Part shown: piece by piece, positions 1-64,000 of the stretch
How the letters are laid out: the number at the start of each line of letters is the position of its first letter
How positions within the stretch are numbered: the first letter of the stretch is position 1
Assembly: GCA_018401015.1 (NCBI GenBank)
Contig: JAGYLP010000004.1
Span: 19,307 to 83,306 of the forward strand
Length of the DNA: 64,000 bases
Reading direction: 5' to 3'
Source: Bacteroidales bacterium
GTDB taxonomy: Bacteria; Bacteroidota; Bacteroidia; Bacteroidales; M50B96
The notes under the pieces: generated by a model
Told to the model about the DNA's origin: nothing
Database searches by the model: none
What the model saw: only the letters and a program-made list of their open reading frames with translations
Position numbers and translations under genes: made by a program

Positions 1-2819
1 TCGCATTGGCTCACCAACTCGGTATAACTAGTATCGTTTCCGAGGTCGGTTGCCTGACTAATATCGTTCACTGTACTCCATTTATACCCTTCAGCATCGC
101 TTACCTCGTTCCACGACCAAGTAATGAAATTAAGTCCAATCACACTTGGAAGGGCCAAAGGAGCTGTTGGTGCAAAAATGGGATTGACCCAAAGGTTTTG
201 CGGCATCGATGTGCCAATCGTATTCGAGGGAGCAACCGACATCAATCCCGAACTAGTTCCCGCCACTACGGTAATGGAATAACTTCCTTGTCCGGCCAGT
301 ATCGACCAATCGGAAGGAACGGTCCAGGTGTAAGTTACTCCTGGCTGATTAACAACCTGATAAACGATGCCCGAATCGCCGGCACAAGGGTTCAAGGCTC
401 CCAGAATGGAATCGGGCTGGTTAGGCATAACCACTCCGAGTGAATCCTTAATGCATCGCACCGAAGCACCAGCCGCCCGAAAATCGGTATTGATGCTTGC
501 CAACGAGCTGTTGAGGGTTAACACACGGGCGTTCGTTCCAACCAGATTACTCGTCCAGTAATTTCCAAACATTCCTTCGCCCAACAACCATCCATTGGCA
601 TGATTGCGAAAACCGGCAGGCGAAAGTTTTAAGGAAGAGTTGAATGCTCCGGATAAATCGGGAGTCGTCCAGCCTGATAATTCGTCGGCAAATTCCGCTT
701 CGGATGGGATTCGATAAGCCAACGGACAGGGATTATTATCTCCGTACAAACCTTGCCACAGCATGTTATTTTGCGGATTTCGCCAATCATAAGGGATTGT
801 AGTTGCTAGAATGAAAAAAGCATGTTGCGGTTGATTTGCACTACTCAATTGGCTGATGGTATCGGAATTTCGACATTGATGCCCATCGGCAAAACGCCCC
901 CACTGATACAAATCGCCGAAAGAGAGCGTATCATTCAGTGAAACAGCCGATTGAACAGCTCCTAAGTTGCGATCCATCCAAATTCGTCCGGTATGAGGAC
1001 TGATTACCTCCTGCACCGGAGTAGGCTGAAGGCTATCGCAAAAGATGCTTCCGGCAGGATACGTTGAATTGAAGCAAAGCTCGGTCGAATCGTTGAGTAC
1101 TGTTGGAATCTTAGAAACACCGCAGGCATTATAAGCCCAAACGTAACGAACAAAGCTTGAATCGCAGGCTAAGGCTGATTCGGAATAAACGGTACTCGAC
1201 CCCACATCAAGAGCCAGGGAATCCTGATTGATGTGGTGCCAAAGGTAACCATCGGCTCCGGTTACCGATTGCCAATTCCACAAAATAACACTCGAACCAC
1301 TAAGGTGAGCTAAACTCATGGGAGAATCAGGGAGGGTTGTAACCATCACACTCAAAGTGGCCGGAGGTCCTGTACCGCCGCTATTGCTGGGTGTTACCGA
1401 CAACATTCCTCCATTACTACCGACCACTACCACCACGGAAGCAGTGCCCTGCCCTTCCACAATAATCCAATCGGCCGGGACAGACCAGGTATAGGAAACC
1501 TCACTAAGCGAATCGACCGAATACACCAGGCCTGAATCATTTTCGCAAGGCTGGAGTGGTCCAATGATGGGAGCAGGTTGATTCGGAGGAAGCACAATGA
1601 AAGTATCCTTGATGCAACGAACCGAAAAACCCCCTGAACGCGCATTCTCAGCCAAAGTTGAGGAGGCAGGGTTCATCTCCAAGAAAGTTGACAGACCAAC
1701 CCAGGAATTAGTCGACGACCAGAAAACACCCATCGTATCGACGCTTGATAAGTTGCCACTGGTACCACTGCGCCATCCTCCGGCACTCAGCTTCAACACT
1801 GAATTAAGCGCACCCGAAGCATTCTGATTGCTCCAACTTTGTCGTTCAGCTTGCCATTCGGCGGCAGTAGCTATGCGAAAACCCGTAGGACAGGGATTAT
1901 TGAGGCCCGATGTTCCTTGCCACAAGGAAGTATCGGTCGTTGTGGACCAGTCGAAAGTCGTTGAGCTGGTTATAATAAAGAGATTGTTACCCGGAGTTGA
2001 GCCGGAACTAAGGCTCGTTGTAGAGGATGAGTTTCGGCACTGATGTCCATCGGCGAACCGCCCCCACTGATACAAATCGCCATAGGACAGGCTGTCGTCG
2101 GTGTTTTGTGCTACCTGCTGTGCTCCCAGGTTTCGATCCATCCACACTTTCCCGGTTAAGGGATTCAACACTTCGACCACCGGGGTGATGTAATTTTTAC
2201 AAAACACAGTTCCTCCAGGATAAAGACTAAAACTCGTATCAGTAATTACCAGTATTTCATCGCTATAATCGATTCCGACCTCGTTTATTGCATAAGCCTT
2301 TAGATGATATGTAGTCAAGGCCGCTAAACCAGTGATAGCCACCTGAAAACTACCCAGGCCGCTTCCACTTATTTCGAAAGAATCGGAAATACTTGGATTA
2401 CCGATTGTATTCCAACAAACTCCCCGCTCAAACACAGCCGCTCCCCCATCCTTAATCACTATGGCATTAAGTGTAATCGAATTAATCGAAACCTGCGTTG
2501 GATTATCGATTTGAACTTCGGGATAATAGAGCACATGGCACGTATCGGAATAATCCGTTTCGCAATCGGGAACATTCAAGGCAGCCCGAAGGAAAAGCTC
2601 CTCGGTTGGAAAGAACTGATAGCTGGTGTCGTTAGCTCCTGTAATGGCTTCCCAGTTGACTAAATCGGTCGATTGCTCCCATTGTACCGTACCATAATGA
2701 AAATTACCCGCATGAAAAATCAATGAATCGTTCCCCGGAACTTCAAGCAGTTGACCACTGACCTGGCTTGTACTAATTGCAACGATTAGTGCAAACCAAA
2801 AAAAGACTCTTACTTTCAC
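1..2819 (-). CDS. Secreted multidomain protein. The start is present and the C-terminus is cut by the window edge. It has a signal peptide and repeated Ig-like / Fn3-like / FISUMP (Fibrobacter succinogenes major paralogous, TIGR02145-type) modules.
   Basis: It is absent from the ORF track, consistent with no stop inside the window. The minus-strand frame opens with GTG at 2817-2819, the first start after an in-frame stop at 2901-2903, and gives the signal-like VKVRVFFWFALIVAISTSQVSG. Hand translation shows FISUMP hallmarks twice: (K/R)(V/I)WMDRNLGA, (Y/F)GDLYQWGRFADGHQCRN, NPCP.G(F/Y)RI and (F/A)SVRCIKD. The final D codons are at 1605-1607 and 444-446, a 1161-nt period. Each copy is followed by an Ig-like 'NQP..I.G...PC..DSG.VY.V' module and an Fn3-like module. 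Confidence 0.7.
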   Translation of the reverse strand, partial: MKVRVFFWFALIVAISTSQVSGQLLEVPGNDSLIFHAGNFHYGTVQWEQSTDLVNWEAITGANDTSYQFFPTEELFLRAALNVPDCETDYSDTCHVLYYPEVQIDNPTQVSINSITLNAIVIKDGGAAVFERGVCWNTIGNPSISDSFEISGSGLGSFQVAITGLAALTTYHLKAYAINEVGIDYSDEILVITDTSFSLYPGGTVFCKNYITPVVEVLNPLTGKVWMDRNLGAQQVAQNTDDSLSYGDLYQWGRFADGHQCRNSSSTTSLSSGSTPGNNLFIITSSTTFDWSTTTDTSLWQGTSGLNNPCPTGFRIATAAEWQAERQSWSNQNASGALNSVLKLSAGGWRSGTSGNLSSVDTMGVFWSSTNSWVGLSTFLEMNPASSTLAENARSGGFSVRCIKDTFIVLPPNQPAPIIGPLQPCENDSGLVYSVDSLSEVSYTWSVPADWIIVEGQGTASVVVVVGSNGGMLSVTPSNSGGTGPPATLSVMVTTLPDSPMSLAHLSGSSVILWNWQSVTGADGYLWHHINQDSLALDVGSSTVYSESALACDSSFVRYVWAYNACGVSKIPTVLNDSTELCFNSTYPAGSIFCDSLQPTPVQEVISPHTGRIWMDRNLGAVQSAVSLNDTLSFGDLYQWGRFADGHQCRNSDTISQLSSANQPQHAFFILATTIPYDWRNPQNNMLWQGLYGDNNPCPLAYRIPSEAEFADELSGWTTPDLSGAFNSSLKLSPAGFRNHANGWLLGEGMFGNYWTSNLVGTNARVLTLNSSLASINTDFRAAGASVRCIKDSLGVVMPNQPDSILGALNPCAGDSGIVYQVVNQPGVTYTWTVPSDWSILAGQGSYSITVVAGTSSGLMSVAPSNTIGTSMPQNLWVNPIFAPTAPLALPSVIGLNFITWSWNEVSDAEGYKWSTVNDISQATDLGNDTSYTELVSQC

Positions 2820-3118
2820 CCCTTTACCTGCATTAATGAATAAATCGAAGTAAATACCAGAAACCCTACATTCGAAAGTCGTTCCCCCTAGACTTCCTTT
2901 TTATGGATTACTTCCAAAACGGATTCCAATGCTTGGAAGATAGGTAAAAAGCCGATTCATTGCATGAGAATTCTCCACTTCTCTCGAATTAAAAACAAAC
3001 GCCTACCCGTTCTGAACCGAAAAGAAGTTTTTGGGCTTACGGCTGGGTGCATTTTGCCGAAATAACCTTTTAAACCCTCACTAATCGCCGGGTTAAAAAG
3101 AATCCGAACGATTGAGCA

Positions 3119-5380
3119 TTATTGCCCAAACCGATAATTCAGATTCAACACAAAGTTTCTTCCGGGTGCAAAAATGGGGTAAGTAGCAGCCGCCACCGAA
3201 CGATTCAAATGCTCGTAGTAATTCTCGTCGAGCAGGTTATTTACTCCAAAACGAATCGAGAGTTGATCGGTCCATTGATAGGCCAGGAACAAATCGATGG
3301 TAAAGAAAGCCGGAGTTTGTGTTTCGCCAAAATCGGCAGCAATTCGGTTCTGATTGGCAACGTATCGAAATTGAATCGAAGGAGAGAAACGTTCCGAGAA
3401 GAGGAATGCTTTTACCTGATATCGGATATCGAAAGGGGCAATTTCCGGCAAGGGTTGTTGTGTTTTCAGATCGATGGCATAGGTATAAGCCCATTGAAGC
3501 TGATGCGAGAAGGATGTAGCCAGTTGGTGCGCCACACTTCCTTCCAATCCGGTTTTAAATGCCTTATCGAGGTTAACCACGCTTCGTACACCCGGGCTGG
3601 TGGGTAAACGAGGGCTTAGAGCCGTGTCGATTTGCGAGGAGATATAGTTTTGCAGGTAGGCTGCAAACAAGTCGATTGTGAACGAAAAATTCTCCGTCGT
3701 GAAAGCCAATTGCGCATCGGCCTGGTAGTTTGTTTCCGGCAACACTTCGGGATTTCCGAGCCATTCATAAGGATCTTGGCCCACCGGTAAGTAATGGGCA
3801 TAGCGCTCGGTTAAACTACCACTGCGCTGAGCTCTTCCAAGCCAAAGTCCGGTTTTCCATTGCGAAGTCCAGCTCTTAACTCCACCCAAACTGACGCTCG
3901 GATTAAAATCCTGCACCTTGTGGGTAGGATGAACCAGTAAAAACTCAACGGAAGGATCGAATAATTCACCGGTATTCCATTCCAAACGACTCGAAATGAC
4001 CCAATCGACCGACCAGCGATTTAGCTGGTACTCGAAAAAGGCGGCAGATTTTTGAATCCTACCATCCTGCCAAACCGGATCGATGAAGGTATTTCCGGCC
4101 ATCGGTCCCATCAGAAAATCGCGCACACGGCTGCCGCTAGCGGTTTCGGTTCGAAAATCAATTCCTGTAAAAAGCTGATTACCGGCCCATTGCCAAACAC
4201 CCTCGGAACGGAAACCATAATTTTGTGTATTAGCCTGAGTTGAAGCATTCAAGGTTCGAGGATCGAGCGATTTTAAACCATTATCCATAAGATGATCGAC
4301 CCAAGAAGCATAGAGCGTTGTATTCCACGATTGGAGGTATTTTCCCGATAAAATCCAATCGTGGCGTGTGTGCATCATCCAGGTTTCGTCGTTGCGCAAA
4401 TCCATGCTCAAGGCAGGGAAATCGGCATCTTTGGCTTTGTTATGAGTAGCAGAAAAACGAAGATGATGGGAGGCACTGAGTTTCAGTCCCAGATTACTTC
4501 CAATACTTAAGCGAGAAAAATCGGCGGGAATCAGTTCTCCGTTGCCGGCGCGGTAATCGTCGCCCTCCGACCAGGAACCAAAAACAGCAAAGTCGTACCA
4601 TTTTCCTCGTAAACCCAATTGGGCCTCACCACGAGGCATGTTTCCATTGGATTCGTAGCCCAAATTGACTCTTCCGTAGCTAGCAATTTTGGAAGCAAAT
4701 CGAGGCGATTCCGTTTTGAAATGGATTGTTCCCCCGAATCCGGTTCCAAAACGGAGCGCATGAGGTCCTTTAAGCACATCGATTCGTTCCATCATATTCG
4801 GAGCCATTTGACTGGTAGGCGGATCCATTCGATTCGGACAAGCTGCAGTAGCACTTTGTGCACCATTCAAAACAATATTCAACTGCTCATATTTGAATCC
4901 ACGAAAAACCACATCGAAACCATAATTGCCGCCCTTTCGAATGCTGTTGAAGGAAGGGATGTCGTTTAACACGGCTGCCGCATCGTGCTCCAAGCGATCG
5001 TTTTGCTCCACCTCCTGCGAACAATGCGGAGCATGAACATTCCGCCGGAGGGCCACCACCGTAACCGGATGAATGCTAAATTCCAATTTGCGACGATAGA
5101 ACACGCCGTTTTGCACCACGTATTCGAGTGCTTCGCCAGCGAGCGACCAGTTGCCATAATCCAAACTGCTTAGCTGCAATTCGTCGTTTAATCCATATTG
5201 AAAATAAATCCTTCCATCCGAATCGGAAATACCCTGTTGCTCACCAATTTGGTAAGCTACTCCAATAATTGGAGACTTGTCGGTTTCGTCGAGGATTTGA
5301 ATTTCGGCATGATTGATTTGAGCCCATGCCGACAGGGCTAATACCAGCCACATGGCTGTTGCCAGAAGTTTTGATACCAT
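3119..5380 (-). CDS. TonB-dependent outer-membrane receptor
   Basis: 753 aa with signal peptide MVSKLLATAMWLVLALSAWAQ and a CarboxypepD_reg-like N-terminus. The plug region reads DVLKGPHALRFGTGFGGTI. The terminal barrel strand is ...FVLNLNYRFGQ. The C-terminal NLLDENYYEHLNR weakly recalls OprC/NosA-type (copper) receptors. Confidence 0.9.
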   Translation of the reverse strand: MVSKLLATAMWLVLALSAWAQINHAEIQILDETDKSPIIGVAYQIGEQQGISDSDGRIYFQYGLNDELQLSSLDYGNWSLAGEALEYVVQNGVFYRRKLEFSIHPVTVVALRRNVHAPHCSQEVEQNDRLEHDAAAVLNDIPSFNSIRKGGNYGFDVVFRGFKYEQLNIVLNGAQSATAACPNRMDPPTSQMAPNMMERIDVLKGPHALRFGTGFGGTIHFKTESPRFASKIASYGRVNLGYESNGNMPRGEAQLGLRGKWYDFAVFGSWSEGDDYRAGNGELIPADFSRLSIGSNLGLKLSASHHLRFSATHNKAKDADFPALSMDLRNDETWMMHTRHDWILSGKYLQSWNTTLYASWVDHLMDNGLKSLDPRTLNASTQANTQNYGFRSEGVWQWAGNQLFTGIDFRTETASGSRVRDFLMGPMAGNTFIDPVWQDGRIQKSAAFFEYQLNRWSVDWVISSRLEWNTGELFDPSVEFLLVHPTHKVQDFNPSVSLGGVKSWTSQWKTGLWLGRAQRSGSLTERYAHYLPVGQDPYEWLGNPEVLPETNYQADAQLAFTTENFSFTIDLFAAYLQNYISSQIDTALSPRLPTSPGVRSVVNLDKAFKTGLEGSVAHQLATSFSHQLQWAYTYAIDLKTQQPLPEIAPFDIRYQVKAFLFSERFSPSIQFRYVANQNRIAADFGETQTPAFFTIDLFLAYQWTDQLSIRFGVNNLLDENYYEHLNRSVAAATYPIFAPGRNFVLNLNYRFGQ

Positions 5381-5554
5381 TGTGTTGCCTGTTTAGTTAG
5401 TTAATTAGTCGAAATATAACAGAAAATCGCAAAGGTTGTTTGATCCCGAGTTATGTTTTTTCTAACCTTAATCCATTTCCATTGAATATCCGAACCAAAT
5501 AGTTATTTCCCTATATTTAGGCTGTTAACTCAATTAAACTTTAATCCACTAACT

Positions 5555-6250
5555 ATGAAACAACAAGTACTCCTGGTTGCTTTTCTTTTAAGCAGCCTAA
5601 TCGCTTCGGCTCAAACGAAATCGGAAGAAAAAAGCTCTCTAAATCATGAAATTAGCATCGATGCTACTTATTTTATTAAAAATCTGATCGACTTATCGGC
5701 GAACTATTATTCTGCCGACCCTCACTTCCTTCGGTATAAACTTCATACGCGTGCAGGTTCATTGCGGCTGGGAGGGAGCATAGGGGGGAGCAACAGAAAC
5801 ATCGAGGATTCGACACAAATTCCCCAACTCGCGTCTAATTTCAACACTGAAAGTTCATCGGCTTATGCCTTTTTAGGCTGGGAATTTAAGACTCCCCTTT
5901 CCAAACGATTCATCCTGAATTATGGATTAGACTATCGGTTTGCTCACCAAAAATCCTACAACAAGAGCATGTATGGAAGTATTAGCTCGTCATACTATGG
6001 CGAATGGGAGGAGACCAATACAGATCATGGAGCTGCTGCAGTGCTGGGTATTAAGTTCCTTCTTACACAACGGCTTTTTCTCTACGCCGAAACCAGTTGG
6101 ATTTACATGGTTTCTAACTATAACCGGAATAGGACTTATACTCCTGTCCAGGAAGGGGTTAATGTTCCAGAGGACATTTTAGAATCCTATTCTGAAGTAG
6201 ATTATGGATTTCAGTTACCGGTGAATCTCTACGTCGGATTTAGTTTCTAG
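5555..6250 (+). CDS. Hypothetical outer-membrane beta-barrel protein
   Basis: 231 aa with signal peptide MKQQVLLVAFLLSSLIASAQ and an alternating-hydrophobic strand pattern. The terminal ...NLYVGFSF is typical of OM barrels. No family was recognised. Confidence 0.5.
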   Translation: MKQQVLLVAFLLSSLIASAQTKSEEKSSLNHEISIDATYFIKNLIDLSANYYSADPHFLRYKLHTRAGSLRLGGSIGGSNRNIEDSTQIPQLASNFNTESSSAYAFLGWEFKTPLSKRFILNYGLDYRFAHQKSYNKSMYGSISSSYYGEWEETNTDHGAAAVLGIKFLLTQRLFLYAETSWIYMVSNYNRNRTYTPVQEGVNVPEDILESYSEVDYGFQLPVNLYVGFSF

Positions 6251-6427
6251 CAAGGGGAAATATTCAAAATTCAAGATTTAAAATTCAAGATTTAATTTCG
6301 ATTCAGTGGGATTGAATTTTGAATTTTAAATCTTCCTTCCCACCTAAATCAGAGCGGATACCACCTTCCCTCAAAGCAGCCTGTTTCGGTAAAGTTTTTA
6401 TCTTCGTGCCGCTAAAAAAACTGCTCT

Positions 6428-6922
6428 ATGCTTACAAATCCTTATGTTTTAACCTTACTCGATTTCATTCATCAAATGGCCTCTATTGCCTGGATTGGGG
6501 GAATGGTTTTTAATCTTTTAGCCGTACTACCGGCCGTTCAGCAGTCGCTTGATCCATCGCTTGCCGGCAAATTCATGGGAGCCCTCATGAAACGGGTTCG
6601 GGTTATTGCCTATAGTTCGTTGCTGGCCTTATTCATTACCGGTATTCCTCTAAAAATAGCCAGTGAATACTACGGAGGCATCATCAATTTTGACACAACC
6701 TGGTCCACGGCAAGCTTCGTTAAACACGTATTGGTAGCTATCCTGGCTCTCCTGGCATTTTATTCTTTTGAACGCCTTTCACCTAAAGTAGCCAAAGTAG
6801 CTCAAGCCGGCCCATCGGAAGAACTGGCTCAGCTCCGAAACCTTCAAAAGAAACTTGCTGGTTTATCATTCTTACTTGGCCTAAGCATCGTACTTATTTC
6901 GGTGTATATGAAGTATTTGTAA
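6428..6922 (+). CDS. Small polytopic membrane protein, CopD-like (tentative)
   Basis: 164 aa with about 4 hydrophobic helices. FIHQMASIAWIGGMVF resembles the H..a.W.GG signature of CopD-type membrane domains. Confidence 0.4.
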   Translation: MLTNPYVLTLLDFIHQMASIAWIGGMVFNLLAVLPAVQQSLDPSLAGKFMGALMKRVRVIAYSSLLALFITGIPLKIASEYYGGIINFDTTWSTASFVKHVLVAILALLAFYSFERLSPKVAKVAQAGPSEELAQLRNLQKKLAGLSFLLGLSIVLISVYMKYL

Positions 6923-6938
6923 GGGACAGACCAATTAC

Positions 6939-7454
6939 TTAATCCCGTCCCATCCGAACCAAACCATACCCGATCGGAACAAATACCAGCAACAAAATGA
7001 GGGGAAGTAAGTACACTCCAATATAATCGCTCAAGCCGTGAGCGTTGCGAACCATTTTCCAGGAAATGAGGGCAAAAACCACTACCATGGAAAGATTTAA
7101 GGAGCGTATCATGCGGGTAGCGGTGCTATACTGATGCAAAGCATTTTCAGGTGTTATTCTAACCGGATAATTGAAGGTGTGCGGATAAAAATTCAGAATG
7201 TAAAGCGATGCATATAAAATCGCTGATAGGATAGGCATTAAAAACAACACCACTTTTTTACTGTAACCATTTGGATTCCCAAAAGCATCGAAATGGGTAG
7301 GAATCTCATCGCCTAAATCAGCATAAGTACTAATGGTAAACCAAAAGGTTCCCAAAAGAATCAGCCAACCCGCACCTTCAAGCAAATAATCGAACCAATT
7401 TCGAGCTGGTTGAAGATGTGGCTGTTTTATTCTTTGCTTCGGTCGATTCACCAT
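6939..7454 (-). CDS. DUF1648 (SdpI-like) membrane protein
   Basis: The ORF-track start at 7496 is TTG. ATG at 7454 gives MVNRPKQRIK..., which is like usual DUF1648 N-termini. It has the signature IPTHFDAFGNPNGYSKK followed by several TM helices. Confidence 0.6.
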   Translation of the reverse strand: MVNRPKQRIKQPHLQPARNWFDYLLEGAGWLILLGTFWFTISTYADLGDEIPTHFDAFGNPNGYSKKVVLFLMPILSAILYASLYILNFYPHTFNYPVRITPENALHQYSTATRMIRSLNLSMVVVFALISWKMVRNAHGLSDYIGVYLLPLILLLVFVPIGYGLVRMGRD

Positions 7455-7545
7455 GTTTCGATAGGCTGTATAGAGCCCGTTTATGTTCCTGCTCAAGTAG
7501 GGAAAAATGAAACAGGACCAAATTGAAAATCAATACAACATCAAA

Positions 7546-7791
7546 TTACCGATTGTTAGACAACAATTTCGACTTGCGGGTTCGATAAAGTCGAAACGAA
7601 CCATAGGCAGCGGCCAATAAAACTAATCCCACAACGCCTCCCTCTAACGATGCTCCGCCTCCCTCGTCGGTTTGCTCTACAGTACTTCCTCCCTCGGTTG
7701 GTGGCGGAGGCGGCGGACCAGGCTGAGCCATTGCAAAAGAATGAATAAGGACCAACCCAATGGCAATTAATAGTTGCTTCGTTTTCTTCAT
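7546..7791 (-). CDS. Small secreted Pro/Gly/acidic protein with a C-terminal TM helix and a basic tail
   Basis: ATG at 7791 (the track start at 7800 is TTG). Signal peptide MKKTKQLLIAIGLVLIHSFAMAQ, then PGPPPPPPTEGGSTVEQTDEGGGASLEGG, then VVGLVLLAAAYGSF-RLYRTRKSK. Confidence 0.45.
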   Translation of the reverse strand: MKKTKQLLIAIGLVLIHSFAMAQPGPPPPPPTEGGSTVEQTDEGGGASLEGGVVGLVLLAAAYGSFRLYRTRKSKLLSNNR

Positions 7792-8133
7792 TTCCCCCAA
7801 TAATTAGAATAGTGTTCAAACACAAATTAAAGAGAAAAATCCATGCAAATGTTTTGCTCCCGGGAGATTTTTACACCCCGACAAAAAAAGGTTCAAATAG
7901 ATCAAAACACCGGCAATATCCTGGGAATCGTTCCAATTCGGTGAATTCATTTTCACTTTATGCTGAGAGAAAATTGGGATTCTATTTCTAAAAAAGGCTT
8001 CTCCCAGATGTGAGTAGATTAACCCATGAATCCTACCTATTCAATGGAGGATGAAACGTTGGCAGGGAATAATTATGCCAGCTCAAGTAGGAGCGAAAGT
8101 CAAATCGGAAAGTACCACTGAACGCTTTCTCCT

Positions 8134-9867
8134 CTATACATCCTCCTTCGACGCCAAGGGGTACAACTGCTTGAATGCTTCTTTGGGATTCGTATGAGCA
8201 ACATCCCATACCTGAATTGCACTCAAATCAAATTGTGCAATCACTGGCTCCACGAACAAACGACGAACCGAGAGGATAATCGGTCCGGGATACGACCGAA
8301 GTATTCCCTGCAGGCCTTCACTCCAAGCTTTGCCTTCTACCTCGGCCATTCCTACCTCGTCGACAATAAACACATCGGCCTTTGTTTCGAAATCGGACAA
8401 CAGCTTTTTCCCCACCGATAATCCCTCAGGGTGAAAATAAAAACGCCCAACTGCTTCGCTGCCCTCGATAACTTCGGTTTGTAATAATGGATGTTTGGAA
8501 CCGCTTGCCAAATTAAGCAAATAATAGCCACGGGTTTCCTCGTCTTGCATTGTGCGCAAGGACAAAAATCCAGCAGGTTTTACAGAATGCATTTTACATT
8601 CCTCAACCAGCTCTGCAAGAAAACTTGTTTTACCCTCTGCTTTATCGCCGATTAGCATAAAAATTCGCTGTTGGTGTTGCTGACGGTAAGTATAAAGCAA
8701 TCGATCGGCATGTTCCATTAAAACCTGCACCACTTCGAAGGGCGATTTTAAATAAGTGCGGGCCGACGGGAGAATTTGAAGAACAGACCCAACCGACCGG
8801 AAAGATAATTCGAGAGCCTGATGCAATTGTCGGAACCGCGATTGCTTGAAATAATTGACAATAGTCGGATTGTAGAGCTCTTTCCCGATGGCCGAAAAGC
8901 CGAGAATAATTAAAGCAGCTCGAAAGTTCATTTGAATACCTGCCATCAATCCTCCTTTCCAGCCGCCGCCTCCGGATTGAACCGAACCAAGAATTAAGGC
9001 AGCCAAAAGGGTAATGAGCACGAACCAAATCCAGAATTTTGGTTTGGAAAGCTGGCGCATAGCCGACCGATAATGATGGATCCAATACCAAACGATTAGA
9101 AGTGTAAGCGGAACCCAAACATACCAAGGAGCAAGACTAAAGCTTAGTAATCCGCCAATTAACAAAAAGATGTTCAAGACGAGGCGCACCCGCGAAAATT
9201 CAAACGGACCTCCGTAAGAAGGCAATTGTTCCGTCGTATCGAAGGAAATTGTTCGGAGGGAGCTTCCGGTAAGGCGCTTCCCGGCTCTCATGCCAATGAC
9301 TGCCGCCCAAATCCCACTCAACAAATGAATGACTAACAATACAAATATAGGCAACCACACCAGGTCGGTTGTGATGGCCAATTGTTTTTCGGCCATTTGC
9401 ATCAAATGAGTGTAAATATCGACAATGCCGGCTCCGTAGAAAATGATCAAATTCACCACACGCTGCACCAATACCCACGACATGGCAAGCGCAGCGCCCA
9501 CGAGGTAACCCAAAATATTCTTTCCCAAGATTCGAACGGAAATTTCCAGGAGGAGGGCTTCGGTAAAGATGGCGATCATGGGACCGAAAATAACTGCACT
9601 AGGTGAAGCTGTCTTGAGTATAGCAGTAATCAATCCGGCTCGCCAGAATAATCCATTCTCCTTCCAACGATAGTTCACCGAAATGAGCAGGATAAGTGCA
9701 ATACCGGTTAAGATATTTCCGCTAAATGGAAATTTGACATTGTGTAAAAAACTTCCAATTAAGATTTCGCTGGCTGCCCAGGTTGTTCCCAGCACAGAGG
9801 CCTTTAGCCACTTATCGTTTAAACCTCCTGAGCTATGCTTCACTGATGCAGATTTTTTCGGCAGCAT
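8134..9867 (-). CDS. Fusion protein with an N-terminal polytopic membrane domain and a C-terminal small P-loop NTPase (DUF2478/THEP1-like)
   Basis: 577 aa with multiple hydrophobic helices through about aa 330. The C-terminal ~180 aa carries a Walker A-like GDKAEGKTS and a Walker B FIVDEVG. It overlaps the upstream DUF364 gene by 35 nt. Confidence 0.6.
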   Translation of the reverse strand: MLPKKSASVKHSSGGLNDKWLKASVLGTTWAASEILIGSFLHNVKFPFSGNILTGIALILLISVNYRWKENGLFWRAGLITAILKTASPSAVIFGPMIAIFTEALLLEISVRILGKNILGYLVGAALAMSWVLVQRVVNLIIFYGAGIVDIYTHLMQMAEKQLAITTDLVWLPIFVLLVIHLLSGIWAAVIGMRAGKRLTGSSLRTISFDTTEQLPSYGGPFEFSRVRLVLNIFLLIGGLLSFSLAPWYVWVPLTLLIVWYWIHHYRSAMRQLSKPKFWIWFVLITLLAALILGSVQSGGGGWKGGLMAGIQMNFRAALIILGFSAIGKELYNPTIVNYFKQSRFRQLHQALELSFRSVGSVLQILPSARTYLKSPFEVVQVLMEHADRLLYTYRQQHQQRIFMLIGDKAEGKTSFLAELVEECKMHSVKPAGFLSLRTMQDEETRGYYLLNLASGSKHPLLQTEVIEGSEAVGRFYFHPEGLSVGKKLLSDFETKADVFIVDEVGMAEVEGKAWSEGLQGILRSYPGPIILSVRRLFVEPVIAQFDLSAIQVWDVAHTNPKEAFKQLYPLASKEDV

Positions 9868-10636
9868 ATTTAAAAAGATGATAACCGGCGGCTCCTTGCG
9901 TAATAAGTGGGAAAAGCAAATCGGGTTGGGTTATCCGTGTTCCTCCAACATACCGAATCCCATACTTAAAGAAAACTTCGGGTAACAAGTTACTCGATGG
10001 CCCTACCACCACCGTTTCGGTACCGGGCTGAACAAAGCTCAATAGCTTATCGAAAGTTTTATTGACCAGGGTAAGACCGGTAATTAGCAAAAAATCGGCC
10101 TGAGGAATTATTTCCGGATACCGTTCGGCAGGAACATAATATTTACGATGTTGCGGCTCCAATGCATGTTTATTGAATTCTAAAACACTTAATTCACAGC
10201 CCATTGCATCGCAGCGTTGAATATAAGACTGAAAAGCTCCTACCAAAACGACCCGAATACCCGGCTTAACATCGAGCAAATCGAAAGGATCGGTATTCGA
10301 ATGAACGCGATAGGGCTGGGAAGGAAGTAGGCCACTGGCCAATGCATTGATGGTTGCAATCCGTAGCATTTGAATGCTGGCACTCTCTTTCGAAATCTGC
10401 AGTAATTCCGACACAAAATGACCTTCCATGTGCAAAGGAGTAAAGGCCCCAAAATCACGCTTATCCTTGATGCAATGAATATCGGAATCATCAATGGTGC
10501 TCGATAAGCCTAACCAACCGTTATCGAGTCGCACACCGCAAAGGTGTTTCCCGATAACTACCGAATCCAGTCGAGTTTCCTGGCACAATTTGCCATAATC
10601 CGTTAACAGAATTTCCTTTACTTCGTTAATCAGCAT
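9833..10636 (-). CDS. DUF4213/DUF364-type protein (Rossmann-like, 'putative heavy-metal chelation' family)
   Basis: 267 aa. The pattern is ...GVRLDNGWLGLSST... followed by IRVVLVGAF, ADFLLITGLTLVN and VVVGPS. The family was assigned from remembered motif architecture and was not searched. Confidence 0.6.
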   Translation of the reverse strand: MLINEVKEILLTDYGKLCQETRLDSVVIGKHLCGVRLDNGWLGLSSTIDDSDIHCIKDKRDFGAFTPLHMEGHFVSELLQISKESASIQMLRIATINALASGLLPSQPYRVHSNTDPFDLLDVKPGIRVVLVGAFQSYIQRCDAMGCELSVLEFNKHALEPQHRKYYVPAERYPEIIPQADFLLITGLTLVNKTFDKLLSFVQPGTETVVVGPSSNLLPEVFFKYGIRYVGGTRITQPDLLFPLITQGAAGYHLFKYAAEKICISEA

Positions 10637-11009
10637 ACTAAACTATTTAGGCCGCTAAATTAATCATCGAAGTAAAAAACCGATGGTGTTTTTTCTAGAA
10701 GAAGTAACCCATGCATTATCGAAATAAACCGACCAAAAAACGGAAAGCGAATTCAACTTTATAAGCTCCAGCCTACAGGGAATCTTCCTTACCTAAGTAC
10801 TTAGTACGGATTGATAAAAACGGGACTAAGGCTCAACACCATGTATGCCTGACTTAGCAAATGAGGACACCACTCGGATAATAAGCCTTAAAAGAATGCT
10901 TACCCACTCATCGCAGGCTACTCAATAAGCTAGCGATAAACATATTAATCGAATCAATTAGCTTTTGGCAGTGCGATGCAAACACCGGTTTGCGCTGCCG
11001 AGGAGTTAG

Positions 11010-12161
11010 CTAGTCGATTTCCAAATTCTCGTCGGAAATAATATCGGGCAAAATTACACTGATGGTAGTTCCGACACCTACTTCCGAATGCAGTTTAATG
11101 TCGCCTTTGTAGAGGGCTACCATCTTTTTAACGATGGATAAGCCAAGACCGGAGCCACTGATATTGCGGGTTTGAGCGTTTTTGATACGACTAAACTCCT
11201 GAAACAACTGGGTTTGATCCTCGGCGCTAATGCCTATTCCTGTATCGATTACCTGGATAGTCACCTTATCGCGTTTCCGGTCGAGTACAACCGTTACCTT
11301 CCCTCCATCGCGATTATACTTCACGGCATTGCTAATGAGGTTATTCAGAATAATCTCCATTTCTTCGGAATCGGCAATGAAGTAGAAGGGTTTATCGGTC
11401 GATAATTCCATGTGGAGGTTACGTTGAATAGCCATTGGCTCCATGGTGTGGATGGCCAGGGTGGCTATTTCGGCCAAGTCGACTTTTTTCAGGAAGCGTC
11501 GTTTTTTGCCGGTTTCAATGCGGGTGAGATCGAGCATATCCATAATCAGATTGCGCATACCAGCCATCCGGACGAGCGATCGTTCGATCATTTCCATATA
11601 ATCGTCGAGTTGGTCGCCAACTTGTTTTTCCTTCATGATTCGAAGGTAGCCCTCCACTGCATTGATAGGCGATTTTAGCTCGTGCGACAGAACGGAAAGG
11701 AATTGAAAGCGGATTTGCTTTCCTTCTTCGTTCATGCGCTGGGTCATCCGCTTCAGAAACAGATGCTTGGTTAAATTTTCAATGGCCGATCGCAACTCCT
11801 GAGGTGTAAATGGCTTAGGCACAAAATTGTAAGCTCCATTACGGGTTGCTTTTACCGCTAAATCCAGACTCGCATAACTGGTAATCATCATCACCATCGC
11901 ATCGAGGTTCATGCGCTTAATTTGCTCGAGCAAATCGATTCCTTGTATGCCGGGCAATTTATTGTCGAGCATAATGATATCGACCGTTTCGCGCTCAATA
12001 ATCGCTAAGCCTTCCTCTCCACTGGCTGCCTCTTTTATTTCGAAACCAAAATCTTGGTCCATAAAAGGGAAACCAACCTCATAGTGTTGGAGTACCCGCC
12101 GAATACCACTGCGAATGCCGGGTTCGTCGTCTACAACCAATACCACTAATTTATTTTCCAT
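11010..12161 (-). CDS. Hybrid receiver-histidine kinase (REC-HisKA-HATPase_c)
   Basis: 383 aa. REC: LVVDDEPGIRSG, IIMLDNKLPG, FVPKPF. H-box: SHELKSPINA. N-box: NLISNAVKYN. G-boxes: DTGIGI and GSGLGLSI. Confidence 0.9.
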   Translation of the reverse strand: MENKLVVLVVDDEPGIRSGIRRVLQHYEVGFPFMDQDFGFEIKEAASGEEGLAIIERETVDIIMLDNKLPGIQGIDLLEQIKRMNLDAMVMMITSYASLDLAVKATRNGAYNFVPKPFTPQELRSAIENLTKHLFLKRMTQRMNEEGKQIRFQFLSVLSHELKSPINAVEGYLRIMKEKQVGDQLDDYMEMIERSLVRMAGMRNLIMDMLDLTRIETGKKRRFLKKVDLAEIATLAIHTMEPMAIQRNLHMELSTDKPFYFIADSEEMEIILNNLISNAVKYNRDGGKVTVVLDRKRDKVTIQVIDTGIGISAEDQTQLFQEFSRIKNAQTRNISGSGLGLSIVKKMVALYKGDIKLHSEVGVGTTISVILPDIISDENLEID

Positions 12162-12163
12162 GA

Positions 12164-12568
12164 TTATAACTTTAGGAGTCGATTGATTTCGCGGTGTAAT
12201 TGATCGCTACGGATACCTTTTTCCATAAAAATATCGGCTTTCACCCACGACCGATTCGATTCACGCTCCATTTCGAATTTGATACCGGTGTCGCGGGTAA
12301 CGCTGGTAGCGATTGCTACGGGTACATCGGGATACATTTGTTTGCATTTATAAGCCAACACAAATCCTGCATCCTGAGTCTCCATCATCAAATCCAAAAT
12401 AGCCATATCGGGCTTGGTGGCTTCGAGAATCTCGAGGGCTTCTTTCTTACTCTCGGCGGTGAGCACCTCAAATCCGAAATGACTAATCTGCCATTTCATT
12501 TGGTTCAGGTAATCGATATCGTCATCGACCAATAAAATGGTCTTCTTTTTTAAAGTCTCTGCTGTCAT
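12164..12568 (-). CDS. Stand-alone response-regulator receiver protein
   Basis: ILLVDDD ... KPDMAILDLMMET ... FMEKG. There is no output domain. The track start at 12577 is TTG, with ATG at 12568. Its stop lies 2 nt before the next gene's start. Confidence 0.85.
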   Translation of the reverse strand: MTAETLKKKTILLVDDDIDYLNQMKWQISHFGFEVLTAESKKEALEILEATKPDMAILDLMMETQDAGFVLAYKCKQMYPDVPVAIATSVTRDTGIKFEMERESNRSWVKADIFMEKGIRSDQLHREINRLLKL

Positions 12569-12658
12569 GGCATTCAATGTATTACGATTAAACTAATTGA
12601 TCTTAAATACTGTAGCTCCACAAACCGGAGCATTTTTTAAAATTTATTTCTGATGCGT

Positions 12659-14638
12659 TTACTTAGGCAAATGAATGATAAAATGGGTTCCGGTAGGTCC
12701 TTTCTCCGGTTGATTATTGGTTTCTACTTCAATTTTTCCATGATGCATTTTAATGATGCCATATACTAAGGGCAAACCGAGCCCTGTTCCTTTTCCAATT
12801 CCCTTTGTAGTAAAAAAGGGGGTGAAAATTTTATCCATATTTTCCGGCGAAATACCGGTACCGTTGTCGGATACCCGTATCTCAAAGGTTTCATCGTGCT
12901 CTTTTAAGTGTACGCTTAGCGTTCCTCCGTGTGGCATGGCCTCAATGGCATTTTTTTCCAGATTGGTAAGCACTTGCATCATTTGATCGTAATCGAAAAA
13001 GGCAATGGCACGCTGAACATCGCTCGAAAACTCGACCTGAACATTATCTGGAACAACCACCGATTGAAGACTTTGTTTACAAAATTCAACGAGGGAATAT
13101 TCCGATTTCTGAAGCTGATTCTTTCGAGCAAAATTAAGCAATCCACCTACTATTTTTTTGCAACGGTCGGCTTGTTCAGCAATCAATTCAACATCGTTGC
13201 GGGTTGGATCGTCCTGCGCTAATTCATCGAGCAAAATATTGCTATACATGGTTATTACGCCGAGCGGATTATTGAGCTCGTGAGCAATCCCGGCCGATAG
13301 TTGCCCCATGTTAGCCAATTTCTCCTGATGCTTGAGGGCTCGTTTGGCATCGTCGAGCAAATGATTAGATTGATCCAGTGCACTGAGCGACTGGTGAAGT
13401 TTTTCGATGGCATAGGGTAAGCACATTTCTATTTCGGCTAATCCGTCGATGATGGCCATAGCATGTTTCTCGCAGGTAGAATAGCCGCATGCTCCGCAAT
13501 TGAGATGATCGCTGCTATCGTATTTGCCCATTTCGGCCAACACATGATCGATTCGTTCGCGGGTAGGGGTTTTTGAACGCCGGTCCATGATTTGAAACGA
13601 CTGGCTCATATCGAGTTGCCCGATGAAATCGAGGTCCACTTGCCACTTCGACCAATCCAGGCGGGCGAGCTTCGAGGCTACATAATTTGCTACATGAGCT
13701 TTTCGCTGATAGCGTTTCCCTTGTGGCGACATACCGGGTCCCATGATGCATCCTTCGCAACTTAACAATTCGACATGCCGCGCTTTAATTTCTCCCGAAT
13801 CGAGTGCTTGAATCACCTCGCGAACATTTTGTTTCCCTTCGGCTACAACTACATCGCCCGACAATAAATCGTCGTGCAGCCCCATGGTATGCAACATTCC
13901 TTTACTCACAGGAAATACCGCTCCTTTAGCTGCGTGAGGTGGATCGAAATCGGTTATTTTTCCAGCTTCATAGGTAACCTGGCGTGCGTTAAAAACCTGC
14001 CTTAGTTCCTGAAAAGTGATCACACAATCGACCTCGTTCGATTCAGCCTTCTTGGCAATGCATGGTCCGATGAAAACAACTTTGGGATTCCGAGGAGCAT
14101 ATTTTTCTTTCAAGTAACGCGTCATGGCCACCATTGGAGAGGCCACCCTGGCAAGGCTCGATACTAGTTTAGGGTAATATTGCTCAATGTAGTAAACAAT
14201 GGCCGGACAATCGGATGAGATGAAGATTTCCTGGTCCGATTCACGCTGAAGCTTTTGGTAAGCCTGAGCAACGGCATCGGCTCCAAAGCCGACCTCTACG
14301 GCGAGCTTAAAGCCCAAATCGCGGAGCATGGGTACGAGAGCCCTAGGATCGTCGAACTCGTCGAACTCGGCTGGAAACGAGGGAGCCACGGCGGCAATTA
14401 CAAAGTCGTTTGAATCCAGCATTTCAAGCAACTCGTTGGTATTGGAGACATAAATTTTGGCACCCTGACTGCAAACCTTAACGCAATTTCCACAAGCAAT
14501 GCAGCGTTCGCCAAGAACTTCGGCTTGTCCATTGATGATTTTAATGGCTTTAGCCGGGCACTCACGAACGCAGGTATAGCATACCCTGCATTTGTTCATC
14601 AGTGTTTCCACTACATATTTGCCATTACCGTGACTCAT
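12659..14638 (-). CDS. Soluble sensor histidine kinase with an [FeFe]-hydrogenase-like (H-domain) input module; putative H2/redox sensor
   Basis: 659 aa with no TM segment. It has two Cx2Cx2Cx3C ferredoxin motifs (C17.., C46..). H-cluster-like signatures are SSDCPAI, GPCIAKKAE and ELLSCEGCIMGPG. A Cx2Cx4Cx16C motif spans C381-C406. The HisKA motif is IAHELNNPLG. The HATPase_c domain includes GTGLGLPLV. Confidence 0.85.
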   Translation of the reverse strand: MSHGNGKYVVETLMNKCRVCYTCVRECPAKAIKIINGQAEVLGERCIACGNCVKVCSQGAKIYVSNTNELLEMLDSNDFVIAAVAPSFPAEFDEFDDPRALVPMLRDLGFKLAVEVGFGADAVAQAYQKLQRESDQEIFISSDCPAIVYYIEQYYPKLVSSLARVASPMVAMTRYLKEKYAPRNPKVVFIGPCIAKKAESNEVDCVITFQELRQVFNARQVTYEAGKITDFDPPHAAKGAVFPVSKGMLHTMGLHDDLLSGDVVVAEGKQNVREVIQALDSGEIKARHVELLSCEGCIMGPGMSPQGKRYQRKAHVANYVASKLARLDWSKWQVDLDFIGQLDMSQSFQIMDRRSKTPTRERIDHVLAEMGKYDSSDHLNCGACGYSTCEKHAMAIIDGLAEIEMCLPYAIEKLHQSLSALDQSNHLLDDAKRALKHQEKLANMGQLSAGIAHELNNPLGVITMYSNILLDELAQDDPTRNDVELIAEQADRCKKIVGGLLNFARKNQLQKSEYSLVEFCKQSLQSVVVPDNVQVEFSSDVQRAIAFFDYDQMMQVLTNLEKNAIEAMPHGGTLSVHLKEHDETFEIRVSDNGTGISPENMDKIFTPFFTTKGIGKGTGLGLPLVYGIIKMHHGKIEVETNNQPEKGPTGTHFIIHLPK

Positions 14639-14650
14639 CTTTCTATTCCT

Positions 14651-16378
14651 CTATTTCAAAATATCTTCCCGAATACGATAGCGTGTATGCAATAAGTGAT
14701 GCGCAATTTCACTGTTTGGTTCACCCAAAAAGCTTCGATATAATTCAATCACCTCCGGATTTTTATGCGATACCCGCAAGGATTCTTTCATATCGGCTGA
14801 ATAAATGGTTTGCATACGAGCAGCCAGTGCTTCCGGACTGGCGCCAATTTTTTGTCCGCCGCCTCCAATACATCCACTCGGACAAGCCATTACTTCAACA
14901 AAATGTAAGTCGTTGCGACCGGCTCGAATTTCATCGAGCAAGACTTTGGCATTGCTTATTCCGTTTACCACGGCTACTCCTAGGGTCAATCCATTCACTT
15001 CGACTTTCGCTTCTTTTCGGCCAGCTAAACCACGTAATTCTTTAATTTGGAATTTAATCAGCTCTTCACCGGTTAGTTTCCAATAGGCGGTACGAATCGC
15101 AGCTTCCATTACACCTCCTGTTACACCAAAGAGCTTTCCGGCGGTACTACGTGCACCCAAAGGTGAATCGGTTATTTCCGGCTCCAACTTGTGAATATCG
15201 ACTCCATAAAGCTTGATGAATCGGGCCAGCTCGCGGGTAGTTAAAATCGCATCCACATCTACAATTCCTTTGGAAACCATTTCTTCGCGCTGTGCTTCGA
15301 ATTTTTTTGCTGTACAAGGCATGATCGAAACAGAGTAGATATCTTCCTTCCGCAAATTCATTCTCTCGGCAAAATAGGTTTTTATTACAGCTCCCATCAT
15401 TTGCTGTGGCGATTTACAAGAAGACAACAAAGGGAGCAGGTCGCCGGCAAATTCCTCGGCGTACTTTACCCATCCCGGGCAGCAACTTGTCATGAGGGGT
15501 AATCGTTCATTTTTCTGAATCCGATCGATTAATTCAGTCGATTCTTCCATAATCGTTAAATCGGCTGCAAAGGTGGTGTCGAAGATAAAATCGAATCCCA
15601 ATTTCCGAAGAGCGGCATTCATTACACCATTGATATCCAATCCGGGTTCCATGTTAAACTCTTCGGCCAGCGAAACAGAAATAGAGGGGGCGTACTGCAC
15701 CACTACTACTTTTTTCGGATTGGCCAGGGCATCCTGAATCTCGGCAAAGTGATTTTTTTCGGTTAAAGCTCCGGTTGGACAAACCATGATGCACTGTCCG
15801 CAATTAATGCAACTGGAAACATTCAAGCCTCGATTGTAGGTTGTACTAATAATCGATTGACTACCGCGATTGGCAAAATCGATACAAGCAACACCCATGG
15901 TTTCCTCGCAAACCACAACACATCGTCCGCATAAAATACACTTCGAAGGATCGCGCACAATGGAAGCCGAACTCATATCGAGATGATAATTATTCTTTTC
16001 GCCTCGAACCCGACGGTCGTCAACATGCAGTTCTTCTGCTAAGTCCTGTAGTTCGCAATTTTTGTTTCGAACGCAATACAAACAGTCGTCGGGATGATTC
16101 GACAGCAGCAACTCAACGATGGTTTTTCTCGATTCTGCCACACGCTGCGATTGAGTATCAATGCGCATCCCTTGCTCAACCGGATGAGAGCACGAGGTGA
16201 TGAGCTTACCATTACTTTTATTTTCTACCACACACATCCGGCAGGCTCCGGTTGGGAGTTTATCTTTCATGTGACATAGCGTGGGTATTTTAATCCCAAT
16301 TCGGCTCAGCACATCGAGCAAATATTCTCCGGATTGAACCGGAACTTGTTCTTTATTGATTTCTATCGTGAAGTCCAT
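14651..16378 (-). CDS. hydA: [FeFe]-hydrogenase catalytic subunit HydA (trimeric, NAD(P)H/ferredoxin-linked type)
   Basis: 575 aa with an N-terminal 2Fe-2S domain and 4Fe-4S motifs (CILCGRCVVVC, CINCGQCIMVCP). The canonical H-cluster signatures are TSCCPGW, MPCTAKKFE and EVMACPSGCIGGGGQ. Confidence 0.93.
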   Translation of the reverse strand: MDFTIEINKEQVPVQSGEYLLDVLSRIGIKIPTLCHMKDKLPTGACRMCVVENKSNGKLITSCSHPVEQGMRIDTQSQRVAESRKTIVELLLSNHPDDCLYCVRNKNCELQDLAEELHVDDRRVRGEKNNYHLDMSSASIVRDPSKCILCGRCVVVCEETMGVACIDFANRGSQSIISTTYNRGLNVSSCINCGQCIMVCPTGALTEKNHFAEIQDALANPKKVVVVQYAPSISVSLAEEFNMEPGLDINGVMNAALRKLGFDFIFDTTFAADLTIMEESTELIDRIQKNERLPLMTSCCPGWVKYAEEFAGDLLPLLSSCKSPQQMMGAVIKTYFAERMNLRKEDIYSVSIMPCTAKKFEAQREEMVSKGIVDVDAILTTRELARFIKLYGVDIHKLEPEITDSPLGARSTAGKLFGVTGGVMEAAIRTAYWKLTGEELIKFQIKELRGLAGRKEAKVEVNGLTLGVAVVNGISNAKVLLDEIRAGRNDLHFVEVMACPSGCIGGGGQKIGASPEALAARMQTIYSADMKESLRVSHKNPEVIELYRSFLGEPNSEIAHHLLHTRYRIREDILK

Positions 16379-16396
16379 TTCGCTTTCTTATTAAGT

Positions 16397-18340
16397 TTAA
16401 AAAATTTCGATAGCATCGAATTTACAAGCCTCCTGACAAGCTCCGCAGGCAATACACTTCTCTTCGATAATGAAATGCGGCGTTTTTTTGGCTCCTATTA
16501 TCGCTTGAGTCGGACATTTTTTCAAACAAACCATACAACCAGTGCATGCTTCGACATTGATTCGGAAGATGCGCAACTCGGTGCAAACTCCTGCGCGGCA
16601 TTTCCGGTCGAAAATGTGCTCTTCGTACTCATCTTTGAACCAACGCAAAGTGCTCAATACGGGGTTTGGAGCAGTCTGTCCCAATCCGCATAAGGAGGTA
16701 TCTTTAATCACCTCGGCTAAACGCTCAAGTTGCATCAAACTTTTTATCCGCTCCAAGGCTTCGTAGCGCTCTTCGTGAACCGGCTTTTTGGTTATAGTTT
16801 CTAATATCTCCAACATCCGCTTTGTTCCCTCGCGACAAGGAATACACTTTCCGCAACTTTCGCGCTGAATGAAGTCCATGAAATATTTTGCCAAGTCCAC
16901 CATGCAAGTGTCTTCGTCCATCACCACCAAACCTCCGGAACCCATCATGGCGCCAACCTTTATCAGCGATTCATAATCGATTTTGATATCCAGATTGGCC
17001 TCGGTAATACAACCTCCCGACGGACCTCCAATTTGCACAGCTTTGAATTTCTTTTTATTGAGAATTCCACCGGAAATGGTGAAAATCACGTCGCGAATGG
17101 TAGTACCCATGGGAATCTCGACCAATCCGGTTAAAGCAACTTTCCCCGACATGGCAAATACTTTTGTTCCTTTCGATGTTTCGGTGCCGATAGAAGCAAA
17201 CCAATCGATTCCTTTAGCTATAATTTCTGGAATATTGGCCAAGGTTTCCACGTTGTTAATAATGGTTGGTTTCTGAAACAATCCGCTTATCGCAGGAAAT
17301 GGCGGACGTGGACGAGGCATTCCGCGTTTACCTTCGATGCTGTGAATAAGCGCTGTTTCTTCGCCGCAAACAAATGCTCCAGCACCCATTTTTACTTTGA
17401 TATCGAAGGATATTCCCGTGCCAAAAATATTTTCTCCCAACAAACCATATTCCCGGGCCTGATCCAGTGCAATTCGTAATCGCTTAATAGCCAGCGGATA
17501 TTCAGCCCGAATATACACATAAGCTATACTGGCTCCGATTCCGTAAGCTGCAATGGCCATTCCTTCGAGCAAGCGATGAGGATCGCCTTCGATAACGGCT
17601 CTATCCATGAATGCACCGGGGTCACCTTCGTCGGCATTGCAAATCAAATATTTCTGTGTGGAATTTTGGGCTAAGGCAAATTTCCATTTTTTACCGGTAG
17701 GGAAACCGCCGCCACCACGACCTCGCAAGCCCGACTTTTCAATCATATCGCACACTTCGGCCGACGTATGCTGACGAATAATGCGCAAGAAACTGGCATA
17801 TCCTCCGGCTGCAATATATTCTTCGATGCTAACCGGATCCAGAATACCGCAGTTCTTCAAAACCAATCGGGTTTGAGGAGCGAAAAAGGGATGCTCGTGC
17901 AAAAACGGAACGGCTAGCCAGCTGCGATTACCCTGATCAAATTGCATTAGTGAAGCAGTATAATCGACTTCGAGGGTAAAGATTTTATCGAGTAATCCAG
18001 CCACCTTTTCTTGTGTTACTTGTTGAAAAGAAATGCGATTATAGCCGGGTAATTGAACATCGAGGATAGGCTCGGCCGAGCACAAACCAATACAACCAAC
18101 CTCGATTACCTGAGCATCGATGGATTGTTGTTCTAAATACGATTTAACAGCAGCTAAGGTTTTGTCGGCTCCTGCGCCTAATCCGCAGGTTCCAGCTCCG
18201 ATATAAATAACGGGCTTGCTTACCTCCTTCCGCAATAAATGCTGAAGCCTTTGCTCATCGAGCTGTACATTATCGTATTTCCCTTTGCTTAAGAGCGTTG
18301 TGAGAAATTCTTTATTGCTTGGGTTTTTCTTCCTGGCCAT
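16397..18340 (-). CDS. hydB: Hydrogenase flavoprotein subunit HydB (NuoF-like)
   Basis: 647 aa with a thioredoxin-like 2Fe-2S N-terminus. FMN/NADH site GRGGGGFPTGKKW and SCGKCIPCREG. Two C-terminal 4Fe-4S motifs: CTGCMVCLKKCP and CIACGACQEACK. Confidence 0.9.
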   Translation of the reverse strand: MARKKNPSNKEFLTTLLSKGKYDNVQLDEQRLQHLLRKEVSKPVIYIGAGTCGLGAGADKTLAAVKSYLEQQSIDAQVIEVGCIGLCSAEPILDVQLPGYNRISFQQVTQEKVAGLLDKIFTLEVDYTASLMQFDQGNRSWLAVPFLHEHPFFAPQTRLVLKNCGILDPVSIEEYIAAGGYASFLRIIRQHTSAEVCDMIEKSGLRGRGGGGFPTGKKWKFALAQNSTQKYLICNADEGDPGAFMDRAVIEGDPHRLLEGMAIAAYGIGASIAYVYIRAEYPLAIKRLRIALDQAREYGLLGENIFGTGISFDIKVKMGAGAFVCGEETALIHSIEGKRGMPRPRPPFPAISGLFQKPTIINNVETLANIPEIIAKGIDWFASIGTETSKGTKVFAMSGKVALTGLVEIPMGTTIRDVIFTISGGILNKKKFKAVQIGGPSGGCITEANLDIKIDYESLIKVGAMMGSGGLVVMDEDTCMVDLAKYFMDFIQRESCGKCIPCREGTKRMLEILETITKKPVHEERYEALERIKSLMQLERLAEVIKDTSLCGLGQTAPNPVLSTLRWFKDEYEEHIFDRKCRAGVCTELRIFRINVEACTGCMVCLKKCPTQAIIGAKKTPHFIIEEKCIACGACQEACKFDAIEIF

Positions 18341-18342
18341 GA

Positions 18343-18807
18343 TTACTCGCTTTCTAAGTTTCTATAATGTTCCAAAATATCATCGATATCGGCGGGTTTC
18401 AGCTTGGCATGAAACTCACCATTGATACTGATTACCGGTGCTAACCCGCAAGCTCCAATGCAGGCTACTACCTCGAGGCTGAACAAGCCATCGCGGGCGG
18501 TAGAACCCGCTTTTATTTTCAATCGCTTTTCCAATTCAGCTTGCACCGTTGAAGAGCCAAGTACGTGGCAGGCTGTCCCACGACAAACCTGTATGTGGTA
18601 CTTACCCTGGGGTTCGAATCGAAACTGATTATAAAAAGTAGCCACCCCAAAGATCTTACTAGTAGGCAGTTGAAGATGCTTGCCCACTTCAACTATGGAA
18701 TCTTCCGATAAATAACCGGCCTGTTCCTGAATTGCCTGAAGAATAGGAATCAGATGTTCCCGCTTTCCGTCGGGGTATTGTTTGAGTATGGTGCTAATGG
18801 AAGCCAT
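18343..18807 (-). CDS. hydC: Hydrogenase 2Fe-2S subunit HydC (NuoE-like)
   Basis: 154 aa with the NuoE-type cluster motifs CRGTACHV ... CIGACGLAP. Its stop lies 2 nt before the hydB start. Confidence 0.9.
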   Translation of the reverse strand: MASISTILKQYPDGKREHLIPILQAIQEQAGYLSEDSIVEVGKHLQLPTSKIFGVATFYNQFRFEPQGKYHIQVCRGTACHVLGSSTVQAELEKRLKIKAGSTARDGLFSLEVVACIGACGLAPVISINGEFHAKLKPADIDDILEHYRNLESE

Positions 18808-18852
18808 CGTGGTTAAGTTTTAATGAAAAGTTAGGTACCGTTGAATAACTTA

Positions 18853-19353
18853 CTAGTTCTTGAGAATACGGTGAATCTCGGGTAAAAGCTTGTCGGACGA
18901 AACCGGCTTGCGAATGAATCCGTTTACAGGAAAAAATACGCTTTCACCCCGCTCGGTACGATAATCTACTCCGGCATCGCCGGTATCGATATTTTTTAAC
19001 AGAATAACCTCTAAATCGCGGTAGTTCGGATCGTTACGAAACTCACGAGCCATTTCCTGAACACCAGGACGCGTCGTAACCAACACATCAATCGAGGTTT
19101 GCATCAATACCGGGGTACCCCGAAAATGGACATCGTCTTTAATCTCCTTCGCCAATTCAAATCCCTCATAAGGGGTTTCCATCATAACATCTAAGATGGC
19201 TAAGTCGGGTTTCCAGCTTTTTACCAGCTTCATTCCCTCCGATTTGTTCCCGGCCGATAAAACTTCGTAACCTTCGCGCTTTAAAATTGCTTCTACAATG
19301 GTGATGACATCTACATCGTCGTCGACCAATAAAATTTTCTTTTTCGTTTCCAT
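18853..19353 (-). CDS. Stand-alone response-regulator receiver protein with an internal insertion
   Basis: 166 aa: ILLVDDD ... KPDLAILDVMMET ... MQTSI ... (long insert) ... FIRKP. It is a paralogue of the REC at 12164-12568 and the first gene of the hyd module. Confidence 0.85.
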   Translation of the reverse strand: METKKKILLVDDDVDVITIVEAILKREGYEVLSAGNKSEGMKLVKSWKPDLAILDVMMETPYEGFELAKEIKDDVHFRGTPVLMQTSIDVLVTTRPGVQEMAREFRNDPNYRDLEVILLKNIDTGDAGVDYRTERGESVFFPVNGFIRKPVSSDKLLPEIHRILKN

Positions 19354-19431
19354 GGTTAATCCTCCATTTTAGGTTGAACTTATTTTCCTTCTCCCCGCTT
19401 ATCTTTTCTGAAGTAAAAGTAAAGTATGAAC

Positions 19432-19441
19432 CCCACGTGGG
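19432..19441. promoter_or_regulatory. Perfect 10-bp palindrome CCCACGTGGG in the divergent promoter region; candidate operator
   Basis: Read directly from the sequence, about 80 nt upstream of the REC/hyd operon start (19353). Confidence 0.3.
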
Positions 19442-19544
19442 TGAGGCAAGTTCTTCCCATTCGTAGAGGGAAATCTTTCCCTTTTTGGGGCAATAAAAAC
19501 CAGTACTTTTACGCAATAATCCCCACTAAAAAAAGCAGGGAACA

Positions 19545-19556
19545 AAGCGGCCGCTT
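19545..19556. promoter_or_regulatory. Perfect 12-bp palindrome AAGCGGCCGCTT; candidate operator
   Basis: Read directly from the sequence, about 35 nt upstream of the ABC ATPase start (19590). Confidence 0.3.
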
Positions 19557-19589
19557 ATCCGTTTAAAAGTCTCAATCATTCATCCACGC

Positions 19590-20492
19590 ATGCAAGCATT
19601 AATCAGAGCACATCATCTCCAAAAATCCTTCGGCAATCAAAAGGCAGTTAAGGATATCAGTTTTACGGTAAATCAAGGCGATATTTACGGTTTCTTAGGC
19701 CCCAACGGATCAGGGAAAAGCACTTCTATCCGCATAATCTTAGGACTTTTAACTCCCGACTCCGGCCATATCGAACTATTTGGCGAAATTCAAAATCGAA
19801 GTAAACCTTCCTTCCTTTCTCGCATTGGCGCTCTCATAGAACGACCCGATTTCTACCTCTACCTGTCGGCATACCGTAATTTAGAACTCATGATGCGTTA
19901 CAGCGGACTAACTCCCAACAAAACGCAAATCATGACCATCCTGGAATGGGTCGGATTAGCCGAACGAGCTAAGAGTGCCGTAAAAACTTTTAGCCATGGC
20001 ATGAAACAAAGACTCGGCATCGCTCAAACCCTACTCCACGAACCAGACCTCATCATCCTCGACGAACCGGTTAACGGACTCGACCCGCAAGGAATCAAAG
20101 ACATTCGCGATTTGATCCTGCGACTCAACCGCGATCTGGGCAAAACACTCATCATCTCCTCGCACATCCTCCGCGAAATGGAGCTGATTGCCAACCGCAT
20201 GGTGGTAATTAATCGCGGAGAAGTTGTGGTAGAAGGAGTAGTAAAAAAACTACTCTCAGAAGGAAGCCAACGGGTAATCTTAGTATGCGATCAAGCCGAA
20301 GCAGCCCTCAAACTCCTCTCCAGCCACTTTCCCGACCACCGCTTTGAACTGAATACCCTGGGCGAAATTCATAGCTTTGCAGCCACTCCCGAAGTGGTCG
20401 AGTTTAATCGCCTCCTTGTGCAAAATAACTATCCAGTACGCCAATTAGCCACTCAAAATAGCCTCGAAGACTATTTCCTTAACATCACCTAA
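19590..20492 (+). CDS. ABC transporter ATP-binding protein
   Basis: Walker A GPNGSGKST, signature SHGMKQRLG, Walker B LIILDEP. Confidence 0.9.
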   Translation: MQALIRAHHLQKSFGNQKAVKDISFTVNQGDIYGFLGPNGSGKSTSIRIILGLLTPDSGHIELFGEIQNRSKPSFLSRIGALIERPDFYLYLSAYRNLELMMRYSGLTPNKTQIMTILEWVGLAERAKSAVKTFSHGMKQRLGIAQTLLHEPDLIILDEPVNGLDPQGIKDIRDLILRLNRDLGKTLIISSHILREMELIANRMVVINRGEVVVEGVVKKLLSEGSQRVILVCDQAEAALKLLSSHFPDHRFELNTLGEIHSFAATPEVVEFNRLLVQNNYPVRQLATQNSLEDYFLNIT

Positions 20493-20495
20493 GCC

Positions 20496-21332
20496 ATGCT
20501 CACTCTCATCCGTCTGGAACTGCTCAAACTATTCAGCCGAGGCATTGCCTACATTGGCTTTGCCGCCATCTTCCTCATCGTTATCATCGTGCAAGTGGGG
20601 ATGTTTGTCGAAGGAGAAAAACTCCTGAACTTCCTGATACAAAACCTATCCGGGTTATTCGAACTTCAAGGAAATCTCATCAATATCTATACGGTGAGTT
20701 ACATCATACTCAACTCCTTATGGATACATATTCCTATTCTGGTTACCATCGTGGCGGGCGACATGATTTCGGGCGAAGCCCAGCGTGGAACCTTTCGCTT
20801 ACTCCTTACCCGACCGGTAAGCCGAACCCAATTGCTTACTGCCAAGTTCATTACCGCACAACTCTACACCAGCATGCTGGTAATCTGGTTATTACTCCTT
20901 TCTTTGGGGATGGGTCGTTTCTTTTTCGACACGGGCGATATGATCGTGCTTCTTTCCAGCATTAACATCATCGATCAGTCGGATGTACTTTGGCGCTTTC
21001 TGCTTGCTTTTGCCTACGGAATGCTCAGTCAATGGGTGGTAGGAGCACTGGCTTTCCTCTTCTCCGTGCGGGCCTCCAACTCGCTCACTCCGGTAATTGG
21101 CGCTATGTCGGTCATTATCCTTTTTAGTATCATTTCCAATTTCAGCGTTGGAGTATTCGAGCCCATTAAACCCTATCTGTTCACCAGCTATCTCACCGAT
21201 TGGCAACTTTTCTTCGACATGCCTCTTCAATTCGACCGCATTTCCAAAGCAAGCGGCGTATTATTGGTGCATTTAGTCGTCTTCTTCGCCCTATCATTTT
21301 TCCACTTTAAGTACAAAGACATCAACTCATGA
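20496..21332 (+). CDS. ABC-2-type transporter permease
   Basis: 278 aa with about 6 hydrophobic helices. It starts 3 nt after the ATPase stop. Confidence 0.75.
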   Translation: MLTLIRLELLKLFSRGIAYIGFAAIFLIVIIVQVGMFVEGEKLLNFLIQNLSGLFELQGNLINIYTVSYIILNSLWIHIPILVTIVAGDMISGEAQRGTFRLLLTRPVSRTQLLTAKFITAQLYTSMLVIWLLLLSLGMGRFFFDTGDMIVLLSSINIIDQSDVLWRFLLAFAYGMLSQWVVGALAFLFSVRASNSLTPVIGAMSVIILFSIISNFSVGVFEPIKPYLFTSYLTDWQLFFDMPLQFDRISKASGVLLVHLVVFFALSFFHFKYKDINS

Positions 21333-22039
21333 AACTCCTTCTCAAATTATTCATTTCAAGCCTTTTAATAACAACAACCTACCTCTCCTCACAGGCCCAG
21401 TCCGATGCCAACGTATGGATGGAGCGTCTTAAGGAGCAAAATCAAAAAGTTAGAAGTTTCACCGCCGACGTCGAAATAGATGTCGATGTGAGCTTCATCC
21501 AAATCCCAATAAAAAAAGGCAAAGTGTATTATCAGGCTCCCGATAAATTTCGCTTTCGTTCCAGTGGGTTCACCCTTCTGCCCAAAAAAGGATTCAACTT
21601 TACGGTAAACGAAATACTGTGGAGCGAGAGCATGGCACTATACGCCGGCGACGATAGCATCGGTAGTAAAATAAAGATTGTTCCCCTTTCCGACTCAGCC
21701 GATTTTATTCTGGCAACTGCCTGGATCGACACCACCATTCCCCGGCTGAAGCAGCTTGATATCAGCAGTACCAATCAAGGTAACATTCTTATGCAATTCG
21801 AGTATGGAGACGGAAAGTATGAATTACCAATTGAAACAAAACTTTCCTTCGAAGTAAAGCAACTCGATATTCCCATGAAATTCATGGGGAATGCAAGCAT
21901 CGATCGATCAAAATTCCAAGGAGATAAAACAACGGGAACCGTCCGTATCAAGTACGATCAGCTCGAAGTGAATATCCCAATCGATCCAAACATTTTCCGG
22001 GAAAAGGAAGCAGAAGAAAATGAAGGAGAAGAAAAATAG
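21329..22039 (+). CDS. Secreted LolA-like / outer-membrane lipoprotein-sorting-like protein (tentative)
   Basis: 236 aa with a signal peptide. The beta-rich sequence FTADVEIDVDVSFIQIPIKKGKVYYQAPDKFRF resembles LolA-like families. It has an acidic tail. Its start overlaps the permease stop in an ATGA arrangement. Confidence 0.5.
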   Translation: MKLLLKLFISSLLITTTYLSSQAQSDANVWMERLKEQNQKVRSFTADVEIDVDVSFIQIPIKKGKVYYQAPDKFRFRSSGFTLLPKKGFNFTVNEILWSESMALYAGDDSIGSKIKIVPLSDSADFILATAWIDTTIPRLKQLDISSTNQGNILMQFEYGDGKYELPIETKLSFEVKQLDIPMKFMGNASIDRSKFQGDKTTGTVRIKYDQLEVNIPIDPNIFREKEAEENEGEEK

Positions 22040-22054
22040 CTCATTCATTTAATG

Positions 22055-22062
22055 TAATTTTG
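22055..22062 (+). promoter_or_regulatory. Bacteroidota -7 box (TAATTTTG matches TAnnTTTG) for ispF
   Basis: An exact match to the consensus, 20 nt upstream of ATG 22082. Confidence 0.45.
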
Positions 22063-22081
22063 CGCCGTTTTAACGGGAAGT

Positions 22082-22558
22082 ATGCGCATAGGATTTGGCT
22101 ACGATATTCATCCACTTGAAGATGGAATACCTCTGGTTTTAGGAGGAATTACCATCCCTCATTTCTCTGGTTGCAAGGCACATTCCGATGGCGATGTAGT
22201 CATTCATGCTTTGTGCGATGCTCTGCTCGGTGCAGCCGGATTAGGCGATATCGGTCAACTTTTCCCGTCGTCGGACCCTAAATGGAAGAATCGAAACAGT
22301 CGGTACTTTTTAGAAGAAATCCTGCAATTAATAACGGTTAATGGATGGGAAATAGCAAACATCGACTTGCTGATTCAAGCCGAGAAACCGGTCTTAAATC
22401 CTTACTTCAAGGAAATGAGACACCAACTCTCTCAAATACTCAACCTTCAATCCAATCAAATCAACCTGAAAGCCGGAACCAATGAAAAACTAGGTCCAAT
22501 CGGACAAGAAAAAGCCATTGCCTGCTATGCAGTTTGCCTATTGCAATCACGATTATGA
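22082..22558 (+). CDS. ispF: 2-C-methyl-D-erythritol 2,4-cyclodiphosphate synthase
   Basis: GFGYDIHPL and HSDGDVVIHALCDALLGAAGLGDIG; 158 aa. Confidence 0.93.
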   Translation: MRIGFGYDIHPLEDGIPLVLGGITIPHFSGCKAHSDGDVVIHALCDALLGAAGLGDIGQLFPSSDPKWKNRNSRYFLEEILQLITVNGWEIANIDLLIQAEKPVLNPYFKEMRHQLSQILNLQSNQINLKAGTNEKLGPIGQEKAIACYAVCLLQSRL

Positions 22559-22890
22559 CAAACTTTCAAGACTTACAATCGCTCGCCGATTTTCAATCGC
22601 TTATTGAAAACCAACCAGCTTCACTAATCTATTTTTCACACGAAAGTTGCAATGTGTGTAAAGTGCTCAAACCGAAAGTGGCCGAGCTCATCGAAGAGGA
22701 GTTTCCAAATATCACCCTGGCTTATGTCGATGTGCATCAACACCCCGAAATATCGGGCCAGCTTCAACTATTCACCGTTCCAACCCTGCTGGTCTATTTC
22801 GATGGAAAGGAATACATTCGAAAGAGCCGTCATATTGGAATCGATGAACTCGCACGCGAAATTTCACGTCCATACGAATTCATGTTCTAA
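22555..22890 (+). CDS. Thioredoxin-like protein
   Basis: CNVC redox motif and FTVPTLLVYFDG. ATG 22555 overlaps the ispF stop (ATGA). The track start at 22534 is probably over-extended. Confidence 0.7.
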   Translation: MTNFQDLQSLADFQSLIENQPASLIYFSHESCNVCKVLKPKVAELIEEEFPNITLAYVDVHQHPEISGQLQLFTVPTLLVYFDGKEYIRKSRHIGIDELAREISRPYEFMF

Positions 22891-24104
22891 AGATATCGTC
22901 GGGTAAGAAAACGAACCGGAAACCATGCGGCTAAAAAGCCGATGAACGAAACCGTAAGCATTGTGGCAAGTACATCGAGCCATTCGACTTTTACCGGATA
23001 GTAATCGACAATAAAACCACCCTGACCCGATAAGGCGACCAATCCAAACCGATCTTGCAGGTAACAAATCAACAAGCCTAACAAGGTACCGGTGAGCATT
23101 CCCACCAAGCTAATGAGCCAGCCTTCGATCAAAAATATTTTACGAATACTGGAATAATCGGCACCCAAATGCAACAACGACTGTACATCTCTTTTCTTAT
23201 CGATTATCAACATGGTTAATGAACCAATGATGTTGAAGGTTGCAATGAAGACGACAAAGGCGAGAATAATAAAACTTATAAGCTTTTCCGATTGAACCGT
23301 TTTGTAAAGCAATTCCTGTTGCTGAAAACGATCCTTAAAAACCCATTCACTACCCCACGATTCGCGCAAATCCTGCATCACATCGGCGGTAGCCCAATCG
23401 GGCTTTGTCTTTATTTCAATGGCGCTTAAGCGTTCTTCATCTTCGAATAATCGTCGGGCAAACGACATGGGCACCACCACATACTGATAATCAATTTCGT
23501 TTTGAAGCTCGAACAAGCCCGACGGATAAATTATTTCACGATTAATGGAGCGATCCAACGACCACTGATTAACCTCATTCTTCGGATAATATATAACCAA
23601 AGGGGTAATAAAATTTAGGCCCATCGAAACATTCATGGCGACCCCTTTCCCTACGACAGCATACTCCTCCTTTTCATCGCGCAGCACGAAATCGCCCTGA
23701 TAGAGCATGGTATCCAACCCACTCACCTCACGGAACTGTTCATCCACTCCCTTCACATGCACCAGGATCTCTTTTCGATCGTATCGAACCAGCGCATTAT
23801 CTTCTAAAGTGTAACTGAAATGGGCAATCCCGGGATGATTGCGCAAGGATTGCACCTCCTCTTCACTCAGGCTAAATCGCTTACCTTGAGCGGCTGTTAG
23901 TTTTATTTCCGGATTAAAGGCTGAAAACATCGACTGGATGAGCCCTTCGAGTCCACTAAAAACAGCCAGAATAATAATCATGGCCATGGTTCCAATGGTA
24001 ATCCCAAAAATCGAAATACCCGAAATCCAATTAATTACATTGGTCGATTTTTTTGAAACCAAATAACGACGTGCAATGTAAAAAGGAAACCAGGCCTTAG
24101 TCAT
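22887..24104 (-). CDS. FtsX/LolC-LolE-type ABC transporter permease
   Basis: 405 aa with an N-terminal TM helix, a large periplasmic MacB-like domain and a C-terminal FtsX helix bundle. No ATPase gene is adjacent. Confidence 0.85.
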   Translation of the reverse strand: MTKAWFPFYIARRYLVSKKSTNVINWISGISIFGITIGTMAMIIILAVFSGLEGLIQSMFSAFNPEIKLTAAQGKRFSLSEEEVQSLRNHPGIAHFSYTLEDNALVRYDRKEILVHVKGVDEQFREVSGLDTMLYQGDFVLRDEKEEYAVVGKGVAMNVSMGLNFITPLVIYYPKNEVNQWSLDRSINREIIYPSGLFELQNEIDYQYVVVPMSFARRLFEDEERLSAIEIKTKPDWATADVMQDLRESWGSEWVFKDRFQQQELLYKTVQSEKLISFIILAFVVFIATFNIIGSLTMLIIDKKRDVQSLLHLGADYSSIRKIFLIEGWLISLVGMLTGTLLGLLICYLQDRFGLVALSGQGGFIVDYYPVKVEWLDVLATMLTVSFIGFLAAWFPVRFLTRRYL

Positions 24105-24937
24105 TATTTCCAGGCTTTTACAACCAAACCGGTACCGGTAGGATGATTCCGGTTTTTAACATCGAAATAATTGAGTAACAAAGCAAAAGGAAACGTAAGC
24201 AAATAATAAATGGGTAATATGAGGAAGGACAAGCGGGTAGCATTCAGCATTAAAATGGGATACTTCATGGAGAGTCGCCAGCTAATCTTACCAGGTGCAC
24301 CATAGGAATAGCGGGCTTCCACTTTAGAAAACCCAGCTGTCAGGATCTTTTCTTTTATATCCTCGATATTATAACCATCGCGCACATGTTCATCGATAAA
24401 ACCATGCACTTCGCCGTCTTTCGGACCATGATCGTGATGATGAACATCGGAACCGCCTTGGTCGCTAGGGGTAGAAATTAATAACATTCCACCGGGCTTC
24501 ATGCTGGCATGAAAATTCTCAAACACCAATCGATCTTCTAAAATATGCTCCATCACATCGACCGATAAAATGAGATCGTAGCTATTCTCGCGCACAAAGC
24601 GGGTAAGGTCGCCTTCTTCAAAAGCTATCCGATTAGCCTCACCAATCTGGGAAAAGAAACGATTGCAATCGGCAATTTGCTCTTCCTTTACATCAACCGC
24701 AGTAACCTTCCAATTCGGATTTAACTTCGACAAAGTATACACGTATTGGCCAAAACCAGCGCCGGCATCCAGGATGTGAAGCTGGCCGGGTTTCCCCTTA
24801 GCCCAAGCTTTCAACTCGCTTCGAATGTGCCACGAACGTAACAGCAGGATATCGAGTAAACGATAAAAAAGTTTCCGCATTCCTGCAGAGCGATTGAACA
24901 CTTTACCCAAGTCGTTTTTTATAGGATCGTATTGCAT
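24104..24937 (-). CDS. Class I SAM-dependent methyltransferase with a C-terminal membrane segment
   Basis: Motif I is LDAGAGFGQY. The hydrophobic C-terminus reads LSFLILPIYYLLTFPFALLL. TAATG stop/start overlap with the downstream permease gene. Confidence 0.8.
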   Translation of the reverse strand: MQYDPIKNDLGKVFNRSAGMRKLFYRLLDILLLRSWHIRSELKAWAKGKPGQLHILDAGAGFGQYVYTLSKLNPNWKVTAVDVKEEQIADCNRFFSQIGEANRIAFEEGDLTRFVRENSYDLILSVDVMEHILEDRLVFENFHASMKPGGMLLISTPSDQGGSDVHHHDHGPKDGEVHGFIDEHVRDGYNIEDIKEKILTAGFSKVEARYSYGAPGKISWRLSMKYPILMLNATRLSFLILPIYYLLTFPFALLLNYFDVKNRNHPTGTGLVVKAWK

Positions 24938-24961
24938 GACGTAATTAAGGTGGTTAAGAAA

Positions 24962-25300
24962 TTATTCGTTTAGTAACTGATCGATACGTTCGGCATAATC
25001 GAGGGAGTCGTCGAGATAGAATTGAAGCTCAGGAATAACACGCAGCTGATGACGGGTATTTTTACCTAAGTAAAAACGGATGGCTTTACCATGCTCCTCT
25101 ACCAATTTCAAGGCAACTGCCGCTTTTTCAGATGGGAAGACACTTAAATAGACCTTAGCCAAAGCCAAATCGGGTGTTACACGAACTTGTGTTACGGTTA
25201 ATAAACCTCCCGGCACAAAATGCGTGGCTTCTTGTTGAAAATAATTTCCCAAATCCTTCTGTAGCAGACGAGCTACCTTCTTTTGCCTCAACGATTCCAT
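24962..25300 (-). CDS. rbfA: Ribosome-binding factor A
   Basis: 112 aa with an RbfA-like sequence (RQKKVARLLQKDL...VTQVRVTPDLALAKVY). Confidence 0.85.
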   Translation of the reverse strand: MESLRQKKVARLLQKDLGNYFQQEATHFVPGGLLTVTQVRVTPDLALAKVYLSVFPSEKAAVALKLVEEHGKAIRFYLGKNTRHQLRVIPELQFYLDDSLDYAERIDQLLNE

Positions 25301-25322
25301 GATATTTTTTTTATAGAACCGC

Positions 25323-25330
25323 CAAAGATA
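25323..25330 (-). promoter_or_regulatory. Bacteroidota -7 box (TATCTTTG on the minus strand) for rbfA
   Basis: CAAAGATA on the plus strand, 22 nt upstream of the rbfA ATG. Confidence 0.45.
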
Positions 25331-25610
25331 AACAATGCAATCTAGAGATGCCTACTCATAGAAGAACAAAATAATTAGGGCCATGCATTTCGATTAACTA
25401 AAGTGAATGAATTTTTCGGATGGTTAATCGTTTTATGGTAAGTCTTCGGCCACGAGGGTATTGCTCCATTAAATGAAGTGGTTTTCCTGTGCGAAAAAAA
25501 GATGAGATCAATCGAAAGTTGTGATAGAATAGTGGATTTCGCAGGGCTACGGGTTGAATCGGGAAGAAGTCAGAAGGCATTTGAATCAAGCTTAATGCTT
25601 GCACATCAGC

Positions 25611-25690
25611 AATAGCTCCGTAGGAGCGAAACCTTTGTAGCTAATCGATTGGAAAATTAGCTATAGCCCCAGAGGGGCGACACCGTCAAT
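25611..25690. repeat. Two tandem degenerate copies of a short interspersed repeat (cores CCGTAGGAGCGAAACC and CCAGAGGGGCGACACC)
   Basis: The cores at 25618-25633 and 25669-25684 match at 12 of 16 positions. A third partial copy, GTAGGAGCGAAAG, is at 8087-8099. The reverse strand reads ...LQRFRSYGA / MIDGVAPLGL-type pseudo-peptides that I recall from intergenic DNA of other Bacteroidota. Confidence 0.4.
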
Positions 25691-25825
25691 CATAGAATGC
25701 GAAAAGGATTTTTTCATTTAAATGGCGATTGGAACCAATAACCAGTTCTTTTATTGCGATTGAAATGAAGCGTGTAATTTTGGATAGAGCAACCATACTG
25801 TTACTATGCTACTGGAGTAGTTGGC

Positions 25826-25860
25826 ATAAAAAAAGGTTGGCCTTTGAGGACCAACCTTTT
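25826..25860 (-). terminator. Rho-independent terminator of the lipoprotein gene
   Basis: Hairpin AAAGGTTGGCC-loop-GGaCCAACCTTT, followed on the minus strand by a T-run. It lies 23 nt past the stop at 25883. Confidence 0.6.
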
Positions 25861-25882
25861 ACTATATTTTTAAAACTAATGA

Positions 25883-27103
25883 CTAGAGATTGCAACCTTG
25901 GTGGCAAGGAGTAGTGATAGCGCAATCGATAGCATTGGAAATAACCGGAGTTGAGTTACCGTAGTAGTAACGGAAGATGAATTCTTTTTCTTCATCGTTA
26001 TACTCATAGCTACCGGTAATTTCGCGATACTGACGGCTAAAAGTAACTTCTTTCGACTCGCAAGTGCCAATGCTGACACCTGTAACCACATTATCCACCA
26101 ATTGACCTACGATATAAGCTTCGTTCCAAGTAACATTATTCGTTACGAAGAAGTGTAGGTCTTTCAATTCAGTGAGGTCTGCAGTAAATGGGCTACCCGG
26201 GGCTGTTTCCAGTGTGTATTTAGCTAAGTAAGCACCACCAGTCCAAGTAAAAGCAGCTTCGCAATTACAAGAGGTAGGTTCGTAGCGAATCACTACGTTT
26301 TCTGTTCCAGTAACATCCGTATCAATCACCAATGATTCGAAGTTCAAACGAATAGTTGATTCGGTAATAGATTGTTTGAAAGAGATCTCGTTGGTTACAC
26401 TATTAAAAGAGATGCTAGCATTTACACTGTTCCAGCTATTGCTGGTTGCATCGTAAGAAACGAGGGAAAGATTATCCACGTTGATTCCTTCGGGAATAGC
26501 AATGTAAATGGTGATTTCCTGAGCAAATTCAATTCCGGCAGGATTAAAAACCAAGGTTTTAAGAGCGCTTCCGTTGAAACTACCAAAGGTTGAAATCGGG
26601 CTAAGCGGAGTAACACTTAATTGAACCTCGCTAAGCGTTTCGCCTTGATAAGTTGCGGAGTTGTTTCCAGGAATCTCGATACGAACATCTTCAAAAACTA
26701 ATTCACCACCTTCGGTAAGGTTTACAAAACCTGCAGGAAGAGCGCGAGTTAAGTTGAAAGTAGCTGAATAAACGTAAGGAGCATCAGCGTTGTAATTAAT
26801 AGTTAGGTCGGAAGCAATGAACCCATCGGCTTCGGCGGTCAAAACAGAACCAGAAGCAGGAAATTCATCAAAACTCAAGGTATAAACTCCGTTCATGTCG
26901 CTAACTACCGATTCGCCATTAATGGCTACTGTGGCACCAGGTAATTCATCACCGCCGGCAGTATAAACGGTACCTGTGATTTTGTACACCGGACTAAATT
27001 CATCCAAGATAACTTCGTTGTCATCCACTCCCAGAAAATTACACGAAGTGATAAAGAGGAGAGAAACAAGCAATTGGAGGATAAAAAGGTTCTTGTTTTT
27101 CAT
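25883..27103 (-). CDS. Hypothetical lipoprotein with a CarboxypepD_reg-like domain and a Cys-rich C-terminus
   Basis: ATG 27103 gives MKNKNLFILQLLVSLLFITSC (lipobox-like). The longer track start would overlap the upstream gene. KITGTVYTAGGDELPGATVAINGESVVSDMNGVYTL is present. The C-terminus reads ...CAITTPCHQGCNL. Confidence 0.55.
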   Translation of the reverse strand: MKNKNLFILQLLVSLLFITSCNFLGVDDNEVILDEFSPVYKITGTVYTAGGDELPGATVAINGESVVSDMNGVYTLSFDEFPASGSVLTAEADGFIASDLTINYNADAPYVYSATFNLTRALPAGFVNLTEGGELVFEDVRIEIPGNNSATYQGETLSEVQLSVTPLSPISTFGSFNGSALKTLVFNPAGIEFAQEITIYIAIPEGINVDNLSLVSYDATSNSWNSVNASISFNSVTNEISFKQSITESTIRLNFESLVIDTDVTGTENVVIRYEPTSCNCEAAFTWTGGAYLAKYTLETAPGSPFTADLTELKDLHFFVTNNVTWNEAYIVGQLVDNVVTGVSIGTCESKEVTFSRQYREITGSYEYNDEEKEFIFRYYYGNSTPVISNAIDCAITTPCHQGCNL

Positions 27104-27119
27104 AATAATGGTTTTAAGT

Positions 27120-28448
27120 TTACAATTCAGGTTTAAAATAGATACTAAACAAATAATCAGGCAGTTGTGATCTGCAAACTTGAACATTTAGCTCCAAAAT
27201 ATCGGCAGAAAACTCGTGTCCTGTGGTAAAATTCTCGAAATAATCTCTGGTCGCAAGATATGAATAATTTATATATCTGGAGGGTTTCAATCTAAATTTT
27301 TTATTAACCGAATATTTAGATGGCATCAAGGGTATATTGACATAAAATCCAAAGTTTCGTCCCTCGGCACCAATATAGGCCTGCAAGCCTAAAATATACT
27401 CCATAAAATTCCTATATATCAGCACTTTATGAGCCTCTAGTCCGTATAAATACTTACCATAACTATACTGAAACGCCAGGGAGGTGGAAGGAACACGCCA
27501 TTCCAGGCCGGCAGCATAATTCCAATATTGAAGCCTGGCATATTCTACCGTAGGCTCATCGTATTCCTTACCGGTAAAACCAGTGTAACCGGCAGGTAAA
27601 TAATTCGCTTGTCCGGTGTAGGCTATGTTGCCAAACAATTGAAGCTGACCATCGGGAGTGAAACTCCGCAACTCGCCTTGAAATCCATAGCGGTTTCGAT
27701 GAAAAAAACCAGCCGATAATTTAGCGAATACCCCATCGTGCAGTTTCACCTGTTGATGAAAACTTATATACCGGGGTTGAAAATAATCGTTCGCGTTGAA
27801 GTAATGATAATCAATTAGTTGCAAAAAAAACTGAGGAACCAAATGCGCTCCTTTCCATAAATTGACCGATACGGTTGGCAAAACGGAAAGCTCAAACCGA
27901 AAAGGTTGCCGGGTATCGCCTAATTGAGTGCCCACACGCGGCTCTAGCACTAATTCGGTTCGCCATAGCGATGGATTCCGATAAGATAGCCCCCTTAAAA
28001 ACGAAGCTACTTTGCTTACTCGCATATCGACCGTAAGGGCTTTGTTCCACGAGGCTTTCGAAAAGAATGCGAATGTAGTGTCCGATGTGGATTGTTGATA
28101 TTCCGACAAACTCTTCCGAAACAGGTAGTAATCGAATACTACACGCAATACAGGTATCTTTTGTTTCTGAACCGCTAGATGAAGGCGATCGACCTCCGGC
28201 AAGGATTCCATCCCAAGGATAATTATCCTCGCTAAGGCTTCATTATCCGATCGATAAACCCGATTCTCATAGGAGAGATACACCTCCCTGTCGATCGTGC
28301 GGAAAAGAATGTTTTCAAAACCCATTGCCTCTAGCTTCCCAATAAAGATATCCAGGGGGGTTAATGATTCGGAAGGCTGAGCCTTTAACGACAAGTAAGG
28401 CAAACATCCTGCAAGCAGCAATACAAGTACAATCTTCTTCACCGGCAC
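27120..28448 (-). CDS. Hypothetical outer-membrane protein (possibly YjbH-like)
   Basis: 442 aa with a signal peptide. The N-terminal alpha/beta region reads FENILFRTIDREVYLSYENRVYRSDNEALARII, followed by a Tyr/Gly-rich beta-strand pattern. The family call is weak. Confidence 0.45.
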   Translation of the reverse strand: MPVKKIVLVLLLAGCLPYLSLKAQPSESLTPLDIFIGKLEAMGFENILFRTIDREVYLSYENRVYRSDNEALARIIILGMESLPEVDRLHLAVQKQKIPVLRVVFDYYLFRKSLSEYQQSTSDTTFAFFSKASWNKALTVDMRVSKVASFLRGLSYRNPSLWRTELVLEPRVGTQLGDTRQPFRFELSVLPTVSVNLWKGAHLVPQFFLQLIDYHYFNANDYFQPRYISFHQQVKLHDGVFAKLSAGFFHRNRYGFQGELRSFTPDGQLQLFGNIAYTGQANYLPAGYTGFTGKEYDEPTVEYARLQYWNYAAGLEWRVPSTSLAFQYSYGKYLYGLEAHKVLIYRNFMEYILGLQAYIGAEGRNFGFYVNIPLMPSKYSVNKKFRLKPSRYINYSYLATRDYFENFTTGHEFSADILELNVQVCRSQLPDYLFSIYFKPEL

Positions 28449-28820
28449 ATTTTTCTATGTTGGAAGGGAAATAATTTCTAGCTGCTAAGTTAGATAATTT
28501 GTGTCAGGCATTGGTTAATATTCCTTGCAACCTTTTAGGGAATTCGGAATCTAAAAAACCGTAATAAAAATTGCTTAAAAAAAAAAGGAACACATTAAGC
28601 AATCGAAATGAAACAAGCTCTACTTTTAGGACCGTTTAATTAGCCACGCAAAAAGACTTGACACTCATTTGAAATTCTGCTTACACCATATTATGTCCAC
28701 CAAGGGAATTGCCCTACAATCCGATTGAAAAATCCCATTTTCTTCAAGTGAAAAGCATAATTCCTCAAACAAAAAACAGCTAAAACTCGTTTGCCTATTC
28801 TTTAAAACTCATCGATAAAA

Positions 28821-31700
28821 ATGAAAAAAACCACTATCAGAATTCTTTTAATCAGCTTCATAGCGAACATCCTGTTGTTCAATCACTCGATAGGTCAAGT
28901 CATCGACCCATCGGATTTATTCCGCGAGTCGGGAGAATTATACTTAGAAATTGAAGTACCCGACGAAACTAGTTTGATTACAATCAGTCGATCGGTATCG
29001 ATCGATAAAATCTCCACCATAGAAGAAGGCACGCCTGGCTGGATTGTAAAAGCTTATGCCAGTGAAAAAGGATTCAGCGAGAGCGGCATTTCGGCCTTGA
29101 ATTTTACAGTGCTTCCTCATCCGGGATTGAATCCTCAAGCCAAGATGGTTGACTTTGCCGAACATAAAAGCAGCAATTCGTGGGATTATTTCCCCACCTA
29201 TCCTGCTTATGTTGAAATGATGGCCGACTTTGAAACGAACTTTCCTCACCTTTGTGAAATTGTCTCGATTGGCACAACGGTAAATGGTCGCGAAATCCTT
29301 TACGCCAAGCTCACCAATCAACTGAATGATAGCTTGCCGAAGCCTCGATTCAATTACACTTCGACCATGCATGGCGACGAAACCACCGGATATGTATTAA
29401 TGCTTCGCCTTATCGACCATTTCCTGAACGGTTATGGAATCGATAGTACCCTCACTCACATGCTCGACCACATGGAAATTTGGATTAATCCCAATGCAAA
29501 TCCCGATGGGACCTATTTTACCGGCGATAATTCTGTTTCAGGAGCCATTCGCTTCAATGCCAATTATGTCGATATCAATCGGAATTTCCCCAATTTCATC
29601 GCAGGTAATAATCCCGATGGAAATCCTTCGCAGCCCGAAACGATGGCCATGGTGGATTTTGCCGACTCTATATCCTTCGTCATGGGCGCGAATTTTCACG
29701 GTGGCATCGAACTGGCTAATTATCCCTGGGATTCTCAGGCAGCCCTGCATGCCGACGATGAGTGGTGGATCGACATCAGCCGCCAGTATGCGGATTCCTG
29801 TCAGCATTACAGCCCTTTGGATCCCAACTACTTCACCGGCGAGAACAACGGGATAACAAATGGCTTTGCCTGGTACCTGGTATATGGCAGTCGACAAGAT
29901 TTTATGCTTCACACCCACCGGTCCCGAGAATTAACCCTCGAAATATCCGACACCAAGAATCCTCCTGCTTCTACCCTTCCGGCATTTTGGGAATATAATT
30001 ATGTATCGATGATCAATTATATTGAGCAAATGCAATATGGCTTTCACGGTTTTGTAACCGATAGCCTTACAGGTGAGCCCTTGTATGCGAACATTTTCAT
30101 AAACAATCACGATCTGGAAAATTCCGATGTATTCACCGAATTACCTCACGGGAATTATTATCGACCCATTGCACCCGGGAGCTATCAGGTTACATTTTCT
30201 AGCCCCGGCTATCAAAGCAAAATACTCACCATTACCTGCAACCCAAATGAATCACATTTGGTTAATGTAGCCTTAACGATGGTTGCTCCCGAAGTGAATT
30301 TTGGAGTCGATTTAGGTTCATCCAGTTGCTCATCGACCATCACCATGATTAACCTGAGCAATACTACGACCAATAGCACCATCACTTGGTATTTTGGCGA
30401 CGGAACAACCTCAACCGAATGGGAACCAAGCCATACCTATACTGCCAACGGAATGTATGATGTAAGCTTGAGTATTTGCAATGAAATAGGTTGCGATTCC
30501 CTCACCCTACCGGGAGTAGCTATCATAAATCTCCCAGAGGTCCCTGCTCTGAGCGGTACGCAAGCCTGTATCGGAACGACTACCGAAATTACAACCGGCA
30601 CGCCGGTCGAGCTGCTTTGGTATTATCATCCCACCGACACCCTACCCTTTGCCATTGCAAATCCGTTTATTACCGAGCCTATTACAAACGACACCACCTT
30701 GTATGTCGAGGTATCGGTTCCTTCCGACCCAATCGTTGGAGGCAAACTAGACAACAGTGGTTCAGGAGGTTACTTCAATAGCAATGCTTCTCATTTCCTG
30801 ATTTTCGATTGTTATGAACCGGTTATCTTGAAAAATGTAACCGTATATTCCAATGCCAATGGCGACCGTGAGATTCTGCTACGCGATGCGAGTGGTTCGA
30901 TTCTAGCCTCAACCACTGTTTTTCTAACCGATACCGGAGAACACATCGTTCCTTTAAATTTTGAAATTCCTGTTGGCACGAACTTGCAGTTAGTGGGTCC
31001 AACCTTCCCCGGTTTATTTCGGACCGATAATGCACAGGATATTGATTATCCTTACAACCTCGATGGTAAAATTAGCATCAAGGCAGGTAGTGCAAACAGT
31101 AATCCGACCGGTTACTATTATTTCTTCTATCGCTGGGAAATTCAAGGCGACGATTGCCGCAGCTTTAGGGAAGAAGTAGTTATCGAGGCACAGGAAAGCG
31201 CACCAGAAGCGAGTTTTACTTACACGGTTAATCAGAATGAAGTCAGTTTTGCCTACACCGGGACCGAGGCCGACATCTTCTTATGGGTTTTTGGTGATGG
31301 AGCCACTTCAATCGAACCCAATCCGGTGCATACCTACACCAGCGACGGCAACTTTTCGGTGACACTTTTGGTTGGAAATGCTTGTGGCGAAGACAACACT
31401 GCTGAGGAAATTCTGATTGAACCAAATCGAATCGTGGAAGAGAGTGAAGTAGAATGGATGCTCTATCCGAATCCCGCCAAAGGCCTACTTCGTGTTCGCT
31501 TACCGGCCATTTCTGGCAACCTGAGCCTTGAGCTTATCAATTATCAAGGAAAACTGATTCATAGCAAGTTGATTCAATTGGCCAATTACTCAACGGAGGT
31601 TGCAATCGACCTATCGAATTATCCTGCCGGAATTTATCAAGTACAGCTCATTTCAGATGAATTTTGGTCGGCTAAAAAATTAATTCTCCTTCGAGAATAA
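28821..31700 (+). CDS. Secreted M14 zinc carboxypeptidase with PKD domains and a T9SS C-terminal sorting domain
   Basis: 959 aa. M14 catalytic set: MHGDETTG (HxxE), NRNF, ANFHGG, TLEISD. PKD motifs: WYFGDGTTS..HTYTANGMYDV and WVFGDGATS..HTYTSDGNFSV. The C-terminus LYPNPAKGLLRVRL...GIYQVQLISD is Por_Secre_tail-like. Confidence 0.88.
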   Translation: MKKTTIRILLISFIANILLFNHSIGQVIDPSDLFRESGELYLEIEVPDETSLITISRSVSIDKISTIEEGTPGWIVKAYASEKGFSESGISALNFTVLPHPGLNPQAKMVDFAEHKSSNSWDYFPTYPAYVEMMADFETNFPHLCEIVSIGTTVNGREILYAKLTNQLNDSLPKPRFNYTSTMHGDETTGYVLMLRLIDHFLNGYGIDSTLTHMLDHMEIWINPNANPDGTYFTGDNSVSGAIRFNANYVDINRNFPNFIAGNNPDGNPSQPETMAMVDFADSISFVMGANFHGGIELANYPWDSQAALHADDEWWIDISRQYADSCQHYSPLDPNYFTGENNGITNGFAWYLVYGSRQDFMLHTHRSRELTLEISDTKNPPASTLPAFWEYNYVSMINYIEQMQYGFHGFVTDSLTGEPLYANIFINNHDLENSDVFTELPHGNYYRPIAPGSYQVTFSSPGYQSKILTITCNPNESHLVNVALTMVAPEVNFGVDLGSSSCSSTITMINLSNTTTNSTITWYFGDGTTSTEWEPSHTYTANGMYDVSLSICNEIGCDSLTLPGVAIINLPEVPALSGTQACIGTTTEITTGTPVELLWYYHPTDTLPFAIANPFITEPITNDTTLYVEVSVPSDPIVGGKLDNSGSGGYFNSNASHFLIFDCYEPVILKNVTVYSNANGDREILLRDASGSILASTTVFLTDTGEHIVPLNFEIPVGTNLQLVGPTFPGLFRTDNAQDIDYPYNLDGKISIKAGSANSNPTGYYYFFYRWEIQGDDCRSFREEVVIEAQESAPEASFTYTVNQNEVSFAYTGTEADIFLWVFGDGATSIEPNPVHTYTSDGNFSVTLLVGNACGEDNTAEEILIEPNRIVEESEVEWMLYPNPAKGLLRVRLPAISGNLSLELINYQGKLIHSKLIQLANYSTEVAIDLSNYPAGIYQVQLISDEFWSAKKLILLRE

Positions 31701-31796
31701 ATTCTCGGTAGAGTAAAGAATTATTCTCACCTTTGCACGCTATTTTAATTCGCTTTTAATCAAGAGATTCAAAAGCACACTAACCAATCTATTTTA

Positions 31797-33500
31797 ATGA
31801 ACAAAAATCCATTTAAAGGGAAACGAGTGCCGGGAGGCAATGAGCGTTTCCAGGGTCGCAAAGGAGACGAAGGAAACTTTCGTCGTCGGAGCGAAGGAAG
31901 TAATTTCAACCCGCGTCGTTCTTTCTCAGCCTCATCATCCGATGAAGATTCCGAAGGACGGAACAAGGATTCCCATCCTTACAAATCGCGCAGCACAGGC
32001 GGTTATGCTAATCGCACCGACCGAGGTTCTTACGCCAGCCGCAGACCATCTTACCCTCGTCGGGACGATCAAGGCGAAGGCACATCCGAAAGAAGATTTA
32101 ACAGCAATTCAGACTCATCGGGTTTTTCCGGAAGAAAATCTTTCGGATCGAACAATCGATTTGACAATAAGCGACCAAGTCGATCTTTTTCCGATCGTCG
32201 CGACGATTTTCGGAAACGAGAAGGAGATTCCGATTTCCGACCACGCCGATCCGATCAATCGGAAGAGCGTCCTTACTCTTCGCAAGGTTCGGAGAGAAAA
32301 CGCTTCGACAAACCCAGAGAATCCTTTCCACGTCGTTCACGCGATGAACAAGGAGGAAGAGGTTCCTTTTCGAACGATCGTCCGACAAGGAATCGATTCA
32401 ACGATCGCCGTTCAGATCGTTCAGACCGTTCAGAATCGAATTCAACCGAAAACTATCGTGGTGGTGACCGCACCAAGAGCTTTGGTCGCTCGAACCGCAG
32501 CGATGAACAATCGTCCGGTGGCGGCTTTATTCGTCGACGCAATGCAGGCAGCCGCGATTCAGGATTCACAAAGGACCGCGGTGATAGAGGATTCCGCAAA
32601 GCCGAGGGAGACAATAGTTTCCGTAAAACCTATGATAAGCCAGCCGGTGAACGTAGTTTTCACAAGCACCATGAGGAAACAGGTGGAGAACGAACTTTCC
32701 GCAAACGAACGGACGAGAACTATTCTCCCAAACCCGAACGAAGTACTGCTCCTAAGCCCAAGCCCAGTCAGCCCAAAGACGATGGAACCACCCGTTTGAA
32801 TAAATACTTGGCCAATGCCGGGATCTGTTCTCGACGGGAAGCCGACGATTTAATCAAAGCCGGATTAGTGAAGGTGAACGACGAGGTCGTAACCGAAATG
32901 GGCGTTAAGGTAACCGATGGCGATGTGGTTAAATTCAACGATGCCACGGTAAAAACGGAGAAGAAGATTTACTTACTCTTGAACAAACCCAAGGATTACA
33001 TTACAACTACCGACGACCCGCATGCCAAGAAAAACGTGATGGAGCTAGTTCAGGATGCCTGCAAAGAACGAATTTATCCGGTTGGTCGTTTAGACCGGAA
33101 TACGACCGGTGTTCTTTTATTCACCAACGATGGCGATTTAGCTGGAAAGCTTACCCATCCGTCGCAAAAGAAGAAGAAGATTTACCAGGTGCACCTGGAT
33201 AAAGCTCTTACTAAAAACGACATGCAGCAGATTGCCGACGGTATTGAGCTCGATGATGGGTTCATGCAGGTAGATGCCATCACCTTTGTTGATCCGGAAG
33301 ATAAGAAGCTGATAGGCATTGAAATTCATTCCGGAAAGAACCGCATTGTACGCCGAATTTTTGAATCGCTCGATTATAAAATCATGAGCCTCGATCGGGT
33401 TTATTTTGCCGGACTTACCAAGAAGAATGTACCTAGAGGCAAATGGCGCATGCTTAGCGAAAAAGAAGTTAGTTTCCTGCAAATGGGGAATTATAAATAA
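31797..33500 (+). CDS. RsuA/RluB-family pseudouridine synthase with a roughly 330-aa low-complexity N-terminal extension
   Basis: S4 domain TRLNKYLANAGICSRREADDLIKAG. Catalytic core YPVGRLDRNTTGVLLFTNDGDL. Residues 1 to about 330 are Arg/Ser/Asp/Phe/Gly-rich with no recognisable fold. Confidence 0.88.
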   Translation: MNKNPFKGKRVPGGNERFQGRKGDEGNFRRRSEGSNFNPRRSFSASSSDEDSEGRNKDSHPYKSRSTGGYANRTDRGSYASRRPSYPRRDDQGEGTSERRFNSNSDSSGFSGRKSFGSNNRFDNKRPSRSFSDRRDDFRKREGDSDFRPRRSDQSEERPYSSQGSERKRFDKPRESFPRRSRDEQGGRGSFSNDRPTRNRFNDRRSDRSDRSESNSTENYRGGDRTKSFGRSNRSDEQSSGGGFIRRRNAGSRDSGFTKDRGDRGFRKAEGDNSFRKTYDKPAGERSFHKHHEETGGERTFRKRTDENYSPKPERSTAPKPKPSQPKDDGTTRLNKYLANAGICSRREADDLIKAGLVKVNDEVVTEMGVKVTDGDVVKFNDATVKTEKKIYLLLNKPKDYITTTDDPHAKKNVMELVQDACKERIYPVGRLDRNTTGVLLFTNDGDLAGKLTHPSQKKKKIYQVHLDKALTKNDMQQIADGIELDDGFMQVDAITFVDPEDKKLIGIEIHSGKNRIVRRIFESLDYKIMSLDRVYFAGLTKKNVPRGKWRMLSEKEVSFLQMGNYK

Positions 33501-33582
33501 CGTTAAGAATCCTCATTTTTTTGTTGCGTTTCGGATTAATTATTTATTTGCGGCGCGATTAATAACCAGAAAAAAAACTTCA

Positions 33583-34263
33583 ATGAAAAGAATCTTCTTA
33601 TTGATGCTCAGTGTATTAAGCCTGAGCGTAATGGCTCAGGACAACAAAACAGCCGACGATTATGTAGCCGAAGGCAGTGACGCATATCGTTCCAAAGACT
33701 ACAAATCGGCTTTCACTGCATTTGAAACAGCACTCCAAATGAAAAAGCAAGCAGGAGTAACCGACACCGTTTTGTACTACAATACCGGTTATTGTGCCTA
33801 CAAAAGCAATCAATTCGAGAAAGCTTCTACTTACTTTGAAAAGAGTGTTGAACTTGGTTATAAAACCGAGTTATCCTATGTATTTGCGACGAATAGTTAT
33901 CGGAAAGCAAATAACGACGAGAAATTTGCCACTTCGCTTACAGCAGCCTTTGAAAAGTATCCTAAGAATAAAACCTTAGTGATGTTGATGGCTACTCATC
34001 AGTTTAAATTAGGACTGAATCATTACAACAAGGCTTCGGAAATTGTTGCAGAAGCTGCTAAAATCAATGAAACAGAACCCGACCGTTTCAAAACGCTGAT
34101 GAGTCAGGCACAAGGAGAATACAACCTGGCTCTGCCCTACTTGTTAAAAACCTACGATTTAAACCCAAAAACGAAGAATCTTTTCGAAGCTTTATCGGGG
34201 GTTTACGAAGGGCTGAATAACAAAGAAGAAGCAGTCAAATGGAAAGCTCTGGCTGAAAAATAA
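33583..34263 (+). CDS. Secreted TPR-repeat protein
   Basis: ATG 33583 gives signal peptide MKRIFLLMLSVLSLSVMAQ. The track start at 33406 overlaps the previous gene. TPR-like A..Y...A..Y repeats are present. Confidence 0.65.
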   Translation: MKRIFLLMLSVLSLSVMAQDNKTADDYVAEGSDAYRSKDYKSAFTAFETALQMKKQAGVTDTVLYYNTGYCAYKSNQFEKASTYFEKSVELGYKTELSYVFATNSYRKANNDEKFATSLTAAFEKYPKNKTLVMLMATHQFKLGLNHYNKASEIVAEAAKINETEPDRFKTLMSQAQGEYNLALPYLLKTYDLNPKTKNLFEALSGVYEGLNNKEEAVKWKALAEK

Positions 34264-34277
34264 TTGATGCTCACTTA

Positions 34278-34313
34278 TAAAAAAAACGCTCCGCAAAACG
34301 GAGCGTTTTTTTT
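34278..34313. terminator. Bidirectional rho-independent terminator between convergent genes
   Basis: A-run, then CGCTCCG-caaaa-CGGAGCG, then a T-run. It lies between the TPR gene stop (34263) and the purC stop (34312). Confidence 0.7.
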
Positions 34314-35262
34314 ATGCGCCTTGATTTAGAAACTGCAGAACATGCTGTTCAATCCGGTCTAGTGGATTACTTGATTCATCGGGTTGAAAAATCGTTCCAA
34401 TGAGTTGTTCGTACAGCTCAATGTAGCGAGCCGAAATAGTTTGCGTCCATTCATCGGTCATAACAGGAATCTCTTGCCCGGTTTTACCCTGAAAACCATT
34501 TGCCATGAGCCATTCGCGAACAAACTCTTTCGATAACTGCTTTTGATTTTCGCCCCGGGCAAAGCGTTCCTCATACCCTTCGCGGTAAAAGTAGCGGGAT
34601 GAATCGGGGGTATGAATTTCATCGATCAAATAAACTTTTTCATCCTTTACTCCGAATTCATATTTGGTATCGACTAAAATGAGCCCCATGCTCGCTGCCA
34701 TTTCAGCACCTCGTGCAAAGAGCCTGCGCGTATAATCTTCCAGCTGCTCGTAGTATTGTTCCGAAACAATTCCCTGCTTCAGTATTTCCTCGCTAGTAAT
34801 ATCTTCGTCGTGTCCTTCGGAGGCTTTGGTCGTGGGCGTAATGACCGGTTCCGGCAGCCGCTGATGTTCCTTCATGCCGTTGGGCAATTGCAATCCGCCA
34901 AAAACACGCTGACCCTGCTGATAGGCTCTCCAGCTGCTGCCCGTTAAAAAAGCCCGGATAATCATTTCTACCGGAAAAGGTTCACAAGCTATCCCCACCA
35001 TTACATTGGCATCGGGAGTTGCCACCTTCCAATTCGGAACAATATCGGCCGTAGCATCAAGAAACCTGGACGCAATTTGATTCAAAACTTGTCCTTTAAA
35101 TGGAATTCCTTTGGGCAGTACTACATCGAAAGCACTGATGCGGTCGGTTATGACCATTACGAGCAAGTCGTCGATAAAATACACATCGCGCACTTTCCCG
35201 TGATAGACCTTTTTCTGATTTGGAAATTGAAAATTGGTTTTAACAATAGCCTGATTTATCAT
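34312..35262 (-). CDS. purC: Phosphoribosylaminoimidazole-succinocarboxamide (SAICAR) synthase
   Basis: YHGKVRDVY..., long-form PurC of 316 aa from ATG 35262 (the track start at 35268 is TTG). Confidence 0.92.
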
Positions 35263-35273
35263 ATTCAATGGAT

Positions 35274-36257
35274 TTAATAGCTCTTTGGGGAGTAATTGGA
35301 TTCTTCGTCTTCGTTTTGATAGCGCTCATAGGCTGCTACAATCTGTTTCACGAGCGGATGGCGCACAATATCTTGTTGATTAAATTCGATGATACTCATT
35401 CCTTTAATGTTTCGAAGGACCTTAAAGGCATGGAGCAAACCCGATTGTTTTTTCCGGGGCAGGTCAATTTGAGTTATATCGCCGGTTACGATGAATTTAG
35501 CCTGCATTCCCATTCGGGTAACAAACATTTTGAATTGATTGATGGTAGCATTTTGCGCTTCGTCGAGGATCACGAAAGCATTCTCGAGGGTTCGTCCTCG
35601 CATAAAGGCTAAGGGAGCAATTTGAATTATTCCTTCTTCTAGAAAATCCTTCAGTTTTTTAGGAGGGATCATATCGCCCAATGCATCGTAGAGTGGTTGC
35701 AAATACGGATCGATTTTTTCCTTCATATCGCCGGGTAAAAAACCGAGGTTTTCGCCCGCTTCAACGGCAGGTCGGCTTAGCACAATTTTTTTCACTTGTC
35801 GACTTTTGAGGGCTTTAACTGCCAGTGCAATGGCTGTATAGGTTTTACCTGTACCTGCCGGCCCAACCGCAAGAATCAAATCGTTTTCCCGCGAAGCTTC
35901 GACCATTTTAAACTGGTTTTCGGTACGAGCCCTGATAATTTTTCCGGCGTTGCCAAAGAGCAATACTTCATCATCTTGCAACTTACTCGATCCGGAGCGT
36001 TCTGTTTCGCCGAGCAAAATTTGCTCAAAATCGGAATGGGTAATCTGATTGTACCGATGGTAATGCTCAATGAGGGTTTCAATGCGGTGTTCAAAACGTT
36101 TGATTTCCTCGGGCTCGCCAATGATACGCAGCTCACTCCCGCGCGAGATGATCTTCAGTTTAGTAAAAAAGTTTTTAAGCAACTCCAGTTTACTGTTATT
36201 TACTCCATACAGCTCAACCGGGTCGATATTTTCGAGCAGAATAGTTTTATCCGACAT
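35274..36257 (-). CDS. phoH: PhoH-like ATPase
   Basis: Walker [12 protein letters not shown], Walker [10 protein letters not shown], and GDITQIDLP. Confidence 0.9.
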
Positions 36258-36307
36258 GCAGGTATTGTTAAAGCAGGCAAATTAATAAACATTTTACGAC
36301 ATCAAGC

Positions 36308-37045
36308 TTAGGTTGATTCCATTGCGGCTTGCATTTTTTCATGTATTTCAGCAATCAATTCATCGGCTGTTTTGCCGGTTTGTTCCACTGGCTCGAGCAC
36401 ATTCAGTCGGATACGCGTTCCAAAGCAAATGAACAAGCGAGAACGGCGGAATAGTTGTGCATTCCCCTGAATGACAATAGGAACAATGTGAGCCTGGGGA
36501 GTTTTTTTTAGTAAAGCTTTTAGTCCGGCCGATTTAAACGGATGCACGATTCCATCGCGATGTCGGGAACCTTCGGGGAAAATTACTGCCGCATGATTTG
36601 TTTCGGTGATTCGTTGCCCCAGTTCAAAAATCTGGCGGATGGCTTGTGCTTGATTGTCGCGGTCGATGAGCACCGAGCCATTGTAACGGAGTGCGATGGA
36701 AACGCTTGGGAAGTGTTTCCCAAGCTGATGTTTTGCTATGTATTTGGGAGAAAATCGAGCAAAATAAACCTGAATTAAGGGGATATCGAATAAACTTTGA
36801 TGATTGGACACTAAAATTACAGGCCTATTGTCGGGAAGCTGCGTATTACCACGCACGGCAATTCGGGCGCCCGTTACACGCAGGAAAAACAGCATTAGTC
36901 GAGCACTGAAGGTGATTACTTTTTGTTGAGCCCGTGCGCCACCCAGACGAAGAGAGGCATACTGAATAGGGTGCATGAGCACTAGCATGGCTCCTCCCAG
37001 CGCAAAAAACAGCAAGGAAGTAATTATGGAGACAATTAGACGCAT
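36308..37045 (-). CDS. plsC: 1-acyl-sn-glycerol-3-phosphate acyltransferase
   Basis: N-terminal TM helix, HX4D motif NHQSLFD, and FPEGSR. Confidence 0.85.
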   Translation of the reverse strand: MRLIVSIITSLLFFALGGAMLVLMHPIQYASLRLGGARAQQKVITFSARLMLFFLRVTGARIAVRGNTQLPDNRPVILVSNHQSLFDIPLIQVYFARFSPKYIAKHQLGKHFPSVSIALRYNGSVLIDRDNQAQAIRQIFELGQRITETNHAAVIFPEGSRHRDGIVHPFKSAGLKALLKKTPQAHIVPIVIQGNAQLFRRSRLFICFGTRIRLNVLEPVEQTGKTADELIAEIHEKMQAAMEST

Positions 37046-37284
37046 TGCCTAGAGCTTAACGACGAATTAAGAAGGGTAGTCATTGAATGGTGTTTCATTT
37101 TTTAAAGCTTCCAAAATTAGAAGCTTTCTTCAGAAACAATTCTTTCGGGTCGTGATTTTACGCTTTCTTTTTCGGCACCTGTAAATTGTGGTCATCTCGC
37201 TTATAAAATCAGCCATTATAAAAGAGTTGCCTATTTTGTTCCAAAGCATGAAATTATTCATCTTTGCAGCTTTCCGAATCCAAT

Positions 37285-38304
37285 ATGGGCATTACAATTT
37301 TAGGCATCGAATCGAGCTGCGACGACACATCGGCAGCGATTATTCGCGACAAACAACTTCTTTCGAATTACATTGCCAATCAGCAAGTGCACGAACGCTA
37401 TGGTGGTGTGGTTCCTGAATTGGCATCGCGTGCGCATCAGCAAAATATCATTCCGGTGGTCGATGCGGCCATTCACGAAGCCGGGATTGAATTGAACGAG
37501 ATTGATGCCATTGCTTTTACCAGAGGACCAGGTCTGCTGGGGTCCCTTTTGGTGGGAACCTCTTTTGCCAAAGGCTTCGCATTAGCACAAAACATCCCTT
37601 TGATTGAGGTGAATCATCTGCAAGGTCATGTGCTCAGTCTTTTTATTCAAGAGAAGGGAGTGCAGGAGGGAAAACCGAACTTTCCCTTCTTATGCTTACT
37701 TATTTCCGGAGGACACACCCAACTAATCGTAGTGCGCGATTATTTCGACATGGAGATAGTGGGAACAACCATCGACGATGCTGCCGGTGAGGCTTTCGAC
37801 AAATGTGCGAAAGTGATGGGACTTCCGTATCCCGGTGGCCCAATCATCGATCGGATGGCGCAGGAAGGGAATCCGCTATCTATCAAATTTAGCAAACCCC
37901 GAATAGAAGGGTTCAACTACAGTTTCAGTGGATTAAAAACCTCTTTCTTATACCATTTACGCGACGAAAAGAAAAAGGATCCTCACTACATCGAGGAGCA
38001 TCAAGCCGATTTATGTGCATCTCTCCAGCATACGATTGTAGAGATTTTAGCCGAAAAACTGATTCAAGCGGCCGCTCATTATGGAATACGGGAAATTGCT
38101 TTGGCGGGGGGAGTAGCCGCGAATTCCGGGATCCGGAAAAAGCTCCTGGATTTAGCCGAGGAACGATCCTGGAAAGTTCATCTGCCCCCTCATAAATACA
38201 CCACCGATAATGCTGCCATGATAGCTATTGCCGGCTACTACAAATACCTGCACGGCGAATTTGTGGGACAAGAAGTAGCTCCCTATGCACGTTCAAAATT
38301 TTAA
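37285..38304 (+). CDS. tsaD: tRNA N6-adenosine threonylcarbamoyltransferase
   Basis: ILGIESSCDDTS ... GGVAANS. ATG at 37285; the track start at 37264 is TTG. Confidence 0.93.
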   Translation: MGITILGIESSCDDTSAAIIRDKQLLSNYIANQQVHERYGGVVPELASRAHQQNIIPVVDAAIHEAGIELNEIDAIAFTRGPGLLGSLLVGTSFAKGFALAQNIPLIEVNHLQGHVLSLFIQEKGVQEGKPNFPFLCLLISGGHTQLIVVRDYFDMEIVGTTIDDAAGEAFDKCAKVMGLPYPGGPIIDRMAQEGNPLSIKFSKPRIEGFNYSFSGLKTSFLYHLRDEKKKDPHYIEEHQADLCASLQHTIVEILAEKLIQAAAHYGIREIALAGGVAANSGIRKKLLDLAEERSWKVHLPPHKYTTDNAAMIAIAGYYKYLHGEFVGQEVAPYARSKF

Positions 38305-38306
38305 CC

Positions 38307-38603
38307 ATGTTCAATCGTAAACCACAAAGTGATGCCGATTTTCTGAAGGAATGGGAAAATCTTCGTAAGAATAAAGCGACTTACATTCTGGTAAAAGGAA
38401 TCATCAGTTATGGTCTGGTTTTAGGCTTTGCTGTTGCCTTGCTCCTTTTTCTCTCCAAAGGGATTGATGCCGACCCCATGAAAGTGCTTCAGATCTTGCT
38501 GATTTTTTCCTTATTTGGAATGATACGAGCGTGGATCCGCTTTCAATTTTTCGAAAAACAATATCAAAAACTGAAAGAAACCCAGGAAGACGAAGCAAGC
38601 TAG
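38307..38603 (+). CDS. Small membrane protein, hypothetical
   Basis: 98 aa with two hydrophobic helices. It starts 2 nt after the tsaD stop. Confidence 0.45.
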   Translation: MFNRKPQSDADFLKEWENLRKNKATYILVKGIISYGLVLGFAVALLLFLSKGIDADPMKVLQILLIFSLFGMIRAWIRFQFFEKQYQKLKETQEDEAS

Positions 38604-40021
38604 AATTGCTGTTCCAGATGTTCTAATTTGATATTTAGATTGGTTCTTCCTTCAAAATGACGAGCGAGGTATTCGGCACAATACACCGACCGATGCTGTC
38701 CTCCGGTGCATCCAAAGCTTACCATTAAATGATGAAAGCCCCTTTGTAGGTAGTTTTCGACTCCTTGTTCTACAAGTTGAATGGCCTCTGCGAGGAATTT
38801 ATCCACTTCGGGCAACTTCCGCAGGTAATCAATAACCGGCTGATCCCTACCCGTTAGCAACTGATATTCCTTTTCGCGTCCGGGATTGGGCAAAATGCGG
38901 CAATCGAAGGCAAATCCTCCGCCATTTCCCGAAGGATCGGCAGGAAAACCTTTTCGATAAGAGAAACTTTGAATCCTTAATACCAAACCATTCGACTCAT
39001 TCTTCTCCGAAGGAACTACCTGAACTTTTTCGGCTGCTTGTAAAAGATGGTCGGTTAAGGCTGGGTACTGTTCTTGCGCAGATGCTTCCGCTAAGAGAAT
39101 CGGGAGTTGCTCGAAAGCCTTTGGTATCGACTCCAGGAAATGAGGTTTCTTCTCAAAATAGCCCCGGTAGCCATAAGCTCCCAAAACCTGTAAAAAGCGG
39201 ACTAAGCGATAGTAGTTCAATTCACGGTCGAACAGCACTGAATCGACACCGGTTCTCGCAAGAAACTCCTGTTTATAAACCTGAATCAATTCCTGTTGAA
39301 GCTCGTAAGGCATTTCCGCTTTTGCCTGAAAAACGAAAGAGACCAAATCGTACAAGGGAGAACCTTTCCTTCCACCTTGGTAGTCGATAAACCTGACGCC
39401 CTCATTTGTAATCATGATGTTGCGGGATTGGAAATCGCGCAACATGAAAAAATGAGGAAAATCGCGATTAAATGCATCTACAATGCGATTAAAATCATGC
39501 TCTAATCGCTCTTCGTCGAGATGTTCGAGAACTGGTTTGAGGAAATAATACTTGAAATAATTTAGGTCCCAACGAATCGATTGCTCATCCATAATGGCGC
39601 GTGGATAAGCCACAGAATAGTCCAGCAAGCGATCGCCTTCGATTTGCAAACGGAGCAGTTCGCGTGTACTTTCCTGGAAAAGACTTTTCACTTCGCTGGT
39701 CCATCCTGATTTCTTCAGCAGGTTAAAAAGGATTTCATCGCCCAGATCTTCTTGAAGATAAAATTCCTCTTCGGGCTCGATTGCCAGAAAGCGCGGAACC
39801 CGGAGGTTCAAGGAATTGAAATGCTTTGAAAAAGCTACAAAGGCTCGATTTTCTTTTACATTGGGATTATAGGCAGCTAAGAGAGACTCACCTTTCGCAT
39901 TAAAAATACGATAATACTTACGGTTACTACCGGCTCCAGGAAGTTCGAGGATGGATTGCACCTCAAACTGCTGAAAATCCTTTGCGAGTTGCTGAATGCG
40001 ATGGATAGCGTTTTGATTCAT
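38600..40021 (-). CDS. Fusion of an AmgK/APH-like (eukaryotic-like fold) kinase domain and a RapZ C-terminal domain
   Basis: The N-terminal half has Brenner-type LRDFQSRNIM and IDYQGG...PLYDLVSFV, resembling the remembered AmgK pattern HRDxHSRNLM...DFQDA..GP..YDLvSLL. The C-terminal half has SFSYRKGFPAD...FDCRILPNP...TGRD.PV..YL...SFGCTGGQHRSVYCAEYLA, which aligns by eye to E. coli RapZ residues about 160-284. No P-loop is present. Confidence 0.75.
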   Translation of the reverse strand: MNQNAIHRIQQLAKDFQQFEVQSILELPGAGSNRKYYRIFNAKGESLLAAYNPNVKENRAFVAFSKHFNSLNLRVPRFLAIEPEEEFYLQEDLGDEILFNLLKKSGWTSEVKSLFQESTRELLRLQIEGDRLLDYSVAYPRAIMDEQSIRWDLNYFKYYFLKPVLEHLDEERLEHDFNRIVDAFNRDFPHFFMLRDFQSRNIMITNEGVRFIDYQGGRKGSPLYDLVSFVFQAKAEMPYELQQELIQVYKQEFLARTGVDSVLFDRELNYYRLVRFLQVLGAYGYRGYFEKKPHFLESIPKAFEQLPILLAEASAQEQYPALTDHLLQAAEKVQVVPSEKNESNGLVLRIQSFSYRKGFPADPSGNGGGFAFDCRILPNPGREKEYQLLTGRDQPVIDYLRKLPEVDKFLAEAIQLVEQGVENYLQRGFHHLMVSFGCTGGQHRSVYCAEYLARHFEGRTNLNIKLEHLEQQF

Positions 40022-40040
40022 GGGTATGAATTAATTTCGC

Positions 40041-40048
40041 ACAAAGGT
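40041..40048 (-). promoter_or_regulatory. Bacteroidota -7 box (TACCTTTG on the minus strand)
   Basis: CAAAGGTA on the plus strand, 20 nt upstream of ATG 40021. Confidence 0.45.
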
Positions 40049-40147
40049 AGGAAAGCCGCGTGAGAATGAGCGGTTGAACCATCATTTTCACTATCATTAC
40101 TCCGAAAAATAATGGAGTAAATTAATTCCCGAAAGGTTTCTTCCGGC

Positions 40148-42064
40148 ATGAGCAAATACACCGAAATTCTCGAAAAACACTGGGGTTATCCTTCCTTCAG
40201 AGAGAAACAGGAAGAGATAGTCGAAGCGGTAGGATCCGGGAAAGATGTGCTCGGTCTGTTACCGACTGGCGGCGGCAAATCGATTACTTTTCAAGTGCCT
40301 GCTTTGGCAACCGAAGGGATTTGTTTGGTAGTTACTCCCCTCATTGCCTTGATGAAAGACCAGGTCGAGAATCTTCGTCAACGAGGAATCAAAGCCATGG
40401 CCGTTTATTCCGGCATGACTCGCCATGAAATGAAAGTTGCCTTCGACAACGCCGCTTACGGTAACTACAAATTCCTTTATTTATCGCCCGAACGGCTGGG
40501 CACCAAGTATTTTCAAGAGCAATTGGGTAAACTCCAGGTTAATCTGTTGGCCATCGACGAAGCTCACTGCATTTCGCAATGGGGCTATGATTTTCGACCT
40601 TCTTATTTGAAAATTGCCGACATTCGATCCTCTCTTCCAAACGTTCCTGTTTTAGCGCTTACTGCAACGGCCACTCCCAAGGTGGTAAACGATATTATGG
40701 AAAAACTTGCCTTTCGGGAGAAGCTCGTTTTTCAAAAAAGTTTCGAGCGCAAAAACCTGGCTTATGTAGTGAGGCAAGTGGACGATAAACAAAAGCATTT
40801 ATTGAAGATTATTCAATCCATCCCAGGAACCGGAGTGGTGTATGTTCGCAATCGGAAGGCAACACGCGAGGTAGCTCAGTTCCTTAATGAACAAGGCTTT
40901 TCGGCCGATTTTTACCACGCTGGATTAAGCGCCGCTATTCGCGATCGGAGGCAAGCTGACTGGAAAGAGGATCGCACCCGAATCATTGTTTCGACCAATG
41001 CGTTTGGCATGGGAATCGACAAGCCCGATGTGCGTTTCGTCGTTCACCTCGACCTGCCCGACTCGCTCGAGGCCTATTTTCAGGAAGCAGGACGTGGCGG
41101 ACGCGACGGAGAGAAAGCCTATGCGGTTTTGCTTTACAACAAAAGCGATGAGAAGGCCATGAAGATGCGCTTTACCAAGTCCTTTCCTCCGCGAGATAAA
41201 ATCAAAGAAATCTACCAGCTACTGAGCAATTATCTTCAAGTTGCTTTAGGAGAAGGGAAGAACCAAAGTTATGAGTTCGATTTCTCCGATTTTATCAAGA
41301 AGTTTAAACTCGATGCCATGATTGCTTTTCATGCTATCAAATTCCTCGAGCAGGAAGGGTATCTTAGCTTGAGCGATGATCTAAATAACCCGTCGCGGCT
41401 TATCTTTTTAGTAGAACGCGACGATCTTTACCGGTTTCAGGTGGCCAATATTCGATACGACACGTTAATCAAGCTCATCCTGCGATCTTACACGGGTTTA
41501 TTCAACGATTACATTAAAATCGATGAATCATTTTTAGCGAGTAAGCTTGGAATTAGTCGCGACGAACTCTACGAGATGCTAAAATACCTTACGCGACTCA
41601 AAATTATCAACTACATTCCATCGAATTCCTCCCCTCTGATCACCTATTTAAAAGAGCGACTCGAAAACTCCTTGCTCTATTTGAGCAAAGAACACTACGA
41701 TTCGCGAAAGAAGAATTATGCCGACAAACTACAGGCAGCTCTTCATTATGCCAATAATCCCTATCGATGTCGAAGCCAAATGTTATTGGAATATTTTGGC
41801 GATGAGAGCGCTAAGCGTTGTGGGCAGTGCGATTATTGTTTGCGAAAAACAGAGCATAATTTGACCCAATTCGAATACGACAGCCTGATTGAATCGATAC
41901 ACGACCACTTGAGTAAATCACCTCAACCATTAGAAAAACTGGTCGATTCAATCGATTTCATTCCCAACAAAAGCATTCAGGTTATCCGCTATTTAATAGA
42001 TGAAGGACAGCTTCGCTACCGAGCGGATAATTGTTTGGAGCTTACCGGTAAATTGTTTTCATAA
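40148..42064 (+). CDS. recQ: RecQ-family ATP-dependent DNA helicase
   Basis: Motif I LPTGGGKS. DEAH box AIDEAHCISQWGYDFRPSY. TATAT. Zn-binding CRSQ...CGQCDYC. Confidence 0.9.
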   Translation: MSKYTEILEKHWGYPSFREKQEEIVEAVGSGKDVLGLLPTGGGKSITFQVPALATEGICLVVTPLIALMKDQVENLRQRGIKAMAVYSGMTRHEMKVAFDNAAYGNYKFLYLSPERLGTKYFQEQLGKLQVNLLAIDEAHCISQWGYDFRPSYLKIADIRSSLPNVPVLALTATATPKVVNDIMEKLAFREKLVFQKSFERKNLAYVVRQVDDKQKHLLKIIQSIPGTGVVYVRNRKATREVAQFLNEQGFSADFYHAGLSAAIRDRRQADWKEDRTRIIVSTNAFGMGIDKPDVRFVVHLDLPDSLEAYFQEAGRGGRDGEKAYAVLLYNKSDEKAMKMRFTKSFPPRDKIKEIYQLLSNYLQVALGEGKNQSYEFDFSDFIKKFKLDAMIAFHAIKFLEQEGYLSLSDDLNNPSRLIFLVERDDLYRFQVANIRYDTLIKLILRSYTGLFNDYIKIDESFLASKLGISRDELYEMLKYLTRLKIINYIPSNSSPLITYLKERLENSLLYLSKEHYDSRKKNYADKLQAALHYANNPYRCRSQMLLEYFGDESAKRCGQCDYCLRKTEHNLTQFEYDSLIESIHDHLSKSPQPLEKLVDSIDFIPNKSIQVIRYLIDEGQLRYRADNCLELTGKLFS

Positions 42065-42112
42065 AAAGCTAATTTCGCCGCTAGAATTTGCAGAAGCATA
42101 TCAGCTTAATTT

Positions 42113-42673
42113 ATGACACAAACACATTTATCGAAAGAAGTAGTTGAATTTGTAACCGTATCGGCCGAATACGTCCGATTTGTCGAAAATGGAGAAAAGC
42201 TCAAATTGCCCGAACTCATTTCGATTAGCCAAAAATTATTGTCCCTTCTTTATTTAAAGGCCTCCCTTCTGCCCGAGATTGAACCGGAGGAAGAAGAAGA
42301 TATTCCAAAATTTGTTACCGAATCGGATTGGAATTTTGTGAAGAACAGCTTATCCAAGACCCTCGACGATCTCGACATTTATATCACCATTCATGAGCCT
42401 ATGATGGCAATTGAGCGCGAAGGACTTCAAATATGCCTATCGGAATGCTATGCCGACATTTATCAGGACTTAGCCGATTTCCTTCAGGCTTATCGCATTG
42501 GTACGGAAGGAATGATGAACGATGCAGCCTGGATTTGCAAGCAAAACTTTGAGCAATTCTGGGGAACCCGTTTACTAGGGCTAATCAGTGCCCTGCACCA
42601 GATTAAGTATGGTCGCGACCTCATGGATTTGGAGTCCGAATCGGATGATTCGTTCAACGAGCAAGATGATTAA
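42113..42673 (+). CDS. Acidic hypothetical protein (DUF5063-like)
   Basis: 186 aa. The family was assigned from remembered synteny (recQ, then this gene, then the exonuclease in Bacteroidia) and from size. It was not searched. Confidence 0.5.
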   Translation: MTQTHLSKEVVEFVTVSAEYVRFVENGEKLKLPELISISQKLLSLLYLKASLLPEIEPEEEEDIPKFVTESDWNFVKNSLSKTLDDLDIYITIHEPMMAIEREGLQICLSECYADIYQDLADFLQAYRIGTEGMMNDAAWICKQNFEQFWGTRLLGLISALHQIKYGRDLMDLESESDDSFNEQDD

Positions 42674-43268
42674 TTCCATGGCCAGTCCGTTTTTATCTCA
42701 CATCGAAAAAGAAGCCATAGCCGAGCTACCTTTGCGCGCATTTGAAGGGCGTATTGTGATGATTGACCGTTTGCATCAACTAGCTTCGATTGAGCCGGAA
42801 TTACGCAAAGCGCGGGTTCTTGGGTTCGACACCGAAACTAAACCAAGCTTCAAAAAAGGAGCACACAATCAGCACACGGTAGCCCTTCTGCAACTGGCTA
42901 CCGAATCGACTGCTTATTTGTTCCGTCTTCATCAAGTGGGTTTGCCTCCGCTCATCCGCGAAGTTCTTTCCAATCCGGAGGTTATCAAAGTAGGCGTTGC
43001 CTTAAGCAACGATTTCACCCCCTTGCAAAAGCTCGGTAAATTTGAGCCTTCCGGCTTCATTGATCTACAAAGTTTTTCGAACCAATTTGGCATCGAAGAC
43101 TCTGGACTCAAAAAGCTGGCAGCCATTGTTTTACAAATCCGCATCTCCAAAAACCAACAACTTTCTAATTGGGAGGATGCCCATTTGAGCGAAGCCCAGC
43201 AACTCTACGCCGCTACCGATGCCTGGGTTTGCCTCGCCATTTATCAAAAACTACTCGCTACCCGATAA
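42666..43268 (+). CDS. 3'-5' exonuclease (DnaQ fold, RNase D/WRN-exonuclease family)
   Basis: ExoI LGFDTETKP, ExoII ...KVGVALSND, ExoIII YAATDAWV. ATG 42666 overlaps the previous stop by 8 nt. Confidence 0.85.
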   Translation: MINSMASPFLSHIEKEAIAELPLRAFEGRIVMIDRLHQLASIEPELRKARVLGFDTETKPSFKKGAHNQHTVALLQLATESTAYLFRLHQVGLPPLIREVLSNPEVIKVGVALSNDFTPLQKLGKFEPSGFIDLQSFSNQFGIEDSGLKKLAAIVLQIRISKNQQLSNWEDAHLSEAQQLYAATDAWVCLAIYQKLLATR

Positions 43269-43279
43269 ACATTTGTACA

Positions 43280-44458
43280 TTGAAACAGCTTCAACTTCTT
43301 CCTAAAAAAGAAAACGCTCTTTTCAGGCGTCATCCGTGGATTTTTTCCGGGGCATTGAAGAAAACCAAATTGTCGCCCCAAGAAGGTGAACTCGTGCAAG
43401 TTTATAGCGATGCCGGCGACTACATGGCCACCGGACATTATCAAATCGGGTCCATAGCCGTTCGGATTCTCAGCTTTGCGCATGAAGAAATCGACCTTTC
43501 CTTCTATACCCGACGATTACAAGCAGCCCTAGACTTGCGTATCCAGTTGCAATTGTGGGATAAACCAGAACACAGCATGCTCCGATTGGTGCATGGTGAA
43601 GGTGATTTTTTACCGGGCCTTATCATCGACCTTTATCATACCACCGCGGTGGTTCAATTTCATTCGATTGGCATGTATCTGGACCGAAACATGATTTACG
43701 AAGCATTGAAACACGTACTTGGAGTGCGCTTGGAGGCTATTTATTGCAAAAGTGCCCATACCCTACCTTTCAAAGCCGACCTCGGAGCTGAGGATGAATT
43801 CGTGTTTGGAAATAGCAGCGATACCATCGCTCAGGAATACGGTTTAAGCTTCCGAATCGATTGGATTCAAGGACAGAAAACCGGTTTTTTCATCGATCAG
43901 CGCGAGAATCGACGGTTGGTAGAATTTTATGCTCACAACAAGCGCGTTTTAAACCTATTTGGATTTACGGGAGGGTTCTCCTTGTATGCCTTACGCGGTG
44001 GAGCCAAGGAAGTGCATACTGTAGATAGCTCCGAGCGAGCGATCCAGCTGAGTTTGGAGAATGTTGCGCTTAATTTTCCCAAAGAAACACGCCATACGGC
44101 ATATCAAACCGATGCTTTTGATTTTTTGAATGGTATGGATCAAGCTTACGACCTTATTATTTTAGATCCGCCCGCCTTTGCCAAGCATCAAAAAGCATTG
44201 CACAATGCGCTCGTTGCCTATAAGCGAATCAATGCCAAAGCGATTCGAAACCTTTCGTCTGGTGGAATTTTATTCACCTTCAGTTGCTCCCAGGCAGTAT
44301 CGAAAGAAGAATTCAGGAAATCGGTTTTTGCGGCTGCCGCTCAATCGGGGCGCGAAGTACAAATCCTCCACCAGTTAGGACAACCGGCCGATCATCCCAT
44401 CAGTATTTATCACCCCGAAGGCGAATACCTCAAAGGACTTGTTTTGAGAATTTTATAA
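43280..44458 (+). CDS. RlmI-like class I SAM-dependent rRNA methyltransferase (PUA-like N-terminus)
   Basis: An in-frame TTG at 43280 gives MKQLQLLPKKENALFRRHPWIFSGAL, typical of this family. The track start at 43169 would overlap the exonuclease gene by 100 nt. SAM motif LNLFGFTGGFS; ILDPPAF. Confidence 0.85.
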   Translation: MKQLQLLPKKENALFRRHPWIFSGALKKTKLSPQEGELVQVYSDAGDYMATGHYQIGSIAVRILSFAHEEIDLSFYTRRLQAALDLRIQLQLWDKPEHSMLRLVHGEGDFLPGLIIDLYHTTAVVQFHSIGMYLDRNMIYEALKHVLGVRLEAIYCKSAHTLPFKADLGAEDEFVFGNSSDTIAQEYGLSFRIDWIQGQKTGFFIDQRENRRLVEFYAHNKRVLNLFGFTGGFSLYALRGGAKEVHTVDSSERAIQLSLENVALNFPKETRHTAYQTDAFDFLNGMDQAYDLIILDPPAFAKHQKALHNALVAYKRINAKAIRNLSSGGILFTFSCSQAVSKEEFRKSVFAAAAQSGREVQILHQLGQPADHPISIYHPEGEYLKGLVLRIL

Positions 44459-44563
44459 CCAGACCAAAGGATTAAAACATATTTAACAACTTCCCTTTCT
44501 CCAGCTCATAGAAAGGTTATATTTTGCAAGACGAATTACTGCAAGCAATTACTAATAAAATCA

Positions 44564-47500
44564 ATGAACAACATGAAAAAAAACTACGTTTTTAGTCTGC
44601 TTATCGCTGCTTTGTTTTCGCTTAGCGCATTTGCACAAACCAGTTCCCTGAATCTCGATTTTGAGAGTTGGGACAACACGACCTACCCCAATCCAACTTC
44701 CTGGGATTCTCCCAATGCTACTATTGCCGGAATCATGTCGACCGACTGGGTTCTAATGCAAGAAACCGGTTCCGTTGTTAACGGCACCTCTGCCCTCAAA
44801 TTAGAATCAAAAACCATTACCATTCCCCTCTTTGGGAATGTGGATATTCCCGGATTTGCTACCCTCGGTACGCTGGATGTAAACACCATGACCCAAACCT
44901 ACAGCATCAATGGTGGCGAACCCTTTACCGATCGCCCCGACAAATTATTAGGTTCTTTCCTCTACAATCCCGTGGGCTCCGACCAATGTGTGGTTGAAGT
45001 AGTCTTATTGAATTACAATGAAGCAACCAGCACTATTATCGATACTATCGGATACGGTTCTTTCGTTGGGAATGCTACCACCGCATGGGAGAACTTCGAG
45101 GTGATGATCAATTACACCTCAACCGCAACTCCCAACTACGTCAACATCAATTTAGTTGCCTCCTACCCCGAACCAGTCGATGGTTCAACGCTTTGGGTCG
45201 ATGATTTATCTTTTTTCACCGCACCGGTTAGCACCGGCGACTTATTCTTTTCGGAATATGTAGAAGGAAGTAGCAATAACAAAGGACTGGAAATTTACAA
45301 TCCTAGTTCCAGCCCGATTGCACTCGACAATTACCAAATTGCTCAAACGAACAATGGTTCCGACTGGATTTATTTCCATACTTTCCCGGCAGGTGCGAGC
45401 ATTGCTCCAGGCGATGTTTGGGTTATTGCCAATGCCGCTATCAATGCAGCTATTTTTGATATCAGCAATGCCGACGAGGTTTTACCCTACCCAAGTGTAG
45501 TTCATCACAACGGTAATGATGGTCGTGCCCTCATCAAAATTCAAGGAACCGACACTATTTTCATCGATGTAATCGGCGAAGCTAATTTTGACCCGGGTAC
45601 TGGTTGGGACGTTGCCGGAGTTGCCTCGGGTACTGCTAACCACACCCTCATTCGCAAACCTTCCATCATGCAAGGAAATACCGATTGGGCTGCTTCGGCA
45701 GGAACCGACGCTATCAACTCTGAATGGATTGTTGAAGCAAGCGATTACATCAATTTAGGAACACACACTACCGGAGCCAGCATGCCTCAAGTGGCTATCA
45801 CTTCTCCGGCCGATGGAGAAACCATTTTCTCCACCGACCTAACCGTTGAATTCTCCGTAAGTAATTTTTCAGTTGGCGCTGTTGGTAGTGGAGCCGACGG
45901 CCACCTGCATTATGTTCTCAACACTGGAACTCCTGTGATGCAGTACGATCTTAATCCGATCGAATTCACCGCCCTACCTTACGGAACTCATACTTTCGTA
46001 CTTTGGTTAGTCGATGATAATCACCAGGAATTAGTTCCTCCGGTTGGCGACACCATTACCTTTACCCTGGCAGAAAGTAATCTGGCCGAAATTGTTTCCT
46101 TCAGTGTTCCCGGACAAGTTGGATCGGCCATTATCGACAATGCTCAATCGACCGTAACTGCCTATGTTGCTGCCGGAACCGCCCTTACTTCGCTCGTTCC
46201 TACCATCGAAGTTTCCGATTTCGCCAGCATTAACCCAGCTTCGGGTGTAGCTCAAGATTTCACCAGTGCTGTAAGCTATACGGTTACCGCCCAAGACGGA
46301 ACCATCCGCACTTGGGAAGTGAGCGTTGCCGACCAGCCGGAAGGAACCCTTTTCTTCTCGGAATATGTGGAAGGAAGCAGCAATAACAAAGGACTGGAAA
46401 TTTACAATCCAACCGCTGGTCCAATCTCCCTCGACGATTACCAAATTGCTCAAACCAGCAATGGTAGTGGCTGGACCTATTTCCATACCTTCCCGGCTGG
46501 TGCTTCCATTGCCGCTGGTGATGTTTGGGTAATCATTACCGACCAAATGAATTCCGCCTTGTTCTCGGCTGCCGATGCCGACGAAGTTTTGTCCTTCCCC
46601 AGCGTTGTGCATTATAATGGCAACGATGCCAGAGCTCTCATCAAGATTCAAGGATCCGACACTACGATTGTCGACCAGATTGGAGTACCCGATATCGATC
46701 CAGGTGGTGGTTGGGATGTTGCCGGTGTAAGCGAAGGAACGTTAAACCACACCTTAATCCGTAAACCTGAAATTATTGTAGGAAACGACGATTGGGCTGC
46801 TTCGGCTGGTACCGATGCTGCCAACTCGGAATGGATTGTAGAAGCAATCGATTACATCAACCTGGGAACGCATTATACCGGAGGAAACATGGCACCATCA
46901 ATCACAGGCGTTACCTTCATTCCTGCCTCCATTACCGATGCCGATACGGTAATCGTTGCAGCGACTATTACCGATGCCGATGGAACCGTTGCCAGCGTTA
47001 GTTTCGCCTGGGGTCTCGATGGAATCAATTTCCCAAACAGCATGACTCTGACGAATTTATTCGATGTTTACACGACTATACCTAATGCTATTCCTGCTCA
47101 GGCTCAAGGAACTACCGTTTACATCCAATACATTGCAACCGACGATTTAGGTGCTGAATCCATCTACATCGGGCAATACACCGTTATTTCCGACCCGGTA
47201 GAAACCAGCATTTATGAAATTCAAGGTCAGGCTGCTGCATCGCCTTTAAATGGTCAGATTGTCACTACCAGTGGAATTGTAACCGGACTTTTACCCGGCA
47301 GCTCACAAGGATATTTCATCCAAGATGGCGATGGAGCATGGAACGGAATTTTTGTGTACGACAATGTAAACCTACCTGCTGTAGGCGACGAGATTGAAGT
47401 TACAGCTTTGGTCCATGAATACTACGATTTGACCGAATTGAAGGAAGTAAGTGCCTTTGTTGTTATCTCTTCAGGCAATACCCTTCCTAATCCTAGTATT

Positions 47501-48016
47501 TTAACTACTGCCGATGTCAATCAAGAGGATTACGAAGGTGTTTTTGTACGCGTTGAGAATGCTACTTGTACCAACGAAGACTATGGCTTTGGCATGTGGG
47601 AAGTTAACGACGGAACCGGTGCTACCCTTGTTCACAACAACGACTCCTACACCTACGCTCCAATCCCCGGCACTGCTTACAATGTTCAGGGAGTATTGAA
47701 CTATAATTTCGAAGAATGGAAAATTGAACTCCGTATGGAAGGTGATGTTACCCCTTACGTAAGTGTAAATGAGATTCTTTCCGGAAGTTCGAAGCTTTAT
47801 CCTAATCCGGTAAGAAACCGCCTTTATCTCGAGATTGATGGTAACTATGAAAGCTTACAAATTTTCAACCTTTTAGGCGAACAAGTTTACAGCATGAGCG
47901 ATTTAACTCGTGAAAAAATCGAAATTGAAACCAGCGCATTAATCAATGGTATTTATTTCATTCAACTCCATAAATCTGGAGCAAATGCTGAAACCTTGCG
48001 ATTCATCAAGCAATAA
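44564..48016 (+). CDS. Large T9SS-secreted protein with two lamin-tail-domain (LTD) repeats and an ExeM/NucH-like OB-type domain, but no nuclease domain
   Basis: 1150 aa with signal peptide ...SLSAFAQ. FFSEYVEGSSNNKGLEIYNP occurs twice. SIYEIQGQAAASPLNGQIVTTSGIVTG...GYFIQDG...GIFVYD resembles the module that precedes the nuclease in ExeM/NucH. The C-terminus LYPNPVRNRLYLEI...GIYFIQL is Por_Secre_tail-like. Confidence 0.8.
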   Translation: MNNMKKNYVFSLLIAALFSLSAFAQTSSLNLDFESWDNTTYPNPTSWDSPNATIAGIMSTDWVLMQETGSVVNGTSALKLESKTITIPLFGNVDIPGFATLGTLDVNTMTQTYSINGGEPFTDRPDKLLGSFLYNPVGSDQCVVEVVLLNYNEATSTIIDTIGYGSFVGNATTAWENFEVMINYTSTATPNYVNINLVASYPEPVDGSTLWVDDLSFFTAPVSTGDLFFSEYVEGSSNNKGLEIYNPSSSPIALDNYQIAQTNNGSDWIYFHTFPAGASIAPGDVWVIANAAINAAIFDISNADEVLPYPSVVHHNGNDGRALIKIQGTDTIFIDVIGEANFDPGTGWDVAGVASGTANHTLIRKPSIMQGNTDWAASAGTDAINSEWIVEASDYINLGTHTTGASMPQVAITSPADGETIFSTDLTVEFSVSNFSVGAVGSGADGHLHYVLNTGTPVMQYDLNPIEFTALPYGTHTFVLWLVDDNHQELVPPVGDTITFTLAESNLAEIVSFSVPGQVGSAIIDNAQSTVTAYVAAGTALTSLVPTIEVSDFASINPASGVAQDFTSAVSYTVTAQDGTIRTWEVSVADQPEGTLFFSEYVEGSSNNKGLEIYNPTAGPISLDDYQIAQTSNGSGWTYFHTFPAGASIAAGDVWVIITDQMNSALFSAADADEVLSFPSVVHYNGNDARALIKIQGSDTTIVDQIGVPDIDPGGGWDVAGVSEGTLNHTLIRKPEIIVGNDDWAASAGTDAANSEWIVEAIDYINLGTHYTGGNMAPSITGVTFIPASITDADTVIVAATITDADGTVASVSFAWGLDGINFPNSMTLTNLFDVYTTIPNAIPAQAQGTTVYIQYIATDDLGAESIYIGQYTVISDPVETSIYEIQGQAAASPLNGQIVTTSGIVTGLLPGSSQGYFIQDGDGAWNGIFVYDNVNLPAVGDEIEVTALVHEYYDLTELKEVSAFVVISSGNTLPNPSILTTADVNQEDYEGVFVRVENATCTNEDYGFGMWEVNDGTGATLVHNNDSYTYAPIPGTAYNVQGVLNYNFEEWKIELRMEGDVTPYVSVNEILSGSSKLYPNPVRNRLYLEIDGNYESLQIFNLLGEQVYSMSDLTREKIEIETSALINGIYFIQLHKSGANAETLRFIKQ
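45233..45775 (+). repeat. Internal repeat copy 1 (181 codons, LTD-containing)
   Basis: aa 224-404. My hand alignment to aa 593-773 gives 135 of 181 identical residues. Confidence 0.85.
46340..46882 (+). repeat. Internal repeat copy 2 (181 codons, LTD-containing)
   Basis: aa 593-773, with a 1107-nt period relative to copy 1. Confidence 0.85.
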
Positions 48017-48036
48017 TTGCTAAGAACCTAATTAAA

Positions 48037-48080
48037 ACTCCCTCCGCGAATCAACTCTTCGTTGGAGGGAGTTTTTTTTT
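48037..48080 (+). terminator. Rho-independent terminator
   Basis: ACTCCCTCC, an 18-nt loop, GGAGGGAGT, then T9. It lies 21 nt past the stop at 48016. Confidence 0.7.
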
Positions 48081-48167
48081 ACACTCAGGCCCTAATTCTT
48101 CATAACTGACAAGGCACTTTCCAGGCGATTCATTTACTTTTAAAGCGCTCGAAAAAACGAAACCGAT

Positions 48168-50175
48168 ATGGATTTTAAACTCGTTTCAGACTTCAAACCA
48201 ACCGGCGATCAGCCGGAAGCTATCCGGCAATTGGTCGATGGGTTTCAGCAAGGAATGCCTTATCAGACCTTATTGGGAGTAACCGGTTCGGGTAAAACCT
48301 TCACGGTGGCAAATGCCATTGCTCAACTGAACCGACCTGTATTGGTTCTTTCGCATAATAAAACACTCGCAGCTCAACTTTATGGCGAGTTCAAGCAGTT
48401 CTTTCCCGAAAATGCCGTAGAGTATTTCCGTATCCTACTACGATTATTATCAACCCGAAGCGTATTTGCCGGTGAGCGATACCTACATCGAAAAAGATTT
48501 ATCGATCAATGAAGAAATTGAAAAACTACGCCTAAGTGCCACTTCTGCTCTCCTGTCGGGCCGACGAGATGTGATCGTGGTTTCGTCCGTTTCATGCTTA
48601 TACGGAATTGGTAATCCAGAGGATTTTCATGCCAATGTTACCCGCGTAACCGTTGGACAAACCATTAGCCGAAATAAAATGCTTCTCCAATTGGTCGAAG
48701 CACTTTATGCACGAAATGAAGTGGTTTTTAAGCGAGGTACTTTTCGTGTTAAAGGAGACAATGTCGATATCTTCATTGCTTATGGCGACGTGGCTTATCG
48801 CATTACTTTCTGGGGCGACACCATCGAGGAGATTATCAGCTTCGACCCTGAAACAGGGCACACTCTCGAACATCTGAACGAAGCGGTGATTTACCCGGCT
48901 AACATCTTTGTAACCACCAAAGAACGAATGCATAAAGCGATTCGGGGAATCCAGGACGATATGCTTGCGCAGGTCACCTATTTCAAAGAAATTGGAAAAT
49001 ACGGCGAAGCCAAACGGCTCGAAGAACGCGTAAGTTACGATCTGGAAATGATCAAAGAACTTGGATACTGTTCCGGTATCGAAAACTATTCACGTTACTT
49101 CGACGGACGCCCCACGGGGACTCGACCGTTCTGTTTATTGGATTATTTCCCGCAGGATTTCGTCACGGTCATTGATGAGAGCCATGTAACGATTCCACAA
49201 ATCCATGCTATGTATGGTGGAGATTATTCCAGAAAGAAAAACCTGGTTGAATATGGATTTCGATTACCCGCTGCCTTGGACAATCGTCCGCTGAAATTTC
49301 ACGAATTCGAGAACTTGGTCAATCAGCTTCTATTTGTAAGTGCCACCCCTGCCAATTATGAATTAGAAAAATCGGAAGGGATTATCGTTGAACAAGTTAT
49401 TCGTCCAACCGGACTATTAGATCCGCTCATCGAAGTGCGTCCTTCGATGCACCAAATAGACGATCTGGTACAGGAGATGAAAAAGCGGATTGCCCTCAAA
49501 GAACGGGTGCTGGTAACCACCCTCACCAAACGCATGGCAGAAGAATTGTCCAAATACCTCGAAAAAATTTCCATTGCCTGTACTTACATTCACTCCGACA
49601 TTGACACCATGGATCGAATCGAAATCATGGATGGACTTCGCTCCGGAAAATTTGACGTCCTTATTGGGGTAAACCTACTCCGCGAAGGCTTAGATTTACC
49701 GGAGGTGAGTTTAGTTGCCATTCTCGATGCCGATAAAGAAGGCTTCCTGCGCTCGGAACGATCCCTAACACAAACAGCAGGGAGAGCCGCTCGAAATGTC
49801 AATGGATTGGTCGTGATGTATGCCGATAAAATAACCGATAGCATGCGACGCACCATCGACGAGACCAATCGGCGCAGGAGTAAGCAGATCAGCTACAACG
49901 AAGAGCACGGCATCACCCCTCGATCCATTAAAAAAGCAACGGGCAGCCTTATGGGTCGATTCGATGAAATAACCCGATCCTACACCGAACCAGCGAAAGT
50001 CGATATAGCCGCCGATCCGGTGGTGAAATACATGAAGCCCGATGCGCTCAAAAAAGCCATTGAAAAAACCAAAGCGGCCATGAAGAAAGCCGCTTCCGAG
50101 CTAGATTTTATCGAAGCAGCCCGATTACGCGACGAGATGTACGATTTGGAACGATTATTAAAAGAACGGAGTTGA
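48168..50175 (+). pseudogene. uvrB: uvrB (excinuclease ABC subunit B) interrupted by a single-base insertion near 48428-48429. This is either a true frameshift or a sequence error.
   Basis: Track ORFs 48168..48512 and 48466..50175 are in different frames. The first encodes the UvrB N-terminus ([15 protein letters not shown], ...ENAVEYF) and then nonsense. Reading gag tat ttc [c] gta tcc tac tac gat tat tat caa ccc gaa restores the universal [23 protein letters not shown]. That sequence runs into the second ORF, which carries the helicase motifs and the C-terminal UVR motif LDFIEAARLRDEMYDLE. Confidence 0.9.
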
Positions 50176-50291
50176 TTGGTTAATCCTATTCAGTTGCACA
50201 GCAGCGCTCTAACCCAACCCTAACTCCCTGAACCTCAGCAGAGGTTCAACTATCTAATGCCCCATTGTTGTTAACACATAGTAGAGGCATT

Positions 50292-51569
50292 ATGAACGAA
50301 CATTTTCTTCAATTTTTCTGGAAGCATTATTCCAAAACCCGTAAACATTTACGATTAATCGATGGAACACGCATTGAGGTTTACGACCCTGGTGAATGGA
50401 ACTTCGAAAGTGGTCCCGACTTCAGTGCAGCAACCATCCGCATAGGCGATACTCGCTGGGTTGGAAATGTCGAAATTCACCTGAAAGCATCCGACTGGTA
50501 CAAGCATCATCATCAACACGACCCTGCTTATCAGAATATCATCCTGCACGTTGTAGGGCAATACGACAAACCGGTCTATTCCGATACCGGCAGGCAAATC
50601 CCGACACTCGAACTGAAAGTTCCGCGAAAGCTATGGCAAACCTATGAATCGCTGCTGCAAGAGCGGCATACGATCAAATGCAGCGAGCATCTCGAACGAA
50701 TCGATTCCTTTAAGTTTAACTTTTGGATGGGACGAATGGCCATTGAACGATTGGAGGCAAAGAGTAATTTGCTGGAACACTTTCTTATCGAAACCCGGAA
50801 CGATTGGGAAGCATCGCTCTATCGTCTTTTTGCCCGCAGTTTCGGACAGAAAAGCAACAGCATGCCCTTCGAAATGCTGGCTCGAAACCTCCCGCTAAGC
50901 ATCATTGCCAAGCACCGCAACCGACGTTTTCAGCTCGAAGCGCTCATCTTCGGGCAAGCAGGATTGCTTCAATCAGAGTGGTTTGGCGACGATTATTTTC
51001 AAAAATTACGTGCAGAGTATTTATACCACAAGCACAAGTATCAGCTTAAAAGCCTTCCGGGATATTTGTGGAAATTCTCCGGGACACGACCTTCCTCTTT
51101 TCCCAACATACGATTGGCACAATGGATCCGATTTCTCGAGAGCCAACCTCATCTCCTTCCCTTCACCTTGGAGTTTGAGCCGACACAAATGAACCAGTTG
51201 CGCAAAGAGTTACAACTCGATGAATACTGGGAAAATCATTATCGTTTCAATAAAATTTCGCTGCAAAAAGGAAAAGCACCCGGAACCGACTGGGCCCATC
51301 ACTTTATTATCAATGCTATTGCACCCGCATTGTATCACTATGGAAAAACATTCCAACAAGCTGAAAAGCAGGAAAAAGCTATTGCGATGCTGGAAAAACT
51401 AAAGCCTGAGAACAATCAAATCACTCGAGCTTGGAACAAAAAGGGTCAACACCCAAAGAACGCCTTGAACACTCAAGCATACATCCACTTGTATCAACAA
51501 TACTGTTCGAAATCGCATTGCCTCCAGTGTCAGATCGGTAATGAAATAATTCGCTTACCCTCCCGATAA
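50292..51569 (+). CDS. DUF2851-family protein
   Basis: ATG 50292 gives MNEHFLQFFWKH..., like remembered DUF2851 N-termini. About 425 aa, with C-terminal CLQCQIG. It was not searched. Confidence 0.55.
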   Translation: MNEHFLQFFWKHYSKTRKHLRLIDGTRIEVYDPGEWNFESGPDFSAATIRIGDTRWVGNVEIHLKASDWYKHHHQHDPAYQNIILHVVGQYDKPVYSDTGRQIPTLELKVPRKLWQTYESLLQERHTIKCSEHLERIDSFKFNFWMGRMAIERLEAKSNLLEHFLIETRNDWEASLYRLFARSFGQKSNSMPFEMLARNLPLSIIAKHRNRRFQLEALIFGQAGLLQSEWFGDDYFQKLRAEYLYHKHKYQLKSLPGYLWKFSGTRPSSFPNIRLAQWIRFLESQPHLLPFTLEFEPTQMNQLRKELQLDEYWENHYRFNKISLQKGKAPGTDWAHHFIINAIAPALYHYGKTFQQAEKQEKAIAMLEKLKPENNQITRAWNKKGQHPKNALNTQAYIHLYQQYCSKSHCLQCQIGNEIIRLPSR

Positions 51570-51664
51570 TTCAGCCTTTATAAAAGGAGGTGACGGAAGG
51601 AAATAGTACTTTTGGGCAGCATTCAACATCACCAGCATCAAACCTAAAAGCTAAGCGCTTTGCT

Positions 51665-52486
51665 ATGAACTCTTTAAACGATAAACTCCAGGCATTTGAA
51701 CGGTTATTAGGCATCATGGACGAGCTTCGAACTCAGTGTCCGTGGGATATGAAACAAACTTTCGACTCGTTGCGAACCCTAACCATAGAAGAAGTATATG
51801 AATTGGCCGAAGCGATTAGCGAGGGAAATCCCGATGAAATCAAAAAAGAGTTGGGCGATATCCTGCTTCACATCGTTTTCTACGCGCGCATTGGTTCCGA
51901 AACCAAGGATTTCGATATAGCCGATGTAATAAACCAACTCTGCGATAAGCTTATCTTCCGTCACCCTCACATTTATGGCGATGTTCAGGTTAAAGACGAG
52001 AAAGAAGTGGCGGATAATTGGGAAGCTCTTAAGTTAAAGGAAAAGGAAGCCAAAGGCGACCAAATCGTTTCAAAGACGGTATTGGGAGGAGTTCCGAAAA
52101 GCTTACCCGCCATGATTAAAGCCTATCGGATTCAGGATAAGGCACGTGGCGTAGGATTCGATTGGGACGAAAAGAGCCAGGTATGGCTGAAAGTTCGCGA
52201 AGAACTCCAGGAACTGGAAGTAGAAATTCAGAAAAATGATCAAGAAGCCATGGAAAAGGAATTTGGCGATTTGTTTTTTTCCCTCATCAATGCTGCACGA
52301 CTGTACAACATTAATCCCGAGAACGCACTGGAGCACACCAACCGAAAATTCATTGAACGATTCAACTACTTAGAGCAACAAACGATTCAGCAGGGAAAAT
52401 CTTTACATGAAATGAGCTTGAACGAAATGGATCATTACTGGAATGAAGCAAAACGCCTTCAAGCTAATTCGAATAATCCGGAATAA
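51665..52486 (+). CDS. mazG: Nucleoside triphosphate pyrophosphohydrolase MazG
   Basis: Tandem MazG repeats: EEVYELAEAI...ELGDILLHIVFYA and EELQELEVEI...EFGDLFFSLINAA. ATG at 51665; the track start at 51590 is GTG. Confidence 0.88.
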   Translation: MNSLNDKLQAFERLLGIMDELRTQCPWDMKQTFDSLRTLTIEEVYELAEAISEGNPDEIKKELGDILLHIVFYARIGSETKDFDIADVINQLCDKLIFRHPHIYGDVQVKDEKEVADNWEALKLKEKEAKGDQIVSKTVLGGVPKSLPAMIKAYRIQDKARGVGFDWDEKSQVWLKVREELQELEVEIQKNDQEAMEKEFGDLFFSLINAARLYNINPENALEHTNRKFIERFNYLEQQTIQQGKSLHEMSLNEMDHYWNEAKRLQANSNNPE

Positions 52487-52487
52487 A

Positions 52488-54188
52488 TCAAGCTAGTTTT
52501 GAAAGTTCTTTTTGAACAAACTGCATAAGTTCGCGAATGTAGCTTGCCGAAAAGTCGAATCGCACTCCCGCCAGTTCATACAAGGCTGGAATATTCCGTG
52601 TATATCCCGCACTCAAGGCACGCGTATAGGCCTCGATAGCACTATTTTTATCCGATTCAAAATTGCGCCACACACCAATCGCCCCTAATTGCGCCATGGC
52701 GTATTCGATGTAATAAAACGGCACTTCGTAAATATGCAATTGAGCTTGCCAGCGATACGCGGCAATATCTTCATAACCCGACCAATCGACAAGGCTTGAA
52801 CCAAATCGAGCAGCAATATGAGTCCAAGCTTCTTTGCGTTCGTTGTGGCTATGACCGGGATGAGTGTATAACCAATCCTGGAAGGCATCGATCGTGGCTA
52901 CCCACGGCAAAACATCCAACACACCCTCTAGTTGCGAGCGCTTAGCACGAATCCAATCGGATGGATTGAAAAACTCATCCCAATAATCCATGCTCATCAA
53001 TTCCATGCTCATAGAAGCTAATTCGGCAACCTCGGTTGGAGTTTGTTTAAAATCGACCAAATCAAGCGGGGCAGAAAGGAAAGAATGAATGGCATGCCCT
53101 CCTTCGTGCATCAGTGTTTCAAGATCGCGCAAATTCCCAGTGGCATTCATATAAATGAAGGGCACATTGCTCTCATATAGCGGATAATTGAAACCGCCGG
53201 GTGCCTTCCCTAAGCGCGATTCCAAATCGAGGTATTCCATTCGCCGCATCGTATCGAGAAATTCTCCAAACTCCGGCTTAATGCGATGGAAAACCCGGAT
53301 ACTTTTCTCCAATAATTCCGAACCCGTTATAAAAGGTTGCAGCGGAGGGAGCATGCTTGGATCAACTTTTAAATCGTAAGGACGAAGACGATCGTATTCC
53401 AATTGGGCTAGTCGCTTCCGATGAATTTCTTCTACCAGTGGCTTAACTTCTTGTTCTATCGCTTCGTGAAAACGATGCACATCGTCCACCCCATAATCGA
53501 AGCGTTCCATCTCAACGTATTTGAAATCGCGGTAATTATCAAAACCGGCATTAAGCGCCAAGCGGTGACGCTTCGCCAAGAGATCATCGAGCAATACATC
53601 GAGGCGCTCCTTATCCTCGAGGCGGCGTTTACCCATTTTTTCAAAAATAACTTGCCTCAAAGACCGGTCGGTATTTTGCAAAAAATTACCAGCCGCTTGC
53701 ATGGTGTACGTTTCCCCATCGTGTTCAACGCTCATATTCGATGAAATGAGGCCGTATTCATTAATCTGTTGCTGTAAATCGGCTTTTATCTCCACATTTT
53801 CCTCGCGAAACAATTCGATACCGGTACGAATAGACCGAAACATTAGCTGATACTTTTCTTCGGGGAAAAGCTCGTAGGCCGGGCTATCGTGAAGCTTTTT
53901 ATCCAAGCGGTTACTGTAGGTTTCCACCTTAGCCTGCGTGTTCGCAATAAATTGATTGAAACCATGGAAAAGCTCCTCGTTGTTGGTATTGCAATTCATG
54001 CGGATATATCGCCAGGCAAGTTCTTCGTCGTAGGCCGAGAACAACTCGCTACGCTGAGCAAGCCAGGTTTCAATATCGGCTTTAGTAGCCAAGCTACGCT
54101 GCTCCAAGGCATCGAAATAAGGAGCGATATCCTCCCAGGTATGGATACTTAAGTCGGAAGGCAGAAATGTTCGTGGGGTCTTTTTCAT
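52488..54188 (-). CDS. pepF: M3-family oligoendopeptidase (PepF-like)
   Basis: 566 aa with the zinc motif HEGGHAIH. Confidence 0.85.
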   Translation of the reverse strand: MKKTPRTFLPSDLSIHTWEDIAPYFDALEQRSLATKADIETWLAQRSELFSAYDEELAWRYIRMNCNTNNEELFHGFNQFIANTQAKVETYSNRLDKKLHDSPAYELFPEEKYQLMFRSIRTGIELFREENVEIKADLQQQINEYGLISSNMSVEHDGETYTMQAAGNFLQNTDRSLRQVIFEKMGKRRLEDKERLDVLLDDLLAKRHRLALNAGFDNYRDFKYVEMERFDYGVDDVHRFHEAIEQEVKPLVEEIHRKRLAQLEYDRLRPYDLKVDPSMLPPLQPFITGSELLEKSIRVFHRIKPEFGEFLDTMRRMEYLDLESRLGKAPGGFNYPLYESNVPFIYMNATGNLRDLETLMHEGGHAIHSFLSAPLDLVDFKQTPTEVAELASMSMELMSMDYWDEFFNPSDWIRAKRSQLEGVLDVLPWVATIDAFQDWLYTHPGHSHNERKEAWTHIAARFGSSLVDWSGYEDIAAYRWQAQLHIYEVPFYYIEYAMAQLGAIGVWRNFESDKNSAIEAYTRALSAGYTRNIPALYELAGVRFDFSASYIRELMQFVQKELSKLA

Positions 54189-54263
54189 TATTACAGGCTT
54201 TGGGTTGAAATAAACAAAGGCCTCCTGTAAACAAAAGGCCTTTGATAAAAAGTTGTTTAAGGT

Positions 54264-54713
54264 TTATGCTTCCTTACTTGATTCAGGCACCGATGTGTTT
54301 TCGGTTTCTGTTTCGTTTTCAGCTTCAGGTTCCTGGTCAAAAGCGTTGTGCTCATGCAACAGGTTGTACCACTGAACCAATTTTTTCAAATCGGAAGCAT
54401 AAACTCGTTCTTTATCAATTTGAGGAAGCACTTCGCCTACGTAGGCAAATAACTCGTTCGACGAGGCTTTGTGGTCGATAGCTTTTCCGCCTTCTTCCTT
54501 GTCGTAAATTTTCTGAAACACCTCTTTGAGCGGAATATCTTCCTCGTAAGTGTAGATGGCGATATCTTCCAGCGAACTGATTTTCGCGGTAGAATAGGCT
54601 GGCATGCGTTTGCCGGTTACAATCGATTCAACGATGATATGATTCTTGCCCTGGGAAATGTTTCTGAATAATCCGGGCTGGCCACTAATGGCAAGGATTC
54701 CTTTTAAATTCAT
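54264..54713 (-). CDS. Conserved hypothetical protein (DUF5606-like) with an acidic tail
   Basis: 149 aa. The N-terminus LKGILAISGQPGLFRNISQGKNHIIVESIVTGKRMPAY matches my memory of DUF5606. It was not searched. Confidence 0.45.
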   Translation of the reverse strand: MNLKGILAISGQPGLFRNISQGKNHIIVESIVTGKRMPAYSTAKISSLEDIAIYTYEEDIPLKEVFQKIYDKEEGGKAIDHKASSNELFAYVGEVLPQIDKERVYASDLKKLVQWYNLLHEHNAFDQEPEAENETETENTSVPESSKEA

Positions 54714-54737
54714 AGGTATTTTTTTGAATTAGCGATG

Positions 54738-54745
54738 CAAATTTA
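54738..54745 (-). promoter_or_regulatory. Bacteroidota -7 box (TAAATTTG on the minus strand)
   Basis: CAAATTTA on the plus strand, 25 nt upstream of ATG 54713. Confidence 0.4.
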
Positions 54746-54764
54746 AACGAGCATTTGAAAGGAA

Positions 54765-55481
54765 CTAATTAAATCCTCTTTCTTTTTTGATGAGTTCATA
54801 AGCTTCATTCACTTTTTGAAACTTTTGCTTCGCATCGGCAGCAATCTCTTCGCCCAAATAGGCAACTTTATCGGGATGGTACTTGACTGCCATCTTTCGG
54901 TAGGCTTTTTTAATTTCTTCTTCGCTCGCCGTCGGTTCTATCTCTAAAATACGATAGGCATTGCTAGTATCCTTTACAAACATTCCCTTAATCGACTGGT
55001 AATCGGAAGTGCTAATCGAAATATCGCGAGCAATACGCTCGAGTAATTGCAACTCTTGCGCACTTATTTGACCATCGGCTTGCGAAATGGCAAATAGCAA
55101 ATGAAGCAATTCCAAGCGTGAGGAATGATCCATGTGCTGACTTATTTGCCTGCAAACCGCCGGCAAAGGAATCTCTTGTTTGACCAAATCGCCCAATAAA
55201 CGAATCAGCTCTTTTGCCTGCGCTTCGCCAAAAGACCGTACGAAGTTCTGTTTGACAAAATCCAATTCCGCCCGAACAATCTTCCCATCGGCTTTCAACG
55301 TAGCTGCTACCAAAACGAGCAAACTCATCATAAAATCACCTTTGGTCGTGCGTCCATCGGCATGCTGAAAATCGCCTTTCTTATCGAAATAATTACCAAT
55401 GAAATAACCAATTAAGGCACCTATTGGACCGCCAAATGCCCAACCTAATCCACCTCCTAACCATTTTCCAAATTTTGCCAT
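54765..55481 (-). CDS. DjlA-like protein with a Gly-rich membrane anchor, a TerB domain and a C-terminal J domain
   Basis: The N-terminus reads [21 protein letters not shown]. The central region is TerB-like. The J domain reads [30 protein letters not shown]. Confidence 0.8.
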
Positions 55482-55488
55482 AGCTCTT

Positions 55489-56085
55489 TTAAAAATTTGC
55501 TTTCTTTTCTGTTAAAAATTGATGGATAGCCAATACTTGAGGTATTAAAGCTTCTCCATCGTAGTTTCGGATTACATAATCCGCTTGATTTATTTTTTGA
55601 TTTTCGGGTTCCTGTAAATTCATCCGATGCTGTACCGCTTCCCGATTTGTTTTATCACGCTCAAGTACCCGCTCCATCCGAAGTGATTCAGGAGCACTAA
55701 CCAGAACCACCTTGTCCAGTCGCTTATTCCCTCCCGATTCAAATAAAATGGCCGACTCCAAAACCACATAAGGAGCCAATTGGTTCGCAGCCCACTGCTC
55801 AAAATCATTATAAACCAGCGGATGAAGCAACGCATTGAATGCTTTGAGTAAGTCTGGTCGGGTAAAAAGATGACTCGCTAGAAAAGGACGATTCAGCTGG
55901 CCGCTGCTCAAAAAAGCTTCCGATCCCAACTCTAAACTCAAAAATTGCTGAACCCGATTGTGCTCTTGCATCAACCGTTTCGCTTCGGAATCGGAATCGT
56001 AAACAGGAATGCGCAACATGGCAAACAAGCGCGCAACAGTGGATTTCCCACTACCTATATTCCCGGTTAATCCAACTCTAATCAT
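55489..56085 (-). CDS. coaE: Dephospho-CoA kinase
   Basis: [13 protein letters not shown]; 198 aa. Confidence 0.9.
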
Positions 56086-57100
56086 GCTTCTCCAGAATAT
56101 AATCCACCCATTGAGGGCTCATTTGAGTGGAATGAATAAAGGAAGGTTGCTTGGCCAGGAAGAGCTTGAGTCGAGGCTTCTCATTCCACTCGGCATCGTC
56201 GCGCAGGGAATAATCGGCTTCTACCCTAAACTGATAGGCCTGTACCTTATCGAAATCAGAGAGAGCCACTAAATAGCTTAGGGTCACCTCTTCCGGGAAG
56301 AGACTGATGGAAAATCCTTCCGGCAAATTTTTTACCGATATAGGAAGTGCGAGCGACGATTGCGTAAACTCCTCAAAATTAAAACTCACACTCACCTCTT
56401 CGACTGGAGAGCTTAGCTCGGAAGGAAGGGATAATTCGAAACGATAAACCTCGCCGGAGGTTAACTTCCGAATCTTTTTGTTCTTGGTGAAAATTGCTCG
56501 AAGGGTATCCATCCGATTGGATAAACCCCGCACCGGAATGGAATCCGGTTCGATCGTAATTCCCTTTAAAAGATGCTGACGGGGAATTTCATAATCGAAG
56601 CCCAACTGAATCGGAACTTTTCTTTGAACGCTCGGAAGATATTGAAGGTGGATACTATCCGGATTGATTGCCAGCAAATTGACTTCGTCGCTCAATTGTT
56701 GCGAAACACCTGGCAACAGTCGGGAGGAAGCAATGCTAAGAAGAACATCGCGACCGGAAGAATCGAGTGTAAACAAATTCAAATCGACCATGATGGGGTT
56801 TACGGAGGTAGTTGTATGGTAACCCAACAACTTAAAGCCGTGCGATTCGATGCGCAATTCCAGATACTCTGGTAAGTTGGCAATTTGTGCATTCTCTTGC
56901 GGAAAATTGACGAATCGAACCGGATAGAGAATCTCAGTGGTATAGCGTTCATTCAACACGCTGAGAAACCAAAAACTAGCCGATAAAAGAAGAAAGACCA
57001 GGAAAGTCACGATCCGCTGACGGTTGTCTTTAATACGCTCTACCAGAGGATGGTGGAAACCTTTTTGAAGCCAAACATGGATGTGGTTTTTAAAGGACAT
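56078..57100 (-). CDS. YbbR-like (CdaR-type) domain protein
   Basis: 340 aa with an N-terminal TM helix and repeated beta-rich YbbR-like units. It overlaps coaE by 8 nt. Confidence 0.6.
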   Translation of the reverse strand: MSFKNHIHVWLQKGFHHPLVERIKDNRQRIVTFLVFLLLSASFWFLSVLNERYTTEILYPVRFVNFPQENAQIANLPEYLELRIESHGFKLLGYHTTTSVNPIMVDLNLFTLDSSGRDVLLSIASSRLLPGVSQQLSDEVNLLAINPDSIHLQYLPSVQRKVPIQLGFDYEIPRQHLLKGITIEPDSIPVRGLSNRMDTLRAIFTKNKKIRKLTSGEVYRFELSLPSELSSPVEEVSVSFNFEEFTQSSLALPISVKNLPEGFSISLFPEEVTLSYLVALSDFDKVQAYQFRVEADYSLRDDAEWNEKPRLKLFLAKQPSFIHSTQMSPQWVDYILEKHD

Positions 57101-57228
57101 AGTCGCTTGTTAAGGATGGTAAAATTAACAAGAAAAAAGAAACATGCCGGACCCTATCATAGGTTTATATTGGGTGCGCCTACCAGCTTACAACCAAAGT
57201 TTATATCGACCTAAATACATCCGTTTTT

Positions 57229-57258
57229 CAAAAAAAGAGAGCCCCAAATGGGACTCTC
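57229..57258 (-). terminator. Hairpin with a minus-strand T-run (terminator-like) in a gene-free region
   Basis: GAGAGCCCC-aaat-GGGACTCTC with one mismatch, preceded on the plus strand by A7. No annotated minus-strand gene ends here. Confidence 0.35.
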
Positions 57259-57537
57259 TATCCTGGAACATAGCGATGCCTAAACCAGCCTAAGCCAGTA
57301 TTTTTAGGAAATGATTTAGGTGCTTCAAGTATATAAAAAAATTCAGTAGAGCCAGTCATTTTTTCTAAAAAGGATGCGCTAAAAGGGCAGTTAATTTATA
57401 CTTGACCGTATTCGGACTATTTCCTTCCCTGCCTAAGCAACTAATCCGCGGAGCAGAACTCTTCTGAACACGGGCCTTTAGCAAGATTTTGCTTGGTTGC
57501 TTGAAGCTTTCAAAATTGAAGCAGCTCCCTAACAGCT

Positions 57538-57571
57538 TTTGTAAATTGATTGAAAGTAATTTTTATATTTG
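57538..57571 (+). promoter_or_regulatory. Promoter-like TTTG ... TATATTTG pair inside the 845-bp gap
   Basis: TTTG at 57538-57541 and an exact TAnnTTTG at 57564-57571, with a 22-nt spacer. It lies about 375 nt upstream of the next start codon. Confidence 0.35.
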
Positions 57572-57917
57572 CTGCGAGCTGAACGGGAATCAATTTCTCA
57601 TGAGGCTCAAAACTTAATTACTACATATAGCGTAGCTTAAGTTTCTGAAGTTGAAAATCGCCTTTTTCACTCTTTGCAAACAGAAACAAATAGCCCGCTC
57701 ACGACTTTGGCGTGGGTTTGGACCTGTTTGTTTGCAAGGCGTGGCGATGCCTCAACTTCTCATGGGTTCACCCACGCTTTCTCGTTTGAACCCACCTCAA
57801 ATCGCTATTACCCTCGTATCATACTCTATCCCCATTTTCAGAAGTACCTATAGGCTTAGGAAATGGTAGTGTGATGGCAATTCGAACAATGGACAAAAAC
57901 GGAATGTATAAATAAGC

Positions 57918-57925
57918 TACCTTTG
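57918..57925 (+). promoter_or_regulatory. Bacteroidota -7 box (TACCTTTG)
   Basis: An exact TAnnTTTG, 20 nt upstream of ATG 57945. Confidence 0.45.
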
Positions 57926-57944
57926 CGAACGTTAAAAAAACAGG

Positions 57945-58832
57945 ATGGAAAATTCAACGGCTTCCTTTTACGAATTAATTGATTGCGGTGGTTTTGAAAA
58001 ATTAGAACGATTTGGTCCGTATTACTTGATTCGTCCTGAATCGCAAGCCATCTGGAAAAAGAAATTAACCGACCAGGAGTGGTCCAAATTAGCCCACGCA
58101 CATTATAGAAGGGAATCGCAAAAAAACTCCTATCGCAGTGCCGATCCTGGCAACGGAGGTTGGACCCTCTTGCGAAAAATGCCCGAAAAATGGAACATTG
58201 ACATCAATCTTCCGAAAGGGAAGATGCAAATGAAACTTGCTTTAACTTCGTTTGGACATGTAGGCATTTTCCCCGAGCAATACGATAACTGGAAGTATAT
58301 TCAACAACAAATAAGTACACACGAAGAACGGACACCACAGGTACTCAATGCATTTGCCTACACCGGCGGAGCTTCGTTGGCAGCAAGCCTTGCCGGAGCA
58401 CAGGTTACCCACGTCGATGCCGTAAAACAAATTGTGGGTTGGGGAAAAGATAATAGCCAATTAAGCAAACTCACCAACATTCGCTGGCTGGTCGATGATG
58501 CCCTCAAATTCCTAAGGAGAGAAGAAAAAAGAGGAAACAAATACCACGGAATTATTCTCGATCCGCCAGCCTATGGTCGCGGTCCTTCAGGCGAACGTTG
58601 GATTCTCGACGAAGGGATAAACGATGTGCTGGATGCTTGCACGAAAATTCTTCACAAAAAAAACAGCTTCTTCGTACTGAATCTCTATTCTTTGGGCTAC
58701 TCCCCTATCATTGCCAGTAATTTAGTCGATTCCTACTTCAAAACCGCACACAAAGAATTTGGCGAATCCTTCCTTCGTGCAAAAAGTGGCATAGACCTCC
58801 CCTTGGGCGTGTACGTTCGTTTTAATACTTAG
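57945..58832 (+). CDS. Class I SAM-dependent methyltransferase (RlmI/RlmK-like catalytic domain only)
   Basis: LNAFAYTGGASLAASLAG and GIILDPPAYGRGP; 295 aa. Confidence 0.8.
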   Translation: MENSTASFYELIDCGGFEKLERFGPYYLIRPESQAIWKKKLTDQEWSKLAHAHYRRESQKNSYRSADPGNGGWTLLRKMPEKWNIDINLPKGKMQMKLALTSFGHVGIFPEQYDNWKYIQQQISTHEERTPQVLNAFAYTGGASLAASLAGAQVTHVDAVKQIVGWGKDNSQLSKLTNIRWLVDDALKFLRREEKRGNKYHGIILDPPAYGRGPSGERWILDEGINDVLDACTKILHKKNSFFVLNLYSLGYSPIIASNLVDSYFKTAHKEFGESFLRAKSGIDLPLGVYVRFNT

Positions 58833-58847
58833 AAGAAATAAAACAAA

Positions 58848-58865
58848 GAGTCCCTTGCGGGACTC
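58848..58865. terminator. Perfect 7-bp hairpin GAGTCCC-ttgc-GGGACTC after the methyltransferase gene
   Basis: It lies 16 nt past the stop. There is no T-run on the plus strand, but the minus strand is T-rich. Its sequence is related to the hairpin at 57237-57258. Confidence 0.4.
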
Positions 58866-59001
58866 ATGTGGTGTGGCGATACCTCAACTAAAATAGGCAC
58901 TACCAAGTACTTAACACAGCATTTAATGAATGCCACATCAAAGATGCTTAAAAATTCAATACCAAAACATACCCTTTGAGCTAGAAAAAACGGTGTAAAC
59001 G

Positions 59002-59036
59002 AAAAAAGCCAATCCTGCGAAGATTGGCCTTTTTAT
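59002..59036. terminator. Bidirectional rho-independent terminator downstream of yajC
   Basis: A-run, GCCAATC-ctgcgaa-GATTGGC, then T-rich. It lies 22 nt from the yajC stop (59058). Confidence 0.6.
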
Positions 59037-59057
59037 TTTACTTATAGCTAAGAGATA

Positions 59058-59378
59058 CTAACGTTGTTGAGCTAAATCGCTTGCGTCTTTAATAACCGCA
59101 TTTTTATCAATCTTAATCTTGACATTGTCTCCTATGTCTACAACCAAATACTGCTCTTTAATCTCGGCAACTTTACCGTAGATTCCTCCGGTAGTTACAA
59201 TTTTATCGCCTTTAGCTAATTCATTGCGAAACTTGGCCAGCTCTTTTTGCTTTTTTACCTGCGGACGAATCATGAAGAAGTAGAATACAACGATCATCAA
59301 TCCGAAAAAAATGAGCATCGAAACAGGACTTTGTTCCCCCTCGGAACTCATCATTAATAATGTGTGTGAAAAATTCAT
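59058..59378 (-). CDS. yajC: Preprotein translocase subunit YajC
   Basis: FYFFMIRPQVKKQKE ... GDKIVTTGGIYGKVAEI. Confidence 0.88.
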   Translation of the reverse strand: MNFSHTLLMMSSEGEQSPVSMLIFFGLMIVVFYFFMIRPQVKKQKELAKFRNELAKGDKIVTTGGIYGKVAEIKEQYLVVDIGDNVKIKIDKNAVIKDASDLAQQR

Positions 59379-59392
59379 AGTGAAGTATTTAT

Positions 59393-59872
59393 TTATTTTG
59401 GAACTACAACATTTGCTTTTATTCTCAGCTCAATTCGATTAGGCTCAGTGTTTGCCAAAATCGTAATAACCTTATCTTGAACACCTTGCCTTCCTTCGGA
59501 ATTAAACATCACTTCTATGCTCCCTTCTTCGCCAAAAGCCAGGGGTTCTTTACTGAAATCGGCAACCGTGCACCCACAAGTACTCGATACCGAACTAATG
59601 ACCAAAGTGCCTTTTCCTACGTTCTTATATTTAAAGGTGTGGATTACCTGCTCTCCTTCTAAAATCATCCCTAAATCTTTTTCTGTCTCTTTGAACTCGA
59701 ACTGAGGCATCTCGCCAACAGGAGCTTTATCGTTCAAGGATTTTGAATTTTGAATAATCTCGGTGGTAATGGGCTTCGAATCGCCCGATGTACTGCAAGA
59801 GGTTAAAAAAGAAGCGACCACAACCAACACAACCAGCGTACTCCAAACCTTTCCAATTATCTTCATGTTCAT
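59393..59872 (-). CDS. DUF1573 domain protein
   Basis: Signal/lipoprotein-like N-terminus; FEFKETEKDLGMILEGEQVIHTFKYKNVGKGTLVISSVSSTCGCT. Confidence 0.75.
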   Translation of the reverse strand: MNMKIIGKVWSTLVVLVVVASFLTSCSTSGDSKPITTEIIQNSKSLNDKAPVGEMPQFEFKETEKDLGMILEGEQVIHTFKYKNVGKGTLVISSVSSTCGCTVADFSKEPLAFGEEGSIEVMFNSEGRQGVQDKVITILANTEPNRIELRIKANVVVPK

Positions 59873-59895
59873 CTTCGTTTATCCATTTTGCGAGG

Positions 59896-59903
59896 CAAAA
59901 GTA
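59896..59903 (-). promoter_or_regulatory. Bacteroidota -7 box (TACTTTTG on the minus strand)
   Basis: CAAAAGTA on the plus strand, 24 nt upstream of ATG 59872. Confidence 0.4.
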
Positions 59904-59940
59904 AGAAAGTTTTTGAATGCTTTCAGACCTCATTCGCGAC

Positions 59941-60813
59941 TTAGTAAGGCATAAAAAGAGCTAAATCACTTTGGGCTTCATACACCTTGGTAACAGGACC
60001 AATCAACTCGATGTTTGTAAAAGGAACAGAAGAACTTGGATCCACTTCAAAGGCAACCCATAAGCAACCTCCTTTAGTTTGCACCGAAATGAATTGCTTG
60101 CCGGTTCGCTTCTCCTCCATCGCCCAGGCAAGAGCGGCCGCAGTTACTCCCGTTCCGCAGGAAAGGGTTTCGCCCTCAACCCCACGTTCAAAAGTACGAA
60201 CGCGGATTCCTCTGGGAACGGCGCTCAGAAAATTCACATTGGTGCCGTCTGCTCCAAAGTCCTCATGATGACGATAATACAAGGAATCTCGCAGGAATTG
60301 CGCTTCATCAAGCGGTGATTCAAACCGAACAAAATGAGGAGAACCGGTATTCAAGAATTGACCGCCCAGCATCGACTCTACCGGTGCCACATCGGGCATA
60401 CTTACCTGCACCATCCGATTCGAGTGATCGTAAGCAAAATCTGCAGGACCTTTCCCGAATGATTCAAACCATGCTGCCCTTTCTTCAACAGTAAAGACTT
60501 TGCCTTCGTGTATGCCATCGACCGCACGGAACCGAAATGAGTTACCCAATCCTAAATCGCTCGCAAAAGCGAGGATGCAACGAGCTCCGTTTCCACACAA
60601 AGTAGCTTCGCCCCCATCGGAATTAAAGTAACGCATGGTAAAATCGACCTCGGACGATCCTTCCAACAAAATAAGTCCATCGGCTCCAATTCCAGTACGC
60701 CGAGCACACAGTCGTTTGGCCAAATCCGGCGTCAAGTTGAATGGATTAGTCCGATGATCGATTAAAATGAAATCGTTGCCGGCACCATGATACTTAGAAA
60801 ACAAAAACTTCAT
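59941..60813 (-). CDS. dapF: Diaminopimelate epimerase
   Basis: KYHGAGNDFILID. Catalytic Cys motifs LCGNGARC and LSCGTG. Confidence 0.93.
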   Translation of the reverse strand: MKFLFSKYHGAGNDFILIDHRTNPFNLTPDLAKRLCARRTGIGADGLILLEGSSEVDFTMRYFNSDGGEATLCGNGARCILAFASDLGLGNSFRFRAVDGIHEGKVFTVEERAAWFESFGKGPADFAYDHSNRMVQVSMPDVAPVESMLGGQFLNTGSPHFVRFESPLDEAQFLRDSLYYRHHEDFGADGTNVNFLSAVPRGIRVRTFERGVEGETLSCGTGVTAAALAWAMEEKRTGKQFISVQTKGGCLWVAFEVDPSSSVPFTNIELIGPVTKVYEAQSDLALFMPY

Positions 60814-60860
60814 GATTCATCAGGGTTTATTTAAAACAGTAGGCGGGAAACAAGGTGCTT

Positions 60861-61679
60861 TTACATCACCAGAAAAACCCGTATTAGAGTCAGGGAAAGG
60901 ATTAGGAGAATCAAAGGAAACCACAAAATCCGTTCGTGTGTTTGCGTTTCAATAACAACAGCTTCCGGTATGAATCGGGAACGAACAAAGGCCGGAGCAA
61001 ACATTACAATCGGGAAAATAAGCAAGTAAATAAGGTACCGTTGAACTCCGGGAATAAAAACCAAAGCAATGATAATTCCTCCAAACAACCAGGCTTTGAG
61101 CAATGCATTCAGCAACCATTCCTGACGGTTAAACGAATCGTTCGGACGATGAAAAATGGAGGCTTCGTAAATGCTCATAATCTTCGACTGCCCAAGATAG
61201 AACATCGCAACTAAACCTCCGACACCTATAAAATACATCATAATTTGAGGTACGCGTAACCACGCAAAAGCATACCAAAGAACCTCCTGCGATAAGGCTC
61301 CTGCCATGAGAGCTCCAAAGGAAAAATTCACTCCATGAAAAAACACATAGAGATAGAACATACGGGACCAACCCTGATCAAAGCGATTAACTGTGTTTAA
61401 TCGGCTAAAAAAACCAGCCAGAATAATCGCAATAAAAGGCCCGGCAAAGAACATGGCTACAATGGCATCGATTGTCCAAATCTGATAATCGTATTCCGTT
61501 AGAAAGACCACTCGATTGTACAAAATGCGAGCTTCTATTCCCAAAGAGGTCGATAAAAACCAGGTAATGCTTAAAACCACCATGTGAACCATCATGAACG
61601 ACAGCACATAAAGTACGGTGGCATTTAAGATACTTATTCGACGCGCGCGTCGGGACAACACCGGGGTTTCATCGGACAT
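60861..61679 (-). CDS. Polytopic membrane protein, hypothetical
   Basis: ATG 61679 (MSDETPVLSRRARR...) is supported by a -7 box 16 nt upstream. About 7 hydrophobic helices. No family was recognised. Confidence 0.45.
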   Translation of the reverse strand: MSDETPVLSRRARRISILNATVLYVLSFMMVHMVVLSITWFLSTSLGIEARILYNRVVFLTEYDYQIWTIDAIVAMFFAGPFIAIILAGFFSRLNTVNRFDQGWSRMFYLYVFFHGVNFSFGALMAGALSQEVLWYAFAWLRVPQIMMYFIGVGGLVAMFYLGQSKIMSIYEASIFHRPNDSFNRQEWLLNALLKAWLFGGIIIALVFIPGVQRYLIYLLIFPIVMFAPAFVRSRFIPEAVVIETQTHERILWFPLILLILSLTLIRVFLVM

Positions 61680-61694
61680 AAATAAAATTTTGCC

Positions 61695-61702
61695 CAAAAA
61701 TA
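61695..61702 (-). promoter_or_regulatory. Bacteroidota -7 box (TATTTTTG on the minus strand)
   Basis: CAAAAATA on the plus strand, 16 nt upstream of ATG 61679 and inside the longer track ORF. Confidence 0.4.
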
Positions 61703-61971
61703 AACTTTTAAAGCTAAACTGACCGCAGCTGCCTCGTTGAAATAGGAAAAGATGGAAGCTAATAATCCGATTACGTTTCAATCGTATTTTACCCGCTTAA
61801 CCAATAAAAACCGGCCTCGGAAAGTTAGCCATCAAAACACACCACCTCCTCATTAAACTCCCCTGTACTCCTGATTTAAACTCAGAAAAAATAGCAGACA
61901 TATTTGTCTGAAATAAAAACAATCCACACCTTTACATGTTTTAAAACAGTTTACATCATCAATACAATTTT

Positions 61972-62376
61972 ATGAAAAGCAAATTGATTCTGGCCATTCT
62001 CGCTTTGGCTCTGTTAGGTGGCGGCTACGGCTATTACCTGTTCAACAAGAAAACTCCCGGACTGGAAAATGCGAAAGCCGACTTCATGGTAAATGCGAAT
62101 GAGCTATTCGACGCATTCGACAGCAACGAGCAAGAAGCCCAATCAACCTATGGTTCCAAGGTAGTAGAAGTGACGGGAGAAGTTCTGGAAGTGAAACAAT
62201 CCGATACCCAAACAACCATCATCCTGAAAGCCGAAAATGCGCTCATTGGAGGTATCAATTGCTCCTTCAGCAAAATAATTGAAGCCCCCGGTGTAGGAGA
62301 AGAAATTACGATACGCGGATTGTGCCAAGGTTTCCTCATGGATGTTATCCTGAATAATTGTACCATCGTAAAATAA
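61972..62376 (+). CDS. Membrane-anchored OB-fold protein (tRNA_anti-like family, tentative)
   Basis: 134 aa with an N-terminal TM helix. NELFDAFDSNEQEAQSTYGSKVVEVTGEV fits my memory of the tRNA_anti-like family. Confidence 0.45.
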   Translation: MKSKLILAILALALLGGGYGYYLFNKKTPGLENAKADFMVNANELFDAFDSNEQEAQSTYGSKVVEVTGEVLEVKQSDTQTTIILKAENALIGGINCSFSKIIEAPGVGEEITIRGLCQGFLMDVILNNCTIVK

Positions 62377-62390
62377 CCACCTGCTGCCAC

Positions 62391-62765
62391 ATGTTCTCAT
62401 TTTCAAAAAAATCCCTCCCTGCCGGACTGTTCCTGTTACTCTTCTTAACTTTTTTCAATAGTTGCTATTACGACAAAGAAGATTTATTGTATGGAACCAG
62501 CAACTGCGATACTAGCAATGTCAGTTTTAACGACCATATCCTTCCGCTGGTTAAATCGAGCTGTGCTACGGCTGAGTGTCATGCTCCCGGAGGAAGTGGA
62601 AATGGTTTGTTCGAAAACTATGACCAAATCAGAGTAAAGGTGGATAATAACTCCTTCTACCAGCGAGTAGTGGTCGATCGCGACATGCCTCCCGGAGGTG
62701 GATTGAACGACTGCCAGGTCCAGCTCATTGAGCAATGGATCAATTTGGGTGCACCAAATAATTAA
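62391..62765 (+). CDS. Small lipoprotein with a cytochrome-c-like C-x4-CH motif
   Basis: ATG 62391 gives MFSFSKKSLPAGLFLLLFLTFFNSC (lipobox-like). ILPLVKSSCATAECHAPGGSGNGL resembles PSCyt1-type haem-binding segments but carries CX4CH instead of CXXCH. Confidence 0.4.
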   Translation: MFSFSKKSLPAGLFLLLFLTFFNSCYYDKEDLLYGTSNCDTSNVSFNDHILPLVKSSCATAECHAPGGSGNGLFENYDQIRVKVDNNSFYQRVVVDRDMPPGGGLNDCQVQLIEQWINLGAPNN

Positions 62766-62854
62766 TGTGTCCTTTCATTTGCTCGCGCTACGAGTAAAGA
62801 CATCCTTCCTGTTACCATCAAGCTGAATATTCACAAACACATAAATCAACATCT

Positions 62855-63424
62855 ATGAAAATCTCCAAACTAGCCACGCTCATGGTGGTCTTTTTGCTTA
62901 CCTTAAACTCCTTTACCGCACTCAGTCAAAAATTCCTGACCCAATCGGGAGTGATTCAGTTCTATTCGGAAGCTCCGCTCGAAAACATCGAAGCTATTAA
63001 CAATCAGGTTATGAGTGTTATTGATATGGAATCGGGCGATATGGCCTTTTCCTTACTCATGACAGCTTTTGTTTTTGAAAAGGCGCTCATGCAAGAGCAC
63101 TTCAACGAAAAATATGTCGAAAGTGATAAATTCCCTAAGGCTAGTTTTAAAGGCAAAATCACAGAGTTCGATGCCGCTGCGCTGTCTGCAAATCCGCAGG
63201 AAGTTGCGGTTTCCGGAATCCTTACTATTCATGGTGAATCGAAAGAGATTAACACTACCGGAACATTGACCCGCCAATCGGAAACAAAACTATTTGGGGA
63301 AGCCACCTTCGATATTTTGCTGGCCGACTTTAAAATTAAGATCCCATCGGCAGTGAAGGACAACATCAACGAAAAGATTGAAGTACGAGTTAAAATGAAT
63401 TATGAAATACTCCAGAGAGAATAA
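62855..63424 (+). CDS. YceI-like periplasmic protein
   Basis: 189 aa with a signal peptide. The YceI-like pattern reads SGVIQFYSEAPLENIEA...ASFKGKI...GILTIHGESKEI. Confidence 0.75.
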   Translation: MKISKLATLMVVFLLTLNSFTALSQKFLTQSGVIQFYSEAPLENIEAINNQVMSVIDMESGDMAFSLLMTAFVFEKALMQEHFNEKYVESDKFPKASFKGKITEFDAAALSANPQEVAVSGILTIHGESKEINTTGTLTRQSETKLFGEATFDILLADFKIKIPSAVKDNINEKIEVRVKMNYEILQRE

Positions 63425-63493
63425 AATGGCACCAACCGCGATGAATATAGTAAGAGTATTCCATCTGACCTTTAAAAATCAAATTCTATACAG

Positions 63494-64000
63494 ATGAAAA
63501 AATGGATTAGCCTATCGGTAATTATTCTAGCCGGAATTTTACCCTTTTCATTGCAAGCTCAGGATGATTTAATGGCGCTTCTGGAAGCGAAAGAAGAACC
63601 GATAGAACAATTCACCATAGCCACTTTTAAAACAACTCGGGTTGTAAGTGGACACAGTATTGAAACCAACGGGGAAGGAGTACTACAATTCTTAATCGGG
63701 CATCGATTTGGTCGACTCAATTCAGGTTGGCGCGATCTTTTTGGAATCGATCATGCTACCATTCGATTAGGATTTGAATACGGGATTACCGACAATTTGA
63801 ACATCGGCATCGGAAGGTCGTCGTACCAGAAAATGTTCGACGGAACGATTAAGTATCGATTGCTACGGCAACAAAGCGGTGTTCGTACCATCCCTGTCAC
63901 CGCCACCTGGGTCAGCAGTATCTATGCTACCAGTCAGGAATGGCCGAATCCGGAAAGAACGAACTACTTTTCCAGCCGGCTATCCTACCACCACTCTCTG
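63494..64000 (+). CDS. DUF5777-like outer-membrane beta-barrel protein (3' end beyond the window)
   Basis: Not in the ORF track because it is truncated by the window edge. ATG 63494 gives MKKWISLSVIILAGILPFSLQAQ...TTRVVSGHSIETNGEGVLQFLIGHRFG, and the frame stays open to position 64000. Confidence 0.55.
   Translation, partial: MKKWISLSVIILAGILPFSLQAQDDLMALLEAKEEPIEQFTIATFKTTRVVSGHSIETNGEGVLQFLIGHRFGRLNSGWRDLFGIDHATIRLGFEYGITDNLNIGIGRSSYQKMFDGTIKYRLLRQQSGVRTIPVTATWVSSIYATSQEWPNPERTNYFSSRLSYHHSL

Follow-up and report, generated by a model that had tools for sequence, protein, structure and literature searches.

A HydABC-type [FeFe]-hydrogenase cluster of Bacteroidales with a candidate H2-responsive two-component system

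Results

Organisation of the cluster

Seven genes, all on the minus strand, lie between positions 19353 and 11010 of the 64-kb window (the whole stretch of 64,000 nucleotides analysed here), in the order REC166, HydC, HydB, HydA, HydS-HK, REC137 and REC-HK. They are separated, in this direction, by 45, 2, 18, 12, 81-90 and 2 nt, and are probably co-transcribed as one operon. The start of REC137 was placed at the TTG at 12577; gene callers take the ATG at 12568, which gives a protein of 134 aa. An earlier, sequence-only reading of this DNA had described a co-directional cluster of seven genes encoding two kinases and three receiver domains, and both the open reading frames and their Pfam matches agree with it. 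It had added that the signalling output was not visible in the window. The rest of the 64 kb yielded no further receiver or kinase ORF, and a scan of the 20 largest ORFs in the neighbourhood detected neither a transcription factor nor hydE, hydF or hydG. All claims of that reading that could be tested on the sequence hold.

The hydrogenase is encoded by HydC (18343..18807), a NuoE-like [2Fe-2S] subunit (Pfam 2Fe-2S_thioredx, E = 4.5e-51, with NuoE matches in NCBIfam), HydB (16397..18340), a NuoF-like flavin/NADH subunit with Complex1_51K, NADH_4Fe-4S and Fer4 domains in Pfam, which place a pair of [4Fe-4S] clusters at its C-terminus, and HydA (14651..16378), the catalytic [FeFe]-hydrogenase subunit. 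HydA scored 799 bits against the NCBIfam model FeFe_hydrog_A6 (cut-off 765), and its translation shows the canonical motifs TSCCPGW, MPCTAKKFE and EVMACPSGC. With N-terminal 2Fe-2S and 4Fe-4S clusters and the H-domain in HydA, the three subunits have the make-up of trimeric HydABC enzymes (Pfam, NCBIfam). Judged by these matches, the enzyme is of the HydDB A3 class, the 'A6, NADH-dependent' trimeric [FeFe]-hydrogenase of NCBIfam, and it is predicted to produce hydrogen.

A hydrogenase-like sensor kinase

HydS-HK (12659..14638; 659 aa) joins a sensory-type [FeFe]-hydrogenase domain straight to a HisKA/HATPase kinase. Pfam recognised Fer4, Fe_hyd_lg_C (E = 7.6e-46), FeS (PF04060, E = 4.6e-10), HisKA and HATPase_c domains. 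The H-cluster ligands C144, C193, C294 and C297 were invariant in 22/22 orthologues, and so were the eight Fer4 cysteines (the N-terminal part has two [4Fe-4S] sites), C381, C384, C389 and C406 of a Cx2Cx4Cx16C motif, and the kinase residues H453, N563, D591/G593/G595 and G617/G619, which make up the H-box and the N, G1 and G2 boxes of a class I (HisKA) histidine kinase. Also invariant were D143 (SSDCP) and G191 (GPC), which occupy the positions of C299 and M353 of CpI, and the M497-equivalent region is altered too, reading L-(C/S)-C at 292-294; these equivalences were assigned by eye from a motif alignment. Sensory enzymes are altered at the equivalents of C299, M353 and M497 (PMC10055695), and HydS proteins have been described with a C-terminal Cx2Cx4Cx16C [4Fe-4S] motif (PMC8163306). 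Ligands, second-sphere changes and C-terminal motif together suggest that HydS-HK is of the sensory type (HydS, group C-like).

A PAS domain was detected neither by Pfam nor as a PAS beta-sheet in the AlphaFold model of HydS-HK; the kinase is fused in its place. In this model, which is of moderate confidence (pLDDT 69.7), residues 305-440 are all-helical, and C406 sits at the base of a helix (407-438) that runs to the H-box. The best family matches of the kinase core were AtoS (182 bits) and ZraS (164 bits).

A receiver-kinase hybrid and two single-domain receivers

REC-HK (11010..12161) consists of Response_reg (7-128), HisKA (153-218) and HATPase_c (264-372) domains, and Pfam showed no sensor domain other than the receiver (REC-DHp-CA). 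D11, D12, T94, K116, H160 and the G1 and G2 boxes were invariant in 25 orthologues; at the positions checked, H160, DTGIG and GSGLGL identify a class I (HisKA) kinase. The best matches of its receiver were mixed (a NosR-family regulator, LuxO, FixJ, NtrC and AtoC, with NarL appearing too), those of its kinase core were PnpS, PhoR, WalK and HK853, and matching kinases to receivers at family level is a heuristic only. No Hpt or Spo0B-like phosphotransferase was found in the cluster with Pfam, the sole HPTransfase match being weak (E = 0.004) and lying within the HATPase region of HydS-HK. Of the 'branched phosphorelay' proposed earlier, the two kinases and three receivers are present, but a branched relay is not established.

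REC166 (18853..19353) and REC137 (12164..12577) each matched Response_reg and no other Pfam domain, REC166 over profile positions 1-85 of 111. They align by BLASTP with 32% identity (E = 8e-23) and a single 38-residue gap in REC137, and both contain the motifs ILLVDDD and KPD(L/M)AILD(V/L)MMET..GF that had been quoted for them; they are paralogues, as proposed. D11-13, D55, S87, F146, K149 and P150 were invariant in 44 REC166 orthologues, and D18-20, D62, T/S91, Y/F117 and K120 were conserved in 22 orthologues of REC137. Each protein has the acidic pocket, phospho-accepting Asp, Ser/Thr, aromatic switch and Lys of a single-domain response regulator. REC137 varies strongly in its alpha1 helix, whereas the DHp helices of both kinases are nearly invariant, a poor fit to the idea that REC137 is a tightly specified substrate.

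The best family matches of REC166 were PhoB, PleD, DivK and YycF, and RR468 by fold. Full-length matches amounted to about 15 clusters at 50% identity among 1.84 billion representative proteins. Its AlphaFold model (pLDDT 91.2) is a receiver fold with additional strands at 90-93, 116-121, 127-132 and 138-143. Alignment and model both confirm the insert of about 40 residues noticed previously between the Ser/Thr and Lys positions; it is conserved, made of beta-strands and placed between helix alpha4 and strand beta5. When the model was compared with the PDB using Foldseek, all fold matches were receivers about 120 aa long, with TM-scores of about 0.62 on normalisation to the query and about 0.84 on normalisation to the target, and none of the matched solved receivers carries such a beta-strand insert. 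The insert is short and acidic (pI 4.5; 5.07 for the whole protein), too much so for a DNA-binding domain. Neither Pfam nor NCBIfam gave an output domain in REC166 or REC137, and the structural comparison of REC166 returned receivers only. A cryptic output domain was thus looked for and not found, and the three sources agree with the statement that these proteins have none.

Conservation of the cluster and of its upstream region

Among the 39 orthologue loci that extend 700 nt or more downstream, hydC is the next gene after REC166 in 34; it is so in 25/30 genomes when one is taken per species. The seven-gene order is complete in 20 of the 22 loci with at least 9.3 kb downstream, and at least 20 species share the synteny. 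With such counts the arrangement is far beyond chance, and the link between this receiver subfamily and hydrogenase loci, whose absence would have counted against the sequence-only reading, is strong (25/30 species). Every cluster ligand and every His or Asp phosphorylation residue was invariant among the orthologues aligned.

Upstream of REC166, a candidate cis-element, box A (TTGCGTAAAAGTACTGGTTT, 19497..19516, minus strand), starts 163 nt before the ATG. It occurs once in the window, against 0.02 occurrences expected by chance. Box A-like sequences, one per locus and in both orientations, were found upstream of REC166 in about 20 of 33 loci, at 129-179 nt, and at 281 and 585 nt in two other loci, with 0-5 mismatches (mostly 2 or fewer). 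Of 120 exact matches in metagenomes, 17 lie at a constant distance from REC166 and hydC; the remaining ones examined were apparent chance hits. From these alignments, box A is a conserved putative element specific to the hyd operon. Closer to the gene, about 60 nt upstream of the ATG, lies TACTTTTAC (19413..19421, minus strand), whose TA..TTT columns are invariant in an upstream alignment of 14 sequences and visible in 22 loci. The consensus of Bacteroidetes-type -7 elements is TAnnTTTG, and TACTTTTAC is a candidate promoter element of this type.

A cassette without hydrogenase, and neighbouring regulators

Three loci (L016, L020 and L038) encode REC166, a Cache-sensor kinase and REC-HK, with neither hydCBA nor REC137. 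Their Cache-sensor kinase has the same core as HydS-HK (62% identity), so that the N-terminal sensor module behaves as an exchangeable input domain. Given these three loci, REC166 is not a hydrogenase-specific subunit. Within the minimal cassette itself, no donor for REC-HK is evident other than the kinase next to it, and the one receiver that remains as a substrate of REC-HK is REC166. Together with the family matching, the cassette favours a putative linear two-tier kinase cascade. A different arrangement was seen in L035 and L036, where a receiver of the REC166 family lies directly 3' of another type of hydCBA with no kinase nearby, which hints at a more direct link between receiver and hydrogenase.

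A NarL/LuxR DNA-binding regulator adjoins the cassette in 17/30 species, with or without its Cache-PAS-HisKA_3 kinase; in the other 13/30 loci no adjacent NarL-type regulator was present. NarL-type receiver-only paralogues lie immediately upstream of REC166 in five species, and some proteins consist of a NarL-type receiver fused to REC166, the latter occupying the place of the HTH domain. Neither such a regulator nor the Cache-PAS kinase nor the fusion was found within the 64-kb window. The usual partners of NarL-type regulators are HisKA_3 kinases, and one is encoded alongside, so that the adjacency could reflect an independent system. Of the two outputs considered earlier, a regulator encoded elsewhere gains support from these neighbours and fusions; direct control of HydABC becomes less likely, since REC166, kinase and REC-HK also occur together without hydrogenase genes.

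Discussion

We propose, with a probability of roughly one half, that the cluster is an H2-responsive multi-step two-component system feeding back on a HydABC-type [FeFe]-hydrogenase operon. As read from the sequence, H2 would bind at the intact H-cluster of the HydS-like domain of HydS-HK, electrons would pass on to the accessory clusters, and the redox state of the Cx2Cx4Cx16C [4Fe-4S] cluster would switch kinase activity; C406, the last ligand of this cluster, lies at the foot of the helix leading into the phospho-accepting H453, with no PAS domain between. HydS-HK, with its ZraS/AtoS/NtrB-type core, would then phosphorylate the NtrC/LuxO-like receiver of REC-HK, as suggested by family matching and the minimal cassette; REC-HK has the architecture of a receiver-controlled kinase, LvrB being an example of the type. 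The PhoR/WalK/HK853-like core of REC-HK would in turn phosphorylate the PhoB/DivK/RR468-like single-domain receivers. Of these, REC166 would be the effector and REC137 a hyd-specific paralogue, probably a sink or competitor. In the last and most speculative step, phosphorylated REC166 would contact a protein partner through its beta insert, on the alpha4-beta5-alpha5 side. The likeliest partner would be the receiver of a NarL/LuxR-family DNA-binding regulator, which in this genome would be encoded beyond the 64-kb window and would control the promoter region with box A upstream of REC166.

A bolder version of this last step, which we regard as doubtful, makes the receiver itself, through its conserved insert, the output module, and REC166 a new kind of receiver that pairs when phosphorylated with a NarL/LuxR receiver or with HydABC. 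If true, the H2 signal would reach gene expression or enzyme activity by receiver-receiver pairing rather than through a DNA-binding domain, and the NarL-REC166 fusions would be a Rosetta-stone trace of that contact.

Other wirings were weighed against this proposal. HydS-HK might phosphorylate all three receivers directly in a branched, one-step scheme, with REC166 and REC137 as sinks or DivK-like feedback elements and REC-HK signalling to an unlinked DNA-binding regulator. The active sites are intact in all three receivers, REC137 directly follows HydS-HK, its variable alpha1 helix suits a loosely specified sink, and the beta3 loop motif KPD(L/M)AILD(V/L)MM shared by REC166 and REC137 would allow one phosphodonor; the effector of LvrB is likewise unlinked to its kinase (PMC13269768). 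We nevertheless regard branching as unlikely. The core of HydS-HK is of the NtrB/ZraS type, whereas the small receivers are nearest to PhoB, DivK and RR468, a mere sink has no need of a strictly conserved 40-residue insert, and it is not expected in the place of the HTH domain in NarL-type fusions. The signal could also stop at the enzyme, phosphorylated REC166, REC137 or both binding HydABC and tuning its activity or direction according to H2, with no transcriptional output. The position of REC166 just upstream of hydC in 25/30 species points this way, and so do the same-family receiver that comes right after hydCBA genes of a second type, with no kinase near, in L035 and L036, the failure to find a DNA-binding domain in the window (Pfam; 20 largest neighbouring ORFs), and the acidity of REC166, which suits protein rather than DNA binding. 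Such control is made improbable by the Cache-sensor cassette without hydrogenase genes, by fusion partners that are NarL-type receivers and not hydrogenase subunits, and by the conserved, operon-specific upstream box, which favours transcriptional control.

A further question is whether HydS-HK senses H2 at all. Its FeS clusters may instead let it report the redox state of the cell (ferredoxin or NADH), or it may be a fourth HydABC subunit, catalytic or electron-transferring, whose kinase signals flux. As mutant studies of prototypical enzymes suggest, the Asp at the C299 position could still relay protons, and the two N-terminal [4Fe-4S] sites could take electrons from a partner. In the literature, group C enzymes continue to be described as putatively sensory (PMC8924675). 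We consider this very unlikely all the same: all three hallmark second-sphere positions are changed as in sensory enzymes (PMC10055695), the catalytic residues of the kinase are invariant, and the use of the same kinase core with a Cache sensor marks the N-terminal module as an exchangeable input.

The H2-responsive cascade, proposed here from sequence, resembles HoxBC-HoxJ-HoxA of Cupriavidus necator and HupUV-HupT-HupR of Rhodobacter capsulatus, in which a low-activity hydrogenase serves as H2 sensor, together with a histidine kinase and receivers, for the control of energy-converting hydrogenase genes. Those sensors, however, are [NiFe] regulatory hydrogenases (HydDB group 2b; PMC5037454), unrelated to [FeFe] enzymes and separate from the kinase. 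Their output is a visible NtrC-type DNA-binding regulator, of a kind not found in this window, and they use one kinase and one regulator where the present cluster has two kinases and three receivers.

The sensor itself was compared with the putative sensory [FeFe]-hydrogenases HydS of groups C and D, namely Thermotoga maritima TmHydS, Thermoanaerobacter mathranii TamHydS, Ruminococcus albus HydS and Thermoanaerobacterium HfsB. HydS-HK shares with them the intact H-cluster ligands, the altered C299, M353 and M497 positions and the Cx2Cx4Cx16C motif (PMC10055695, PMC8163306), and, like their genes, it adjoins a trimeric HydABC operon. These HydS proteins have a PAS domain or no signalling domain (TmHydS, of the M2f type, has PAS after its FeS domain), and the signalling proteins linked to them are either Ser/Thr kinases and phosphatases or AraC-type regulators. 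The FeS domain of HydS-HK, by contrast, leads directly, without PAS, into a DHp-CA kinase. Histidine-kinase-linked sensory hydrogenases are a class already predicted: HydDB group C1 is 'histidine kinase-linked (putative)' (PMC5037454), and HATPase or His-kinase domains are on record for group C1/C3 proteins of Hydrogenedentota and Cloacimonadota (PMC5037454, PMC11406978, PMC8542988). As here, a hydrogenase-like sensor is tied or fused to kinase domains, often beside group A3 HydABC genes. These are genome surveys only, and receivers, a second kinase or a pathway are not described in the three papers. The C1 proteins of Hydrogenedentota reportedly lack recognisable H-cluster motifs, whereas the ligands of HydS-HK are all invariant.

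For the second tier, a precedent is the Lvr pathway of pathogenic Leptospira, where LvrA acts on LvrB (Rec-DHp-CA) and LvrB on LvrC, the effector gene lying elsewhere (PMC13269768). It shares with the cascade proposed here an upstream kinase acting on the receiver of a neighbouring receiver-controlled kinase, and an off-locus effector with protein-protein contact. The likeness of REC-HK to LvrB is, as far as the PDB matches go, architectural only: LvrB (8vc9) was not among the best 60 of 63 PDB matches to REC-HK at E <= 1e-10. Input signal and effector differ as well, LvrC being a receiver fused to an anti-sigma domain. The small receivers share with CheY, DivK, Spo0F and RR468 the receiver fold, the full active-site set and the lack of an output domain. 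Those proteins work by contacting other proteins, or serve as shuttles or sinks for phosphate. What sets REC166 apart is its conserved insert of about 40 residues, made of beta-strands and lying between alpha4 and beta5. No histidine phosphotransferase stands between the receivers, in contrast to phosphorelays of the Spo0F/Spo0B or Hpt type.

Reviews call the sensory role of [FeFe]-hydrogenases putative (PMC8924675), and experimental work asks how the HydS signal is transduced (PMC8163306). In HydS-HK the sensor is fused to a kinase, and one conserved cluster encodes both HydABC and the likely substrates of that kinase. This reduces the question to standard assays and makes a possible route of bacterial H2 gas sensing directly testable. 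The cluster is also a compact candidate part for H2 biosensors, it offers a receiver subfamily with a conserved and unexplained insert, and it provides a natural case of one kinase cascade that can take its input from a metallo-sensor in the cytoplasm or from a Cache sensor outside the cell. Sediments, digesters and guts harbour uncultured anaerobic Bacteroidales in which the system is widespread, and in these habitats the feasibility of fermentation and syntrophy depends on the partial pressure of H2.

Gene content of the cluster

All seven co-directional genes announced by the sequence-only reading are present on the minus strand of the window. REC166 (19353..18853), a stand-alone receiver, is followed by HydC (18807..18343), which is NuoE-like, by HydB (18340..16397), NuoF-like with a C-terminal pair of [4Fe-4S] clusters, and by HydA (16378..14651), which scored 799 bits against the 765-bit cut-off of FeFe_hydrog_A6 and retains in translation the catalytic motifs TSCCPGW, MPCTAKKFE and EVMACPSGC. 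HydS-HK (659 aa, 14638..12659), a hydrogenase-like domain fused to a histidine kinase, combines Fer4, Fe_hyd_lg_C, FeS (PF04060), HisKA and HATPase_c. REC137, the second stand-alone receiver (12577..12164, or 134 aa when begun at ATG 12568, the start chosen by gene callers), and REC-HK (12161..11010; Response_reg, HisKA and HATPase_c) complete the series. These architectures were obtained with Pfam and NCBIfam, the FeFe_hydrog_A6 score of HydA being from NCBIfam. Intergenic gaps are, from 5′ to 3′, of 45, 2, 18, 12, 81-90 and 2 nt, and no intrinsic terminator was found in them on the coding strand. Because the gaps are short and predicted terminators absent, we infer that the seven genes form one operon. 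A stem-loop 3′ of REC-HK was not better than shuffled sequence (z = −0.63).

REC166 and its insert

REC166 and REC137 are paralogues, as had been claimed, with 32% identity (E = 8e-23) and a single 38-residue gap in REC137. This gap, together with extra strands in the AlphaFold model, bears out the insert attributed to REC166. The model is confident (pLDDT 91.2, pTM 0.87) and consists of a normal (beta-alpha)5 receiver with additional strands at residues 90-93, 116-121, 127-132 and 138-143, between alpha4 and beta5. In the alignment with 44 orthologues, D11-13, D55, S87, F146, K149 and P150 are invariant, and so are residues A102, R106, D130 and Y131 of the insert.

A cryptic output domain was looked for in the receivers and rejected. 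Pfam and NCBIfam gave Response_reg only for REC166 and REC137, with a match ending at profile position 83-85 of 111, and the AlphaFold model and Foldseek searches of the PDB likewise returned a receiver only, in agreement with the sequence-only reading. Foldseek matches of REC166 were all receivers of ∼120 residues, such as RR468, the RpaA receiver, PhoP, DivK and Spo0F, with TM-scores of ∼0.62 and ∼0.84 when normalised to query and target, respectively; no solved structure thus offers a counterpart of the insert, which does not correspond to any known output domain. DNA binding by REC166 itself is disfavoured by the acidic pI of the protein (5.07) and of its insert (4.5). When 1.84 billion representative proteins were searched with a profile, only ∼15 clusters matched REC166 over its full length; it forms a small, tight subfamily. 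Its nearest families are PhoB, PleD, DivK and YycF, and RR468 by fold.

The two kinases and REC137

Among 22 orthologues of HydS-HK, the eight ferredoxin-type cysteines, the four H-cluster cysteines (C144, C193, C294, C297), a C-terminal Cx2Cx4Cx16C motif (C381, C384, C389, C406), the H-box His453 and the N, G1 and G2 boxes are invariant. Positions equivalent to C299, M353 and M497 of CpI are reported to be altered in sensory [FeFe] enzymes (PMC10055695); in HydS-HK the first two are Asp143 and Gly191, both invariant in the 22 orthologues, and the M497 region reads L-(C/S)-C. The four-cysteine motif has been described for HydS proteins (PMC8163306). In sequence, the sensor domain has the hallmarks of a HydS-type enzyme, without the PAS domain of that type: in the AlphaFold model (moderate, pLDDT 69.7), residues 305-440 form helices only, and therefore no PAS beta-sheet. 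C406 lies at the start of a long helix, 407-438, running into the DHp helix that bears H453. This fusion is very common, the best 120 database matches being all of ∼660 aa with the same Pfam architecture; those named are Bacteroidales or Bacteroidota MAGs, with one Saprospiraceae. The kinase core is nearest to AtoS, ZraS and NtrB-type kinases.

All active-site residues checked in REC137 and REC-HK are conserved. REC-HK has no sensor beyond its own receiver, and is therefore by architecture a receiver-controlled kinase, of which LvrB is the prototype (PMC13269768). Close homology between the two was not detected, LvrB being absent from the 60 best PDB matches listed of 63 (E ≤ 1e-10). The best matches of the REC-HK receiver include LuxO, NtrC, AtoC and NtrX, and its kinase core is nearest to PnpS, PhoR, WalK and HK853. 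RR468, the closest fold to REC166, is the partner of HK853.

Partner-specificity residues of receivers are usually carried by the alpha1 helix. In REC137 this helix (residues 21-34, window 12476-12517) is highly variable across 21 loci, and in the same loci alpha1 of the REC-HK receiver and the DHp helices of both kinases are nearly invariant. Covariation between the specificity helices of kinases and receivers over the 21 clusters gave no usable signal, because the kinase helices hardly vary.

Conservation and variants of the locus

Loci were fetched with a profile of REC166 relatives, one genome per species, and the seven window proteins were then mapped onto them. REC166 proved to be clearly linked to hydrogenase loci, and the lack of phylogenetic linkage by which the earlier reading could have been refuted is not seen: hydC directly follows it in 25 of 30 species-level loci with enough downstream sequence (34 of 39 once metagenome loci are included). 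The complete order REC166-hydC-hydB-hydA-HydS-HK-REC137-REC-HK is retained in 20 of the 22 loci with at least 9.3 kb downstream, with orthologues about 57% to 71% identical to the window proteins. Proteins identical to those of the window occur in GCA_018400275.1; the window is from a Bacteroidota MAG, and relatives carry the annotation of MAGs from Bacteroidales or Bacteroidota.

Three loci, L016 (1109-4609), L020 and L038 (10001-13503), have another composition: REC166 is followed by a Cache_3-Cache_2 membrane kinase and then by REC-HK, and both hydCBA and REC137 are missing. The core of this Cache-sensor kinase is 62% identical to that of HydS-HK. From these hydrogenase-free cassettes we conclude that the core cassette is REC166, a kinase and REC-HK, with an exchangeable input module, and that REC166 cannot be a dedicated HydABC subunit. 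REC137 is present only in the hydrogenase version.

In 17 of 30 species, the cassette adjoins a gene pair encoding a Cache_3-Cache_2, PAS and HisKA_3 kinase (∼699 aa) and a NarL/LuxR regulator (REC and GerE, 216 aa). The pair is directly upstream of REC166 and on the same strand in L009, L012, L015, L018, L022, L027, L028, L029 (7005-9824), L030 and L033, farther upstream in L005 and L013, and directly downstream of REC-HK in L016, L020, L021, L026 and L038; none was found in the 64-kb window. In five species, REC166 is immediately preceded by an extra receiver-only gene of NarL type, whose product shares 28-44% identity with the receiver domain in the L029 regulator. Such genes lie at 9522-9995 in L005 and 9505-9960 in L013, the latter copy appearing degenerate at the acidic pocket and phospho-Asp position. 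Finally, five representative proteins of ∼310 aa (P0241-P0245) join a NarL-type receiver and linker to REC166, which stands where the HTH domain would be; the N-terminus of P0241 matches the receiver of the L029 regulator with 30% identity (E = 2e-23).

A more distant arrangement was seen in L035 and L036 (6433-10387), where a distinct hydCBA (46% identity for HydA, and a match over only ∼60% of the length of HydB) is directly followed by a 129-aa receiver of the REC166 family without insert; no kinase is found near this set. The same distant hydCBA and 129-aa receiver also occur upstream of REC166 in L006 and L010.

The region upstream of REC166

A 20-bp element, box A (TTGCGTAAAAGTACTGGTTT, window 19497-19516, minus strand), lies upstream of REC166. 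It occurs once in the window, where 0.02 matches are expected by chance, and was found in about 20 of 33 loci with 0-5 mismatches and in either orientation, Cache-sensor loci included (L004, L009, L010, L012, L014, L029 and L030 are among those carrying it, at 129-171 nt from REC166). There is one copy per locus, conserved across species sharing only ∼60% protein identity. Its start is 129-179 nt 5′ of the REC166 ATG in most loci, and 281 and 585 nt in two; where the NarL regulator gene is present, box A is between that gene and REC166. About 100 nt downstream of box A, an element TAnnTTT(A/G)C is conserved in every aligned locus; it fits the Bacteroidetes −7 promoter consensus, and is a candidate −7 element.

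An exact-pattern scan of metagenomes for box A returned 120 matches, of which 17 have REC166 and hydC at a fixed distance. The other matches examined were in unrelated genes and chance-like. From this, box A belongs to this operon specifically and does not define a visible regulon; the single copy per locus also led us to reject a regulon. Other modes of control were considered and set aside. A structured leader RNA or riboswitch was not detected by RNAalifold (0 pairs, 14 sequences), and Rfam gave nothing relevant. For a sigma-54 promoter, TGG and TTGC in the window, judged by eye, stand two bases too close together, and this spacing is not conserved. As for Rex, L032 (1-1101) is the only locus where its gene directly precedes a solitary gene of REC166 type, and no Rex-like operator is near the operon of the window.

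Several further motifs were noted. One or two AAAAnnRGTA repeats, ∼21-23 bp apart, come after box A, and some form 5-bp dyads (AGGGA-N6-TCCCT in the window, AGGTA-N6-TACCT in L029 and L030). Between the repeats and the candidate −7 element, the window has a perfect 10-bp palindrome, CCCACGTGGG (19432-19441), which was not seen in the upstream regions of other species. In L027, box A is replaced, ∼190 nt upstream of REC166, by the full palindrome AAACCAGTA-ATTA-AGTACTGGTTT, which suggests that AGTACTGGTTT is the real half-site. In the Lentimicrobiaceae-type loci L008, L009, L011, L012 and L019, palindromes ATTGTGAAATTAGTAACAAT and ATTGTTAATAAAATAACAAT flank the −7 element; they resemble Rex or CRP/FNR operators, as judged by consensus only.

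A proposed model for signalling

We propose a two-tier cascade, in which H2 would act through HydS-HK, REC-HK and REC166 on a NarL/LuxR regulator, and give it as a whole a probability of about 0.5. H2 would reduce the H-cluster of HydS-HK, and the C-terminal cluster, its last ligand adjoining the signalling helix, would set the kinase/phosphatase balance through its redox state. Observed for this step are the intact ligands, the substitutions of sensory type and the lack of a PAS domain; that HydS-HK has a redox-sensing or catalytic role rather than sensing H2 is improbable. HydS-HK would then phosphorylate the receiver of REC-HK, the adjacent kinase being the only plausible donor in the minimal cassette, and activated REC-HK would pass the phosphate to REC166. 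These two pairings are based on family resemblance. REC137 is probably a sink or competitor. A branched, one-step signalling in which both small receivers serve as sinks seems unlikely.

The last step of the cascade would be an action of phosphorylated REC166, via its insert, on a protein partner. Adjacency, receiver-only paralogues and fusions all point to the NarL/LuxR-family regulator as this partner. It would bind the box A promoter region, and in this genome would be encoded outside the window. Both the two-tier wiring and an unlinked effector have a precedent in the Lvr cascade (PMC13269768). A direct control of HydABC by the receivers is supported by the adjacency of REC166 and hydC and by the receiver that follows hydCBA in L035 and L036; given that the cassette exists without hydrogenase and that REC166 is found fused to NarL-type receivers, we hold this to be improbable.

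In function, the cluster would be the [FeFe] counterpart of the [NiFe] sensor systems HoxBC-HoxJ-HoxA and HupUV-HupT-HupR. Histidine kinase-linked sensory hydrogenases are already known as a predicted class, group C1, since HydDB (PMC5037454), and fusions with kinase domains next to A3 hydrogenases are on record for Hydrogenedentota (PMC11406978) and for Cloacimonadota (PMC8542988). In full-text searches of the literature, we found no description of the seven-gene arrangement, the receiver proteins or the second kinase, nor of the REC166 insert, the Cache-sensor sister cassette or the NarL association.

Surroundings of the cluster

The cluster is flanked by unrelated genes, a divergent ABC transporter upstream and, after 373 nt, a DUF4213/DUF364 gene downstream. 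Pfam scans of 20 neighbouring ORFs gave housekeeping genes, a TonB receptor and a type-IX-secreted peptidase, with no maturase or transcription factor, and a phmmer search of the whole 64 kb gave no other ORF for a kinase or receiver. On these searches we rejected the presence in the window of a regulator, a maturase or another receiver, and the signalling output is indeed not visible there, as first proposed.

The reading frame of the DUF4213/DUF364 protein (‘putative heavy-metal chelation’) shares 35 nt with that of a protein of 577 aa, made of a polytopic membrane domain and a C-terminal NTPase_1 (THEP1-like) domain (window 8134-10636, minus strand). Of the loci fetched, only a same-species contig (L001) has this pair alongside the cluster. 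Elsewhere in the window, in a UvrB-like ORF (48466-50175, plus strand), the UvrB-interaction domain begins at residue 61 and the N-terminal helicase part seems missing, which may reflect a frameshift, a mis-called start or a truncated gene.

Follow-up and report, generated by a model that had tools for sequence, protein, structure and literature searches.

A soluble histidine kinase with a group-C-type [FeFe]-hydrogenase input module, encoded directly behind hydABC in a Bacteroidales genome, as a putative H2 sensor

[quoted passage not shown] The two characterized enzymes, TmHydS of Thermotoga maritima (group C) and TamHydS of Thermoanaerobacter mathranii (group D, or M2e), contain an H-cluster, and their reaction with H2 is slow (PMC8163306, PMC10055695); both are without an assayable output. 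In TmHydS, two [4Fe-4S] clusters at the N terminus precede a compact H-domain and a Cx2Cx4Cx16C domain; the protein ends in a PAS domain with no kinase and is encoded with a bifurcating HydABC. TamHydS, which has a C-terminal [4Fe-4S] domain and no PAS domain, has a putative sensory role beside a group A3 hydrogenase, and a kinase-like protein is encoded nearby as a separate gene. In a 2026 study that opposes the favored model of signaling by redox change in the C-terminal cluster, this cluster of TamHydS was not reduced under 1 atm H2 (PMC13104023), which makes such signaling doubtful and suggests that its role may be structural.

HydDB defines a further [FeFe] group, C1, as “histidine kinase-linked (putative)” (PMC5037454). 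Its members have a putative sensory Fer4-H-domain-FeS core, are tied to histidine kinase signaling and group A3 operons, and occur in Bacteroidota; an example in Petrimonas mucosa (ING2E5A_0849), next to hnd genes, was already noted (PMC5037454, PMC7768429, PMC11406978). In the literature, group C1 is known by annotation only. The same logic, in which a slow hydrogenase acts through a histidine kinase on hydrogenase genes, applies to the [NiFe]-hydrogenase HoxBC and the kinase HoxJ of Cupriavidus/Ralstonia (group 2b; PMC5037454, see also PMC5665086), which have an unrelated metal site and fold and are separate polypeptides joined via PAS.

Here, we describe a kinase from a Bacteroidales bacterium in which, in contrast to TamHydS and HoxBC/HoxJ, the hydrogenase-like module and the kinase form one chain. 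It is encoded in a 64-kb window, the whole stretch of DNA that was analyzed. A sequence-only reading had proposed a soluble histidine kinase with a group-C-type sensory [FeFe]-hydrogenase input, encoded with hydABC, and this core was borne out. The open reading frame it had named, without a strand, exists and lies on the minus strand. Our favored interpretation, held with moderate confidence, is that this soluble kinase senses H2 via its group-C-type module and adjusts the co-transcribed HydABC. The features of the locus are as follows.

18853..19353, minus strand: stand-alone receiver at the operon head, 166 aa (Response_reg)
18343..18807, minus strand: hydC, NuoE-like [2Fe-2S] subunit (2Fe-2S_thioredx, E 4.5e-51)
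16397..18340, minus strand: hydB, NuoF-like flavoprotein subunit (Complex1_51K, NADH_4Fe-4S, Fer4)
14651..16378, minus strand: hydA, catalytic subunit of an NADH-dependent/bifurcating-type [FeFe]-hydrogenase (NF040763, Pfam)
12659..14638, minus strand: sensor histidine kinase with hydrogenase-like input (whole ORF, 659 aa, ATG start)
14453..14611, minus strand: ferredoxin domain of the sensor, two [4Fe-4S], residues 10-62, Cys 17/20/23/27 and 46/49/52/56 (Pfam Fer4 families)
13727..14401, minus strand: H-domain, residues 80-304, ligand Cys 144, 193, 294, and 297 (Fe_hyd_lg_C, hhalign, Foldseek)
13415..13513, minus strand: C-terminal Fe-S domain, Cx2Cx4Cx16C, residues 376-408, Cys 381/384/389/406 (PF04060)
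13310..13414, minus strand: signaling helix or coiled-coil linker, residues 409-443, from C406 to the DHp helix (AlphaFold model, spacing)
13118..13309, minus strand: HisKA/DHp with phospho-acceptor H453 (PF00512)
12665..12994, minus strand: HATPase_c with intact N, G1, F, and G2 boxes (PF02518)
12164..12577, minus strand: stand-alone receiver directly after the sensor kinase, 137 aa (Response_reg; same place in 6/6 related loci)
11010..12161, minus strand: REC-HisKA-HATPase_c hybrid, a receiver-controlled second kinase, 383 aa (Pfam)

Pfam recovered the domain order of the sequence-only reading: two [4Fe-4S] ferredoxin motifs (Fer4_10/Fer4_9 dicluster, residues 15-60, ~6e-07), an H-domain (Fe_hyd_lg_C, PF02906, residues 80-301, E 7.6e-46), a Cx2Cx4Cx16C Fe-S domain (FeS, PF04060, residues 379-408, E 4.6e-10), a helical linker, HisKA (PF00512, residues 444-507, E 4.9e-14), and HATPase_c (PF02518, residues 549-658, E 2e-25). 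Pfam detected no PAS domain in the sensor kinase at E<0.01. The protein is soluble, as had been claimed, with a maximum Kyte-Doolittle 19-residue mean of 1.33 and no transmembrane-like segment. All motifs quoted earlier are present: C17/20/23/27-P28, C46/49/52/56, SSDC144P, GPC193IAKKAE, ELLSC294EGC297IMGPGM, C381/384/389/406 (x2, x4, x16), and IAH453ELNNP. The 120 closest full-length homologues, mostly from Bacteroidota, all have this architecture; judged from the homologue search, the protein is not rare. Across 121 sequences (56-73% identity), all 16 cluster cysteines (including 8/8 in the ferredoxin domain), D143, G191, K196, L292, and H453 are invariant.

The H-domain was compared with the neighboring catalytic subunit, HydA, which passes the NCBIfam group A6 cut-off (NF040763; 799 bits versus 765) and carries the signatures TSCCPGW / MPCTAKKFE / EVMACPSGCIGGGGQ. 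A profile-profile alignment of the sensor family with HydA (hhalign probability 99.9%, E 1.3e-33) maps C144, C193, C294, and C297 onto the H-cluster ligands C300, C355, C499, and C503 (CpI numbering), in agreement with the earlier claim that all four are retained. Around them, D143 corresponds to C299, G191 to M353, and L292 to M497; K196, E199, A85-P86-S87, S167-P168, and F242 correspond to K358, E361, A230-P231-S232, S323-P324, and F417. In Foldseek, the AlphaFold model (pLDDT 80-96 across the sensor module) aligns with solved [FeFe]-hydrogenases along some 410-440 columns (E ~1e-19 to 1e-20). The sensor H-domain is ~60 residues shorter than that of HydA, chiefly between the second and third motifs.

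The signatures had previously been aligned by eye, and the motifs do align, but the third conceals a one-residue deletion: the last two ligands are spaced C-E-G-C (C-x2-C) in the sensor versus C-P-S-G-C (C-x3-C) in HydA. We found this contraction neither in group A nor in the PAS-type HydS relatives surveyed, which have C-x3-C. With four ligands and the pocket residues in place but the C499-C503 loop one residue short, the description of the H-domain as “complete” was overstated. The pocket substitutions had also been taken as signs of a slow enzyme. In CpI/HydA1, only the C299D substitution retains 30-80% of H2-release activity, and in the CpI variant the Asp hydrogen-bonds the bridgehead amine, so we reject Asp at this position as a mark of slowness (PMC6226526). 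A stronger argument for slowness is the loss of the group-A proton pathway: E279 is deleted, and E282, R286, and S319 are replaced by A126, L130, and A163.

It appears from these alignments that the module may bind a [2Fe] subcluster. Kept motifs are no proof of the cofactor, because H-cluster-like motifs survive in Nar1-type proteins, which are without a [2Fe] site. The protein could instead be a redox sensor in which only the [4Fe-4S] clusters are present, [2Fe] being absent or idle; it would read the reduction state of the ferredoxin or NADH pool supplying HydABC, with kinase activity following the oxidation state of the clusters. Fe-S-based redox-sensing kinases exist, and a chain of four clusters entered through a ferredoxin-like domain would be well placed to exchange electrons with ferredoxin. 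The C-x2-C contraction falls where [2Fe] anchors, the motifs are divergent, and doubt about C1 has been published, a survey of Hydrogenedentota having found H-cluster motifs “hardly” recognizable in C1 enzymes (PMC11406978). Yet the residues that in group A touch only the [2Fe] subsite or its CN ligands are invariant (K196, A85-P86-S87, S167-P168, F242, and D143), and the PAS-type relatives bind an H-cluster. In some related loci, the genes that come next are those of the maturases HydG and HydE, directly downstream, or of Rex. Rex is a dedicated NADH sensor, and its presence in the same cluster argues that the module reads something other than NADH. We therefore regard a pure redox sensor as unlikely and favor a [2Fe]-binding module that senses H2.

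The dual ferredoxin motifs, the H-domain with four Cys ligands, and the Cx2Cx4Cx16C domain are those of group C. So are the pocket changes, with D143 in place of C299, a small residue (G191) at M353, L292 in place of M497, and the proton path absent (group C residue frequencies at the pocket positions are in PMC10055695), and the linkage to signaling and an A3 operon, with a kinase in the same chain and hydCBA directly upstream in the window and six related loci. A PAS domain after the Fe-S domain, which several authors take as defining group C, is absent; just 47 helix residues lead from C406 to H453. PAS is an M2f/C3-type feature and is not common to every HydDB C subgroup.

Three other assignments were considered and rejected. 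Group A, the catalytic group, has TSCCP, MPC, and ExMxCxxGC where the sensor has SSDCP, GPC, and ELLSC-EGC, and its E279/S319/E282/R286 path is absent here; the sensor also scores far under the NCBIfam cut-offs for groups A and B (93 versus 406 and 175 versus 450). Group D (M2e, the TamHydS type) requires Ser/Thr at M353 and has a substitute proton path built on Glu (E252, at V423), whereas the sensor has Gly191 and Met248 (PMC8163306, PMC10407848). Nar1/NARF-like proteins differ in architecture, being of eukaryotic type with an H-domain but no additional ferredoxin, FeS, or kinase domain. For the sequence-only reading, grouping with Nar1/Narf-like proteins would count against it; in our cluster search, the nearest relatives, judged on the best 150 representatives, are of the Fer4-H-domain-FeS, HydS kind.

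We thus infer from motif and domain content that the sensor is group-C-type and HydDB C1-like, and we prefer the C1 label over C3. It shares with TmHydS the domain core, the change of M353 to Gly, the non-conservation of C299 and M497, the missing group-A proton path, and the HydABC neighborhood, but TmHydS has Ala at C299, Ser at M497, and a PAS end, whereas the sensor has Asp, Leu, and a direct coiled coil to HisKA. With TamHydS it shares the lack of PAS, Leu at M497, and the C-terminal cluster domain. The sensor is thus an additional member of an already catalogued class. The earlier statement that no fused kinase has been biochemically characterized agrees with the literature searched, but HydDB C1 and the Petrimonas example make the find less new than that reading suggested. 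In the literature on C1, we found no description of a kinase fused without PAS, of the Asp that is invariant here, of a C-x2-C loop, or of a heptad-locked linker.

A search with the input module returned 845 clusters (50% identity) at E<1e-30. The best 150 cluster representatives match the sensor module over its Fer4, H-domain, and FeS parts and include fusions to HisKA/HATPase, HisKA_3/HATPase, sigma54 AAA+ with HTH, GGDEF, GGDEF with HD-GYP, and PAS (typed by Pfam on 10 representatives and for the remainder by phmmer against known domain segments). In a neighbor-joining tree, the sensor groups with other direct fusions in a clade apart from PAS-only HydS-type proteins. C381, C384, C389, C406, and G385, all of the C-terminal Fe-S domain, are the sole invariant columns among 133 diverse relatives.

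From this domain to the kinase, the AlphaFold model places one helix at residues 407-434 and another at 444-472. The spacing from C406 to H453 is 47 in 122/122 close family members, and its equivalent is 33, 40, 47, 54, or 68 (47 ± 7n) in 25/28 distant direct fusions, a heptad statistic drawn from related and hence non-independent sequences. The fixed spacing of 47 or 47 ± 7n, together with the reuse of the module with sigma54 activators, GGDEF, and PAS, supports a sensor role. The kinase itself has the residues of the HisKA class (H453; N559/N563; D591-x-G-x-G; F608; G617-x-G-x-G). In the family alignment, H453-E-x-N-N-P is invariant, as are N559, N563, D591, G593, G595, F608, and G617/619/621, and among solved kinases the best match is ZraS (E 2e-32).

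As had been noted, the sensor lies directly behind hydABC: its start is 12 nt past the hydA stop codon, in an operon of order hydC-hydB-hydA (group A3/A6), and no convincing minus-strand terminator was found between hydA and the sensor. The order hydC-hydB-hydA-sensor-REC is kept in 6/6 related Bacteroidota loci examined. Three neighboring REC domains had been reported and were confirmed, at 18853-19353, at 12164-12577 (a paralogue of the first, E 8e-23), and at the N terminus of 11010-12161. The REC-kinase hybrid occupies the same place in 5/6 related loci; the sixth contig (L002) stops short of that place. A scan of genome contigs with the single sensor protein found just two, a near-identical MAG and a 54% relative. 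The 64-kb window encodes no hydE/F/G and no DNA-binding response regulator, and an Rfam scan of it found no RNA family. A sigma70 scan of the operon, with a model that does not cover Bacteroidota promoters, found sites no commoner than in shuffles.

Such tight linkage could also mean that the protein is an accessory subunit of HydABC, slowly catalytic or regulatory, that acts by protein contact, its kinase part being auxiliary, a phosphatase, or a scaffold. The 12-nt gap and strictly conserved adjacency would fit, group C3 proteins have been named the “T” subunit of BfuABC subtypes IV and V (PMC11406978), and group A enzymes can turn over with Asp at C299 (PMC6226526). We judge this quite improbable given the invariant kinase boxes and phospho-His, the cognate-looking receiver genes downstream (REC in 6/6 and hybrid in 5/6 loci), and the absent group-A proton path; moreover, the input module is fused elsewhere to transcription activators and c-di-GMP enzymes, which fits signaling and not catalysis. 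Another proposal, to which we give very little credence, is a sensor of O2, oxidants, or iron availability whose labile Fe-S clusters serve to switch off the genes of the oxygen-sensitive hydrogenase. Invariance of the H-cluster pocket residues and D143 would then be unneeded, and the seven loci compared (the window and six relatives) hold no specific link to oxidative-stress genes, whatever the appeal of a soluble kinase with four O2-labile clusters and of the unusual O2 reactivity of TamHydS (PMC8163306).

We return to H2 sensing by the kinase, which the comparisons above make likely, and postulate the following route. H2 would reach the H-cluster of the presumably dimeric sensor and be split there, with D143, at the position of the group A proton-relay Cys, taking the proton from the bridgehead amine. 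Because nothing else of the group-A proton path is present, we propose that turnover would be slow and the reduced state would persist. The redox or conformational state of the H-domain might then pass through the rigid C-terminal Fe-S domain and along the fixed-register coiled-coil helix, from cluster ligand C406 to the DHp helix bearing H453, shifting the autokinase/phosphatase balance in a direction that the model leaves free. The phosphoryl group would go to the adjacent stand-alone receiver(s) and/or the receiver of the REC-kinase hybrid encoded by the next gene, with onward relay to a regulator encoded outside the window, and HydABC would be tuned to the H2 level.

More tentatively, and with clearly less confidence than in H2 sensing as such, we speculate that the kinase-fused proteins form an H2-sensor type of their own, marked by a C-x2-C [2Fe] anchor, an invariant Asp that faces the bridgehead amine without an onward proton path (in Bacteroidota), and no PAS. 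H2 splitting would serve as a near-stoichiometric “latch” passed on mechanically via the C-terminal cluster domain and the register-locked coiled coil, followed by a conserved HK-REC-(REC-HK) relay without a DNA-binding partner in the cluster. If true, protein phosphorylation would report H2 sensing directly, for the first time in an [FeFe] system.

With this window, an already catalogued class gains one more uncultured Bacteroidota example. Direct fusion to a kinase makes for a simple biochemical readout, namely autophosphorylation and phosphotransfer to the two receivers of neighboring genes, and the register-locked linker and invariant Asp are ready targets for mutagenesis. Since the kinase family is common in Bacteroidota and stands beside bifurcating HydABC in every locus examined, it is a candidate for the switch that sets how much H2 is released in gut communities and anaerobic digesters.

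We recovered the 659-aa ORF of the sequence-only reading at 12659..14638 on the minus strand, and every motif described there was found in the sequence at the residues listed here. A Pfam scan matched all the families it had named (Fe_hyd_lg_C, Fer4 families, FeS, HisKA, and HATPase_c):

Residues 15-60, ferredoxin dicluster (Fer4_10/Fer4_9, E ~6e-07), with ferredoxin-type motifs at Cys 17/20/23/27 and 46/49/52/56
Residues 80-301, Fe_hyd_lg_C (E 7.6e-46), with first, second, and third H-cluster motifs SSDC144P, GPC193IAKKAE, and ELLSC294EGC297IMGPGM
Residues 379-408, FeS (PF04060, E 4.6e-10), with C-terminal Fe-S motif C381/384/389/406
Residues 444-507, HisKA (E 4.9e-14), with H-box IAH453ELNNP
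Residues 549-658, HATPase_c (E 2e-25)

As had been claimed, no membrane helix was detected anywhere in the protein; the maximum 19-residue Kyte-Doolittle mean, 1.33, is too low. The placement of this sensor directly behind hydABC and beside three REC (receiver) domains also held, as three receiver-containing genes (Pfam) frame the hydCBA-sensor block:

18853-19353, minus strand, upstream stand-alone receiver
18343-18807, hydC, preceding hydA
16397-18340, hydB, preceding hydA
14651-16378, hydA, 12 nt from the sensor start; scores 799 bits with the NCBIfam model of the NADH-dependent group A6 enzyme, above its cut-off
12164-12577, minus strand, second stand-alone receiver
11010-12161, REC-HisKA-HATPase hybrid

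At 32% identity (E 8e-23), the two stand-alone receivers are paralogues; they have an insertion in common and may constitute a specialised receiver subfamily linked to the sensor system. Both carry "AILD[VL]MMET," with a Pfam REC match over only the first ~85 of 111 positions, and the upstream one has an additional insertion of ~35 residues. The third receiver governs a second kinase. Neither a DNA-binding regulator nor hydE/F/G is encoded within the 64-kb window. A DUF4213/DUF364 "putative heavy-metal chelation" gene (9833-10636, minus strand), 374 nt downstream of the signalling genes, occupies the site of hydG/hydE or Rex in related genomes; it overlaps by 35 nt the gene for a 577-aa protein (8134-9867, minus strand) with a C-terminal NTPase_1 domain and, read by eye, a long hydrophobic N-terminal part.

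Profiles of 76 sensor family members (alignment A2) and seven HydA orthologues (alignment A3) matched over 294 columns (probability, 99.9%; E 1.3e-33). The window HydA shares the numbering of the reference hydrogenase CpI at the motifs, and the sensor residues correspond as follows.

Sensor residues and their CpI/HydA equivalents
A85-P86-S87, A230-P231-S232
D143, C299 (proton-relay Cys)
C144, C300 (H-cluster ligand)
S167-P168, S323-P324
G191, M353
C193, C355 (H-cluster ligand)
K196, K358
E199, E361
F242, F417
L292, M497
C294, C499 (H-cluster ligand)
C297, C503 (H-cluster ligand)

By this alignment the four ligands and most [2Fe]-contacting residues are retained, and the Asp, Gly, and Leu replacements noticed earlier fall where they had been placed. 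The by-eye comparison with HydA was right about the ligands and overlooked two losses: a residue is missing from the loop that separates the last two ligands (C-E-G-C versus C-P-S-G-C in HydA), and the group A proton path is absent, with E279 in a deletion and E282, R286, and S319 replaced by A126, L130, and A163. An AlphaFold2 model built from A2 (pLDDT 80-96 over the sensor module) matched the solved [FeFe]-hydrogenases DdH, CbA5H, HydABC, and CpI in Foldseek (E ~1e-19 to 1e-20, about 410-440 columns), and the kinase part matched ZraS. Directly before C294, residue 293 (13760-13762, minus strand) is Ser, and in 113/121 sequences it is Cys ("LLCCEGC"); since that Cys would stand in C-x3-C spacing with C297, two ligand registers are open to most relatives and a single one to the window protein.

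At E <= 1e-10, a word-indexed protein search with the sensor gave 7776 hits. The top 120 are each about 660 aa long, with 56-73% identity and the same architecture, and all their source-given taxon labels are Bacteroidota (Bacteroidales, Bacteroidetes, Saprospiraceae); a near-identical copy occurs in an "uncultured Bacteroidetes" MAG. All cluster Cys, D143, G191, K196, L292, and H453 are invariant in 121 sequences. Two window proteins with T9SS C-terminal sorting domains, a large secreted M14 carboxypeptidase with PKD repeats (28821-31700, plus strand) and a large secreted protein with lamin-tail domains (44564-48016, plus strand), are consistent with a Bacteroidota origin. Nearby, uvrB (48168-50175, plus strand) is split into overlapping ORFs in different frames, 48168-48512 (plus strand; N-terminal, 114 aa with a GSGKT motif) and 48466-50175 (plus strand), the result of a frameshift or of a misassembly near 48450-48510.

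The order hydC-hydB-hydA-sensor-REC is kept in six related loci, the REC-kinase hybrid comes next in all five that reach that far, and several have an additional receiver upstream. In some, Rex (Put_DNA-bind_N + CoA_binding) and/or the maturase genes for radical-SAM HydG (with a BATS domain) and HydE follow the sensor-REC-REC/kinase block:

Contig L005, 13598-15713
Contig L006, 13520-16108
Contig L009, 13639-14259

L009 also encodes a second hydrogenase-like protein (3512-5383, minus strand; 623 aa) with a Fer4-H-domain-FeS core, its gene divergently oriented to hydC and adjoined by a GAF-domain protein (1079-2998). Three similar cluster representatives of ~620 aa (P0155, P0178, and P0184) have Ser or Thr, not Gly, before the second-motif Cys.

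The main rival reading is that the sensor lacks a [2Fe] site and reads the redox state of the ferredoxin or NADH pool. The C-x2-C contraction favors it, as does a published comment on the difficulty of recognising H-cluster motifs in C1 enzymes (PMC11406978), but the [2Fe]-contacting residues are invariant and some genomes encode Rex in the same cluster. Roles as an accessory subunit or an oxidant sensor are less likely. An H2-responsive kinase is the best-supported reading: H2 would react at the H-cluster, and the H-domain state would pass through the C-terminal cluster domain and a coiled coil to the phospho-His helix domain (DHp), altering autophosphorylation at H453, from which phosphoryl groups would move to the neighbouring receivers.

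The Asp had been taken as a sign of a slow enzyme, which is not borne out: C299D is the sole substitution retaining 30-80% of H2 release in CpI/HydA1, its carboxylate hydrogen-bonding the bridgehead amine, and the C169D variant takes up very little H2 (PMC6226526). Since the proton path does not continue beyond it, D143 may serve as a terminal base. Because the C299 position is variable in group C (Ala ~43%, Cys 17%, Pro ~10%, Ser ~10%; PMC10055695), as it was among the module relatives we surveyed, the invariant Asp is a trait of the sensor's Bacteroidota clade. [quoted passage not shown]

In the model, a helix (407-434) starts directly after the last ligand, C406, and runs to the DHp helix (444-472) bearing H453. 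The C406-to-H453 spacing is 47 residues in 122/122 close relatives and 47 (14), 40 (4), 54 (4), 33 (2), or 68 (1) in distant direct fusions; 25/28 of the latter fit 47 ± 7n, a statistic that is not clean because the sequences are related. Such a heptad-locked linker is what a coiled-coil signalling helix predicts.

Residues 1-420, searched against 1.84 billion cluster representatives, gave matches to 845 clusters (E<1e-30). A kinase like the sensor's was present in 45 of the top 150, and others of these carried HisKA_3/HATPase, sigma54 AAA+ with HTH, GGDEF, GGDEF with HD-GYP, PAS with sigma54, or PAS alone. A single input module joined to many outputs is typical of sensory domains. The third motif divides the relatives cleanly into C-x2-C (n = 82) and C-x3-C (n = 65), with 81/82 C-x2-C sequences in one neighbor-joining clade of 84. 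The direct fusions are of the C-x2-C type (40 HK, 13 sigma54, 4 GGDEF), and the C-x3-C type is mostly HydS-kind PAS-only proteins (55/65). When 133 diverse relatives are aligned, invariance is confined to five columns, four Cys and one Gly, all in the C-terminal Fe-S domain.

Group C1 of the [FeFe]-hydrogenases is already in HydDB as "histidine kinase-linked (putative)" (PMC5037454), a Petrimonas genome paper places such a gene near hnd genes (PMC7768429), and C1 genes are counted routinely in gut surveys. Assignments to group D and to group A were considered and rejected, the sensor lying outside both as they are defined; unlike the M2f type, it has no PAS domain. TmHydS and TamHydS lack a fused kinase, whereas the window protein carries its kinase in the same chain. 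The literature searched contained no biochemical work on a fused-kinase sensor, in agreement with the earlier claim. Judged from its sequence, the sensor is thus a member of an already catalogued, biochemically uncharacterised kind. Its interest is that it offers a candidate open to direct assay, together with three details for which the literature searched gave no description: the invariant Asp, the heptad-locked linker, and the clade with C-x2-C spacing.

Follow-up and report, generated by a model that had tools for sequence, protein, structure and literature searches.

An AmgK-like sugar kinase fused to a RapZ-type C-terminal domain, usually encoded beside a MurU-like uridylyltransferase, is common in Bacteroidota

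Analysis of the gene at positions 38600–40021 of the 64-kb window, by which we mean the whole stretch of DNA analysed here, confirmed that it is a true fusion of the RapZ C-terminal domain with an APH-fold kinase. On the evidence set out below, we consider it somewhat probable that the gene encodes an anomeric amino-sugar kinase of AmgK/MurU-type peptidoglycan-sugar salvage, which carries a dimerising, ligand-binding RapZ-type C-terminal domain (CTD) that is not an sRNA adaptor. The two parts of this reading are held with different confidence: it is highly likely that the protein is a salvage kinase of the AmgK kind that acts together with MurU, while the proposal that the CTD dimerises and binds a ligand, as opposed to catalysing a reaction, binding RNA or having a purely structural role, is tentative and falls a little short of probable.

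In Pseudomonas putida and P. aeruginosa, AmgK phosphorylates MurNAc and GlcNAc at the anomeric position; Legionella, Caulobacter and Tannerella possess orthologues. The E. coli protein RapZ (YhbJ) senses GlcN6P and serves as an adaptor that links the sRNA GlmZ to RNase E (PDB 5o5o, 5o5s and 8b0i; NF003828, PRK05416), and its homologue in B. subtilis is YvcJ. None of the literature matches listed joins RapZ (or YvcJ) with AmgK.

The open reading frame is intact and encodes 473 aa from an ATG start. The AlphaFold model of the whole protein has a pLDDT of 93.4 and a pTM of 0.76, and its least confident stretch is the linker between the two domains, the length and sequence of which differ among aligned members of the family. 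The layout of the gene is as follows:

38600–40021, minus strand: complete gene, AmgK-like kinase/RapZ_C fusion, 473 aa, stop codon at 38600–38602 (ORF list, Pfam and NCBIfam matches, AlphaFold model)
39026–40021, minus strand: N-terminal APH/ePK-fold kinase domain, AmgK-like, aa 1–332 (PF01636, AmgK models, Foldseek)
38987–39025, minus strand: inter-domain linker, aa 333–345 (VQVVPSEKNESNG), a block of the model with pLDDT 70–77 and no secondary structure
38603–38986, minus strand: RapZ C-terminal domain (PF22740), aa 346–473 (Pfam, 5o5s match, CTD model)
40042–40049, minus strand: candidate Bacteroidota-type −7 promoter element TACCTTTG, read from the sequence, 20 nt upstream of the ATG

The candidate −7 element lies in the 126-nt divergent spacer between the fusion gene and recQ; the Bacteroides-type −7 consensus is TAnnTTTG. 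An earlier note, made from the sequence alone, had described a RapZ C-terminal domain joined to a kinase-fold domain that looked most like AmgK, and had called for profile searches and structure prediction; both halves were upheld by these (PF22740 and PF01636; RapZ and APH folds).

The Pfam APH family PF01636 matches aa 25–247 of the kinase half (E=7e-11), and the two AmgK models of NCBIfam, NF045759 (60 bits) and NF045698 (40 bits), are its best kinase families, the next one reaching only 14 bits (E=0.03). AmgK was likewise the top curated kinase family in all 24 members of the fusion family that were tested. The window kinase shares with AmgK the APH/ePK-like fold and the same pattern of catalytic and Mg loops, but the AmgK scores are far below the equivalog cut-offs of 550 bits (NF045759) and 500 bits (NF045698), so that it is a distant relative of AmgK and not an equivalog, and MurNAc or GlcNAc is its putative substrate. 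A further difference from AmgK is the additional 128-aa RapZ_C domain, the AmgK models (324 and 360 positions) ending before it. Among solved structures, 3csv resembles the kinase half most closely, both by sequence (E=9e-17) and by structure (Foldseek, TM 0.80). It is a structural-genomics entry for a 'putative aminoglycoside phosphotransferase' of Silicibacter sp. TM1040 and, unlike the window protein, consists of one domain (333 aa) and lacks RapZ_C. Choline, MTR and aminoglycoside kinases follow among the Foldseek matches.

Conservation was counted in a 100-sequence alignment of the family, the members of which are about 45% identical overall. Three motifs stand out in the kinase half, two of which contain the segments quoted in the earlier note, at coordinates that we checked (RDFQSRN at aa 195–201 and IDYQGG at aa 212–217):

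39908–39931, minus strand: N-lobe strand motif GSNRKYYR, aa 31–38, with S32, R34, Y36 and R38 invariant
39419–39439, minus strand: catalytic loop RDFQSRN, aa 195–201, present in 99/100 members, with D196 and N201 invariant
39371–39388, minus strand: IDYQGG, aa 212–217, DFG-equivalent, present in 100/100 members, with the Mg-binding Asp D213 invariant

GSNRKYYR aligns with GDASSRRYQR of 3csv, and its role is probably a nucleotide or phosphate contact; the catalytic loop aligns with HRDFHAQN of 3csv, with D196 as the predicted catalytic base and N201 as a predicted metal ligand. Because the catalytic residues are invariant, the kinase is not a degenerate accessory.

The fusion is very common in Bacteroidota and present in some other phyla. 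Clustering of the family at 90% identity gives no fewer than 8,000 clusters and clustering at 50% identity gives 664 representatives, and the family occurs in at least 600 species genomes. Ignavibacteriales share the architecture, as do Acidobacteriota, in which it lies on long contigs reaching 2.28 Mb, and the previous description of it as Bacteroidota-specific was thus wrong.

A MurU-like uridylyltransferase gene is present at 60 of the 80 species loci that we inspected, in 59 of them directly downstream, in the same orientation and separated by 12–547 nt. Four of the 20 loci without such a gene have too little downstream DNA, leaving 76 testable loci; at the 16 others, where 3.4 kb or more of downstream sequence is available, no MurU-like gene was found. 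Unbiased clustering of neighbouring ORFs identified the MurU-like gene as the sole conserved neighbour; the other surrounding genes vary and, murU apart, carry no peptidoglycan-recycling signature. The kinase–MurU arrangement, an operon as in AmgK-encoding genomes, recurs on independent contigs, on metagenome contigs and in one Tannerella sp. genome. The MurU model NF045761 (MurNAc-alpha-1-phosphate uridylyltransferase) is the best NCBIfam match for five of five neighbours, four of which align with the full model, at 125–148 bits (cut-off 250).

Furthermore, nine independent 50%-identity representatives of 712–760 aa combine APH, RapZ_C and NTP_transferase domains in a single chain, and MurU is the best match of the third domain in all five tested. 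Such triple fusions might be suspected of being gene-calling artefacts; their occurrence as nine separate representatives speaks against this, as does the finding that two of them are continuous ORFs on their contigs, each seen on a single contig. In total, each of the 10 transferases or transferase domains tested had MurU as its top curated family. Like MurU, the neighbour or third domain is a minimal NTP_transferase of about 240 aa; its scores across the family (92–148 bits), unlike those of MurU equivalogs, remain below the cut-off. The low equivalog scores for AmgK, RapZ and MurU alike mean that orthology with the characterised proteobacterial enzymes is distant.

The MurU-like gene directly downstream in 59 of 76 loci, together with the nine MurU fusions, leads us to read the protein as the first enzyme of an AmgK/MurU-type route. 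The N-terminal APH-fold domain would phosphorylate MurNAc, possibly also GlcNAc, at C1 using ATP; the product is most likely MurNAc or GlcNAc 1-phosphate, as judged from these sequence relationships, and a MurU-like uridylyltransferase would convert it into the UDP-sugar from which the cell wall is built. The previous suggestion that the two halves both indicate metabolism of amino sugars and cell-wall precursors is supported.

The window itself lacks murU: using the neighbours at two of the loci (L001 and L003) as tblastn queries, we obtained no match in the 64 kb to murU, nor to a ROK kinase, MFS transporter or GH109-like gene. A murU-like gene is also absent at a syntenic relative (L005). 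A scan of the window with Rfam at gathering thresholds gave no matches, GlmY and GlmZ included, and no tRNAs were found in it. The earlier observation that neither murU nor GlmY/GlmZ-like sRNAs lie nearby is hence accurate for the 64-kb window, although the state without murU is the exception in the family. In this genome the MurU-like enzyme, which is adjacent or fused in most relatives, would be encoded elsewhere.

Alternatively, the kinase and its MurU-like partner could activate a different sugar, a hexosamine or other monosaccharide used for capsule, LPS or protein glycosylation, and thus form an NDP-sugar salvage pair apart from peptidoglycan recycling. This would fit the AmgK and MurU scores far under the equivalog cut-offs, the variability of the genes around murU with their lack of a recycling signature, and one triple fusion in which MurU scores 93.9 bits and mannose-1-P guanylyltransferase 86.7 bits; moreover, to our knowledge most fusion-bearing genomes do not belong to MurNAc auxotrophs. 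However, AmgK ranks first for every kinase and MurU for every transferase or domain tested, the L001 locus carries ROK-kinase and MFS-transporter genes nearby, and a member of the Bacteroidia, Tannerella forsythia, has been reported to operate the AmgK/MurU pathway, with AmgK and MurU of this species working in E. coli. The exact gene pair, the fusion beside murU, is found in the Tannerella sp. genome. We regard activation of another sugar as quite unlikely. The T. forsythia results also bear on the novelty of the fusion, a function of which may, in part, already have been characterised.

The identity of the CTD was confirmed. PF22740 matches aa 348–470 (E=1.7e-33, 115.8 bits against a cut-off of 27), and a phmmer search of the PDB retrieved the E. 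coli RapZ CTD, 5o5s, with E=8e-17 over aa 346–468, in an alignment that displays all of the RapZ segments quoted from the sequence beforehand (SF.Y.KG.P, FD.R.LPNP, TG.D.PV and GCTGG.HRSVY.AE.LA). An AlphaFold model of aa 335–473 (pLDDT 91.7) superimposes on the 5o5s crystal structure with a TM of 0.88, an rmsd of 1.8 Å and 34% identity. When this model was searched against the PDB with Foldseek, ranks 1–16 were all RapZ and the next match had E=0.15. The fructose-6-phosphate-binding subdomain of 6-phosphofructokinase has been described in the literature as remotely related in structure to the RapZ CTD, and weak Foldseek matches of the CTD model to this enzyme were likewise seen (3o8o, E=0.84). 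As in RapZ, a kinase-type domain precedes the CTD; in place of the Walker-A, adenylate-kinase-like domain of RapZ, however, there is the unrelated APH-fold kinase. The Walker A motif GxxxxGK[ST] occurs in none of the 100 family members, the window protein included, bearing out the view that the RapZ N-terminal domain is absent, and the NCBIfam RapZ model NF003828 covers only its profile positions 145–275 of 278, with 108 bits against a cut-off of 244. The sites of the CTD to which we refer below are:

38915–38932, minus strand: glycine-rich SGNGGG, aa 364–369, containing a 5-residue insertion relative to E. coli RapZ (the E. coli sequence is gapped here when aligned)
38897–38908, minus strand: FDCR, aa 372–375, all four invariant; F372 corresponds to E. 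coli F181, D373 to D182 and R375 to R184
38876–38887, minus strand: NPGR, aa 379–382, with G381 in place of the E. coli pocket residue H190 and R382 conserved in at least 90% of members
38687–38710, minus strand: anion (phosphate) pocket loop CTGGQHRS, aa 438–445, equivalent to E. coli RapZ C247–S254, between strand 431–438 and helix 444–456 of the model

The dimer interface of RapZ appears to be kept. The E. coli RapZ CTD is dimeric both when crystallised and in solution, and the mutations F181A and D182A, at positions equivalent to F372 and D373, abolish its dimerisation. These data would suit a CTD that is a mere oligomerisation scaffold, di- or tetramerising the kinase with neither ligand nor catalysis. 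Such a scaffold leaves unexplained why the Cys, His, Arg and Ser of the pocket loop are completely invariant among proteins that are otherwise so divergent, and we consider it very unlikely.

The pocket of E. coli RapZ accommodates sulphate, malonate or RNA phosphate and is the proposed site for GlcN6P; of its residues, C247, T248, G249 and R253 matter for function. The C, T, G, G, H, R and S of this loop are 100% invariant in the 100 fusion-family members. The H190 position, in contrast, is Gly in 100/100 members, followed by the conserved Arg, and the pocket of the fusion family is therefore not identical to that of RapZ. Also unlike RapZ, the family has the 5-residue glycine-rich insertion, in which G368 and G369 are invariant and N366 and G367 at least 90% conserved, and an additional invariant cysteine, C374, besides C438 of the pocket.

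Several RNA-contacting residues of E. coli RapZ are replaced. Compared with E. coli RapZ only, K251 is replaced by Q (97%), R238 by F (97%), K270 by V, I or L and K194 by E, and the K281-R282-K283 tail is absent or variable; this tail and K270 together are needed for RNA binding by E. coli RapZ. Because RNA contacts have been replaced by non-basic residues and the basic tail is missing, a role as sRNA adaptor is unlikely. Basic residues persist at four positions (K170 as K or R, R184 as R, R196 as K or R, R268 as K or R), and binding of nucleic acid by the CTD is therefore still possible.

These observations also bear on the proposal that the protein is a rewired RapZ-type regulator, the CTD of which binds a regulatory RNA and/or senses GlcN6P so as to control glmS or a related gene, with the kinase as an accessory that replaces the P-loop domain. 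In favour of a regulator are the genuine RapZ_C fold with its conserved pocket, the retained basic surface, the published finding that the E. coli CTD alone binds both sRNA and GlcN6P, and the name 'RNase adapter RapZ' that NCBI gives to some family members. However, these names are automatic annotations resting on the C-terminal half only, no Rfam RNA family was detected in the 64-kb window, and the sole conserved genomic partner, in contrast to the rpoN-operon genes that accompany RapZ, is a metabolic gene whose product is sometimes part of the same chain; the replaced RNA contacts and the invariant kinase residues likewise count against it. We consider such a regulator highly improbable. 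Thus, of the earlier suggestion of a rewired RapZ-type sensor with ligand and output yet to be named, the RapZ_C fold and its pocket stood, while the suggestion as a whole is weaker than a plain metabolic reading in light of the linkage to MurU, the nine fusions and the loss of RNA contacts.

Another possibility is that the RapZ-type domain is itself an enzyme, its Cys-x5-Arg loop acting on an amino-sugar phosphate and so making the protein bifunctional. It might remove the phosphate from MurNAc-6-phosphate, as MupP does in the Pseudomonas route, work as a phosphomutase, or transfer phosphate so as to supply or process the substrate or product of the kinase. The loop conforms to the signature C-x5-R-[ST] of the Cys-x5-Arg phosphatases (PTP, LMW-PTP and arsenate-reductase types) in 100/100 members (C438-TGGQH-R444-S445), as it does to C-x2-G-x2-R-[ST], with C438, H443, R444 and S445 all invariant, and in the model it lies between a β-strand and the N-terminus of a helix, a topology that would resemble that of phosphate-binding catalytic loops. 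Together with the family-specific C374 and a published hint that E. coli C247 is perhaps catalytic, the invariant Cys loop is no less compatible with catalysis by the CTD than with sensing, and in the triple fusions the domain is placed between two pathway enzymes. Against this, D373, a possible general acid, is already accounted for as a dimer-interface residue, and the Foldseek matches of the CTD model include no phosphatase, arsenate-reductase or rhodanese fold, only RapZ being significant and the next matches having E>0.1. We accordingly rejected the notion that the CTD has a PTP-type phosphatase fold, the likeness being a local motif. We know of no RapZ_C domain with demonstrated catalytic activity, and an enzymatic CTD seems unlikely to us.

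We return to the RapZ-type domain as a candidate dimerising sugar-phosphate binder and not an sRNA adaptor, which we infer from the kept pocket and dimer residues and the replaced RNA contacts. It would most likely dimerise the enzyme and bind a phosphorylated amino sugar, candidates for which are the 1-phosphate product, a 6-phosphate (GlcN6P, GlcNAc6P or MurNAc6P) and the UDP-sugar; binding may either match the activity of the kinase to the availability of precursors or retain the intermediate until MurU can use it. A broader proposal is that RapZ_C is an ancient amino-sugar-phosphate module, set beside a kinase-type domain and not primarily RNA-binding, which in the fusion family either catalyses a salvage step (such as a MupP-like or phosphomutase reaction) by means of the Cys-x5-Arg loop or gates the kinase according to a sugar phosphate. 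We regard the broader proposal as doubtful, though conceivable.

The AmgK/MurU bypass confers intrinsic tolerance to fosfomycin, and it is through this bypass that peptidoglycan becomes labelled with MurNAc probes. If the fusion family is the Bacteroidota version of it, the bypass would reach far beyond the small number of species studied, across Bacteroidota of the gut, the mouth and the environment. The family's thousands of clusters are now labelled 'phosphotransferase' or, misleadingly, 'RNase adapter RapZ', and the evidence favours calling them AmgK-like salvage kinases that bear a RapZ-type domain and are usually co-encoded with MurU. The presence of a RapZ domain on a sugar kinase, and sometimes also on the next enzyme, ties its pocket to amino-sugar phosphates independently of sRNA, and with the fusion family it would be simpler to establish in vitro what the RapZ pocket binds or which reaction it carries out, and what its essential cysteine does. 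If RapZ_C does prove to be an ancient sugar-phosphate module, the sRNA-adaptor function of the enterobacterial protein would be a late addition to an unrecognised enzymatic or sensor function.

The architecture proposed in the earlier note, a RapZ C-terminal domain joined to an APH-type kinase domain, was fully confirmed for the product of the following gene:

38600–40021 (-): kinase/RapZ_C fusion gene, an intact ORF encoding 473 aa

Pfam places PF22740 (RapZ C-terminal domain) at aa 348–470 (E=1.7e-33) and an APH-family kinase domain at aa 25–247 (E=7e-11) of this window protein. Among solved structures, the E. coli RapZ C-terminal domain (CTD; 5o5s) aligns with the C-terminal 123 aa (E=8e-17), its conserved blocks being exactly those that the note had quoted, and 3csv, an unassigned 'aminoglycoside phosphotransferase', aligns with the N-terminal 285 aa (E=9e-17). 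In the full-length AlphaFold model, computed from 100 homologues (pLDDT 93.4, pTM 0.76), the kinase (aa 1–332) is connected by a low-confidence linker (aa 333–345) to an alpha/beta C-terminal domain. With this model, the best Foldseek match was 3csv (TM 0.80); kinases of corramycin, choline, methylthioribose and aminoglycosides ranked next, and RapZ matched the C-terminal part. Furthermore, a separate model of aa 335–473 (pLDDT 91.7) superimposes on the RapZ CTD crystal structure with a TM of 0.88 and an rmsd of 1.8 A at 34% identity, and a Foldseek search with it ranked RapZ at positions 1–16, the following match having E=0.15. Profile searches and structure models thus uphold both halves. 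The reported loss of the RapZ P-loop domain also stands: the NCBIfam RapZ model matches through its C-terminal half alone (profile positions 145–275 of 278; 108 bits against a cut-off of 244), and the Walker A motif is absent from the window protein and from all 100 relatives searched.

The top kinase families for the window protein in NCBIfam are two AmgK models (60 and 40 bits, far under their cut-offs of 550 and 500), the third-ranked family reaching only 14 bits, and AmgK was the nearest curated family for all 24 fusion-family members tested. In 100 aligned members sharing only about 45% identity, the catalytic loop RDFQSRN (D196, N201) and the Mg loop IDYQGG (D213) vary little or not at all, which argues that the kinase is under selection as an enzyme. 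AmgK phosphorylates the anomeric carbon of MurNAc and GlcNAc, and MurU converts MurNAc-alpha-1-phosphate to UDP-MurNAc, so that MurA and MurB are bypassed; the pathway has been reported from Pseudomonas, Legionella, Caulobacter and the Bacteroidia member Tannerella forsythia, whose AmgK and MurU work when expressed in E. coli. The window protein is predicted to work in the same way as AmgK, but its score falls below the equivalog level and it has an extra domain. From these similarities, we infer that the fusion family represents a Bacteroidota-type AmgK. With the sub-threshold scores on one side and the uniform nearest-family assignments on the other, a kinase acting on a different sugar substrate appears improbable.

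The gene neighborhoods point to the same pathway. A MurU-like nucleotidyltransferase gene was found in 60 of 80 species loci, directly downstream and on the same strand in 59 of these (gap 12–547 nt). Downstream sequence is shorter than 1.2 kb in four of the 20 loci lacking it, which leaves 76 testable loci, 59 of them with the gene directly downstream. Unbiased clustering of neighboring ORFs identified it as the sole conserved neighbor. MurU (NF045761) was the top NCBIfam family for all five neighbors, from different lineages (125–148 bits); these scores are under the cut-off of 250, yet exceed the best non-MurU family by 27–62 bits. The full model was aligned in four of the five, the best stretch in the Tannerella sp. 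neighbor covering positions 1–157 of 226. The fusion-murU pair also occurs on independent contigs and in a Tannerella sp. genome. The strongest evidence for the kinase-MurU link is a set of single-chain APH-RapZ_C-NTP_transferase proteins (712–760 aa), nine of which were among the top 150 representatives of the family search:

P0278, P0301, P0313, P0317, P0359, P0360, P0367, P0378, P0379 (loci L094 and L095): triple fusions

MurU was the best match of the third domain in all five tested, and the two genes inspected on their contigs are both continuous ORFs. All scores of the family to the characterised enzymes stay under the curated cut-offs. Conserved gene order and this Rosetta-stone fusion together argue that the kinase is functionally linked to a MurU-type uridylyltransferase, and we consider the assignment of the fusion family to the kinase/MurU pathway quite probable.

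At L094, an MFS_1/BT1 transporter gene, perhaps that of the sugar importer, lies divergently to the triple-fusion gene. On a 4.1-Mb contig (L001, 9632–14956), genes for a ROK-family kinase, an MFS transporter and a GFO_IDH/GH109-like protein come after the fusion-murU pair. Together they may form a larger cluster for amino-sugar salvage, with a ROK kinase reminiscent of MurK and an MFS transporter reminiscent of MurT. The extended cluster is not conserved in the other loci.

In E. coli RapZ, H190, T248, G249, H252 and R253 form an anion pocket, next to which lies C247. Sulphate or malonate binds in this pocket, which also contacts the RNA backbone and has been proposed as the GlcN6P site. Neither K170 nor C247 is dispensable, the C247S variant being inactive; CTD dimerisation needs F181 and D182, and RNA binding needs K270, K281, R282 and K283. 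We compared these and further residues in 100 family members with E. coli RapZ only.

E. coli RapZ residues and their counterparts in the fusion family
C247-T-G-G-x-H-R-S254 (anion pocket loop): C438–S445, 100% invariant
F181, D182 (CTD dimerisation): F372, D373, invariant
K170 (essential, near RNA backbone): K or R in 97%
R184 (basic patch): R in 100%
H190 (pocket): Gly in 100%, then a conserved Arg
K251 (RNA contact): Gln in 97%
R238 (basic patch): Phe in 97%
K270 (RNA binding): V, I or L
K194 (basic patch): mostly Glu
K281-R282-K283 (RNA-binding tail): absent or variable

The family has two features that E. coli RapZ lacks, a Gly-rich insertion of five residues (within SGNGGG) and an additional invariant Cys at position 374. 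This comparison indicates that phosphate pocket and dimer interface are retained in the CTD, whereas the surface that binds RNA in E. coli is not. Thus, at the level of sequence, an AmgK-like kinase with intact catalytic residues is covalently joined to a RapZ-type domain whose pocket and dimer interface are intact. The window protein shares its CTD with RapZ but falls outside that family, having neither the P-loop domain nor the RNA-binding residues of E. coli RapZ nor, within the window, the sRNAs. An sRNA-adaptor or sensor function, the earlier note having suggested a rewired RapZ-type sensor, is the least probable of the readings considered. A RapZ domain serving purely as a scaffold, for which the dimer residues would suffice and the invariant pocket loop would not be needed, is very unlikely as well.

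We infer instead that the kinase would make MurNAc (and/or GlcNAc) alpha-1-phosphate for MurU, and that the CTD would dimerise the enzyme and bind a phosphorylated amino sugar; the ligand-bound CTD might then tune salvage flux to precursor supply, or keep the intermediate for MurU. The position of the CTD between two catalytic domains in the triple fusions fits either role. We give slightly less than an even chance to a CTD that dimerises and binds a ligand, as opposed to one that is catalytic, binds RNA or plays a purely structural part. A CTD that is itself catalytic would account for the invariant C-x2-G-x2-R-S loop in a strand-loop-helix topology and for published hints on E. coli C247, the authors of that work having suggested a possible catalytic role for the thiol and described a ligand that had been chemically changed in their GlcN6P-grown crystals; however, Foldseek found no phosphatase-type fold matches for the CTD model, and we regard this alternative as unlikely. 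The fusion is best described, in our interpretation, as a putative AmgK/MurU-type salvage kinase that recruited the C-terminal module of RapZ; seen from the other side, it is a RapZ_C domain whose N-terminal kinase-like partner was swapped.

A word-indexed protein search gave at least 8,000 fusion-family matches (8,000 of 8,000 candidates scored), the best 120 of which are 457–513 aa long and all contain PF22740 and PF01636, a combination already present in precomputed Pfam annotations. HMMER against 1.84 billion 50%-identity representatives yielded 664 proteins at E<=1e-30, 3,573 at E<=1e-10 and 8,459 at E<=1e-3. A one-genome-per-species scan produced at least 600 matches, with 597 confirmed among the matches listed; 80 species loci were retained, the taxon labels of MAG contigs being the depositors' own. 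These include Bacteroidales (Bacteroides, Phocaeicola plebeius DSM 17135, Parabacteroides, Tannerella sp., Muribaculaceae, Paludibacteraceae, Prolixibacteraceae), Chitinophagales, Sphingobacteriales, Saprospirales, Ignavibacteriales and seven Acidobacteriota/Terriglobales contigs, one of 2.28 Mb. The fusion outside Bacteroidota is found at these loci:

L059, L067, L069, L076, L077, L081, L083: Acidobacteriota
L023, L072: Ignavibacteriales

Contrary to the suggestion of the note, this distribution shows that the architecture is not confined to Bacteroidota. The kinase-RapZ_C and murU pair also occurs outside the phylum, with about 41–45% identity to the window protein, roughly the same as for most Bacteroidota members, which suggests horizontal transfer or an origin predating the phylum. 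Family members are named 'phosphotransferase', 'aminoglycoside/choline kinase family phosphotransferase' or 'RNase adapter RapZ' in their source databases; NCBI uses both 'phosphotransferase' and 'RNase adapter RapZ', inconsistently, within this one family. The RapZ name, which only the C-terminal third supports, is probably misleading. Among the matches listed from the literature on AmgK, MurU and MurNAc, neither RapZ nor YvcJ was found.

In the window, the fusion gene is solitary, divergent from recQ and convergent with tsaD and a small membrane ORF:

38307–38603 (+): 98-aa ORF with a hydrophobic core, overlapping the fusion-gene stop codon by 4 nt

This ORF has no Pfam matches; it probably encodes a real small membrane protein, since the syntenic relative L005 has a 94-aa ORF at the same place. 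L005, whose fusion protein is 61% identical, also lacks murU nearby. A search of the whole 64-kb window found neither a murU-like gene nor a ROK kinase or an MFS transporter, bearing out the note's observation on murU; the murU of the source genome, if present, lies outside the window.

The window also encodes T9SS sorting domains, DUF5063 and an [FeFe]-hydrogenase cluster, which give it the look of DNA from an anaerobic Bacteroidota member. Features away from the fusion gene include:

12659–14638 (-): 659-aa protein beside a HydA/HydB-like [FeFe]-hydrogenase pair, with Fe-only-hydrogenase large-subunit domain, Fe-S motifs, HisKA and HATPase_c
14651–16378, 16397–18340, 11010–12161: neighbors of the 659-aa protein
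48168–48512 and 48466–50175 (+): split uvrB, a 114-aa N-terminal ORF with Walker A and a 569-aa ORF in another frame
8134–9867 (-): 577-aa protein with NTPase_1 (PF03266) on its C-terminal 160 aa only
9833–10636 (-): DUF364/DUF4213 'heavy-metal chelation' gene, overlapped by the gene of the 577-aa protein

The 659-aa protein is followed by a hybrid response-regulator/histidine kinase, and together they look like a sensory hydrogenase-histidine kinase in an H2-sensing two-component system. The uvrB ORFs, which overlap near 48466–48512, are split by a frameshift, caused by either an assembly error or pseudogene formation. The N-terminal 400 aa of the 577-aa protein have no Pfam match.

The biochemistry of the AmgK/MurU pathway is already known. 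Its association with RapZ_C offers a way of studying the function of the RapZ pocket, and of the cysteine essential there, that does not depend on an sRNA, and the domain analysis corrects the widespread 'RNase adapter RapZ' annotation. Furthermore, the distribution of the family suggests that the MurU bypass is widespread in Bacteroidota, which bears on fosfomycin tolerance and on labelling with MurNAc probes.
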